NCBI GenBank assembly: GCA_049323915.1 | Contig: JBMOPC010000101.1 | Span: 1-32,000 of the forward strand | Length of the DNA stretch: 32,000 nt | Origin: Bacillota bacterium | GTDB lineage: Bacteria > Bacillota > Desulfotomaculia > Desulfotomaculales > Desulfocucumaceae | Direction of reading: 5' to 3' | Shown here: positions 1 through 32,000 of the stretch, piece after piece | Layout of the letters: every line of letters starts with the position of its first letter | Position numbering within the stretch: position 1 is the stretch's first letter | The notes under the pieces: model-generated | The model's database searches: none | What the model saw: only the letters and a program-made list of their open reading frames with translations | Told to the model about the DNA's origin: nothing | Position numbers and translations under genes: made by a program

Positions 1-124
1 GAGCGGCAAGATTATGAGGAGGATCCTCAGAAAAATTGCCGCCGGCGAGATAGACCAGCTCGGCGACACCTCCACCCTGGCCGACCCGACGGTGGTTGGT
101 TCTCTGGTGGATGGAAAGCAGTAA
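1..124 (+). CDS. 3' end of an unidentified CDS (partial, continues upstream of the window)
   Basis: Frame 2 is open from the window edge to TAA at 122-124 (...[33 protein letters not shown]). A strong hairpin terminator follows at 224-277. No family recognised. Confidence 0.3.
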
Positions 125-223
125 AAACTTATGATTGTGGCGGCTGCGGCCGGCCTAAAAGACCGCTGCGGGAGAGTGAGGGCTAGGGTACCAATAAAAA
201 ATCTATAACCTGATATGATAGAA

Positions 224-277
224 AACACCAAGCCGGTCAATATGCTGAATCAGCTATTCTGGCTTGGTGTTCTTTTT
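224..277 (+). terminator. Intrinsic terminator candidate
   Basis: An 11-bp stem AACACCAAGCC (224-234) pairs with GGCTTGGTGTT (261-271). There is an inner GCTG/CAGC stem, and TCTTTTT follows. Confidence 0.6.
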
Positions 278-574
278 CCCGGCAAAGCTATGTTTTATTT
301 TTGCTTACCACCCCCACATCAGCAGTACGTCTTAGTCGTGGCCACATGCACCAAATAATCTCAAAACAGTTTCCCGCCATCCAAAACATAAATGCCGGCG
401 CACAACCATTCAACCCGTTATAAGGCTATTACAACCTCATAATTTTTCCACCAGACTGATTTTTCTTAACTGCGCAAAAAAAATCCATTATATATTAGTA
501 TCGAAACCTGGTTTCATCATGCGCAACGCAATAATTATATATGGCAAGGGGGTGGTTTACATGCTTTAATGCCA

Positions 575-1351
575 TGAGCTACAGGATTCCAGAACGGCCT
601 TGCCCTGGCCGGAGATTACATGAGCGCCGCCTCCTTCCTTGGGATCTCGGGCCTGGTGGCCCTAAGCGGCTACGACGGCATGATTTACGCCACGGGGTGG
701 CTGGTGGGCCGCGATCTCATCAGGGCCATGGACAAGGGCGGCAACATGGCAGCCCCCCTTCTTGCCGAAATGCTTGGCGGGACACCATTCCTAGGTTTTA
801 TCGCGGCCGTGGCCTTTGCCACCATACTGGCGGTGGTCGCCGGCCTGACCCTTGCCGGGGCCTCCACCCTCTCGCACGACATATACGTTAACGTGGTGAA
901 AGGCGGGAAAGCCAGCGAGAAGGAACAAATGACCGTTGCCAGGGCCGCCACATTTGTCTTCGGAATCGTGGCCATACTTCTGGGAATTCTCTTCAAGGGG
1001 CAGAACGTGGCATTTATGGTGGGACTTGTTTTCGCCATCGTGTGCAGCGCCAATTTCCCGGCACTGCTTCTCTCAATAGTCTGGAAGAAGTTCACCACCG
1101 CCGGCGCAACAGCCTCAATACTGGTGGGAGCGATTCTGGCAGTGGTTCTGATAGTATTAAGCCCCACGGTTTGGGTTGACGTGCTCAAAAATTCCAAGGC
1201 CATATTTCCGCTTAAAAACCCGGCAATCTTTTCCATGACAGCATCCTTTATCGTAGCCGTTGCCGTATCCCTCCTTTTCCCTGAAAAAGAGGCGGAGGAA
1301 AAGTTCGACAAGGGTAAGGTCAGGACATACCTGGCCGTGGGAGCGGAATAA
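575..1351 (+). pseudogene. actP: Cation/acetate symporter (ActP, sodium:solute symporter family) remnant: 5'-truncated with a large in-frame internal deletion
   Basis: The translation ATGFQNGLALAGDYMSAASFLGISGLVALSGYDGMIYATGWLVG matches the ActP TM2-3 region. It then jumps directly to GGNMAAPLLAEMLGGTPFLGFIAAVAFATILAVVAGLTLAGAS...SHDIY, the late-TM region of ActP. An in-frame TGA lies at 572-574 and no N-terminal coding is visible upstream. The product is about 258 codons, against about 550 aa for intact ActP. Confidence 0.75.
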
Positions 1352-1385
1352 AAAGATGGAAAAGTGAACAGCAGCGTACCGATAA

Positions 1386-1415
1386 GGCCCCTTTTAACAA
1401 GGGGCCGATTTTTTA
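1386..1415 (+). terminator. Intrinsic terminator retained after the actP remnant
   Basis: GGCCCCTT (1386-1393) pairs with AAGGGGCC (1399-1406), followed by a T6 run. A second AAGGGG/CCCCTT hairpin follows at about 1421-1450. Confidence 0.7.
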
Positions 1416-1573
1416 TTCCAAGGGGGTTAGCCAGCCCCTTTTGTTCAGTTATTTTTGCTGCTGCAGGAAGGTTTTGGCTTAACCCTGTAGTAAATAAAAA
1501 ATAATCAGAGTATTAACAGCCCTGGGGCAAAATAATTTTTAAGGCTGCATTTAAAATGTTGGAGGTATTAACT

Positions 1574-2431
1574 ATGCTTCGCACTGTGCTGTTTTCCCCG
1601 GCCAATGACGAAAGAAAAGCTGGCAAGGCCATGTCTTCGGGCGCGGACGCCATCACCCTGGACCTGGAGGACGCGGTGGCATACAGCCAGAAGGGGGCCG
1701 CCAGGGAATCCCTCAGGTCGATACTTTCCCAGCCCCCGCCCGTAAAGCTTTTTATCAGGGTTAATTCAGCCGCCTCAAAATACATACTGGATGACCTGGA
1801 GGCCGTGGTGGGCCTGCCCGTGGACGGTCTGATGCTGGCAAAGGCCGAATCCGCCGGGGAGGTGCTGAAAGTGGACTGGCTCCTGGGGCTGATAGAGGAA
1901 AAAAAGGGGCTGCCTACGGGAAAAACAAATCTTATTCCCTTTATTGAAAGCGCCGGAGGAATAATAAGTGTCTGTGAAATTGCCGCCTGTACCCCGCGCA
2001 TCAAGGCTCTGGCCTTCGGGGGAGTTGATTTTTCCCAGGAACTGGGTTTGCGGTATCCGTCTGAAAGCGACGGCCTATTCTTTGCCCGCTCCCAACTGGT
2101 GCTGGCGTCCAAAAAAGCCGGAATAGACCCGCCCCTGGATACGGTATTTCCTGACATCAAGAATACCGCCAGACTGGAATCAGAGGCTTGTATTGCAAGG
2201 AAGCTTGGCTTCCAGGGCAAGCTGGTCATTCACCCGGCCCAAGTGGAGCCGGTTAACCGGGCCTTCACCCCCACCCCTGAAGAAATAGAATATGCCCGCA
2301 AGGTGGTGGCGGCCTTTGACCAGGCCGAAAAAACCGGAACAGCGGTAATACAGGTGGACGGTAAAATGGTGGAATACCCAATATACAGGAGGTCAAGGTC
2401 TTTGCTGTCCAAATACGGCGCCGGCGGTTAA
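1574..2431 (+). CDS. HpcH/HpaI aldolase / citrate lyase beta subunit-like (CitE-like, citryl/malyl-CoA lyase family)
   Basis: The N-terminus MLRTVLFSPANDERKAGKA..SGADAITLDLEDAV is the classic CitE/HpcH signature. GGAGG at 1561-1565 favours ATG 1574 over the ORF-track start at 1556. Confidence 0.8.
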   Translation: MLRTVLFSPANDERKAGKAMSSGADAITLDLEDAVAYSQKGAARESLRSILSQPPPVKLFIRVNSAASKYILDDLEAVVGLPVDGLMLAKAESAGEVLKVDWLLGLIEEKKGLPTGKTNLIPFIESAGGIISVCEIAACTPRIKALAFGGVDFSQELGLRYPSESDGLFFARSQLVLASKKAGIDPPLDTVFPDIKNTARLESEACIARKLGFQGKLVIHPAQVEPVNRAFTPTPEEIEYARKVVAAFDQAEKTGTAVIQVDGKMVEYPIYRRSRSLLSKYGAGG

Positions 2432-2490
2432 TAACATTATGGAATCTGAGGATCGCAATGAGGGACAGTCCCTTAATCTGTGAAAAAATA

Positions 2491-2526
2491 AAAAACCCCG
2501 CCTCAATCAAAGGCGGGGGTACTTTT
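2491..2526. terminator. Bidirectional intrinsic terminator between convergent genes
   Basis: CCCCGCCT (2496-2503) pairs with AGGCGGGG (2511-2518). An A-run lies upstream and a T-run downstream. Confidence 0.75.
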
Positions 2527-2530
2527 TACA

Positions 2531-2827
2531 TTAAGCATAACTCCTGTTTTTGGTGAAGCAGTCCCGGCAGTATACCGGACGCTCTCCGCTGGGCTTAAAG
2601 GGCACCCTGGTTTCCATTCCGCACTGGGCGCATACCGCCGGGTACATTTCACGGCGGCCTGCATTCCCCTGGCTTTCATTACGGCCGGTCCTCCTGCGGG
2701 AAACCCTGCAGTCAAGGCAGCGGGACGGGTCGTTGGCAAACCCCTTCTCGGCGAAGAACTCCTGCTCGGAAACAGTAAAAACGAACTCCTGACCGCAATC
2801 CTTGCACACTAAAATTTTGTCCTGCAT
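2531..2827 (-). CDS. Small zinc-ribbon protein with two CxxC...CxxC pairs
   Basis: MQDKILVCKDCGQEF...CLDC...CAQCGMET...CRDC, 98 aa. GAGGAGG lies 7 nt upstream of ATG 2827. The 94-aa N-terminal extension in the ORF track has no coding character. Confidence 0.75.
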   Translation of the reverse strand: MQDKILVCKDCGQEFVFTVSEQEFFAEKGFANDPSRCLDCRVSRRRTGRNESQGNAGRREMYPAVCAQCGMETRVPFKPSGERPVYCRDCFTKNRSYA

Positions 2828-3065
2828 GAAAAAACCTCCTCGATCAGTTAGCCCAATTGGTGAGGTAATCCCGGTTCCTGTATATCCACTCCACCACCAC
2901 AGGGCTAAGAGCTGGGAGAACAAGAATCCTCTTTTTGAGCCTTTAAAAATATTATACCTTATCATATTAAAATTGGAAGCCGGGATTGTGAAAATTTTTT
3001 TGTTAACCGGAAGTGCCTTTACCAATAATATTGATGATAAAGATTTTTGAAAGGCGGGCAACTCA

Positions 3066-3230
3066 ATGGGAAAGGATGTAAAAAAAGAGACTGTTGATGG
3101 CAGGGGCAATGTAAAGTTCGCTCCCGGGGACTATGATGTCCTTGAAGAGGACGCCACCCGGGAGGAAAAGAAAAAAGGGTATTTCACCAGGGTTACGCGC
3201 CTTGCGCTGGATGAGGTGGACCCCTCATGA
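3066..3230 (+). CDS. Small hydrophilic hypothetical protein (54 aa), not in the ORF track
   Basis: ATG 3066 to TGA 3228-3230: MGKDVKKETVDGRGNVKFAPGDYDVLEEDATREEKKKGYFTRVTRLALDEVDPS. The composition is protein-like, but the SD is weak (GAAAGG). Confidence 0.3.
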   Translation: MGKDVKKETVDGRGNVKFAPGDYDVLEEDATREEKKKGYFTRVTRLALDEVDPS

Positions 3231-3306
3231 TCTTTGCAAGGTCGATGCCCCGGGACCCCTGTGCTTAGGAATCTATCAACAGAATCCCCTCAGGTCTAAG
3301 AAAGAC

Positions 3307-3867
3307 CTACACGGCTTTTTCTCCGGCGGCCCCTCCTGCTACCGGCTTTGCTTCATCTTCATCCAGCAAATGTACATGCTTGAAATACGGCAGGTACGGC
3401 TTGGCTGCCGAGAATGCCAGCCTGCAGAGAAGGTATGAAACAAGAAAAGTGGCAAAGTAGCCGGTGGTCCAGTCATTGATAAAAAGAGGGAAACTGATCC
3501 CGGAAAAACGTATCTGCATCCAGGACAGCGCGAAAAAGGCCGGCCAGAGATACGAGGCCGAAAGCCCGAACATCCCGAAGAACAGCTGGCCGAAGGTATC
3601 GTTGGCCTCACGGTTTACTGCCTTGTAACTGGTCTTGTCCTTTAAGCGCAAGGCCACCAATGACGTTTCATTCAATTCCGCCAGGCGGGAGTTGAGCTTT
3701 TTGAAATAGCCCCTGTTGGCCCGGTATACCAGGGAGGTGGTAAAATCGCCTATCAGCACGGTAATCATGGCCAGCAACAATGTCCCGATAAAATAGTCCG
3801 GGACCGGCCAGCCGGTGATACGGTACAGATATATGAGAATTCCGTCCAGTCCGATCCACCAGTCCAT
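3307..3867 (-). CDS. Integral membrane protein of unknown function, downstream partner of the TauE/SafE gene
   Basis: Several hydrophobic segments flank a charged central loop. GGGGTG lies 5 nt upstream of ATG 3867. The gene is co-oriented with and 87 nt downstream of the TauE gene. Confidence 0.7.
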   Translation of the reverse strand: MDWWIGLDGILIYLYRITGWPVPDYFIGTLLLAMITVLIGDFTTSLVYRANRGYFKKLNSRLAELNETSLVALRLKDKTSYKAVNREANDTFGQLFFGMFGLSASYLWPAFFALSWMQIRFSGISFPLFINDWTTGYFATFLVSYLLCRLAFSAAKPYLPYFKHVHLLDEDEAKPVAGGAAGEKAV

Positions 3868-3954
3868 CACAACACCCCGTTTAAAGCATTAATGGCCATA
3901 GCCGGCGGCTATATACACACCGCCGGCACGGCAGGCAAGATACACTTATGTTTC

Positions 3955-5136
3955 TTAAATGGGAACCCAGGGCTGACCAAAGAATCCCTTGCTGAAGTAT
4001 CCAAGGCCAACGTAGAGGGCCAGCAACACGAACAGCCTCTTCAGCCAGATGTCGGGGATATACTTCTGGGTGCGGGGGCCAATCATAGATCCGATAAACA
4101 CACCCACCAGCTGTGTTCCGATAAGTGCCCAGTCCACGGCTGCGCCGGTGAAATTCAGGTAAGAGGCGATGCTCATCACCATGCTGGCCAGAACCGCCAG
4201 GGCCGATGTTCCGGCAACCACGAACATGGGAAGACCTACAAGGCTTGTCAGGTAGGGAACGTACAGGAAGCCGCCGCCCACGCCCAGGAAGGAGGATATG
4301 GCCGCTATAACCACACCGCCGAGGAATGCTAACAAGGGGTTAAAGCCAAACTCCGATCCGAAGAAGGAGAACTCGATTCTCGAAACGCCCCACTTGGTAA
4401 CCTTGATGCCTTCAGCAGAGGCGTCGCTTTTTTCCTTAACGCTCTTTTCAAAGGCCTGGGCTGCAGCCTTGGCAGCCTTTTTGCCCTCCTGCCCCTTGGG
4501 GGTGGTCTCGTACAGAAGGAATCCGCCGACCACGAACACGGCTACTCCAAACCAGCCCTGATAAGCGCTGAAAGAGATTTTGCCGCCTGTTAAAATGGGT
4601 ATAACAAGACCTCCGAAGAGTGATCCGAATCCCAGGGCAAGACCCAGAGGCCATGCAAGGCGCTTTGCCTTAAGGTAGTTAAGCGTGCCTATACCGGACG
4701 ACAGTCCCACAAGCCACTGGTTGGACATACGGATGCAGTCTGTAAGTACTTTGTTTAACTCTGGGGCTGTCTTTCTAAAGCTCTTGGCGTAGTCTCCCAG
4801 ACCGTACACAGTCATATGGCCCACACCAGCCATGATTCCACCGAAGGCTCCCACGGTGGTGAAGATCCAGCCAACCCAGACTGCCCAGAAGAAGGCCAGT
4901 ACCGGATTAACCTTGGGCGCGCCCGGGATTCCCAGGAATCCGGGCGCCGCCTTGGGGTCAATCTGGCCCGCACCGGTACCCATGGGAGCCTTGGCGATGG
5001 CCGCCCCCAGTTTGCCTTCCAGGCCCAGGTTGTTGCCTACCGGAGCTCCGGATGCCAGCGACCCGAACACCAGGCCGCCCAAAAGTATGACCAGAATAAA
5101 CAATGATGCCTTGAACAACAGCTTCTTTTTAAACAA
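3955..5136 (-). CDS. TauE/SafE (DUF81) family anion permease, long form with a charged central loop
   Basis: FLGVGGGFLYVPYLTSLVGLPMFVVAGTSALAV and a repeated GxxxG-rich TM architecture are typical of TauE/SafE. The start codon is TTG at 5136. Confidence 0.85.
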   Translation of the reverse strand: MFKKKLLFKASLFILVILLGGLVFGSLASGAPVGNNLGLEGKLGAAIAKAPMGTGAGQIDPKAAPGFLGIPGAPKVNPVLAFFWAVWVGWIFTTVGAFGGIMAGVGHMTVYGLGDYAKSFRKTAPELNKVLTDCIRMSNQWLVGLSSGIGTLNYLKAKRLAWPLGLALGFGSLFGGLVIPILTGGKISFSAYQGWFGVAVFVVGGFLLYETTPKGQEGKKAAKAAAQAFEKSVKEKSDASAEGIKVTKWGVSRIEFSFFGSEFGFNPLLAFLGGVVIAAISSFLGVGGGFLYVPYLTSLVGLPMFVVAGTSALAVLASMVMSIASYLNFTGAAVDWALIGTQLVGVFIGSMIGPRTQKYIPDIWLKRLFVLLALYVGLGYFSKGFFGQPWVPI

Positions 5137-5407
5137 ATTCTTCCCCGGCTACAATTATCAATCCGCAACAATAAGAGTGGCGTTGTGCGGAGTGACGGTC
5201 TTCCATGCCGGGTCTTCACCTCTCTCGTTTTATATTTGCCTAAGCAGGCGACCGGAAGACCTTTAACCAGCCAATATTAACTTAAAACCCTCCCTTTATT
5301 GGCGCCCTTCGGCAGGTCCCCCCCTTCGGCAGAATTGTTATACACTTTATTTTTACCCTAACATAAAAAAAACACCCGCCAATGTCAGCCGGGCGACCAT
5401 AATATTG

Positions 5408-5845
5408 TCATCTTGACGACAACTTTGCATTCTGCTCAGCAGATCTTGCATTAGAAACACCGGAATGATGAGACAAAAGATGGATAATGCTGTTAAGCAA
5501 AAACGGGTCGCAGTCCAGTATTTCCAGCAGGTCTTCCCCCCTGACCGACAAAACTGACACATCGCTTATCGCCCTGGCTGTGCAGGTCATCTTTTTCCCG
5601 TAAAAAACATCATCAAGGCCAAGCAAATCCCCCCTGGTCCTGACGGATACCACCTCGCGGCCAGGGTTCTCCGGCGGTCTGCTCAGTCTCACCGCTCCGG
5701 TTTCTATGAGGCAAAGTCTTGAAGAATCATCGCCCTGCCTAAAAATATACTGGCCCCTTTTATATTGGCACTCAGAACCACAATCCCTTAATATTTCCAT
5801 TTCGTACTCTTTCAATTTCCCAGGGCTGGATATAACGTATTTCAT
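5408..5845 (-). CDS. Stand-alone cyclic-nucleotide-binding (CRP-type effector) domain protein lacking an HTH
   Basis: RGQYIFRQGDDSSRLCLIETGAVRL...GREVVSVRTRGDLLGLDDVF...ARAISDVSVLSV is a cNMP-binding beta-roll. The protein is only 145 aa and has no helix-turn-helix. GGAGAGG precedes ATG 5845. Confidence 0.75.
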   Translation of the reverse strand: MKYVISSPGKLKEYEMEILRDCGSECQYKRGQYIFRQGDDSSRLCLIETGAVRLSRPPENPGREVVSVRTRGDLLGLDDVFYGKKMTCTARAISDVSVLSVRGEDLLEILDCDPFLLNSIIHLLSHHSGVSNARSAEQNAKLSSR

Positions 5846-6060
5846 CCTAAATCCTCTCCGGATAAACTGAATTAATAAAAAAAGCATACAAAAAATTTCA
5901 CAAAGAGAATGTCCATGATGCGACAATGGCAATGTCAGATGTTTCACAAAAAAGTAAAATGCAGTATTTGAGACCTCTTACCGGGCATCAGGCGACAACC
6001 CGCCAAGTGCTCCCACCCAGCTTTCAGGCCGGACTTTTGTCGGCTAGATGACATAATCAT

Positions 6061-6076
6061 TGTCACTACAGTGACA
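6061..6076. promoter_or_regulatory. Perfect CRP/FNR-family-type palindrome TGTCA-N6-TGACA
   Basis: The sequence is TGTCACTACAGTGACA. It lies in the divergent intergenic region between the cNMP-domain gene and the molybdoenzyme operon, about 40 bp upstream of an extended -10 TGATATAAT (6105-6113). Confidence 0.45.
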
Positions 6077-6307
6077 TGAAATCTGTGAAAAATTTGATAT
6101 TGTTTGATATAATCATGATTTATTATTTAGATAATTTATTCTTATACAGGGGAGGGACCGGTGGTTAAATAAGTTTTTGAGGTCGTTATCGCGCGCATAA
6201 GGTTTTTTAGTGAGTACCGCCGGGCTTTCGGGTTATGCCCCCGGCAGCAGATACTGGGCCCCGAATGGTCGGCGAACATCAGCAAAACAGGAGGGGAGAT
6301 TTGTTTT

Positions 6308-8389
6308 ATGCAGTATGTGTACAGCATTTGCCTCATGTGTACTGTAAGGTGTCCCATCAAGGTTATGGTAAAAAACGATGATGTCAAGCTGATTGAGGGC
6401 AACCCCTTTGTGGCGGGGATTGAGGGAAGCATCTGCCCCAAAGGAGCTGCCGGCGTAAACCTTTTGAACGACGACGAGAGAGTAAAAACACCTCTGATCA
6501 GGACAGGCCCCAGGGGATCCGGGCAGTGGAGAGAGGCCTCCTGGGACGAAGCATTGGACTACGTTGCCGATAAGCTCAAAGAAATCAAAGAAAAACACGG
6601 TGGACGCAGCATAGCCCTTACAGAAAGGGCCCACCTTAACTCGCATATAAGCAAGACCTTTATGAAAGCCATCGGGTCGCCCAACTACTTCACCCATGAT
6701 TCCTGCTGCAAGGGATCGTTAAACACGGCCTTCCGCTCACTTACCGGGTACGCGGACGGCAACGCTGGCGTAGACATTGCGAAAGCCAGGCATGTAATTC
6801 TTTATGGCCGCAACTATTTCGAAGCCATTGAGCTAAAGGTTGTCAAACAGCTTACCCAGGGAATGGACAAGGGAACAAAGCTCACCTATATCGATCCCAG
6901 GGTAACCGTGACGGCTACAAAAGCACATAAATACCTTATGATCAGGCCCGGCACCGACCTTGCCCTCAACTACGCCCTTATGCATGTGATAATCAAAGAA
7001 GGCTTATATGACAAGGAGTTCGTCAACAGGTGGGTTGTGGGCTTCAGGCAGCTGCAGAGCTTCGTTGAGCCTTTCTCCCCGAAGTGGGCGGAGCAGGAAA
7101 CCGGCATACCGGCCAACGAAATAATCGCCCTGGCCAGAGAGGCCGGCGAGGCCAAGCCTTCGGTAATCTTCCACTATGGTTACAGATGCTCTCACTATAC
7201 CAACGAGGTTTACTTCAGGAGATCTCTTATCATGCTTAACGCCCTGATGGGGAACATTGAAGCCCCCGGAGGTATATTCTTCAAAAAGGGAGCCAAGGAT
7301 TTCGGCAAAAAGCCTTTAAGAAAACTGGTGGACCAGGAACTTCCCAAGGTCACCGAGGCAAGGTGCGACGGGGTTGGAACACCCAAATTACCCACTCCGG
7401 ACCCGGCCCACGGGGTGGTGCAGATGCTTCCCAACGTAATTCTGTCGGAAGATCCGTACCCTGTTAAGGCAGTGCTGGTATGGCGCCACGACCCCATGCT
7501 CTCCATCCCGGACTACTATAAAAACAAGGAGGCCTTCAGCAAGCTGGACCTGCTGGTGGCAATCGACATTCACTTCAGTGAAACGGCATGGCTTGCCGAC
7601 GTAATTTTGCCGGAGTCCATTTACCTGGAGAGGGGAGACTCCATACAGGAGGCCAACGGCTTAAAGCCCAGCCTTGTGATGCGCAAGCCTGCGGTAACGC
7701 CCAGGTACGACACAAAGCCGGGCTGGGAAATAATGAAGCTTCTGGCCGACAGGCTTGGAATAGGACAGTACTTCCCCTACAACACACTGGAAGATCTTTG
7801 GGCGTACCAACTTGAGGGCACAGGCATCTCTATTGAGGACTTTGACGCCAAAGGATTCGTATCCCTCGCAAAGGACGCTCTCTACTGGGACCGCCAGGAC
7901 GGTATAAAACTGAAAACCCCTTCCGGAAAAATTGAGTTTGTTTCAAGCCTGTTTGAAAACAACGGCATACCATCATTCCCGCCCTACCAGCCGGTAGCCC
8001 CCCCGGAGGAAGGCACCTTCCGGCTGATGATAGGCAGGAATGTAGCACATACCCATGTTTCCACGCAGAACAACCCTCTTTTGAATGAGCTGGTGCCTGA
8101 AAACCTGCTGTGGATCAACACCCGCGAGGCCAAAAAGCTGGGAATTACCAACGGCCAGATGGTTGAAATATCTTCCAGCGTCGGAACAGAAACCATCCGC
8201 GCCTTTGTGACCGACCTCATCCACCCCGAGGCGGTGTTCATTCTCCACGGCTTCGGACGCAAAGTGCCGGTGCTGACGCGGTGCTACAACAAGGGAGCCA
8301 GCGACACCGCGCTGCAGGAAAACATTACCGATATGGTGGGAGGCAGCCCCGCGCTGCAGCATGTCTGCGTAAAGGTAAAGCCGCTTTAA
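6308..8389 (+). CDS. Molybdopterin (Mo/W-bisPGD) oxidoreductase catalytic subunit, Psr/Phs/Ttr/Arr-like, with no Tat signal
   Basis: An N-terminal C-x2-C-x3-C-x27-C 4Fe-4S motif starts at residue 8. IGSPNYFTHDSCCKGS resembles the GSPN-x-F-x-H-x-S-x-C active-site stretch of the polysulfide/thiosulfate reductase group. AGGAGGGGAG lies 9 nt upstream. Confidence 0.9.
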   Translation: MQYVYSICLMCTVRCPIKVMVKNDDVKLIEGNPFVAGIEGSICPKGAAGVNLLNDDERVKTPLIRTGPRGSGQWREASWDEALDYVADKLKEIKEKHGGRSIALTERAHLNSHISKTFMKAIGSPNYFTHDSCCKGSLNTAFRSLTGYADGNAGVDIAKARHVILYGRNYFEAIELKVVKQLTQGMDKGTKLTYIDPRVTVTATKAHKYLMIRPGTDLALNYALMHVIIKEGLYDKEFVNRWVVGFRQLQSFVEPFSPKWAEQETGIPANEIIALAREAGEAKPSVIFHYGYRCSHYTNEVYFRRSLIMLNALMGNIEAPGGIFFKKGAKDFGKKPLRKLVDQELPKVTEARCDGVGTPKLPTPDPAHGVVQMLPNVILSEDPYPVKAVLVWRHDPMLSIPDYYKNKEAFSKLDLLVAIDIHFSETAWLADVILPESIYLERGDSIQEANGLKPSLVMRKPAVTPRYDTKPGWEIMKLLADRLGIGQYFPYNTLEDLWAYQLEGTGISIEDFDAKGFVSLAKDALYWDRQDGIKLKTPSGKIEFVSSLFENNGIPSFPPYQPVAPPEEGTFRLMIGRNVAHTHVSTQNNPLLNELVPENLLWINTREAKKLGITNGQMVEISSSVGTETIRAFVTDLIHPEAVFILHGFGRKVPVLTRCYNKGASDTALQENITDMVGGSPALQHVCVKVKPL

Positions 8390-8436
8390 GGCGGTAGTTA
8401 TTTCGGACACCATTATTCAATCCAAGGAGGGCAATC

Positions 8437-8946
8437 ATGAGCAGCTATTATCTCTTCCATGACGATAAAAAATGTATATCCTGCCGGGCATGCCAGGTCC
8501 AGTGCAAGGTGAACAAGGGACTGGGAGTGGGACCCAAGACAAACCAGATTATCGAGGTGGGGCCGGATAAGGTGGACGACCCCAGGGCAGCCTATGTGTT
8601 CATGTCCTGTTTCCATTGCGAAAAGCCATGGTGCCTGGCCGCCTGCCCAAGCGGCGCCATACAGAAGCGCTCCGGTGACGGCATCATATTCATAGACCAG
8701 GAACTCTGCGTCGGCTGTAAAAGCTGCATTATTGCATGTCCCTGGAGCGCACCCCAGTGGGACCTGAAAAAAGGCATAGCGGTAAAATGCGACTACTGCA
8801 AGGACCGCGTTGATGCCGGGATGAAGCCGGCCTGCGTTACCGCCTGCCCCACCGACTGCCTTATTTTTGACACGGCGGACCATATCCCTGACGCAAAGCG
8901 CGTTAGATTTGCCAGGGATATTTACTCGCATAAGAGTATTAAATAA
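8437..8946 (+). CDS. Four-cluster 4Fe-4S electron-transfer subunit (PsrB/DmsB-like)
   Basis: Four Cys groups are present: CISCRACQVQC, CFHCEKPWCLAACP, CVGCKSCIIACP, CDYC...CVTACP. AAGGAGGG lies upstream. Confidence 0.9.
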   Translation: MSSYYLFHDDKKCISCRACQVQCKVNKGLGVGPKTNQIIEVGPDKVDDPRAAYVFMSCFHCEKPWCLAACPSGAIQKRSGDGIIFIDQELCVGCKSCIIACPWSAPQWDLKKGIAVKCDYCKDRVDAGMKPACVTACPTDCLIFDTADHIPDAKRVRFARDIYSHKSIK

Positions 8947-8958
8947 TGGGGTGAATTT

Positions 8959-11148
8959 ATGGCTGAAAGCGTCTGTATGGTCAAACATACAGAGGATATC
9001 ATCAACTTCTTTTTAAATGAGGAAACGTGCTGCAGCCTTTGCCGCCGCATGTTCAAAAATATTTTGAAGCAATTGGAGGCGGTAAGGGAAGGCAAGGCCT
9101 CCCAGGACCTGGACATCATCGAGACCATCGGCCTTTTAGCCGGTGACATCATGAATTCCTGCCGGTGTGACAGGGGCAGGCCGGTGGCTGAAAAGGTTGT
9201 CTCCATTGTAAGGGATAACATGGGGGACTTTGCCGCCCATATAGAAAAGAGGGTTTGCCCCACTGCCGAATGTCCACAGCTGGTGATCGCCCCCTGCCAG
9301 GCGGCCTGCCCCGCGGGTATCGACATCCCCAACTACGTCGCCCTGGTTGGAGAGGGCCGGCATGAAGAAGCCCTGGAACTTATCAGGGATGACGTTCCTT
9401 TACCCGGCGTATTGGGGCGGGTTTGCGAGCACCCCTGTGAGAAAGCATGCAGGAGGGGGCTGGTGGACAAACCTATCGCCATCTGCGCCCTGAAAAGGCT
9501 TGCTTACGACAATGTAAACATAACGGGCAATAAGCTTCCATCACCGCCTGAAAGAAAATACGACGAGAAAGTGGCAGTTGTGGGATCGGGGCCGGCAGGC
9601 CTTTCCTGCGCCTACTTCCTTGCCCGGAGAGGATATGGTGTGACCATATTCGAGGCCATGCCCGAGCCCGGTGGTATGCTGGCATACGGAATTCCACCCT
9701 ACAGGCTTCCCAGGGAGGTGCTCCGTGACGAAATAGACTATATAAGGGCAATGGGAGTGGAGATACGGGTTAACAGCCCAATCTCCGGAAGCTACGACAT
9801 CGAGGCGCTGAAAAAAGAAGGGTATTCCGCGGTTTTTTTAAGCTCCGGCGCCTGGGAGGGCTCAAAACCAACTATACCTAACCTTGACAAGTTTAAAGGC
9901 GTCTACGACGGGGTAACCTTCTTGAGAAATGTCAACGGAGCTCTTCTAAAAAATTCTGAAGATAAAGCCCCTGACGTTGAAGGTAAAAAAATCGTTGTGA
10001 TAGGCGGCGGAAACGTGGCCATAGACGCCGCCCGGGTTTCTTTGAGGCTGGGGGCAAGCGAGGTCAGGGTTGTTTACCGGAGGACCCGGGAAGAGATGCC
10101 GGCCTTAAAGGAAGAGATTGAAGACGCGGAAAAAGAGGGGGTCATAATTGACTACCTGGTGGCCCCCTCCAACGTAAGCGGTGAAGAAGGAAGGGTCAGG
10201 TACGTAGAGTGTGTAAGAAACACACTGAGCGATCCCGACAGCAGCGGCCGCCGCAGACCGGTCGCCATAAAGGACTCGGAGTTTAAAATCGAAGCTGACG
10301 CCGTTATATTTGCCACCGGCCAGCAGCCACTCCTTACCTATCTTAAGGGAAAACTGATGGTAACTCTGGTGGACGTTGCCCAGAAACGCATAATGGTGAA
10401 AAACCCGCTTACCATGGAAACTCACCAGCCCGGCGTTTTTTCGGGTGGTGACACCGTAACAGGGCCGGCCACAGTGATAATGGCCATAGCCGGGGGCAAG
10501 AGGGCTGCAGCCGGTATCGACGCCTACCTTCGCGGAAAGATACTGCTGGTGGACGTCACCAAGAACAAGAGGATCAGCAAAACCCTCATACCGGTTTCAG
10601 CCGATCAGAAGGCACGGCCCAGCCTTATCGACCCTCATCATCTCTACATGGCCGAAAAGAAAAACACCTTTGAGGAAATAGTCAGGGCTGTAAGCGAAGA
10701 GGCGGCACAGGCTGAGGCAATGCGTTGCCTGAGGTGCGATATCTGCATCTCCTGTGGAAAGTGCGTGGTAAACTGCCGCAACCAGGTAAAGGTAAACGCC
10801 ATACGGCTGGGATACATCAACAGCGAAGAAGGGCCTGAATCGGATTTCGTCCATTCCGAAGAGGCATGCATAGGCTGCGGGACATGTTTTGTCAACTGCC
10901 CCACCGGTGCCATTACCCTGGAAGACAAGGAAAAATTCCGGGAGATGCGGATGTGCGGGACATTGATGAGCCGCCTGGAACTGGTTGAGTGCCAGTTTTG
11001 CGGCCAGACCTTCGCCACTGTAAGACATCTAGATTTTATCAACCAGAACGTAAAAGTTAAATTTGCCGAGTATACAAGAAAAATTATATGCCCTGACTGC
11101 ATGCCAAAGGTAATTTCGAGGGCCACGTATGGAATAAAACCGGTATAA
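8959..11148 (+). CDS. NAD(P)H-dependent flavin/FeS oxidoreductase: NuoF-type FeS helical domain + GltD-like core + 2x[4Fe-4S] + CxxC...CxxC tail
   Basis: The GltD hallmarks are CQAACPAGIDIPNY, VCEHPCEKACRR, VAVVGSGPAGLSCAY and VVIGGGNVAIDAAR. The N-terminus (CCSLC...DLDIIE...SCRC...FAAHIEKRVC) resembles the NuoF 4Fe-4S region. The C-terminus carries CLRCDICISCGKC, CIGCGTCFVNCP and CQFC...CPDC. Confidence 0.9.
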   Translation: MAESVCMVKHTEDIINFFLNEETCCSLCRRMFKNILKQLEAVREGKASQDLDIIETIGLLAGDIMNSCRCDRGRPVAEKVVSIVRDNMGDFAAHIEKRVCPTAECPQLVIAPCQAACPAGIDIPNYVALVGEGRHEEALELIRDDVPLPGVLGRVCEHPCEKACRRGLVDKPIAICALKRLAYDNVNITGNKLPSPPERKYDEKVAVVGSGPAGLSCAYFLARRGYGVTIFEAMPEPGGMLAYGIPPYRLPREVLRDEIDYIRAMGVEIRVNSPISGSYDIEALKKEGYSAVFLSSGAWEGSKPTIPNLDKFKGVYDGVTFLRNVNGALLKNSEDKAPDVEGKKIVVIGGGNVAIDAARVSLRLGASEVRVVYRRTREEMPALKEEIEDAEKEGVIIDYLVAPSNVSGEEGRVRYVECVRNTLSDPDSSGRRRPVAIKDSEFKIEADAVIFATGQQPLLTYLKGKLMVTLVDVAQKRIMVKNPLTMETHQPGVFSGGDTVTGPATVIMAIAGGKRAAAGIDAYLRGKILLVDVTKNKRISKTLIPVSADQKARPSLIDPHHLYMAEKKNTFEEIVRAVSEEAAQAEAMRCLRCDICISCGKCVVNCRNQVKVNAIRLGYINSEEGPESDFVHSEEACIGCGTCFVNCPTGAITLEDKEKFREMRMCGTLMSRLELVECQFCGQTFATVRHLDFINQNVKVKFAEYTRKIICPDCMPKVISRATYGIKPV

Positions 11149-11229
11149 AAGGGGCTGGGCGCCCCTTCGGACGGTATAAACGTCCTCAACCCCCCACTGA
11201 AGCAAGGGGGACGCCCCCTTGGAACCCCC
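11147..11229. repeat. Copy A of an approximately 80-nt three-hairpin repeat element
   Basis: Hairpins are AAGGGGC(tgggc)GCCCCTT, GGACG(gtataaa)CGTCC and CAAGGGGG(acg)CCCCCTTG. The copy is about 85 percent identical to 20151-20229, with the differences confined to loops and linkers. Confidence 0.7.
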
Positions 11230-11334
11230 AATGTGGCCCTGTGGTGATATGCATGTACTTAAACGCTTTAACACGTTAAAACGTCATATATTTTCATAAG
11301 CGTTATAAAACATAAGCCGCGGTAAATCCGCAGC

Positions 11335-12003
11335 TTATGTTATCCACTTTGCCAGTTTGTCCGGGTCCAGTATCCTTATTCCCCGCCCCTCGTATGCAAT
11401 GCTCTTCTCGGTTTTAAATGTGTTCAGCAGGGATGTAACGGTCTGCCTCGATGTACCCACCATATTGGCCAGTTCCTCGTGGGTAAGCTGAAGGTTTAAC
11501 CTTATACCGCTTTTGGATTCCTCACCGCAGCGCTCTCCCATTTTAAGCAGCATAAGGGCAAGCCTCCCGGGCGCCTGCCAGCAGACCATCTCATGTATGA
11601 TGGCCTCAGCATCCCTCATCCTGGCGCCCAGCAGCTTGGCCACCTTCAGTCCCAGAACTGAATGCCTGGCCAGCAGCTCTTCAAACTTATTCTTCCTTAT
11701 TATAACCAGGCTTACATTGTTGATGGCCCCGGCAAAGCAGGTCCTTTCACCGCCCCAGAGTGTTTCCGCCAGCCCCATCATCTCTCCGGGACTTCTGATG
11801 CTGCCCACAGTGACCCGGCGCCCGTCGGGAGAAAGGCGGTATATCTTTACCCAGCCGCTTTCGATTAGAAATATCCTGTCGGCAATATCACCCGCTGAAA
11901 AAATGATGTGGTTTTTGGGGTAATGGACAGTGGATCCTGCCTCCCGCAGCAACATTTTTTCAACTTCGTCAAGAGTAGGGAAATCTATACTTGAAAGAGA
12001 CAA
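11335..12003 (-). CDS. Crp/Fnr family transcriptional regulator (cNMP-binding domain + C-terminal HTH)
   Basis: The effector domain reads IIFSAGDIADRIFLIESGWVKIYRLSPDGRRV. The HTH reads THEELANMVGTSRQTVTSLLNTF. There is no FNR-type N-terminal Cys cluster. GGAAGGAGG lies 8 nt upstream of TTG 12003; the ORF-track ATG at 12036 lies upstream of that SD. Confidence 0.85.
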   Translation of the reverse strand: MSLSSIDFPTLDEVEKMLLREAGSTVHYPKNHIIFSAGDIADRIFLIESGWVKIYRLSPDGRRVTVGSIRSPGEMMGLAETLWGGERTCFAGAINNVSLVIIRKNKFEELLARHSVLGLKVAKLLGARMRDAEAIIHEMVCWQAPGRLALMLLKMGERCGEESKSGIRLNLQLTHEELANMVGTSRQTVTSLLNTFKTEKSIAYEGRGIRILDPDKLAKWIT

Positions 12004-12246
12004 GACAAAAACCTCCTTCCCCGAAAATAAATACATTCACTTCTAGTTCTTACCTGCATTATCCTTTAATATCAGGAATAATATTTTGAATTTTCATTTT
12101 ATTCTCAGAAACCCTGGATAAGGGCGCTTATTCCCTTAAATATCGTAGTTAATTATACAATATCCGCAAAAAGCATGTCAATTCGACATTGGCTTTTCAC
12201 TCTCACCCTAAGAGGCGCGTATTTACCGTCTGGCGGATTGAATATT

Positions 12247-12277
12247 AAAGCCCGGCTGATGCAGCCGGGCTTTTTTA
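12247..12277. terminator. Hairpin terminator after the NMO-like gene (usable on both strands)
   Basis: GCCCGGC (12250-12256) pairs with GCCGGGC (12264-12270). T6 follows on the plus side; TTTAATATT follows on the minus side. Confidence 0.6.
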
Positions 12278-12283
12278 TCCTTC

Positions 12284-13252
12284 CTAACCCACCCTGGAGC
12301 TACCCATAAAGTATTTGAGCTCATAGAGGAGGTTGTTGAATATATCTTTGACTGAGAGTATATCCTTTATCTGATGGACATTCTGACCTACAAAAACAAC
12401 CCCTTCCTCCACTTTGCCGGTCCTGGAGTTCTCCAGGGCGTTCATTATGCAATACTGGCCGCTGCACTGCTTGAGGCAGCCCTCACACTGATCCGGGGCC
12501 GGCGCCTCGCCTGAAAGCAGTTTTGAAACGAAGCTGTTTTTCAACGCCCTGCCCGGCATTCCCACCGGGCTGGGTATTACCGTTACGTCTTCGGGCCTTG
12601 CCTTCAGGTACATTTTCTTAAACATGTCGGAGACACTGCATTCCTTGCTTAAAACAAACCTGGTGGCCATCTGGACCCCGTCGGCCCCCATCTTGAAAGC
12701 CTTGGAAATCCCTTCACCGTTTACAATCCCCCCGGCAGCCAGCATGGGTATTTTTATAGCTTCCCTAATGGATGGCATCAGCTCAAAAAGAGGCCTGTCC
12801 GTGCCAAGGTGCCCCCCGGCCTCGGTCCCCTCGACCACCACGGCCGCCGCGCCGTATTTCTCCGCAGCTGCAGCCAGTCTGGCCGAAGACACTATGGAAA
12901 CTATTGGTACGCCGTATTCCTTTCCCCATTTGAAAATGTCCCTGGAAAACCCGGCCCCGGTGAATATCAGGTCCACCTTTTCCTCTATGGCCGTTTTGAC
13001 CATGTCGGTAAATTCCCTTATGGCAAACATTATATTTACACCCACAATACCCTTGCTTAGCCGCTTGGCTTCCCTTATTTCAGCCCGCAGCTCCTCCAGT
13101 CCCATACCTGTGGCCCCGATTACCCCTATTCCTCCCGCCTCAGCCACCGCAGCCGCCAGTGAAGAGGTGGAAACCCTCAGCGCCATACCTCCCTGCACGA
13201 TGGGGAAAGCCGGAGAAAGGTCCCCTATCTTAAGTTTAGGGAGTTGTATCAT
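12284..13252 (-). CDS. NAD(P)H-dependent flavin oxidoreductase, nitronate monooxygenase / FabK-like family
   Basis: PIVQGGMA...SLAAAVAEAGGIGVIG...VVVEGTEAGGHLG...PMLAAGGI..G....AF.MGADGVQMATRF is the NMO/enoyl-ACP reductase II TIM-barrel pattern. An extra Cys-rich C-terminus reads CEGCLKQCSGQYC. Confidence 0.85.
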   Translation of the reverse strand: MIQLPKLKIGDLSPAFPIVQGGMALRVSTSSLAAAVAEAGGIGVIGATGMGLEELRAEIREAKRLSKGIVGVNIMFAIREFTDMVKTAIEEKVDLIFTGAGFSRDIFKWGKEYGVPIVSIVSSARLAAAAEKYGAAAVVVEGTEAGGHLGTDRPLFELMPSIREAIKIPMLAAGGIVNGEGISKAFKMGADGVQMATRFVLSKECSVSDMFKKMYLKARPEDVTVIPSPVGMPGRALKNSFVSKLLSGEAPAPDQCEGCLKQCSGQYCIMNALENSRTGKVEEGVVFVGQNVHQIKDILSVKDIFNNLLYELKYFMGSSRVG

Positions 13253-13302
13253 TTTTATTCGCCTCCGTTATTTTCTATATAAAGTATTTTATTCATATAT
13301 CA

Positions 13303-13325
13303 TGGAAATTCATTATTAATTTCCA
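13303..13325. promoter_or_regulatory. Perfect 8-bp inverted repeat TGGAAATT-N7-AATTTCCA in a divergent promoter region
   Basis: Seen directly in the sequence. It lies between the NMO-like gene (minus strand) and the ferredoxin/AOR genes (plus strand). Function unknown. Confidence 0.3.
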
Positions 13326-13511
13326 CGAGTAAGACCTAAACAGTCGTTTATATATTTTTATTGTTGCCTGGTTTTGAAAAATTACAACCTAACTAATTCT
13401 ACGATTTTTTTTCAAAGGTTTCAACACTTCATACGTATTACGGGAGGTATTTTAAAAAAATTAAAGAATTAAATTAATTAAACAGTGAGTATTTTACTGA
13501 AGGTGAAATAA

Positions 13512-13745
13512 ATGTCTAAGGAAATCCTGATTAAACCCCGTCTTTGTATAGGATGCTCCACCTGCTCCCTTTACTGCTCATTGCAAAACACCGGCGAGTT
13601 CAGGCCCTCCCGGGCTTACATCAGAATAGTCAGGAAGGATTTTGAAGGTAAATTTGACATAACATTTTCCTCCTCCTGCATAGGATGCGGCATATGCGCC
13701 CGGTGCTGCCCCTCCGGAGCCTTGAGGCTGGTGGATATTTCGTAA
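13512..13745 (+). CDS. 2x[4Fe-4S] ferredoxin
   Basis: CIGCSTCSLYC and CIGCGICARCCP motifs, 77 aa, immediately upstream of the AOR gene. Confidence 0.85.
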   Translation: MSKEILIKPRLCIGCSTCSLYCSLQNTGEFRPSRAYIRIVRKDFEGKFDITFSSSCIGCGICARCCPSGALRLVDIS

Positions 13746-13790
13746 CGCAATTTCTAAAATTCATTTTCGTGGGGGTGAATGCCACCTTTT

Positions 13791-15713
13791 ATGGAATGTC
13801 AGGGATATGTCGGAAAAATACTTGATATTGACCTTTCGACGGGAACTTTTCTGTGTAAGGACCTGCCGGAAGATTTAATCCGAAGTCACCTCGGCGGAAT
13901 AGGGTTTAACGCATCCATACTTTACAGGGAGCTAAGCCCGGGAACAAACCCTCTCGGGCCGGGCAACATACTGGCCTTCAGCACCGGACCCCTGGTGGGC
14001 AGCAACATCCCCACCTCCTGCCGCACCGAGGCGTCGGCCCTCTCCCCGGCCACAGGGCTTTTCGGCACTTCAAATTCGGGCAACTACTGGGGCGGGGAGC
14101 TTAAATACGCGGGATACGACAGTCTTATCATAAGGGGCAGGGCCAGCAAGCCCGTGTATATCCTGATTTGTGACGGAGAAGTTAAAATTCTTCCCGCTGA
14201 TCACCTCTGGGGAAAAGATGCGTGGGACGCCATCAGCACAATACAAAAAGACCTGGACGATATCGAAATACAGGTGGCGGCAATCGGCCAGGCAGGCGAA
14301 AACCTCGTCCGCTTCGCCAGCATTGAAAACGGGCCCTATGACGCATGGGCCAGAACCGGGCTGGGCGCGGTCATGGGCAGCAAGAACCTCAAGGCTGTGG
14401 CCGTCAGGGGCACCGGGCCGGTAAGAGTGGCCAGTCCCAGGGATTTAGCCGGGACCCTAGAAAAAACCCGCCAGGCAATATTCAGCTCCCCCTTTTACGG
14501 GCCCTTTGAAAAATTCGGAACCATGCTGATAACCTTACCCTATTATGAATTCGGCATACTTCCGGGACGCAACTTCCAAACCGGCACCCCGGAAGGCTGG
14601 ATGGAGACAAGGACCCGCAAGCAGCTTCCAGGGCTGACAAAGCGCGGGGTCTCCTGCATGTCGTGCCCCATAGCCTGCGCCCACTGGGTGGAGGTAAAAG
14701 AAGGCCGCTATGCCGGACTCCGGCTAAAGGATATGGAGGTTACTCCGGTTATAGGATTCGGCGCCGGATGCGACATCAGGGACCTTCCGGCTATTGCGGC
14801 CATCTGTGGGGAGTGCCAGCGTTACGGCATGGACATGGTGTCGGCTGCGGCATCCATTGCCTTTGCCATGGAAATGTATCAGAGGGGGCATATCACCAGA
14901 GACGACCTGGGATTCGACCTTTCCTGGGGAGATGAGGACGGAACCTTTAAGCTTCTGGAAATGATAGCCCTGCGCCGGGGCATAGGAAACATACTGGCCG
15001 AAGGGACACGGCTGGCTGCCGCAAAGTTCCCGGGAGCCGAGGCATTGGCCGTACATGTCAAGGGGCTTGAATACATGCTGGCCGACCCCAGGGGGCGCTG
15101 GTCCACCTGGACATTCGGCAGCATCACCAACATCCGGGGAGGCGACCACCTCCGCACCAGGAACCCGGTGGAAAACCTGAAATACAATGAAAATCCCATT
15201 CCCTACCGCACGGAAAAATTCGGGCTCACCGACTACTTCTACGACACCCTGGACATGTCGGAAGAACTCAAAAAGCATGTTTTCGACCCGGCCACCAGGG
15301 ACGTAAACGTACCCCTCATGTCAAAATGGTCCGAAGACCTCATCACAGTGTATAACTCGGTGGGAATGTGCATAAGGCCACCGGTTCTGCACACCGTAGG
15401 CCCCACTCTTTTTTCGGAAATGATAAAGTCCTTAAGCGGACATGAAATTACCCCGGAAGAGATAATGACAGCCGGGGAGCGCATCTGGAACACAATAAAG
15501 CTGTTTAATATAAGGCACGGTGAAAAGCCTGAACACTCCGATTACCCTGCCAGGTTTTACAATGAGGAGCTAAAAACACCCGCAGGCCCGAAAAAGCTTG
15601 ACCCCGAAGCAGTCAGGTCCGCCCTTTCCGAGTATTACGCCGCCAGGGGATGGGACCCGGTCACCGGAGCGCCAACCCCGGAAAAACTGAAGGAGTTAGG
15701 AATTGAAGTTTAG
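13791..15713 (+). CDS. Aldehyde:ferredoxin oxidoreductase family (tungstopterin) enzyme
   Basis: The N-terminus GYVGKILDIDLSTG, the motif ELKYAGYDSLIIRGRASKPVY, the cluster ligands C-x2-C-x3-C (CMSCPIAC) and a distal Cys (VGMC) all fit the family. ATG 13791 is preferred over 13779, which abuts the GGGGGTG SD. Confidence 0.9.
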   Translation: MECQGYVGKILDIDLSTGTFLCKDLPEDLIRSHLGGIGFNASILYRELSPGTNPLGPGNILAFSTGPLVGSNIPTSCRTEASALSPATGLFGTSNSGNYWGGELKYAGYDSLIIRGRASKPVYILICDGEVKILPADHLWGKDAWDAISTIQKDLDDIEIQVAAIGQAGENLVRFASIENGPYDAWARTGLGAVMGSKNLKAVAVRGTGPVRVASPRDLAGTLEKTRQAIFSSPFYGPFEKFGTMLITLPYYEFGILPGRNFQTGTPEGWMETRTRKQLPGLTKRGVSCMSCPIACAHWVEVKEGRYAGLRLKDMEVTPVIGFGAGCDIRDLPAIAAICGECQRYGMDMVSAAASIAFAMEMYQRGHITRDDLGFDLSWGDEDGTFKLLEMIALRRGIGNILAEGTRLAAAKFPGAEALAVHVKGLEYMLADPRGRWSTWTFGSITNIRGGDHLRTRNPVENLKYNENPIPYRTEKFGLTDYFYDTLDMSEELKKHVFDPATRDVNVPLMSKWSEDLITVYNSVGMCIRPPVLHTVGPTLFSEMIKSLSGHEITPEEIMTAGERIWNTIKLFNIRHGEKPEHSDYPARFYNEELKTPAGPKKLDPEAVRSALSEYYAARGWDPVTGAPTPEKLKELGIEV

Positions 15714-15806
15714 CCGGGAGACCGGAATTGATTTAAAAAACAAAAACGGCGCGGCAGGCACCGTCTGATATTTTTTTGCAGCTTTTTAATTATGGCGGCG
15801 GACAGG

Positions 15807-16160
15807 TCAAAAGGTGCATTCGCCCATGCAAATAAAATAGTTTTGCTCCAGAGTGGTGTCGGCAATCTTCATGAAGCTCTGCTCGGGATTCCATGTAAGC
15901 TGTATCCGGATGCCGTCAAAATAATCAACCTTCTCTATATCACCTATAGCCACCCTTTTAAAGCCGGAAGTTTCATGGGTGAATACAAGCTGAAACTTTT
16001 CATTTCTGACCAGTCTGAAACGGGTATCACCGACCGTTTTATCTATTATAACAACCTCGGGGACGGATTTGTCCAGAAGCTTCTTGTTTTTGGTATACCA
16101 GTCCAGTGTTCCTGCTTTCATATTAATTTCGTCTATCATGTCGTCTTTTCTGAAAGCCAC
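15807..16160 (-). CDS. Hypothetical protein (orphan by eye)
   Basis: The ORF is in an AT-richer segment. GGGGGGTG lies 6 nt upstream of GTG 16160. No recognisable motif. The start is uncertain; ATG 16139 is an alternative. Confidence 0.55.
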   Translation of the reverse strand: MAFRKDDMIDEINMKAGTLDWYTKNKKLLDKSVPEVVIIDKTVGDTRFRLVRNEKFQLVFTHETSGFKRVAIGDIEKVDYFDGIRIQLTWNPEQSFMKIADTTLEQNYFICMGECTF

Positions 16161-16299
16161 TAAGCCCACCCCCCTGGTATGTTATACTAAAAGAATAATT
16201 CAGCATTCATATATTTAATCCTTCTGGTACTTCTATAAAATATGAAAAGATTGTGCAAATGAATACAAGTCCAAAGCCATTTAAAGTCGGCGTATCAAC

Positions 16300-16455
16300 A
16301 TGGAGGTGATTTTTACGGACAGCTCTGTATTGCTGGTAATACTGGCAGTTATTGCCCTGCTGCTTTTCATAAAACTGATCAAGGGAGTAATACGGCTGGC
16401 CTTAGTGGTGATGCTGGTGGGACTGGGGTTTTGGTACTCCTCAAAATTCCTGTAA
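16300..16455 (+). CDS. Possible small two-TM membrane peptide (51 aa)
   Basis: MEVIFTDSSVLLVILAVIALLLFIKLIKGVIRLALVVMLVGLGFWYSSKFL has two hydrophobic helices. No convincing SD. Confidence 0.25.
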   Translation: MEVIFTDSSVLLVILAVIALLLFIKLIKGVIRLALVVMLVGLGFWYSSKFL

Positions 16456-16573
16456 AAAGTAACATGATGACTTTGTGAATTTTATAGCAGGAAACGGCGC
16501 ACTCCCGTCGTAATAACTATATATAAAAAGAAAAAGAGATAATAATTCTGCAAAATACCTGGAGGTGTAGTTA

Positions 16574-17134
16574 ATGGGCAGCCAGAGAAAAATAGCCATT
16601 ATAGGAGGTCCCGGAACAGGAAAAACAACACTGGTCAAACAGCTGGACGTCGAATACGGCCTGGCCGGCTACATTTCCGATGTTTGCCTTGAATTCGCAC
16701 GTTCTTACATAGTGAACTACGGTGTGCCAACCAATATATTTGAACAGTTTCTGCTTTACGAGGGGCAAAAGCAGAGGGAGGCCGAGTTTAAACACTGCGA
16801 AATACTTTTCTGTGACAATGCCACAATTCTAAACTATGTATACGGGCTGATCAGCTGCGACTACAACAACCCCAAAGAGGTTTACTCACTGATGAAGCTT
16901 TTCGAGTGGGCCATGAAAGACCTGCCGGGATACCAGATATTCTACATACCCCGGGAGTTTTCGCTTACCATGGACGGGGTGCGCTACCAGGACGAAGATT
17001 TTGCCGTGATGATCGACAAAAGAATAAAAAGCTTCCTGGATATCATGAATGTACCCTACACCGTGATACAGGGGGACATTAAAACAAGGGTGGACAAGGT
17101 TAAAGAAATAATAGGCTTTGAAAACAGAAGGTAA
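16574..17134 (+). CDS. P-loop NTPase (AAA_28 / NadR-kinase-like small ATPase)
   Basis: Walker A reads IAIIGGPGTGKTTL, and a Walker B-like ILFCDN follows. GGAGGTG lies 6 nt upstream. Confidence 0.8.
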   Translation: MGSQRKIAIIGGPGTGKTTLVKQLDVEYGLAGYISDVCLEFARSYIVNYGVPTNIFEQFLLYEGQKQREAEFKHCEILFCDNATILNYVYGLISCDYNNPKEVYSLMKLFEWAMKDLPGYQIFYIPREFSLTMDGVRYQDEDFAVMIDKRIKSFLDIMNVPYTVIQGDIKTRVDKVKEIIGFENRR

Positions 17135-17147
17135 TAGCTTGCAAGAA

Positions 17148-17177
17148 AATGCCCGGTACTCCGGGTATTATTTTTTC
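17148..17177 (+). terminator. Intrinsic terminator candidate
   Basis: CCCGG (17152-17156) pairs with CCGGG (17161-17165), followed by TATTATTTTTTCT. Confidence 0.55.
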
Positions 17178-17280
17178 TGTATAAACCCATAGCCGAGTGG
17201 ATTAAAAGCCCCTGACAATCCCGTCACAAACCCGCCGGCCGGCTTAGACCACAAAACCCCTTATTCAGTCCGGATGTTGC

Positions 17281-17562
17281 TCAAGCCCTCCCGAATATAA
17301 GCGACAGCCTCCTGACCACCAGCCTGACCAGATCGTCGAAAATGGTGTATATCACCGGTATCAAAATAAGGGTGACTATAGTTGAGAAGGTAAGCCCAAA
17401 GGCAACCACCACAGCCAGGGGCCCCTGCCCCTCTGAGCCCTCGCCGCTGCCGAAGGCCAGCGGCAGGAGCGCCAGCACCGTTGACAGGGTGGTCATCAGC
17501 ATGGGGCGTAGCCTGACCGGGCCGGCCCGGCGGATTGCCTCATCACGGCTTAACCCCCGCTT
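17281..17562 (-). pseudogene. 3' stump of an RND (AcrB/HAE1-type) efflux transporter gene
   Basis: [53 protein letters not shown]...[11 protein letters not shown] matches the TM11-TM12 end of AcrB-like pumps. Only 93 codons remain, against about 1000. The frame is closed by a stop at 17563-17565 and abuts AT-rich non-coding DNA. Confidence 0.75.
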
Positions 17563-17656
17563 TTAATACTATCATTTATAAATTATTAATCATTTAAACT
17601 ATTAGCTGTGTTAAATTTAATCCTATACGCCACCCATGTCAACAAATAATTTCGCC

Positions 17657-17684
17657 AAAAAAACAGGCCGCCTCACGGGCGGCC
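17657..17684 (-). terminator. Intrinsic terminator of the HIT gene
   Basis: On the minus strand GGCCGCC-cgtga-GGCGGCC is followed by TGTTTTTTT. Confidence 0.75.
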
Positions 17685-17695
17685 ACTTCACCGGC

Positions 17696-18187
17696 TTATT
17701 CTTCTTTTAGTTTTTCCAGTGCCCCGGTTAATTTTTTATAGGTTAAGTCAAGCCCCTCGGATATTACCCTCACATCTCCCAATACAGGCATGAAATTTGT
17801 GTCGCCTCCCCAGCGGGGAACAATGTGTATGTGAAAATGGCCGGGAACCCCGGCGCCCGCTATTTTGCCCAGGTTTACGCCTATGTTGAATCCCTCCGGG
17901 CTAAAGGCGGCCCTTAAAAGCCGTGTCATTTTCTGGGTCACCAGTCCCAGCTCCAGTATTTCATCCTGATCAAGGTCGGTTATGTCCCCCACATGCCTTT
18001 TAGGCGCTATTAGTATATGCCCGTTGTTGTATGGGTACAGGTTCAACAGCGCAAATGTTTTTACACCACGATAAATTACATAGTTTTCGGCATCCCTGTC
18101 AGATTCAAGCTTCTCGCAAAAAATGCACACGCTGCCGTGATCCTTGCCGATGTATACAGTCCGCCACGGTGCCCAAATCCTCTCCAT
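17696..18187 (-). CDS. HIT (histidine triad) family nucleotide hydrolase/phosphorylase
   Basis: The histidine triad is GHFHIHIVPRW. The N-terminus MERIWAPWR...C.FC is typical of the Ap4A-phosphorylase/GalT-like HIT branch. Confidence 0.85.
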   Translation of the reverse strand: MERIWAPWRTVYIGKDHGSVCIFCEKLESDRDAENYVIYRGVKTFALLNLYPYNNGHILIAPKRHVGDITDLDQDEILELGLVTQKMTRLLRAAFSPEGFNIGVNLGKIAGAGVPGHFHIHIVPRWGGDTNFMPVLGDVRVISEGLDLTYKKLTGALEKLKEE

Positions 18188-18276
18188 ATTATATCTTTCT
18201 CCCCCGCTGTTTTTTTATATGAAAGCTTCTACAAATAATATGCCAAATCCTTCATAAAAAAAAACCATCTACCCCA

Positions 18277-19608
18277 CTATTTCCTCACAGGATTGGGCAC
18301 AATCCCGGGCTGGAAGGAGCTTACAGCAAACTCCTGAGGAAGGGCATGGCCGCCGCCGTACAGTGGAGGAGCGGTTAGCTCGGTATAAGCGGGTATACCG
18401 TGCTCGTTCATGTCCAGCCCCTCGGCCTCCTCCTCGGGCGATACCCTTATACCCATCAGATTCTTAAGAATTACAAAAATAACAAAAGTAGCACCAAATG
18501 CCCACAGGGAAACCGAAAGAACCCCCAGCGCCTGAACCCCCAGAAGTTTCAGGCCTCCGCCGTACAAGAGGCCGCCCTTTTCAGCAAAAAGCCCCACCGC
18601 CAGGGCCCCCCACGTTCCGCATGCCCCGTGAACGGCGATGGCGCCCACCGGATCGTCCGCCTTGATCCTGTCAAAAAATCCCACCGCCAAAACCACCAGC
18701 ACCCCGGCCACAACACCTATTGTCACGGCGCCCACCGGAGAGACATAGGCGCAGCCGGCTGTGACCGCCGCCAGTCCGGCCAGTGCCCCGTTCATGGCCA
18801 TGCTGGGGTCCGGCTTGCCCCACCTCAATTTGGTGAAAATGGCGCCGGCAGTGCCCCCGGCCGCTGCGGCCAGGTTTGTGGTCACGGCTATGCGGGCGAT
18901 ATTCATATCCAGCCCCGAAAGGGAACTGCCCGGGTTGAAGCCGAACCAGCCGAACCACAGTATGAAAGTCCCCAGGAAAGCAAGGTGCATGTTGTGGGCG
19001 GGCAGTACATTCACGCTCCCGTCCTCGTTGTATTTACCCAGACGCGGCCCCAGCACCAGCACCGCCGCCAGCGCGCTCCACCCGCCAACGGCGTGAACCG
19101 CCGCCGAACCGGCAAAGTCAAGCATACCCAGATTAGCCAGCCAGCCTCCGGACCCCCACACCCAGTGACCCGATACAGGATAGACCACGCCGGTGATCAA
19201 TACTGTAAATATCATGTAGGATGAAAATTTCATCCTCTCGGCCACCGCCCCTGAAATTATGGACGCCACAGCCATGGCGAAGGCGGCCTGGAAAATCCAG
19301 TAGGCGTAAATGGGCACCCTGATGTTTATATGGTCAGTGCCTCCTTCAAGGAAAAAGCCGCTGGTGCCTATGATCCCCGCGCTGTCCAGCCCGAACATGA
19401 TACCGAACCCAATGGCCCAGTAGGCCAACATGCCCAGGGTACAGTCGGTGAACACCTTCATCACGATATTAAGTGAATTTTTGGCCCGTACAAAACCGGC
19501 CTCCAAAAAAGCAAATCCGCCCTCCATAATGAAAACCAGGGCCGCGCATAGCAAAACCCAGATAGTGTCTACACCTCCGGCAAGATTATCAATACTCAAG
19601 GATTCCAT
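18277..19608 (-). CDS. amt: Ammonium transporter (Amt family)
   Basis: DTIWVLLCAALVFIMEGGFAFLEAGFVRAKN, FAGSAAVHAVGGW and IAVHGACGTWGAL are Amt signatures. GGAGG lies 9 nt upstream. Confidence 0.92.
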   Translation of the reverse strand: MESLSIDNLAGGVDTIWVLLCAALVFIMEGGFAFLEAGFVRAKNSLNIVMKVFTDCTLGMLAYWAIGFGIMFGLDSAGIIGTSGFFLEGGTDHINIRVPIYAYWIFQAAFAMAVASIISGAVAERMKFSSYMIFTVLITGVVYPVSGHWVWGSGGWLANLGMLDFAGSAAVHAVGGWSALAAVLVLGPRLGKYNEDGSVNVLPAHNMHLAFLGTFILWFGWFGFNPGSSLSGLDMNIARIAVTTNLAAAAGGTAGAIFTKLRWGKPDPSMAMNGALAGLAAVTAGCAYVSPVGAVTIGVVAGVLVVLAVGFFDRIKADDPVGAIAVHGACGTWGALAVGLFAEKGGLLYGGGLKLLGVQALGVLSVSLWAFGATFVIFVILKNLMGIRVSPEEEAEGLDMNEHGIPAYTELTAPPLYGGGHALPQEFAVSSFQPGIVPNPVRK

Positions 19609-19787
19609 ACAAATTCGCCTCCGTAAAATAATAAACGCTCCACAGGCCTGTATTCAGGCCGGGAGCTTCTTTGCTCAGCACAAATGGTATAAACCCGCAC
19701 AGTTAAGGACTTTAACCCCCACGGCGGAACAAAGCCCCACCCTCTCCCGCATCGGAGATATAAGGGGTAATTTGTGTGCGGTTATTT

Positions 19788-20129
<342 letters not shown>

Positions 20130-20150
20130 TTACCCCCGTTTTCGAAGAAC

Positions 20151-20229
20151 AAAAGGGGCTTCGCCCCTTCGGACGGCATAGACGTCCTACCCCTACTAAA
20201 GCAAGGGGGCGCACCCCCTTGGAACCCCC
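20151..20229. repeat. Copy B of the approximately 80-nt three-hairpin repeat element
   Basis: Hairpins are AAGGGGC(ttc)GCCCCTT, GGACG(gcataga)CGTCC and CAAGGGGG(cgca)CCCCCTTG. See copy A at 11147-11229. Confidence 0.7.
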
Positions 20230-20397
20230 GGGTATAGGAAATTATCCACAGAATTCCTCTGGAGCATAATCTCCTATATTTTAAAAAGCCCTAAGCCGCA
20301 TGCACGGCGCAGGACTTCGTCGGCCTACCGATACCTCACTGTATCGCAATATAGTTTATTGTTCAATTATAACCCTTCCGCCAGCGCTGATCAACCT

Positions 20398-21531
20398 TTA
20401 AATTGCACCTTTGTAGATCCGGGGTACCCGGCCGCTTACCAGGCAGACCACCTCGTAATTGATTGTGCCCATCCACCGGGCCACTTCCTCCACGGGCAAA
20501 ATGCGGCCGCCCTGCCTCCCGAACAGCACCACCTCTTCACCGGGGGAAACTCCTTCAATAGTGCCCACATCAATCATGCACTGGTCCATGCACACCCTTC
20601 CCACCACCGGAGCTCGTCTGCCCCTTACCAAGACCTGTCCTTTGGAGGAAAGCAGCCTGGAATAGCCGTCGGCGTAGCCCACCGGAAGTGTGGCAATAAC
20701 AGTGGGACCGGGAGTGACATAGGTACAGCCGTAACTTATGCAGGTGCCGGCGGGGACATTTTTAACCTGGGCGACCGTTGTCTTGAAAGTCATCACCGGC
20801 TTAAGATCAACCCTGCCCCTGTCCACCTCCTCGGATGGATAAAGCCCGTAAAGGGAGATCCCCGCCCTGACAAGGTTCATGGCGCTTTCCGGCATTTCCG
20901 CTATGGCCGCGCTGTTGGCGCAATGCCTCAGCTCAAACTCCAGCCCCTCCCGGCCAAGCGCCTCCAGCAGGCTTACGAAGGCTTCAAGCTGAAAAAGGGC
21001 ATATGATTTATCGGTAGCATCGGCGCTGGCAAAGTGAGTGAATATTCCTATGGCCTCAAGGTTTGGCTGTGAGGCTATTTTTTTAATCTGATCAACGGCC
21101 CCTTCGGACCCGGCCAGGACCCCCAGCCTTCCCATGCCGGTGTCCACCTTTATGTGAACGGGAATTCTCACTCCCAGCCTGCCGGCCAGATCATTTACCA
21201 TCCCGGCATACTCAACACCATATACGCACTGTTCCAGCTTATATTCGGCGACCTCGGAAATTGCCTCCGGCGGGGTATAGCCCATAACCAGAATAGGATC
21301 GGCAATGCCCGCCTCACGGATCTCGGCTCCCTCGGAAGATCTGGCCACGGCAAGCCGGCTGGCCCCGCCTGACAGCGCCGCCCTGGATACCTGAACAGCC
21401 CCGTGCCCGTATCCGTTGGCTTTGACCACGGCCATAACACCGGCCCCGGGATCCGTCACTCTCCGTATTTCACTCAGGTTATGTGCCAGTGCGTCAAGGT
21501 CTATCTCAGCCCAGGTGGGCGTTTTTGTCAT
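20398..21531 (-). CDS. alr: Alanine racemase
   Basis: [14 protein letters not shown]...[13 protein letters not shown] (PLP-lysine motif) and ...YGLYP... are present. GAGGTG lies 6 nt upstream of ATG 21531. Confidence 0.9.
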
Positions 21532-21584
21532 ACCAAACACCTCGTACTTGAAAGTAGAATACAGAAGTCAGAATCTTACAGATC

Positions 21585-23144
21585 CTACGTCTCGAAATCT
21601 TCCAAAGATCTGATAACCCCCGGCAGCGCCCGCAGTATGTCCCCGGCGATGAGTCCCATCATTCCCTTTTCCACTGCAGCACTGTCACCTGCCAGCCCGT
21701 GCATAAAAACACCGGCCGCCGCAGCCCTGGCTGACTCCATTCCCTGGGCCATCAGACCGGCGATAACGCCTGTGAGCACATCCCCGCTGCCCCCGGTTGC
21801 CATACCGGGGTTGCCCGACGGGTTTATATAAACAGTGCCGTCGGGGCAGGCCACCAGCGACCGTGCGCCCTTAAGCACCAGCACCGCCCCCCATTTTGAC
21901 GACCACCACCTGGCCAGATTTAGCCTGTCCTGCTGTACCGCCCCGGAGGAAAGGCCGGTGAGCCGCCCCATTTCACCGGGATGGGGTGTTAATACAGCTG
22001 GAGCCTTTACCTTTTTCAAAATACCGGTCTGACCGGACAGGGCGTTGAGTCCGTCGGCATCCAGAACAAATGGGATTGTAGATATAGAAACAATCTCCCT
22101 GACCGCCTCCTGTGTTTCGGCGTTTCCTGAAATACCGGGTCCAAGGGCCATAACGTCGGCCCTGTCCAGCATGGCCCTGATAACAGGCACGGCTTTCCGG
22201 GACAGCGTTCCCTCACTGGTATCCGGAGCCGGCACCACCATAACCTCGGTCAGTCCGGCCGCCACGGGATTATATACCGCCTCCGGGACCACAAGCGTCA
22301 CCAGTCCCGCCCCGGACCTTGCCGCCGCCCCGGAGGCAAGGCAGGCCGCACCGGCCATCCCCCTGGACCCGGCGATGACCAGAACCCTGCCGTAATCGCC
22401 CTTGTGGGAGGAGTTTGGCCGGAACGGAAGCCAGCTTTTTACCAACTGCCTGTCAAGAAGGTTGTTTTTGAGCTGATCGTCGTCCAGCAGAGACAGTGGC
22501 AGGGAAATGTCGGCCACCCGCAATTCCCCGGCATAACCCGCCCCCGGCTCAAGCAAAAGCCCTATCTTGGGCAGACCGAAGGTAACCGTAAGGTTTGCCC
22601 TTACGCAGGGGCCGTTTACATTACCGGTGTCCACCTCAAGCCCCGAAGGAACATCCACCGCTATTACGGTTTTCCGGCTGGCGTTTATGGCTTCAATTAT
22701 TCGTCCCGCGCAGTCGCTGACTTTACCTTTAAAGCCCGTCCCGTATATAGCGTCAATAACTACGTCGGTCCTGACAAGAAAAAGTCTTACGGCGTTGAAA
22801 TCATCCTTCTGCGTTACCGTATATACCTTCTGTCCCATCTTCTTCCATATGGAAAGATTGATGGCGGCATCACCGGTTATTTTTTCCGGGCTCTCCAGCA
22901 ATAAAACATTTACATCCGCTCCCATGTTGAACAGATGCCTTGCCACTACAAGCCCGTCCCCCCCGTTATTTCCCTTTCCGGCAAATATGGTCACAGTCTT
23001 GCCCTGGACATCGCCCGCCTTTTCCAGCACCGCCTCCACAGTCCGCCGGCCGGCGTTTTCCATGAGTACAATTCCCGGTATGCCAAACCCGGTAATGGCC
23101 TTGTAGTCTATCTCCCTCATCTCCTGAGCGGTTACGGCTTTCAT
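21585..23144 (-). CDS. nnr: Bifunctional NAD(P)H-hydrate repair enzyme (epimerase + ADP-dependent dehydratase, YjeF/Nnr)
   Basis: N-terminal YjeF_N reads MREIDYKAI..GIP...LMENAG...GKGNNGGDG. The C-terminal carbohydrate-kinase part reads HKGDYGRVLVIAGS...GGSGDVL.G. Confidence 0.9.
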   Translation of the reverse strand: MKAVTAQEMREIDYKAITGFGIPGIVLMENAGRRTVEAVLEKAGDVQGKTVTIFAGKGNNGGDGLVVARHLFNMGADVNVLLLESPEKITGDAAINLSIWKKMGQKVYTVTQKDDFNAVRLFLVRTDVVIDAIYGTGFKGKVSDCAGRIIEAINASRKTVIAVDVPSGLEVDTGNVNGPCVRANLTVTFGLPKIGLLLEPGAGYAGELRVADISLPLSLLDDDQLKNNLLDRQLVKSWLPFRPNSSHKGDYGRVLVIAGSRGMAGAACLASGAAARSGAGLVTLVVPEAVYNPVAAGLTEVMVVPAPDTSEGTLSRKAVPVIRAMLDRADVMALGPGISGNAETQEAVREIVSISTIPFVLDADGLNALSGQTGILKKVKAPAVLTPHPGEMGRLTGLSSGAVQQDRLNLARWWSSKWGAVLVLKGARSLVACPDGTVYINPSGNPGMATGGSGDVLTGVIAGLMAQGMESARAAAAGVFMHGLAGDSAAVEKGMMGLIAGDILRALPGVIRSLEDFET

Positions 23145-23536
23145 AATATAAGGCCTCCCTCCTTCACAGCAAGGGCGAAGGCCAAAGCCGCGCCCCGGTC
23201 ATGACTGATGCTTACCATCACCCGGGAAATCCCCCTGCCCTCTGCGTACATGCGGGCGTTTCCGGCCAGCAGCGCCTCCGGGGCCGAAGACCCGGTCCTG
23301 GTAATTTCCACATCAGTCCACCTACAACCGGCAAGGCCGGTTCCCAACGATTTAAGCACCGCTTCCTTGGCGGCGAACCTTGCCGCAAGGCATGGGTATG
23401 GATTTACCCTGGCCAGGCAGTAATCCAGCTCCGACCTGGTAAATACCCTTTTTAAAAACCTTTCGCCCTTTTTTTCTATAATTCTTTTGATTCGATCTAT
23501 ATCAACGATGTCCGTTCCAATACCATCCAGCCGCAT
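23141..23536 (-). CDS. acpS: Holo-[acyl-carrier-protein] synthase
   Basis: GIGTDIVDIDRI...RVFT..E......ARFAAKEA..KSLGTG....W.D.E is the AcpS pattern. Its stop overlaps the nnr start (ATGA). Confidence 0.9.
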   Translation of the reverse strand: MRLDGIGTDIVDIDRIKRIIEKKGERFLKRVFTRSELDYCLARVNPYPCLAARFAAKEAVLKSLGTGLAGCRWTDVEITRTGSSAPEALLAGNARMYAEGRGISRVMVSISHDRGAALAFALAVKEGGLIL

Positions 23537-23590
23537 GGCCGCCTCCGCATGATTCCAATTTCAGGGTCGATTGCATGATAATTCTCCGTC

Positions 23591-23622
23591 AAAAAGAAAA
23601 AACCTGCCCAGGGCAGATTTTT
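23591..23622. terminator. Bidirectional hairpin terminator
   Basis: CTGCC (23604-23608) pairs with GGCAG (23612-23616). An A-run and a T-run flank the stem. Confidence 0.65.
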
Positions 23623-23636
23623 ACAAAGGCATGATA

Positions 23637-24002
23637 TTAAATGCCGGATTCTTTGTCGGGATTATTAAACCTTCCGGTAAGCTTGAAGTTAACCCATTCG
23701 TGAAAGGGGACCCCAGAGCTGGAAAAAAAGAACGCCTCCTCCGCCTTTTCCCTGTCCTTATCCTTTAAAAAATCCCGTACAGCCTTTAATGTAACTTCAA
23801 AAAGCTCCTTTTCCACCAGGTTGTCCTCCATCAGCAGCACCCGCAGGGCAATATTCTCCTCCTCAAGTATTTTCAGACGGCTGAAAAGCTCAATAAACAT
23901 AAGCCTGGTAAAATCCTCATCAATCTCCCGGTCGATATCCGCCAGCAAAGCCAGAATTTTAGAATCACTCAACATATCCCATACCACTTTCAAATCGGTC
24001 AC
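23637..24002 (-). CDS. Hypothetical acidic, helix-rich protein (121 aa)
   Basis: A clean ORF with its own terminator. No recognisable motif. Confidence 0.6.
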   Translation of the reverse strand: MTDLKVVWDMLSDSKILALLADIDREIDEDFTRLMFIELFSRLKILEEENIALRVLLMEDNLVEKELFEVTLKAVRDFLKDKDREKAEEAFFFSSSGVPFHEWVNFKLTGRFNNPDKESGI

Positions 24003-24087
24003 CCCGGCCTTCTCTCTTGAATTGTTTGGGCGGCTGGGAATATTCTGGACAAATGAACAGAGCTTTTATACATAAGCTGCTTTAAAT

Positions 24088-24127
24088 AAAAAAATAGCCG
24101 GCGCCTGCCTAAAACAGCGCCGGGCTT
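24088..24127 (-). terminator. Intrinsic terminator of the two-component operon
   Basis: On the minus strand GCCCGGCGC...GCGCCGGC is followed by TATTTTTTT. Confidence 0.7.
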
Positions 24128-24146
24128 TTGACAACCAATAATTAAA

Positions 24147-24932
24147 TTAAAAACCAAGTATTTTTCTCAGCTTTTTTGCCTGGGCACGGCTGACTGGAAC
24201 CTCGCTGTTTTCCTTGTCTTCCACCACCAGGTTGTAAGTTCCGTTAAAGAAGGGAACAATCTCCTTCACCTTGTGCAGGTTAACCAGGTAACAGCGGTGA
24301 GTCCTGAAGAAAATAGAGGTGTTTAGCCTGGCCTCCAGCTCCTTTAATGTAAACCTGGTAAAAAGTTTGTCCGAGAACGTTTTGATATAGATGTAATCCT
24401 GCTCGGTAAAGGCGTAGTAAATATCCGACTCGGCCACCAGCACCGTCTTGCCCTGTTTCTCGGCCGGTATCCTGTCGATTTTTATCTGTCCCTGCTGGGA
24501 AGAAACCGGCCGGCTTTCCATCTCGTGCGGTTCCGGCCCAAGCGGAGGATCTGCGGAGAACCCCTCCTGGGTAATCTTTATCACCTTGTCTATTGCCTTT
24601 TTCAATCTGCCCGGCTCAACCGGCTTCAACAGGTAATCCACGGCGTTTACCTCAAAAGCCTGAACCGCATATTCTTCGTAAGCCGTAACGAATATAACAT
24701 GAGGCTGCCTGGGAAGCTCCTGTATGGCAGCCCCCAGTTCCAGCCCCGTCATTCCCGGCATCGATACGTCTAAAAACAGCACCTGGTAATCCAGTGCCTT
24801 TATTAATGCCAGGGCCTCCTGGGCGTTGGTGGCTTCACCAACAATCTCGATATTATCAAAACTGCTCAACGCAAACCGCAATTCCTGCCTTGCCGGATAT
24901 TCATCGTCAACAATCAACGCCTTGAGCTTCAT
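24147..24932 (-). CDS. LytTR/AlgR-family response regulator
   Basis: The receiver domain reads LIVDDEYPARQEL...FLDVSMPGMTGLEL. The C-terminal LytTR fold reads ...FFRTHRCYLVNL..V.E. The gene starts directly after the kinase stop. Confidence 0.9.
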   Translation of the reverse strand: MKLKALIVDDEYPARQELRFALSSFDNIEIVGEATNAQEALALIKALDYQVLFLDVSMPGMTGLELGAAIQELPRQPHVIFVTAYEEYAVQAFEVNAVDYLLKPVEPGRLKKAIDKVIKITQEGFSADPPLGPEPHEMESRPVSSQQGQIKIDRIPAEKQGKTVLVAESDIYYAFTEQDYIYIKTFSDKLFTRFTLKELEARLNTSIFFRTHRCYLVNLHKVKEIVPFFNGTYNLVVEDKENSEVPVSRAQAKKLRKILGF

Positions 24933-26234
24933 TTATCTTCCCTCCCCGTCGGCTGGTTTACAAATTAAGGGTATCCTGATAAATATTGATGTCCCCTCAC
25001 CGGGAGTACTGTCTATCTGCAAGCCGTACTCCTCACCAAACAGTCCCTTAAGCCTTTCGTGCACATTGGAGAGCCCCACACCGTTGCCCGACCCATAGCC
25101 CGGCTTGAGTATCAGGGGCATCTTTTCAGGTTGAATACCAACCCCGTCATCCATTATTTCAAAAATAATTTCCTCTTCCTCTTCCAGATACGCCCTGATC
25201 CAAACGGTGCCCTGCCCCTGCTTTGGCTGGACCCCGTGCTTTACCGCGTTTTCCACCAGGGGCTGGATGGTGAGAACCGGAACCTGGTAGTCATAAAGTC
25301 TTTCATCAATATCGCGAATAATTCTCAGTTTATCATGAAAACGGGCTTTTTCAAGTATTAAATAGGTATTTAAATACTCAATCTCTTCCTTGATTGAGTT
25401 GAAATGACCGTGCCGTCTCAAGGCATACCGGAAGAAGGAGGCCAGCCTGATAAGAAGTCTCCTTGCGGTTTCCGGCTTTGTACGGCTGAACATAATAATG
25501 GTGTTCAGGGTATTAAACAGGAAATGGGGGTTTATCTGAGCCTGCAGCGCGTCAAGCTCGGCCTTGGTAACCAGCCTGGCCTGCCGGTCCAGCTCGGCCA
25601 GTTCCATCTGCAGTCCCAGTATCTGGGCCACGCCCTCCACCAGTTTAACGTCGGCGGGACTTACATCTCCCTGCTTTACCTGATACAGCTTCACTGTCCC
25701 CACAACCTTCCCCTTGCATTTAAGGGGGGCGATAACGGCCGATTCGAGGGGGCAGTTATCAACCGGGCAAATAAGTCCGTAACGGTTTTTAACCACCATT
25801 AGCTCACCGGTGCTGATAACCATCTTTGTGGCATCGGTCATAATGGGGCCACCCGGCTTATGATGATCCGATCCTATACCGATGTAGGCCAGAACCTTTT
25901 CCCGGTCGGTTATTGCCACAGCCGCCACATCCGCTATGGTCTTAATTATTTCCACCGTCTTGCCAGCGGTGTCCTCGTTTAAACCCCTGCGTAAAAAAGG
26001 CAAAGTCTCATTGGCAATGCGAAGTGTGGGATCCAGAGGGTGATCCTCCAGGGTGCACATTTTGCCAGCCTTTTGCAAATACCTGATTAGATATAATGTT
26101 GTGACACAGCCGGTTCCCAGCAAAACAACGCCGGCCGCCCACCCGGGAACAGCCGGAAGGAAAAAGAGCACAAAAGCCGCCAGGTTAAAGGGAAGCCACC
26201 TGATAGCAAATTCTTTGAATAAAACAGCATCCAC
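24933..26234 (-). CDS. LytS/YehU-type sensor histidine kinase (2 TM + GAF + His_kinase + HATPase)
   Basis: The phosphoacceptor region is QAQINPHFLFNTLN. The ATPase region is QPLVENAVKHG...DDGVGI...G.GVGLSNV. The N-terminal membrane module is short. GGTGG abuts the ATG, so the start is slightly uncertain. Confidence 0.85.
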   Translation of the reverse strand: MDAVLFKEFAIRWLPFNLAAFVLFFLPAVPGWAAGVVLLGTGCVTTLYLIRYLQKAGKMCTLEDHPLDPTLRIANETLPFLRRGLNEDTAGKTVEIIKTIADVAAVAITDREKVLAYIGIGSDHHKPGGPIMTDATKMVISTGELMVVKNRYGLICPVDNCPLESAVIAPLKCKGKVVGTVKLYQVKQGDVSPADVKLVEGVAQILGLQMELAELDRQARLVTKAELDALQAQINPHFLFNTLNTIIMFSRTKPETARRLLIRLASFFRYALRRHGHFNSIKEEIEYLNTYLILEKARFHDKLRIIRDIDERLYDYQVPVLTIQPLVENAVKHGVQPKQGQGTVWIRAYLEEEEEIIFEIMDDGVGIQPEKMPLILKPGYGSGNGVGLSNVHERLKGLFGEEYGLQIDSTPGEGTSIFIRIPLICKPADGEGR

Positions 26235-26708
26235 CTTTTTCTACACCCCAATACGTTATTGAAGATCGGATACCTCAAAATTCAGAATAATATTACACAT
26301 ACAATTCGACAAACCGGATTCTATTCCTCCCAACGGTAGAATTAAAAAACCCAAACGTCAAAAATAAACTGCCAGCGGTGACCCCGTGGCGGAAAAATCA
26401 CCCGGCTCGGGGCACTGATTATACAGCTTAGCATATTAACCTCCGCCGAAAATATGCCAGATCCTAATCTGATCAATCAGTCAATTGATTTTATCAAATT
26501 GCAATAAAGATTGCCACAAGCATGGAAATCAACAGGGCAACGCTTGTGAACGATAATACTAGCCACATTGGGTATGCGGAAAATAAATTGATATAAATAC
26601 CAATTTCGCAATCTGAGACCCGTATATCGGTAAATTAAAAGATTGTGGTATTTATCACAAGCTGATACTATAAATATAAATAACATATTTCACGAAGGGG
26701 TTGGGAGC

Positions 26709-26948
26709 ATGGCAGAAATCTACTATTTCGACTGTCTTAAATATTCATACAAACTGGTTGAAACCACATGCAACTGCCTGCTTCTGGTGGGCTCCCGAAA
26801 AGCCGTAACGGCCAGAAGGAGAATACTTATCAAGGCGGGGATGAATCCTGCCAGCCTGATTGTGGTAAAAACCAGCAGGGAGCAAAAAGAGGAATACCGC
26901 AAGTCAAAGAATTCATCGATATTCATGACGCTGGAAAACTGGAAATAA
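26709..26948 (+). CDS. Small hypothetical protein (79 aa)
   Basis: MAEIYYFDCLKYSYKL... An AAGGGG/GGGAG SD region lies upstream, and a very clean terminator follows. Confidence 0.5.
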   Translation: MAEIYYFDCLKYSYKLVETTCNCLLLVGSRKAVTARRRILIKAGMNPASLIVVKTSREQKEEYRKSKNSSIFMTLENWK

Positions 26949-26955
26949 TAAGAAC

Positions 26956-26980
26956 AAAATCGCCACCCGGCGATTTTTTT
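26956..26980 (+). terminator. Intrinsic terminator
   Basis: AAAATCGCC-accc-GGCGATTTT is followed by further T residues. Confidence 0.8.
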
Positions 26981-27010
26981 GCATATCCCAGATATTTTGG
27001 TCCGGACATC

Positions 27011-27991
27011 CTATTTAGTGCAATCGGGCAACTGGCTTTTTCTGTAAATCACAACGCCGCCCTCGAGACGCGAGTACACATCGGAATTGACTTCTAGATA
27101 AGCCAGGTGGGCCAGTGTCTCGGTAAGGGCAAACCTTATTTCGTGAAGAGTCAGATCGGTTCCGAACAGTTTAACGCATATCTGATAAGCGGAAGCTCCG
27201 GTTCCGGCCAATTCCGTGATCAGGCCCAATCTCTGCCGGTGGTGGTCCAGCAACTCCCCCACCCTTCCTGCACAGTCAGTGATTGCCGGCCCGTGAGCCG
27301 GCAGAACCATCTTCACAGCAAGGCCGCCCACCCGCTCCAGCGATGAAAGAAAGAGATTTAGCGGGTTTGGGTGTGACGCGGGCCATAAACCTATATTGGA
27401 AGATATTTTCGGCAGAAGATGATCCCCCGCGATTAATATTCCTTCATCTTCATTAAAAAAACAGATGTGCCCGTCGGAATGACCCGGGGTGTGAATTACC
27501 TCAAACTTCCTCCCCCCCATCTCAACCTTCTCCCCGCCATTAAGGAGAGACAGGGAGGGGTAGGGCTGTATTACATTCCATATCCTGGTTATATCGTCCA
27601 ACACCTCGGTAATAAGGTTGGGCGGCATACCGTTTTCTTTAAATAGCTCCCCCACAACCGGTAAATTGGCGCGGCCTTTTTTCCACATCTGGTCGACAAA
27701 ATCGCTCTCGGTCCTGTGCATAAAGACAGGGGCCCCGGTCAGACCCTGAAGCCAACCCGATGCGCCATAATGATCGGGGTGGTAGTGAGTAACATAGATC
27801 CCCTCTATATCACTGTATTTCAATCCCATGTCCTTAAGCGATCTTTCCCATACATCGGTGGAGGGAGGATAATTCAGTCCGGTGTCAATTATTATCCACC
27901 CGTTTTTCCCCCGAAGAAGATAGCTGTTCACGTGGTCCAGCCTGAATGGAAGCGGTAGCTCAATCCTATATATACCAGGAGCCACTTCCAT
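27011..27991 (-). CDS. MBL-fold metallo-hydrolase
   Basis: VTHYHPDHYG (HxHxDH motif) and HTPGHSDGH are present. GGGAGG lies 7 nt upstream of ATG 27991. Confidence 0.85.
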   Translation of the reverse strand: MEVAPGIYRIELPLPFRLDHVNSYLLRGKNGWIIIDTGLNYPPSTDVWERSLKDMGLKYSDIEGIYVTHYHPDHYGASGWLQGLTGAPVFMHRTESDFVDQMWKKGRANLPVVGELFKENGMPPNLITEVLDDITRIWNVIQPYPSLSLLNGGEKVEMGGRKFEVIHTPGHSDGHICFFNEDEGILIAGDHLLPKISSNIGLWPASHPNPLNLFLSSLERVGGLAVKMVLPAHGPAITDCAGRVGELLDHHRQRLGLITELAGTGASAYQICVKLFGTDLTLHEIRFALTETLAHLAYLEVNSDVYSRLEGGVVIYRKSQLPDCTK

Positions 27992-28118
27992 CATTATACC
28001 TCCCGCCATAAAACAAAAATTTAAACCCACTTACTAATTTCCACAACAAAATCAAATATCCTCCTCGCAGCATAGGCTTTACATTAATTCCTTTTTTTTC
28101 TATGCATAATTTTTTTAG

Positions 28119-28144
28119 ATAACAAGAAAGGGGCCACCGCCCCT
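28119..28144 (-). terminator. Intrinsic terminator of the CBS gene
   Basis: On the minus strand AGGGGC-ggtg-GCCCCT is followed by TTCTTGTT. Confidence 0.6.
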
Positions 28145-28207
28145 GGCGCCCCTTCATACAGTACCTCACAACGGCCCGGACCTTTTTTACTCCAGGCCTA
28201 TTGCCTT

Positions 28208-28753
28208 TCAGAAAATAACATTTAAGATTTCTGAGAACAGCTCACTGGATCTCACTATTCCCACCAGCCTGTCATTTTCCAATACCGGCAGCATATTCCT
28301 CTTCTCCCTGAATAATTTGAACACAGCTTCTTCAAGGGTGCTGTCGGTTAACAATGCTGTGTTCAAAGGCTCAATTATGTCACGCACCGGTTTTTGGGCG
28401 ACTTCCAGGCACAGATTGGTAAAAAGCCCCTTCATAAACACGGGATCCACCCAGCTGGAGACATTCCATCCGCGATACCAGTCGTCCCGCAGGTTTGGAG
28501 GCTGAACAGACGCCAGTAGTTCCTGAATACTTACAAACCCTATAATGGACTTGTTTTCGAAAACCAGTAAAAAGCTCTGATCTATGCCGGTCCCCTGCCC
28601 CACCAGTGAGTTTTTCAATATATAGGCCGCATCCTTTACCGTGGTATCCGCAGACACCGACGAGAAGCTTTCCATCGGAATCATGATATCCCCCACGGCT
28701 TTTTCCTTTTTATATCCGTTAATGGGTTTTATACGTTCCACAGGAAATCCCAT
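28208..28753 (-). CDS. CBS-domain pair protein
   Basis: There are two CBS-like repeats (...VKDAAYILKNS...GFVSIQELL and ...LEEAVFKLFREKRNMLPVLENDRLVGIVRSSEL). AAAGGAGG lies upstream. Confidence 0.85.
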   Translation of the reverse strand: MGFPVERIKPINGYKKEKAVGDIMIPMESFSSVSADTTVKDAAYILKNSLVGQGTGIDQSFLLVFENKSIIGFVSIQELLASVQPPNLRDDWYRGWNVSSWVDPVFMKGLFTNLCLEVAQKPVRDIIEPLNTALLTDSTLEEAVFKLFREKRNMLPVLENDRLVGIVRSSELFSEILNVIF

Positions 28754-29369
28754 ATTGATTTACCTCCTTTATTCATTTTAACAGCAATCTTGCATAATAT
28801 ATGCCAGCCATCAGTACAAGGCCCTTTTTCCCGCAGAAAGCTAAATAGACTTGTTATTACGCTATTATAAGCCTGCAAACATATGTGATTTCTTTTTCTT
28901 TTACCATTACCAACCGGATGAAAGCATGTGACCTTAAGTATTTGCACAATATTAAACAGTTGTCTGAATACGTACGATCACCGGCAAAACCCTATCCTTA
29001 TTGACTAATCCCATACTGATAATAAATAATGCCTGTCATTCAAAATATGGACAACCTATGTCAGGCCCAATTTTGTAAATTCTTTTTGTCCTCCTTGCAT
29101 ACCACCGGAGCTTGTGATATTATATACAAAATAGCCTTAGTGCTGGTCACCACAACGGGGATTTTTTTAGGAGAGATAGTCCTAGTTTTCACATTCACTA
29201 TATAGATGCCGTTGCTAAAATAAAGCTGGGGGTGGTGTCCCTTGAAAGTTTTATAACACCTATGCCATGATTAACCTGCTGGCCGCTTTTGCCAGGATCA
29301 GCGCGGAATTGCCGGCAGGTATACTCCCCGGCAAAGATGAAAGATCTACTGATGCGTGATCGCCGACAG

Positions 29370-29392
29370 GGGGAAGGGAAGTCCGCGTTGGC
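29370..29392 (+). repeat. Copy 1 of an exact 23-nt leader motif GGGGAAGGGAAGTCCGCGTTGGC
   Basis: Identical to 29763-29785. It lies 40 nt upstream of the small-protein ATG at 29432. Confidence 0.6.
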
Positions 29393-29431
29393 ACAAAATC
29401 TTAATTAAGCTTAAAGGGGGTTGGTTCAATC

Positions 29432-29611
29432 ATGCTTAAAGAATGGCTGGAAAGAAACCTGCAAGATCCGTTTTTCCGGGCCGAGATGGTAAAAGCCGGG
29501 ATAAACGTGGCCGAAGGAGCCGACAAAAACCTCGGGACAGTCAGTGCGATGGCTTTTTTCGGCGCTATCTATATGGCTTTCTGCGTATTCTGGTATGCAA
29601 AATATATCTGA
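29432..29611 (+). CDS. Small protein (59 aa) with a C-terminal TM helix, not in the ORF track
   Basis: MLKEWLERNLQDPFFRAEMVKAGINVAEGADKNLGTVSAMAFFGAIYMAFCVFWYAKYI. AAAGGGGG lies upstream. The gene is co-oriented with the TauE-like gene. Confidence 0.4.
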   Translation: MLKEWLERNLQDPFFRAEMVKAGINVAEGADKNLGTVSAMAFFGAIYMAFCVFWYAKYI

Positions 29612-29762
29612 GCATGTGAATTATAATTTAAATTCATGTGCCATAATTGTCATCAGGCGGGGGGCCGGGAACCGCAGTAACGGGTCCTACCGTTGATCCC
29701 TCGCCCCCCTGCCGATAATTTTTCATGCCGCATATAGGAAAAACATGCCTGCACCGCATCCA

Positions 29763-29785
29763 GGGGAAGGGAAGTCCGCGTTGGC
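29763..29785 (+). repeat. Copy 2 of the exact 23-nt leader motif
   Basis: Identical to 29370-29392. It lies 43 nt upstream of the TauE-like ATG at 29828. Confidence 0.6.
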
Positions 29786-29827
29786 CGGCACAGGCCGATA
29801 TACGGTATGGTATTGGGGTGACCCGAA

Positions 29828-30820
29828 ATGGCCTATTTGCCTTTTGGAGATATGGACCTGAGTTTAACAACCATTTTACTGACTGGGATGATAATCGGGG
29901 TTTTCAAAGGAGCCTTCGGTAAGCTTGCAAATATTCTCATTGTCCCTTACCTGAGTATCCTTGGCCTTCCCATCTCAATTTCCGTCAGCACGGGGGCCGG
30001 GGTCTGTTTGGGCCGCACCTCCCTGTCTGTTTTCACTTTCGGCCCGGAATACACCGCATTAAAAAGAGTGGGAGTGGTTACCGGTATATTGGGGCTGCCG
30101 GGAGTATATTTAGGTCTCAAGATTCATCTTTTGCTGGCGGGTGCCGCTTTTGCAAACACTGCCATACTTTTGATTTATTCCGGCATTCTGCTGTGCGCGG
30201 CTGCGGTGTTGTTCAGGCAGTGGAGTTTCTTCCAGCGCAACGACTACTATGATGAGGCGCCCTTTCCGCCCTTCGGCCTTAACTGGAGATTTCCACTGGC
30301 AGTGCCCGGGGGATCAGGCCTTAGCCACATCACACTGTCCCGGGTGGCACTGACGGGTTTTCTGCTGGGAATTGCCACAGGTTTTTTAGGTCTGGGAGCA
30401 GGCATACTGGGAATTCCGCTTTTCATGTACATACTGGGCCTTCCGCCTAAAAACGCTGCGGCAACCGACTCCATATCCATGCTTATTATCAGCTCAGGGA
30501 CGCTGCTGGCCTATGCCGCAGCGGGGCGGGCGGAGCCCATAGCCATTGCAGCCCTGGTGGCGGCGGTTACTTTGGGAAACCGTATAGGCTTGCTATTGCC
30601 CGGAGAGATTAATCACAGTCACGCAAGACTGGCATTTGCCATGCTGCTGGCCATAGGCGGGCTGTCTGCCGCTTTTAGTCTCAACGATTCTGCGCTTTCC
30701 CGCGTCGTTGTCTCAGTGGCCGGATTGGCCCTGTGTATTGTGATGGCAGTATTTTCAGCGCTGTCCGGGAAAGTATTGGACCAGGAAAAGCGGGTCGCCC
30801 GGAATAAAAATCTTGTTTAG
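29828..30820 (+). CDS. TauE/SafE (DUF81)-like membrane permease, divergent paralogue
   Basis: The protein is polytopic, with a duplicated G-rich motif (GFLLGIATGFLGLGAGILGIPLFMYILGLP in the second half). GGGGTGA lies 6 nt upstream. Confidence 0.7.
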   Translation: MAYLPFGDMDLSLTTILLTGMIIGVFKGAFGKLANILIVPYLSILGLPISISVSTGAGVCLGRTSLSVFTFGPEYTALKRVGVVTGILGLPGVYLGLKIHLLLAGAAFANTAILLIYSGILLCAAAVLFRQWSFFQRNDYYDEAPFPPFGLNWRFPLAVPGGSGLSHITLSRVALTGFLLGIATGFLGLGAGILGIPLFMYILGLPPKNAAATDSISMLIISSGTLLAYAAAGRAEPIAIAALVAAVTLGNRIGLLLPGEINHSHARLAFAMLLAIGGLSAAFSLNDSALSRVVVSVAGLALCIVMAVFSALSGKVLDQEKRVARNKNLV

Positions 30821-30855
30821 GGCAGGGCAGCCCTCCCCGCCACGGAGGTTTGCGG

Positions 30856-31542
30856 TCAGGTAATGCCCAGCTGATTAAGCAAGGGTTTTGTTATTGAGAT
30901 GAAATCAGCAAATTTCCTGGCAGCTTGAGCCACATCTCCGTAAACTGTTTCAATTGGAAGCAAAATCTTTAACCTGTATTTGCCTGTGGCCTCCACCTTG
31001 GGAAGTTCCCTATCCAGAACGCTTCCCAATTTTTTTTCTATCTCGGATTTAAGATCCAGAAGGGGCAGGAAGATATTCTTTTTGTGACCGTCCATCACCA
31101 GATCCAGCACCAGAAATTCCTGCCCCCTGTTGGGCCCTTTCCTCGGCCTGGTTTTGCCTATCCTGTAATATATGTCGGTTTTGGCAAACACCTTTACACA
31201 TTTCCATGACTCGGTTATGCCAAGGCTCTGTCCTGGCAGAATATAGACAATGTTGATGTTTTTGGGGGCCAGCAAGTTCTTGACCTCCAATAACACTTCA
31301 TCCACAAATTCCTCAAATGTTTTTGTGTTTATGGAAACATCTTTTCGGGACGGCACGTTTTCTTCCTTCAGCCATTTCTCAAACCAGTCCAGCACCCTTT
31401 TATGATCCAGCTTACCATCCGGACCAATGAAGGATTTTTCGATCTGTTTTTTTTCCATATCTTTAAGGAAAGCTTTTTTTCTGCGGTTAAAAATATCGAT
31501 AAAATTTTTATCGGTCACGGCATACCGCTCCCTTTGCAACAT
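30856..31542 (-). CDS. Hypothetical soluble protein (228 aa), AT-rich gene
   Basis: A clean ORF with lysine-rich composition. No motif recognised with confidence. Confidence 0.65.
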   Translation of the reverse strand: MLQRERYAVTDKNFIDIFNRRKKAFLKDMEKKQIEKSFIGPDGKLDHKRVLDWFEKWLKEENVPSRKDVSINTKTFEEFVDEVLLEVKNLLAPKNINIVYILPGQSLGITESWKCVKVFAKTDIYYRIGKTRPRKGPNRGQEFLVLDLVMDGHKKNIFLPLLDLKSEIEKKLGSVLDRELPKVEATGKYRLKILLPIETVYGDVAQAARKFADFISITKPLLNQLGIT

Positions 31543-31585
31543 CTTATTTCCACCGCCACCCGCCCTTTGATCCCGGGCGGAACAA

Positions 31586-32000
31586 TCAGTGCCCGCCCGA
31601 TTTTAATATTCCGGATGCCGCCAATACAAGAACAAGAATTTCCGCAATCACTATAACCGAATATACTTTATCTTTTTTTGACATGTATGCCGGCAGCAGT
31701 ATCAGATAGCCGATTACGGTCAGCCCACCCAGAAAGGCTATCCCAATCAGCGGGATAAAATCACCGTATTGCAGCATCCCGACCCAGCCCCACCCGTCGG
31801 GAACCCTGGCCGCCTCAAGATAGGCCGAAGCTTTCATTCCCCAGAAATTCTGTATCTGTGAAGGGTCGATATAGGAGGGCATGATACCTGTTGCATATAA
31901 GATGAAGGTTATGCCCAGCACGGCTATTCCCAGCCAGGAGCCGTACAATAAAAGGTTGGCGTATTTAACCTGTTCCGGGGCCACCGATACCCTGGTGCCC
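31586..32000 (-). CDS. Membrane protein, probably partial (frame stays open to the window edge)
   Basis: Three or four hydrophobic helices. The GTG at 31984 may not be the true start, because the frame has no upstream stop within the window. Confidence 0.55.
   Translation of the reverse strand, partial: GTRVSVAPEQVKYANLLLYGSWLGIAVLGITFILYATGIMPSYIDPSQIQNFWGMKASAYLEAARVPDGWGWVGMLQYGDFIPLIGIAFLGGLTVIGYLILLPAYMSKKDKVYSVIVIAEILVLVLAASGILKSGGH

What the first reader, a model, noticed from the sequence alone, without database searches (positions are those of the whole stretch)
6308..11148. Signal-less Psr/Phs-type molybdoenzyme wired to an NAD(P)H flavoprotein instead of a membrane anchor
Three tightly spaced co-oriented genes encode the module.
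- Catalytic subunit: a Mo/W-bisPGD protein whose active-site stretch IGSPNYFTHDSCCKGS resembles the polysulfide/thiosulfate/tetrathionate/arsenate reductase group.
- Electron-transfer subunit: a four-cluster PsrB-like FeS protein.
- Third subunit: a 729-aa fusion of a NuoF-type FeS helical domain, a GltD/NfnB-like FAD+NAD(P)H core, two ferredoxin-type clusters and a CxxC...CxxC tail.

Textbook members of this group carry a twin-arginine leader and dock to a PsrC/NrfD-type quinol-oxidising membrane subunit. Here the Cys cluster starts at residue 8, so there is no leader, and no membrane subunit is encoded. The donor module is instead a soluble pyridine-nucleotide flavoprotein of the kind used in NfnAB/SudAB-type enzymes. 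That predicts a cytoplasmic NAD(P)H-coupled (possibly ferredoxin-coupled) reductase for an unknown substrate. The divergently placed TauE/SafE anion permease (3955-5136) hints at a sulfur oxyanion, but that link is pure inference.
Basis: partly seen in the sequence, partly recalled or inferred. Interest (0 to 1): 0.7.

Follow-up and report, generated by a model that had tools for sequence, protein, structure and literature searches.

The report
Cytoplasmic NADPH-linked thiosulfate-reductase-like molybdoenzyme operon
Three adjacent genes encode a soluble molybdenum enzyme, closely related to thiosulfate reductase, that is wired to an NADPH-binding flavoprotein instead of a membrane anchor; it sits next to its own anion permease and regulator, and could be the unidentified electron-input route of the "cytoplasmic thiosulfate reductase" of sulfate-reducing bacteria.

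Summary
Genes at 6308-8389, 8437-8946 and 8959-11148 encode three proteins. The first is a leaderless PhsA/PsrA-like Mo-bisPGD subunit. The second is a 16-Cys, four-cluster ferredoxin subunit. The third is a 729-aa flavoprotein with a GltD/NfnB-like NADPH core. No Tat leader is possible and the window holds no NrfD/PsrC-type anchor.

The gene triad is conserved in every checkable relative, in Bacillota and in Desulfobacterota. This holds whether the search starts from the catalytic subunit or from the flavoprotein. A TauE permease, a 187-aa membrane protein, a CRP/FNR regulator and a TGTCA-N6-TGACA operator are co-conserved with it. The sulfur-anion link is therefore more than inference.

The catalytic subunit belongs to an all-leaderless clade (bootstrap 100/100) that is sister to true PhsA (74/100). 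Leaderless "PhsAB-like" enzymes are already discussed as putative cytoplasmic thiosulfate reductases. They have not been characterised, and the papers I read name no redox partner.

Most likely this is an inducible thiosulfate import and NADPH-dependent cleavage system. The substrate is inferred. I rate it a new variant of a known kind, of moderate to high interest.

The parts
6308..8389 (+). MopA: catalytic Mo/W-bisPGD subunit, PhsA/PsrA-like, 693 aa, with no Tat leader. N-terminal [4Fe-4S] Cys are 8, 11, 15 and 43. The predicted Mo ligand is Cys134.
   Evidence: Pfam gives three MopB domains. NCBIfam PhsA NF012032 scores 606.7 bits against a 694 cut-off, and the match starts at model position 43. 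PDB 2vpw PsrA matches at 2.8e-120, with Cys173 aligned to Cys134. Position 6308 is the first start after a stop.
8437..8946 (+). FeSB: four-cluster [4Fe-4S] electron-transfer subunit (PsrB/DmsB type), 169 aa.
   Evidence: Fer4_11 at 3.5e-25. DmsB, NrfC, HybA and TtrB models match. It has 17 Cys, 16 of them in four cluster motifs. It follows MopA in all related loci.
8959..11148 (+). GltDC: 729-aa flavoprotein. Residues 1-96 form a NuoF-C-terminal-like helical vestige. Residues ~100-530 form the GltD/NfnB-like core with two [4Fe-4S] clusters, FAD and an NADPH site. Residues ~590-729 form a HycF/NuoI-like 2x[4Fe-4S] domain that ends in an invariant CxxC...CxxC.
   Evidence: AlphaFold model pLDDT is 89.8. 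Foldseek to NfnB 5jca_L gives TM 0.81, rmsd 2.5 A and 41% identity. The FAD and NADPH motifs and Y373-R374-R375 are invariant. The N-terminal domain aligns with the NuoF part of fused homologues.
6061..6076 (.). TGTCACTACAGTGACA: candidate CRP/FNR-family operator (TGTCA-N6-TGACA) 247 nt upstream of the MopA start.
   Evidence: The same palindrome type occurs at the equivalent position in L001, L002, L003, L005, L007 and L010. In Desulfofundulus (L011, L018) it lies between the regulator gene and TauE. In most of these 14-18 kb loci it is the only strict match; L007 has a further full match and the window, L001, L002 and L005 a half-matching second site. It is conserved in the alignment.
6085..6113 (+). 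Promoter-like site GTGAAA-17-TATAAT with an extended -10, directly downstream of the operator.
   Evidence: 10 of 12 matches. The -10 is conserved in relatives. This is a consensus match only.
11335..12036 (-). CRP/FNR-family regulator (cNMP_binding + HTH_Crp_2), convergent with the operon.
   Evidence: It is retained next to the module at 74-97% identity in Bacillota loci, whatever the gene order.
5408..5947 (-). cNMP-binding protein of 179 aa with no detectable HTH, divergent from MopA.
   Evidence: It is weakly conserved (34-62%) in close relatives only. Its role is unknown.
3955..5136 (-). TauE/SafE-family anion permease. The true start is probably downstream of the TTG listed.
   Evidence: Pfam TauE. 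It has multiple hydrophobic segments. It is adjacent to the enzyme genes in 13 of the 19 family loci from the genome scan, and in Desulfobacterota loci L023, L024 and L026.
3307..3870 (-). orf187: conserved membrane protein with no Pfam family, always paired with the TauE gene.
   Evidence: There are 78 homologues, all unnamed. It lies next to TauE in every context read. The model has pLDDT 89.6 and long helices. Resemblance to TMCO1/EMC3 is only weak.

Best explanation
This is an inducible, fully cytoplasmic reductase system for a sulfur anion, most probably thiosulfate.

Proposed working:
1. The TauE permease, with its 187-aa partner protein, brings the anion into the cell.
2. The 729-aa flavoprotein takes a hydride from NADPH on FAD.
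3. Single electrons then pass through its two GltD-type [4Fe-4S] clusters and its C-terminal ferredoxin-type clusters.
4. They continue through the four clusters of the small subunit and the N-terminal cluster of the catalytic subunit.
5. They reach the Mo/W-bisPGD centre (ligand Cys134), which cleaves the S-S bond of thiosulfate to sulfide and sulfite.
6. Sulfite is consumed by the host's dissimilatory sulfite reductase. This pulls a reaction that is slightly uphill under standard conditions.
7. The adjacent CRP/FNR-type regulator controls the operon through the TGTCA-N6-TGACA site.

What is shown: the gene and domain anatomy, the lack of an export signal and of an anchor, the co-conservation, and the homology of the flavoprotein to NADPH-binding modules. 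What is inferred: that the three proteins form one complex, the direction of electron flow, the substrate, and the regulation.
For: Anatomy.

No leader and no anchor.

Triad conservation:
- All 19 family loci from the genome scan have the triad where sequence allows. They include Desulfobacterota at 58-63% (MopA) and 39-45% (flavoprotein) identity.
- Contexts of distant flavoprotein homologues again show MopA-FeSB upstream.
- A MopA only 47% identical keeps the same partners.
- The gaps are short (47 and 12 nt), with no convincing terminator between the genes.

Catalytic subunit: it is closest to PhsA (606.7 bits; the next family scores 303). It sits in a leaderless clade (100/100) that is sister to the clade holding true PhsA (74/100). 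Those true PhsA representatives score 998 and 1058 bits.

NADPH module: the closest solved relatives are the GltD-like NADPH input domains of StnC and NfnA, and NfnB. In Stn this domain is a non-bifurcating NADPH entry point (PMC10482914). The YRR motif is shared with those NADPH binders.

Thiosulfate link:
- TauE and orf187 are co-conserved with the enzyme genes.
- In Desulfovibrio, a TauE + 195-aa hypothetical (+ DUF169) cluster was proposed to be a leaky thiosulfate transporter, and mutants were mildly sick on thiosulfate (PMC4001038).
- In Dissulfuribacter thermophilus, a leaderless PhsAB-like pair and a TauE + membrane-protein pair rise during thiosulfate disproportionation (PMC13490349).
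- G20 phsAB mutants have their lowest fitness on thiosulfate (PMC4215793).

Regulation: the operator is conserved. Desulfovibrio phcAB was predicted to belong to a CRP/FNR-type regulon (PMC545781).

Hosts: the named hosts are almost all sulfate-reducing lineages.
Against: No biochemical or genetic data exist for this family.

Orthology to the Desulfovibrio and Dissulfuribacter proteins in the cited studies could not be tested. I had no access to their sequences.

The score is below NCBI's PhsA equivalog cut-off. Substrates of Psr/Phs-type enzymes cannot be read from sequence, as PMC12998232 also states.

From my own knowledge of standard potentials (-402 mV for thiosulfate/HS- + HSO3-, -320 mV for NADPH), the reaction is about +16 kJ/mol uphill under standard conditions. 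It needs product removal.

Complex formation is inferred from synteny only. One locus (L029) has FeSB and the flavoprotein next to TauE-orf187 with no MopA visible. Related loci replace the three enzyme genes with a DUF169 gene. The module is therefore not obligatory.

TauE-family members are better known as exporters.
Confidence: 0.55

Rival explanations
1. The architecture is the same but the sulfur substrate differs. The enzyme reduces polysulfide or elemental-sulfur-derived species, tetrathionate or trithionate with NADPH, as Psr or Ttr enzymes do outside the cell.
For: The only solved close relative is the Thermus polysulfide reductase (2vpw, 2.8e-120). NADPH-driven polysulfide reduction would be downhill (my own knowledge: about -260 mV). 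The score is below the PhsA cut-off. A rhodanese gene lies near one relative's cluster (L026).
Against: The family is closer to true PhsA than to Thermus PsrA: about 40% identity and E 4e-149 to a PhsA-passing representative. An inner-membrane anion permease suits a small oxyanion better than polysulfide. The proteomic and fitness hints in related systems concern thiosulfate.
Confidence: 0.15
2. The system runs oxidatively. The molybdoenzyme oxidises sulfite (or condenses sulfide and sulfite) and passes the electrons to NADP+. This would act as a cytoplasmic sulfite dehydrogenase during sulfite or thiosulfate disproportionation, with TauE moving sulfite or sulfate.
For: Leaderless, cytoplasm-facing Psr-like complexes have been proposed to oxidise sulfite in green sulfur bacteria (quoted in PMC3906813). 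Pfam names TauE a sulfite exporter. From my own knowledge, both sulfite oxidation and thiosulfate formation could reduce NADP+ exergonically.
Against: The hosts are mostly ordinary sulfate reducers rather than obligate disproportionators. None of the NCBIfam families listed is a sulfite dehydrogenase; PhsA is the top match. In the cited proteomics the pair was lower on sulfite/H2 than on thiosulfate.
Confidence: 0.08
3. The substrate is a non-sulfur oxyanion (nitrate, chlorate, selenate/selenite or arsenate). The system would be a cytoplasmic NAD(P)H-dependent detoxifying or assimilatory reductase, in the manner of NasBC-type nitrate reductases.
For: Soluble MopB plus NAD(P)H flavoprotein is the design of assimilatory nitrate reductases (my own knowledge). 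Public names include 'Nitrate reductase' for the Desulfofundulus kuznetsovii orthologue and 'putative selenate reductase YgfK subunit' for the flavoprotein. Disrupting the Desulfovibrio TauE cluster gives nitrate resistance (PMC4001038).
Against: NasC, Nap, Nar, Ynf and Arr models score 70-206 bits against 606.7 for PhsA. The public names are automatic. The authors of the nitrate study themselves argue that nitrate is not the native substrate.
Confidence: 0.07
4. The flavoprotein is not a subunit of the molybdoenzyme. It is an independent NADPH oxidoreductase that merely shares the operon, and MopA-FeSB receives electrons from ferredoxin or another carrier.
For: Complex formation was not tested. 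Desulfovibrio phcAB/phsAB is reported as a two-gene unit. L029 has FeSB and the flavoprotein without MopA. The flavoprotein varies in form: 625, 720, 930 and 1130 aa.
Against: Adjacency survives about 40% sequence divergence, gene-order changes (L015) and searches from either protein. The gap is 12 nt. FeSB plus the flavoprotein together reproduce the domain make-up of AegA/YgfT. GltD-type modules always feed clusters of a partner.
Confidence: 0.07

Closest known systems
PhsABC thiosulfate reductase (Salmonella type; NCBIfam NF012032) and PsrABC polysulfide reductase (Thermus thermophilus, PDB 2vpw)
   Same: The catalytic subunit has the same three MopB domains, an N-terminal [4Fe-4S] and a Cys Mo ligand. 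The small subunit is a four-cluster protein. PhsA is the best family match (606.7 bits) and PsrA the best solved structure. The family is a sister clade to true PhsA.
   Different: There is no Tat leader and no PhsC/PsrC quinol-oxidising anchor, so the enzyme is cytoplasmic and not quinol-linked. The score is below the equivalog cut-off. A 729-aa NADPH flavoprotein takes the place of the third subunit.
Leaderless 'PhsAB-like' pairs of sulfate reducers and sulfur disproportionators (Dissulfuribacter thermophilus DITHS69_2027-2028, Desulfolithobacter dissulfuricans PhsAB, Desulfovibrio phsAB/phcAB)
   Same: These have no Tat signal and no C subunit, and are predicted to be cytoplasmic. They occur in the same kinds of organisms and are proposed to cleave thiosulfate (PMC13490349, PMC9751629, PMC4215793, PMC545781).
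   Different: Those reports treat a two-subunit enzyme whose electron donor is unknown. Here a flavoprotein gene is a constant third member. Orthology to those particular proteins was not testable here.
GltD/NfnB-type NADPH modules: NfnB (5jca_L), StnC (8oh5_C), NfnA of NfnABC (9bov_A, 9n5u_A), glutamate synthase small subunit, dihydropyrimidine dehydrogenase
   Same: The core (residues ~100-530) is 33-41% identical to the Nfn/Stn modules (28-31% to GltD and DPD), has the same fold, two [4Fe-4S] clusters, and FAD and NADPH sites. StnC also joins this module to a MopB-like domain.
   Different: No NfnA, HydB or HydC partner is encoded nearby. The MopB partner here has a complete catalytic make-up, whereas in StnC it is inactive. 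There is an extra N-terminal NuoF-like vestige and a C-terminal HycF-like domain.
AegA/YgfT of E. coli (four-cluster ferredoxin domain fused to a GltD-like domain, acting with formate dehydrogenase H)
   Same: FeSB matches the N-terminal part of AegA and the flavoprotein matches its GltD-like part. Together they repeat that domain make-up next to a MopB enzyme.
   Different: They are separate genes. The partner is PhsA-like rather than FdhF-like. The function of AegA/YgfT is itself only partly known (my own knowledge).
Cytoplasmic NAD(P)H-dependent polysulfide reductase with thiosulfate reductase activity of Thermotoga maritima (PMC9431562)
   Same: The proposed chemistry is the same: NAD(P)H-driven reduction of polysulfide or thiosulfate in the cytoplasm (title and abstract).
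   Different: According to its abstract, that enzyme was identified by similarity to archaeal NAD(P)H-dependent enzymes; from my own knowledge these are flavoprotein sulfur reductases without molybdenum. It is a functional analogue, not a relative.

Membership tests
PhsA thiosulfate reductase (NCBIfam NF012032, equivalog) | Whole-protein score at or above the curated cut-off of 694 bits | tested here: not met
   The score is 606.7 bits. True members among the representatives score 998 and 1058 bits.
PhsA thiosulfate reductase (NCBIfam NF012032, equivalog) | Twin-arginine leader for export | tested here: not met
   The match starts at model position 43. The first Cys is residue 8. No upstream start codon exists.
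PhsA thiosulfate reductase (NCBIfam NF012032, equivalog) | Thiosulfate reductase activity | not testable with these tools
   This needs an enzyme assay.
Complex iron-sulfur molybdoenzymes of Psr/Phs type (A+B+C) | Mo/W-bisPGD catalytic subunit with an N-terminal [4Fe-4S] and a Cys metal ligand | tested here: met
   Three Pfam domains are present. The cluster Cys are C8, C11, C15 and C43. Cys134 aligns with PsrA Cys173.
Complex iron-sulfur molybdoenzymes of Psr/Phs type (A+B+C) | Four-cluster ferredoxin subunit encoded next to A | tested here: met
   Fer4_11 is present, with 16 Cys in four motifs.
Complex iron-sulfur molybdoenzymes of Psr/Phs type (A+B+C) | NrfD/PsrC-type integral membrane quinol-oxidising subunit | tested here: not met
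   None of the window ORFs scanned (most of those of at least 110 aa) has such a domain. None is found in 20+ related loci.
Leaderless 'PhsAB-like' cytoplasmic thiosulfate reductase candidates (literature group) | PhsA-like and PhsB-like genes adjacent, with no Tat signal and no C subunit | tested here: met
   The literature definition is in PMC13490349.
Leaderless 'PhsAB-like' cytoplasmic thiosulfate reductase candidates (literature group) | Orthology to the proteins studied (DITHS69_2027-2028, GF1_30490/10120, Dde_1075-1076) | not testable with these tools
GltD/NfnB-like NADPH iron-sulfur flavoproteins | Fer4_20 two-cluster domain plus two Rossmann folds with FAD and NADPH motifs | tested here: met
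   Fer4_20 at 8.8e-19 and Pyr_redox_2 at 1.4e-26. The GxGPAG, GGGNxAxD and YRR motifs are invariant. The fold matches NfnB with TM 0.81.
NfnAB / Stn / NfnABC electron-bifurcating transhydrogenases | Second nucleotide-binding partner (NfnA, or HydB/NuoF with FMN and HydC/NuoE) | tested here: not met
   No such gene was found among the window ORFs scanned. Only a NuoF C-terminal vestige remains. Even the fused 1130-aa homologues lack the NADH and FMN glycine-rich loops.
TauE/SafE (TSUP) anion permeases | Pfam PF01925 match and a polytopic membrane protein | tested here: met
   The score is 82.1 bits against a cut-off of 32.6. Several hydrophobic segments are present. The transported substrate is not testable.

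The most novel reading that the evidence does not exclude
The NfnB-like FAD of the third subunit is a bifurcating flavin. On this reading it splits the NADPH electron pair. One low-potential electron stream goes through FeSB to the molybdenum site, which makes reduction of the very negative thiosulfate couple (-402 mV) possible. The other stream goes to a still unidentified higher-potential acceptor, through the extra N- or C-terminal clusters. This would be the first flavin-based electron-bifurcating molybdoenzyme of sulfur metabolism. It would also explain why the module descends from NuoF+GltD assemblies of the Stn/NfnABC kind.
Probability: 0.08. Interest if true: 0.85.

Novelty: new variant of a known kind. 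Interest (0 to 1): 0.58.

Why it matters
Soluble thiosulfate reductase activity in sulfate reducers has been known for decades (my own knowledge). Recent genome and proteome papers still state that leaderless PhsAB has never been analysed functionally. They also regard the missing C subunit as essential for contact with quinone, the usual co-substrate (PMC9751629; PMC13490349).

A flavoprotein gene that is a constant third member of the operon, from Bacillota to Desulfobacterota, gives a concrete and testable answer: NADPH. Together with a dedicated permease pair and regulator, it defines a complete import-and-cleave module. That module could be used as a marker in sulfur-cycle genomics.

It also shows a Psr/Phs-type enzyme rebuilt on the soluble pyridine-nucleotide plan. 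From my own knowledge, that plan is otherwise established for formate dehydrogenases and assimilatory nitrate reductases.

Tried and rejected
- Upstream Tat leader: rejected. An in-frame stop lies 45 codons upstream, there is no start codon between it and 6308, and the chance 'RRAFGL' there has no hydrophobic core.
- Riboswitch in the ~190-nt leader: no Rfam match at the gathering threshold or at E<=1. The leader is poorly conserved.
- Formate-dehydrogenase or nitrate-reductase identity: those models score far lower.
- Functional NuoF module: the window protein has only a helical remnant without CxxCxxC. The fused 1130-aa homologues lack the NADH and FMN glycine-rich loops. An NADH site is therefore unlikely, and this lowers the bifurcation reading.
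- D. amilsii PhsAB as a precedent: it has a Tat signal, so it is a different case.
- Supplementary tables of PMC13490349, to see the neighbours of DITHS69_2027-2028: none are held.
- Pereira et al. 2011 comparative genomics paper: not held.
- Fold of orf187: only weak TMCO1-like matches (E 0.05), so inconclusive.
- Literature searches for phsA with gltD, NuoF or NADPH partners found no description of this three-gene architecture. This covers the held open-access library only.

Full report
**The observation**

The three ORFs are at the stated coordinates, co-oriented, and separated by 47 and 12 nt.
- Protein 1 (693 aa) carries the Molybdop_Fe4S4, Molybdopterin and Molydop_binding domains.
- Protein 2 (169 aa) is a Fer4_11 protein. 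Sixteen of its 17 Cys form four cluster motifs.
- Protein 3 (729 aa) carries Fer4_20, Pyr_redox_2 and a C-terminal dicluster domain.

The NADH_4Fe-4S match of protein 3 is below Pfam's cut-off in the window protein (E 4.6e-4). It passes in Desulfofundulus orthologues (27.8 bits). The region also aligns with the NuoF part of homologues that carry a whole NuoF-like module.

None of the three proteins has a hydrophobic segment.

**No export signal, no anchor**

Position 6308 is the first ATG/GTG/TTG after an in-frame stop. The 45 codons upstream contain no start codon and no signal-like hydrophobic stretch. A strong ribosome-binding site lies at 6290-6298.

The match to NCBI's PhsA model begins at model position 43, that is, after the leader. 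The first cluster cysteine is residue 8.

No NrfD/PsrC-type protein is encoded among the window ORFs scanned, nor in the related loci read.

**What the catalytic subunit is**

PhsA (NF012032) is by far the best family, at 606.7 bits. The next best is formate dehydrogenase alpha at 303 bits. The score is under the curated 694-bit cut-off.

The best solved structure is the Thermus polysulfide reductase PsrA (2.8e-120). Its Mo-ligand Cys173 aligns with Cys134 of the quoted HDSCCKGS stretch.

I searched all 1.84 billion cluster representatives and built a neighbour-joining tree of 132 full-length relatives.
- The family falls in a clade made only of leaderless proteins.
- That clade is sister to a Tat-bearing clade. 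Two of the sister clade's members pass the PhsA cut-off, at 998 and 1058 bits.
- Bootstrap support is 100/100 for the leaderless clade, 100/100 for the core family and 74/100 for the sister relation.
- The method is a distance tree without named reference enzymes other than PhsA, so it fixes the neighbourhood, not the substrate.

**What the third protein is**

Residues 111-646 match the GltD-like NADPH-binding parts of NfnA of Caldicellulosiruptor NfnABC (9bov_A, 1.8e-120), StnC of Sporomusa (8oh5_C) and Thermococcus NfnA. NfnB, glutamate synthase small subunit and dihydropyrimidine dehydrogenase follow.

An AlphaFold model built on 41 homologues is confident (pLDDT 89.8, pTM 0.89). It superposes on Pyrococcus NfnB with TM 0.81 and rmsd 2.5 A.

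The following are invariant in the family:
- the FAD motif (G209-x-G211-P-A-G214);
- the NADPH motif (G349-G-G-N-x-A-x-D356);
- Y373-R374-R375, also present in the NADPH-binding StnC and NfnA;
- eight Cys of the Fer4_20 region;
- ten Cys of the ferredoxin-like region;
- C678, C681, C711 and C714.

The C-terminal 594-715 matches a HycF-type iron-sulfur subunit model. In Stn, the homologous domain is a plain, non-bifurcating NADPH entry point that feeds iron-sulfur clusters (PMC10482914).

FeSB and the flavoprotein together reproduce the domain make-up of E. coli AegA/YgfT.

**Conservation**

A scan of one genome per species gave 19 loci of this family (MopA 58-95% identical).
- FeSB follows MopA in all 19.
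- The flavoprotein is adjacent in all 18 with enough sequence. In one of these it lies upstream (L015), and in one it is split into two ORFs (L012).
- The loci include Desulfofundulus, Desulfovirgula and Peptococcaceae MAGs. They also include Desulfobacterota, where the flavoprotein is only 39-45% identical.

The reverse test also holds. Distant flavoprotein homologues from Desulfoglaeba alkanexedens and a deltaproteobacterial MAG sit directly after MopA-FeSB. In the MAG, MopA is only 47% identical to the query. A Desulfobacca locus and another MAG show the same triad.

**The module is larger than the finding**

A TauE permease and a 187-aa membrane protein without any Pfam family (orf187) accompany the enzyme genes in 13 of the 19 scan loci. 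In Desulfofundulus, Desulfovirgula and two MAGs they are co-oriented directly upstream, in the order regulator-TauE-orf187-MopA-FeSB-flavoprotein. The pair also accompanies the enzyme genes in Desulfobacterota (L019, L023, L024, L026).

orf187 homologues are next to a TauE gene in every context read.

A CRP/FNR-type regulator stays with the module at 74-97% identity.

A TGTCA-N6-TGACA palindrome at 6061-6076 recurs at the equivalent position in six close loci. In Desulfofundulus it lies between the regulator and TauE. It is the only strict match in most of these 14-18 kb loci (L007 has a second), against about 0.07 expected per locus. It is followed by a conserved TATAAT.

**Literature**

- Leaderless PhsAB lacking PhsC is described as a predicted cytoplasmic thiosulfate reductase in Dissulfuribacter thermophilus. 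Both subunits were among the proteins most increased during thiosulfate disproportionation, and a TauE protein with 'an associated transmembrane protein' also rose (PMC13490349).
- In Desulfovibrio alaskensis G20, phsAB mutants have their lowest fitness on thiosulfate (PMC4215793).
- The Desulfovibrio operon was predicted to belong to a CRP/FNR-type regulon (PMC545781).
- In Desulfovibrio, a cluster with a TauE-like gene, a 195-aa conserved hypothetical and, in G20, a DUF169 gene gives nitrate resistance when disrupted. The authors proposed 'a leaky thiosulfate transporter', and the mutants were mildly sick on thiosulfate (PMC4001038).
- I could not test whether these proteins are orthologues of the window's.
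- None of the papers I could search mentions a GltD-like partner.

**Mechanism**

Shown:
- a soluble, leaderless PhsA-like enzyme;
- a four-cluster subunit;
- an NADPH-type iron-sulfur flavoprotein inherited with them as a unit;
- an anion permease pair and a regulator.

Inferred:
- the three proteins form one complex;
- electrons run from NADPH to FAD, then through two GltD-type clusters, the C-terminal clusters, four FeSB clusters and the MopA cluster to Mo;
- thiosulfate is cleaved to sulfide and sulfite.

From standard potentials (my own knowledge: -402 mV against -320 mV), the reaction is about +15.8 kJ/mol uphill. It becomes favourable when sulfite and sulfide are kept low, as a sulfite-reducing host would do. 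The same numbers keep the reverse direction, and a bifurcating variant, in play.

**Rivals**

The rivals are:
- another sulfur substrate (polysulfide, tetrathionate, trithionate);
- an oxidative role in sulfite or thiosulfate metabolism;
- a non-sulfur oxyanion;
- a flavoprotein that is merely a neighbour.

They are set out with their evidence in the rival list. None is excluded by sequence. The last is the least likely, given that the linkage holds from both ends.

**Variation worth noting**

- Desulfobacca, Desulfoglaeba and a MAG have an 1130-aa third subunit with a whole NuoF-like module. It lacks the NADH and FMN glycine-rich loops, so it is probably a cofactor-less relic. The window protein keeps only its last helical domain. 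This points to descent from NuoF+GltD assemblies like Stn/NfnABC, and lowers the chance of an NADH site.
- Desulfofundulus fuses a chemoreceptor signalling domain to the flavoprotein.
- Two loci keep regulator-TauE-orf187 but carry a DUF169 gene in place of the three enzyme genes.

**Verdict**

It is not categorically new, because leaderless PhsAB is a recognised but uncharacterised entity. The conserved NADPH flavoprotein subunit, the dedicated permease pair and the operator together define a variant that I did not find described. They make the question of the electron donor directly testable.

Noticed in passing
L011:10649-13447 and L018:10631-13417 (Desulfofundulus); next genes L011:13530-15410 and L013:12818-14692: In Desulfofundulus the GltD-like third subunit (about 930 aa) carries a C-terminal methyl-accepting-chemotaxis signalling domain. 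The next gene is a dCache_3-HAMP-MCP chemoreceptor. A redox flavoprotein fused to a chemoreceptor output suggests taxis coupled to this enzyme's substrate or redox state.
   Followed up: partly
L023:4485-7880, L024:9001-12405, L026:12816-16208: Desulfobacterota versions of the third subunit are about 1130 aa with a full NuoF-like module fused in front. The NADH and FMN glycine-rich loops and the CxxCxxC motif are absent, so the module looks like a cofactor-less relic. The window protein retains only its last helical domain (residues 1-96).
   Followed up: yes
L027:6594-12008 and L028:934-5590: Close relatives of the regulator (81%), TauE (75%) and orf187 (58%) flank a DUF169 gene where the three enzyme genes would be. 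G20's 'nitrate cluster' likewise joins DUF169 with a TauE-like gene and a small hypothetical (PMC4001038). DUF169 may be an alternative partner of this permease pair.
   Followed up: partly
window 3307-3870 (-): orf187 belongs to a conserved, unnamed family of about 170-200-aa membrane proteins that always sit next to TauE. The confident model (pLDDT 89.6) shows long helices. It resembles TMCO1/EMC3-type proteins only weakly (Pfam E 0.0036; Foldseek E 0.05).
   Followed up: partly
window 5933-5948: A second, half-matching palindrome (TGTCAGATGTTTCACA) overlaps the start of the divergent 179-aa cNMP-binding gene. It is conserved in L001, L002 and L005.
   Followed up: no
window 1556-2431 (+); also L004, L006, L011, L013, L018, L027, L028: An HpcH/HpaI (CitE-like) lyase gene stays within a few kb of the module in Bacillota through several gene-order changes, but is absent from the Desulfobacterota loci. 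Its relation to the system is unexplained.
   Followed up: no
window 29828-30820 (+): A second TauE-family permease gene lies in the same window, next to an unannotated 228-aa ORF on the opposite strand (30856-31542).
   Followed up: no
window 12284-13252 (-) and 13779-15713 (+): A nitronate-monooxygenase-family flavoprotein gene and a tungsten-type aldehyde:ferredoxin oxidoreductase gene follow the regulator. They are syntenic in the closest relatives only (L001, L003, L005, L007, L009, L010).
   Followed up: no
L025:6296-8397, L012:10662-12841, L029:3476-7013: Irregular copies occur. MopA is split into 528 + 186 aa (L025). The flavoprotein is split into 420 + 306 aa (L012). One locus has FeSB and the flavoprotein beside TauE-orf187 with no MopA gene (L029). 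These may be frameshifts, decay or real variants.
   Followed up: no
window 6114-6307: There is a roughly 190-nt leader between the predicted promoter and the start codon. It has no Rfam match and little conservation among relatives.
   Followed up: yes
L015:7135-7974: One relative has an FdhD/NarQ-family gene between the flavoprotein and MopA genes. The window itself has no molybdoenzyme chaperone or cofactor-biosynthesis gene.
   Followed up: no

Follow-up and report, generated by a model that had tools for sequence, protein, structure and literature searches.

CopA/CopT of plasmid R1 and RNA I/RNA II of ColE1 are cis-encoded antisense RNAs whose pairing begins by loop-loop kissing, and the excludon type of antisense control is built on long antisense 3' regions of convergent genes. 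The PyrR-binding loops in three leaders of the Bacillus pyr operon, like the ANTAR and TRAP targets, are multi-copy protein-binding RNA operators. The guanidine-II (mini-ykkC) riboswitch is made up of two similar small hairpins with interacting loops. Here we analysed a short motif that occurs twice in the window, i.e. the whole stretch of 32,000 nucleotides under study, in the leaders of the genes of a small transmembrane protein (smallB) and a TauE/SafE-family permease (TauE).

We likened the motif locus to the kissing-loop antisense RNAs and to excludon-type antisense 3' regions. Like the CopA/CopT type it would have a structured RNA on the opposite strand that ends at an intrinsic terminator, complementary 7-nt loops and a target in an mRNA leader. 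Unlike there, the antisense transcript is deduced from sequence, its promoter was not found, and a second target would lie nearby, created by copying about 26 nt of the cis target to a site before another gene. We know of no described case where duplication of a cis target created a second antisense target. With the PyrR type the locus shares a conserved hairpin sequence repeated in a 5' leader and an intercistronic region, the orientation of the genes and the foldability of both copies. Yet, it has no downstream terminator/antiterminator alternative, no cognate protein was found at the locus, and the motif agrees with the PyrR consensus over the first 7 bases only, and this in some species only.

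Like guanidine-II the locus has two near-identical small hairpins with invariant loops in one regulatory unit. On the other hand, a gene separates the copies, which lie about 390 nt from each other, their identical purine loops are unable to pair, an ACGR loop is absent, and the Rfam family of guanidine-II gave no match. Finally, a G+C-rich helix followed by a U-run on the minus strand, with covariation through G-U pairs, resembles Rho-independent terminators. It differs from ordinary ones in its length of about 50 nt, a branched shape with internal loops, an invariant apical part and a location within the 5' leader of an oppositely oriented gene. By analogy, the motif would work most like kissing-loop antisense systems or multi-copy protein-binding leader hairpins.

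The motif fits no named family. The preliminary description of the window had recognised no riboswitch class in it, and a search of the whole window against Rfam 15 at the gathering score indeed yielded 0 matches. At E ≤ 10 the region 28700-30100 showed chance-level hits to unrelated families only, with at most 18.7 bits against thresholds of 38 to 112. The sole match in a literature search with the motif sequence was an unrelated primer. The paired element is real, strongly selected and previously undescribed.

Position and conservation of the motif

The features of the locus in the window are as follows.

29243-29359, plus strand: degraded remnant of a small gene, smallA; most relatives carry an intact gene for a membrane protein of 48-65 aa
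29362-29392, plus strand: copy 1 hairpin, stem of 29362-29367 with 29387-29392, enclosing AG, GG and the core 29372-29386
29367-29392, plus strand: block 1, the sequence common with copy 2, composed of CAG, 2 variable nt, the 15-nt core, G and TTGGC
29432-29611, plus strand: smallB, a 59-aa protein with a C-terminal transmembrane helix, downstream of copy 1
29615-29647, plus strand: conserved non-coding block of TGTGAAT..TAT and TGTGCCATAAT directly after the smallB stop, 64.6% identity
29654-29714, plus strand: long G+C-rich hairpin between smallB and copy 2, independent of the motif
29737-29746, minus strand: U-rich tail (AUGUUUUUCC), an A-run on the gene strand, adjoining the 5' side of the copy 2 helix
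29747-29795, minus strand: extended hairpin of copy 2, outer 10-bp helix of 29747-29756 with 29786-29795, which reads as the stem of an intrinsic terminator
29761-29785, plus strand: block 2, composed of CAG, 1 nt, the 15-nt core, G and TTGGC
29828-30820, plus strand: TauE/SafE-family permease of 330 aa (PF01925, E 2.8e-23), downstream of copy 2
30856-31542, minus strand: convergent gene of 228 aa, function not assigned, its stop codon 35 nt from that of TauE

The exact 23-mer GGGGAAGGGAAGTCCGCGTTGGC was present twice on the plus strand, at 29370-29392 and 29763-29785 with 0 mismatches, as first described. Dinucleotide-preserving shuffles contained a 23-mer match in 0 of 100 cases (chance expectation 0), and in the whole 3.6-Mb genome the 23-mer was restricted to these two sites even when up to 3 mismatches were allowed. 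The reported closeness to start codons held as well: 39 nt separate the end of copy 1 from the ATG at 29432, and 42 nt that of copy 2 from the ATG at 29828. The CAG noted before each copy belongs to the repeat, because the shared identity stretches 5' to it and totals about 26 nt. The invariant 15-nt core spans 29372-29386 in copy 1 and 29765-29779 in copy 2. Across loci the copies are 362 to 415 bp apart without helical phasing. The flanks of the two copies are unrelated; therefore the copies are not the edges of a recent segmental duplication, which had been considered as an objection. The duplication is old because both copies are also found in 16 other species-level loci.

Among 41 relatives searched at the DNA level, 9 genomes of one family contained the locus. 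Eight of these carried both copies at both positions, while the ninth, G002, lacked both and had lost TauE too. Contigs encoding TauE homologues supplied 7 further loci with both copies. The exact extended pattern was scanned in one genome per GTDB species and in the JGI metagenomes. The extra loci found by exact-pattern scans were MAGs labelled Peptococcaceae or Bacillota and two metagenome contigs; outside the locus the extended pattern gave only single matches due to chance or coding sequence, with unrelated flanks and many of them in coding DNA. The set used for conservation analysis comprised 17 species-level loci (the window and 16 others) of a Peptococcaceae/Desulfocucumaceae-like family, i.e. 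34 sites. The motif is restricted to three genera of uncultured bacteria related to sulfate reducers.

The 15-nt core GGAAGGGAAGTCCGC was identical in 33 of the 34 sites. Mean pairwise identity over the 17 loci was 92.7% for block 1 vs 37% for the leader that follows it, and 94.3% for block 2 vs 34.5%. Even the coding regions of the locus, with 62-65%, remained below the 93-94% of the blocks. Thus the initial impression of a selectively retained block in poorly alignable surroundings was borne out, with 93-94% identity against 34-37% in the adjacent leaders, and both copies are shown to be under strong purifying selection. The two variable bases 5' of the core had the same derived state in both copies of L066 and partly also in those of the window and of L023. 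The two copies of G001, and likewise those of G004, do not agree in the bases that precede the core. Copy 1 of G011 carried three changes that are expected to weaken pairing of the blocks.

More distant versions of the motif were sought in 162 genomes of the order with one mismatch in the core. The match counts were about those of a reversed-pattern control, the flanks were unrelated and most matches lay within ORFs. A look-alike in G030 turned out to be an ordinary terminator hairpin. With a covariance model of the copy 1 hairpin, neither additional copies nor any match in the motif-less loci came up.

The block is non-coding. Conservation extends equally over all three codon positions, and in a three-frame analysis of both copies in 10 loci no frame stayed open across copy 2 in all of them; A, B and C are closed variously. 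The 3' end of smallA reads through copy 1 in about 7 species, and in others the gene stops short of the motif. In the window the remnant of smallA shares the 680-nt upstream spacer with conserved boxes of the promoter region. Homologues of smallB were present in 20 of the 162 genomes of the order. The stop codon of the 228-aa gene is separated from that of TauE by 0-36 nt in relatives, or the genes overlap.

Two further elements lie between smallB and copy 2. The block at 29615-29647 could serve TauE as an internal promoter or as the site of a transcription factor. The long stem that had been noticed upstream of copy 2 exists, with its arms at 29654-29664 and 29704-29714, 1-2 nt off the positions first reported. 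This G+C-rich hairpin has been conserved, with compensatory changes and no preference for either strand, and it is still present in the motif-less locus L111.

Joint presence or absence of the two copies

The motif pair followed a both-or-none pattern. Neither copy was present in the five related loci L110, L111, L112, G017 and G002. L110, L111 and L112 retained smallB and TauE, and the TauE of L110 is the closest homologue of that in the window (79% identity). G017, from another genus, has smallB-like and TauE-like genes without the motif. At the copy 1 site of L110 about 30 nt including the block are missing, and at its copy 2 site about 133 nt with most of the G+C-rich hairpin and copy 2; in L111 about 38 nt including copy 2 are missing. 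The flanks are alignable in each case. L110 and L111 show clean deletions with conserved flanks.

In a tree of TauE the window is sister to the motif-less L110 with a support of 98/96. Outside this pair branch successively G001, which has the motif, and L111 and L112, both without it; the sister group is a clade of 15 loci which all have the motif. Presence and absence on this tree require at least 3 changes. Because the motif sequence is identical in both TauE clades, the most plausible reading of the changes is that both copies were lost together, independently each time. Absence of the motif upstream of orthologous genes had been named beforehand as evidence against a function. Such absence does occur in the five related loci, yet both copies are always missing together, which points to a functional coupling rather than to chance. 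The two copies are shown to be kept or lost jointly, and the data require a function at the nucleic-acid level that is common to both.

Mobile-element ends, e.g. IS200/IS605-type hairpins, integron attC sites or a MITE, were rejected because each genome has just two copies, always at the same syntenic location. Excision of a mobile element between the repeats was likewise discarded, since the motif-less relatives still have the intervening gene.

Strand preference of the two helices

The pairing of GCCGAC with GTTGGC around copy 1 (29362-29367 with 29387-29392) was found as proposed. The hairpin consists of a 6-bp stem, RCCRRC with GUUGGY, and an inner GGA/UCC mini-stem which carries the 7-nt loop AGGGAAG. 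In the window its sense strand folded with -13.5 kcal/mol (z -1.87), compared to -8.2 kcal/mol (z -0.46) for the antisense strand. The stem was preserved in 15 of 16 relatives, all one-sided changes in it gave G-U pairs on the gene strand, and the gene-strand duplex was more stable than that of the opposite strand in 16 of 16 loci. Variation in this stem is limited, and a count of covariation did not set it apart from shuffled controls (91.5% vs 91.1% of the cells paired), with one pair changed on both sides. Copy 1 is no terminator on either strand. Taken together, copy 1 is shown to be presented in a hairpin favoured on the gene strand.

Copy 2 lies in a helix of its own. Moving inward from its outer helix there are a variable bulge of 3 nt, the CCAG/TTGG inner stem and, at 29765-29779, the core. 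Over the 17 loci this outer helix contained 38 G-U pairs when read on the minus strand vs 2 on the plus strand, and the summed duplex energies were -255 and -147 kcal/mol, respectively. The minus-strand duplex was the more stable one in 16 of the 17 loci, and in the window the folds amounted to -22.2 kcal/mol (minus) vs -18.4 kcal/mol (plus). At three variable pairs of the outer helix, U-A or C-G on the plus strand interchange with C·A or A·C; the same pairs are U·G or G·U on the minus strand. G001 has three G-to-A changes on the gene strand of the helix, all of which leave minus-strand pairing intact.

A gene-strand run of 5-9 A is situated just 5' of the copy 2 helix. On the minus strand this is a U-run directly behind the helix, and such a hairpin with a U-run was seen at the same aligned position in 16 of 17 loci, with a stem of -11 to -22 kcal/mol and the U-run starting 18-21 nt from the core. 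It was the sole positionally conserved terminator-like signal on the minus strand. Terminator-like signals on the gene strand, at the G+C-rich hairpin or at copy 2, were restricted to 4-5 of the 17 loci. As in intrinsic terminators, a G+C-rich stem precedes a U tract on the minus strand, and G-U pairs are tolerated while A·C is avoided. From the strand-biased G-U pattern and the conserved U-run we conclude that the outer helix of copy 2 is selected as a minus-strand RNA structure of the intrinsic-terminator type.

The preliminary description had offered the block as a protein operator or as the core of a small cis-regulatory RNA. Of this proposal, conservation of the block beyond its surroundings, the copy 1 hairpin with its gene-strand G-U variants and the lack of an Rfam class have stood. 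It had missed the copy 2 helix, which is separate from the upstream G+C-rich stem it cited, and with it the selection on the opposite strand with the look of a minus-strand terminator, as well as the joint gain and loss of the copies. The block is a non-coding control element that most likely acts at the RNA level.

Proposed antisense pairing and competing explanations

We tentatively favor the view, at less than even confidence, that the complement of the block sits on a minus-strand RNA whose end is the copy 2 terminator, and that this RNA pairs with the leaders of both genes. Such a transcript would most simply originate from read-through of the convergent 228-aa gene and would stop at the copy 2 terminator. 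Its 3'-terminal hairpin would carry the block's exact complement, tipped by the 7-nt loop CUUCCCU. The RNA would be fully antisense to the TauE leader, and also to the TauE gene if started beyond TauE, and it could pair over about 26 nt with the smallB leader by virtue of the duplicated block. Pairing would begin by contact of its loop with the AGGGAAG loop of the copy 1 hairpin. In this way a single antisense RNA would regulate TauE in cis as well as smallB in trans, probably via duplex-dependent cleavage or a block of translation.

The complementarity needed for this is present: copy 2 as read on the minus strand can base-pair with its own sense strand and, along about 26 nt, with copy 1, and the apical 7-nt loops AGGGAAG and CUUCCCU are complementary, each placed on a GGA/UCC stem. 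Because the shared block is linear while the local helices and internal loops differ, base pairing fits better than a common folded aptamer. A need for mutual complementarity at two loci would help to freeze the sequence and would explain the joint loss. The antisense model would account for the opposite strand preferences of the helices, the linear identity despite different folds, the joint losses and a part of the freeze. A terminator scan of the window found no minus-strand intrinsic terminator on the way from the 228-aa gene to copy 2. In a few species weak terminator-like signals lie by the stop codon of the 228-aa gene; in most species the gene has no terminator of its own.

Several points count against the antisense model. 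A positionally conserved minus-strand promoter of the sigma-70 type was not found within 450 nt, and termination by Rho could cut short an antisense RNA that is not translated. If complementarity were the only requirement, A-to-G changes in the core of copy 1 and G-to-A changes in that of copy 2 should be tolerated; none were seen, which indicates a further constraint on the core. The uncompensated differences between the copies of G011, G001 and G004 are a weak point, as is covariation in the copy 1 stem at the level of shuffled controls. Furthermore, the terminator could serve its own ends, e.g. insulation from convergent transcription, with the block not being a functional part of it. Scans for a trans partner with the core complement, G-U pairs allowed, gave no outlier in G000 and four relatives, the best match being within a coding region. 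A C/U-rich site in the TauE coding region was dismissed, as it is explained by Gly-Leu-Pro codons and is present in motif-less relatives too.

The near-invariance of 15-26 nt at 34 sites exceeds what complementarity alone needs, and this would be expected if a trans-acting RNA-binding protein encoded elsewhere bound both sense hairpins and co-regulated translation or stability of smallB and TauE, much as PyrR acts on several leaders of the pyr operon. We consider this the main rival, only slightly less likely than antisense pairing. The protein would recognise the purine-rich apical part, i.e. the GGA/UCC stem, the AGGGAAG loop and the flanking CAG and UUGG, which can fold in the same way in a sense hairpin from either copy; the minus-strand terminator would then become an independent feature. 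The copies are co-oriented at similar distances to the ribosome-binding sites, and independent losses that always took both copies agree with the loss of a shared factor, since disappearance of the protein would free both sites from selection. Yet, the internal loops around the core are not alike in copies 1 and 2, and the outer helix of sense copy 2 has A·C mismatches, with selection acting on the other strand. The hairpins end 15-35 nt before the SD, and no alternative pairing of the SD was found. No candidate protein was found at the locus; its CBS-pair, 228-aa and 132-aa neighbours also occur in loci that lack the motif. The 228-aa protein was rejected as the binding protein: it had no family matches and no nucleic-acid-binding signature, and its AlphaFold model (pLDDT 76) gave no fold match in the PDB better than E 0.03 at a TM of about 0.3.

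If the copies were a pair of double-stranded DNA operators about 360-415 bp apart for a dedicated transcription factor, acting as a roadblock or by DNA looping, the common sequence should be linear and not tied to local RNA helices, as is the case. Invariance and joint loss would also fit a dedicated DNA-binding protein, and the spacing is within the range of the distance between the lac operators O1 and O2. However, the block has neither dyad symmetry nor a direct-repeat periodicity of 10-11 bp, it is located downstream of promoter-like elements instead of overlapping them, and the spacing of 362-415 bp lacks helical phasing. The copy-specific arms, with G-U pairs on the gene strand in copy 1 and on the minus strand in copy 2, would be left unexplained. 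We regard a pair of DNA operators as improbable.

Slightly less probable still is that the copy 2 helix is just a one-way terminator which shields the locus, while the block has no role of its own and is kept identical passively or by gene conversion. The strong terminator signature on the minus strand needs no further function, and decay and repeated loss in the subclade of the window would agree with this. But 15 invariant bases are more than a terminator loop calls for; copy 1 is conserved to the same degree in 16 of 17 loci although neither of its strands forms a terminator, and gene conversion would cover identity within a genome, not between genera.

The twin hairpins might also be an undescribed class of tiny riboswitches, each an aptamer for a metabolite or ion related to the permease, such as a sulfur oxyanion or another TauE substrate, and acting separately on the two cistrons. 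Invariant loop nucleotides within variable helices in the 5' leaders of transporter genes and the lack of a match to a known class would be in line with that. On the other hand, the copies are alike in sequence and not in the geometry of helices and loops, and there is neither a conserved downstream pseudoknot partner nor an expression platform in the form of a terminator or SD-sequestering helix. The motif is moreover confined to three genera, and the close relatives L110, L111 and L112 have both genes without it. We deem a riboswitch very unlikely, a shade more so than the pure terminator.

Two coding readings of the preliminary description, a leader peptide from the SD-like GGGAAG and a TTG start or an upstream ATG frame encoding ...GEGKSALA..., can practically be dismissed: TTG does follow the core in 33 of the 34 sites and most species have an SD-like AGGAGG ahead of it, but the TTG frames run over 3 to 344 codons in the 17 loci without a conserved stop position or peptide, several species, among them L006 and L009, have no start codon in any frame across copy 2, and all codon positions are frozen alike.

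Likeness to conserved region I of RNase P RNA was superficial when compared with the RNase P RNA of the genome itself. SECIS elements, a sigma-54 promoter, a PyrR site, a K-turn, a G-quadruplex and SRP RNA mimicry were checked by eye and dropped, the needed features being absent or not conserved.

Almost nothing is known about regulation in uncultured, subsurface, sulfate-reducing Peptococcaceae-like bacteria. In the sulfur metabolism of these organisms, TauE/TSUP permeases are candidates for the transport of sulfite or sulfonates. The element is sharply defined and comes with natural knock-outs, i.e. close relatives with both copies cleanly deleted. Its architecture, an identical label on a gene-strand hairpin and within a terminator of the opposite strand, is unusual. 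If protein binding is true, the motif would be a handle for finding that protein. If the antisense model is true, one convergent transcript would reach two genes, one in cis and the other through a duplicated label, which would be a new variant of antisense control and a compact design principle.

Spacer and promoter region upstream of copy 1, and hairpin upstream of copy 2

The long and seemingly 'empty' spacer 5' of copy 1, the motif copy in the smallB leader, contains the remnant of smallA, a small membrane-protein gene of 48-65 aa that is intact in the related genome G001 and in most relatives. Compared with locus L008, the smallA of the window has a deletion of about 30 nt and an early stop. 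Two boxes lie in the promoter region further upstream.

29112-29132 and 29186-29199: box TTGTGATATTATATACAAAAT and box TTTTCACATTCACT, upstream of smallA
29243-29359: degraded smallA remnant
29654-29714: G+C-rich hairpin between smallB and copy 2 (in the TauE leader), CGGGGGCC paired with GGCCCCCG at its base

Both boxes are kept in several relatives (L005, L007, L010, L110), and the first is similar to the TGTGA..TAT boxes 3' of smallB (29615-29647). Possible identities of the boxes upstream of smallA and after smallB are CRP/FNR-type sites, or else extended -10 promoters, common to both transcription units. The hairpin is conserved among the relatives through compensatory changes, e.g. GGGGACC with GGUCCCC in L121. 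Its interior was variable, and the hairpin showed no strand preference. Because a gene-strand U-run follows it in about five of the 17 species-level loci with the motif, transcription of smallA-smallB may, in some of the species, terminate at the hairpin.

A three-gene set in other families

Three genes of the window form a set that is also seen in the order outside this family (L093, L094, L098, L102, from other families), there without TauE and without the motif.

28208-28753 (-): CBS-pair protein gene
29432-29611 (+): smallB-like membrane peptide gene
30856-31542 (-): gene of the 220-aa protein with YYRIGKTRPRKGP motif (228 aa in the window)

The 220-aa protein had no matches in Pfam, NCBIfam or PDB, and its AlphaFold model (pLDDT 76) gave no significant fold match.

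RNase P RNA of the genome

RNase P RNA of G000, the genome carrying the window, was located on the minus strand of contig C94 (16025-16372, L122) with 96.2 bits, slightly below the Rfam cut-off of 100. Its conserved region I is unusual: GAGGAAAGTCGAGAC.

Convergent genes at the TauE locus

TauE and the 228-aa gene converge with their ends 35 nt apart (30820-30856); in relatives the corresponding ends are 0-36 nt apart or overlap. With no terminator between the two genes in 30820-30856, their transcripts would necessarily overlap unless Rho intervenes. A further TauE-family gene of 314-318 aa was observed downstream on the minus strand, opposite to TauE and two genes past the 220-aa gene, in L111, L114, L116, L118 and L119. 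Thus, the TauE locus of several relatives comprises paired, convergently arranged TauE permeases.
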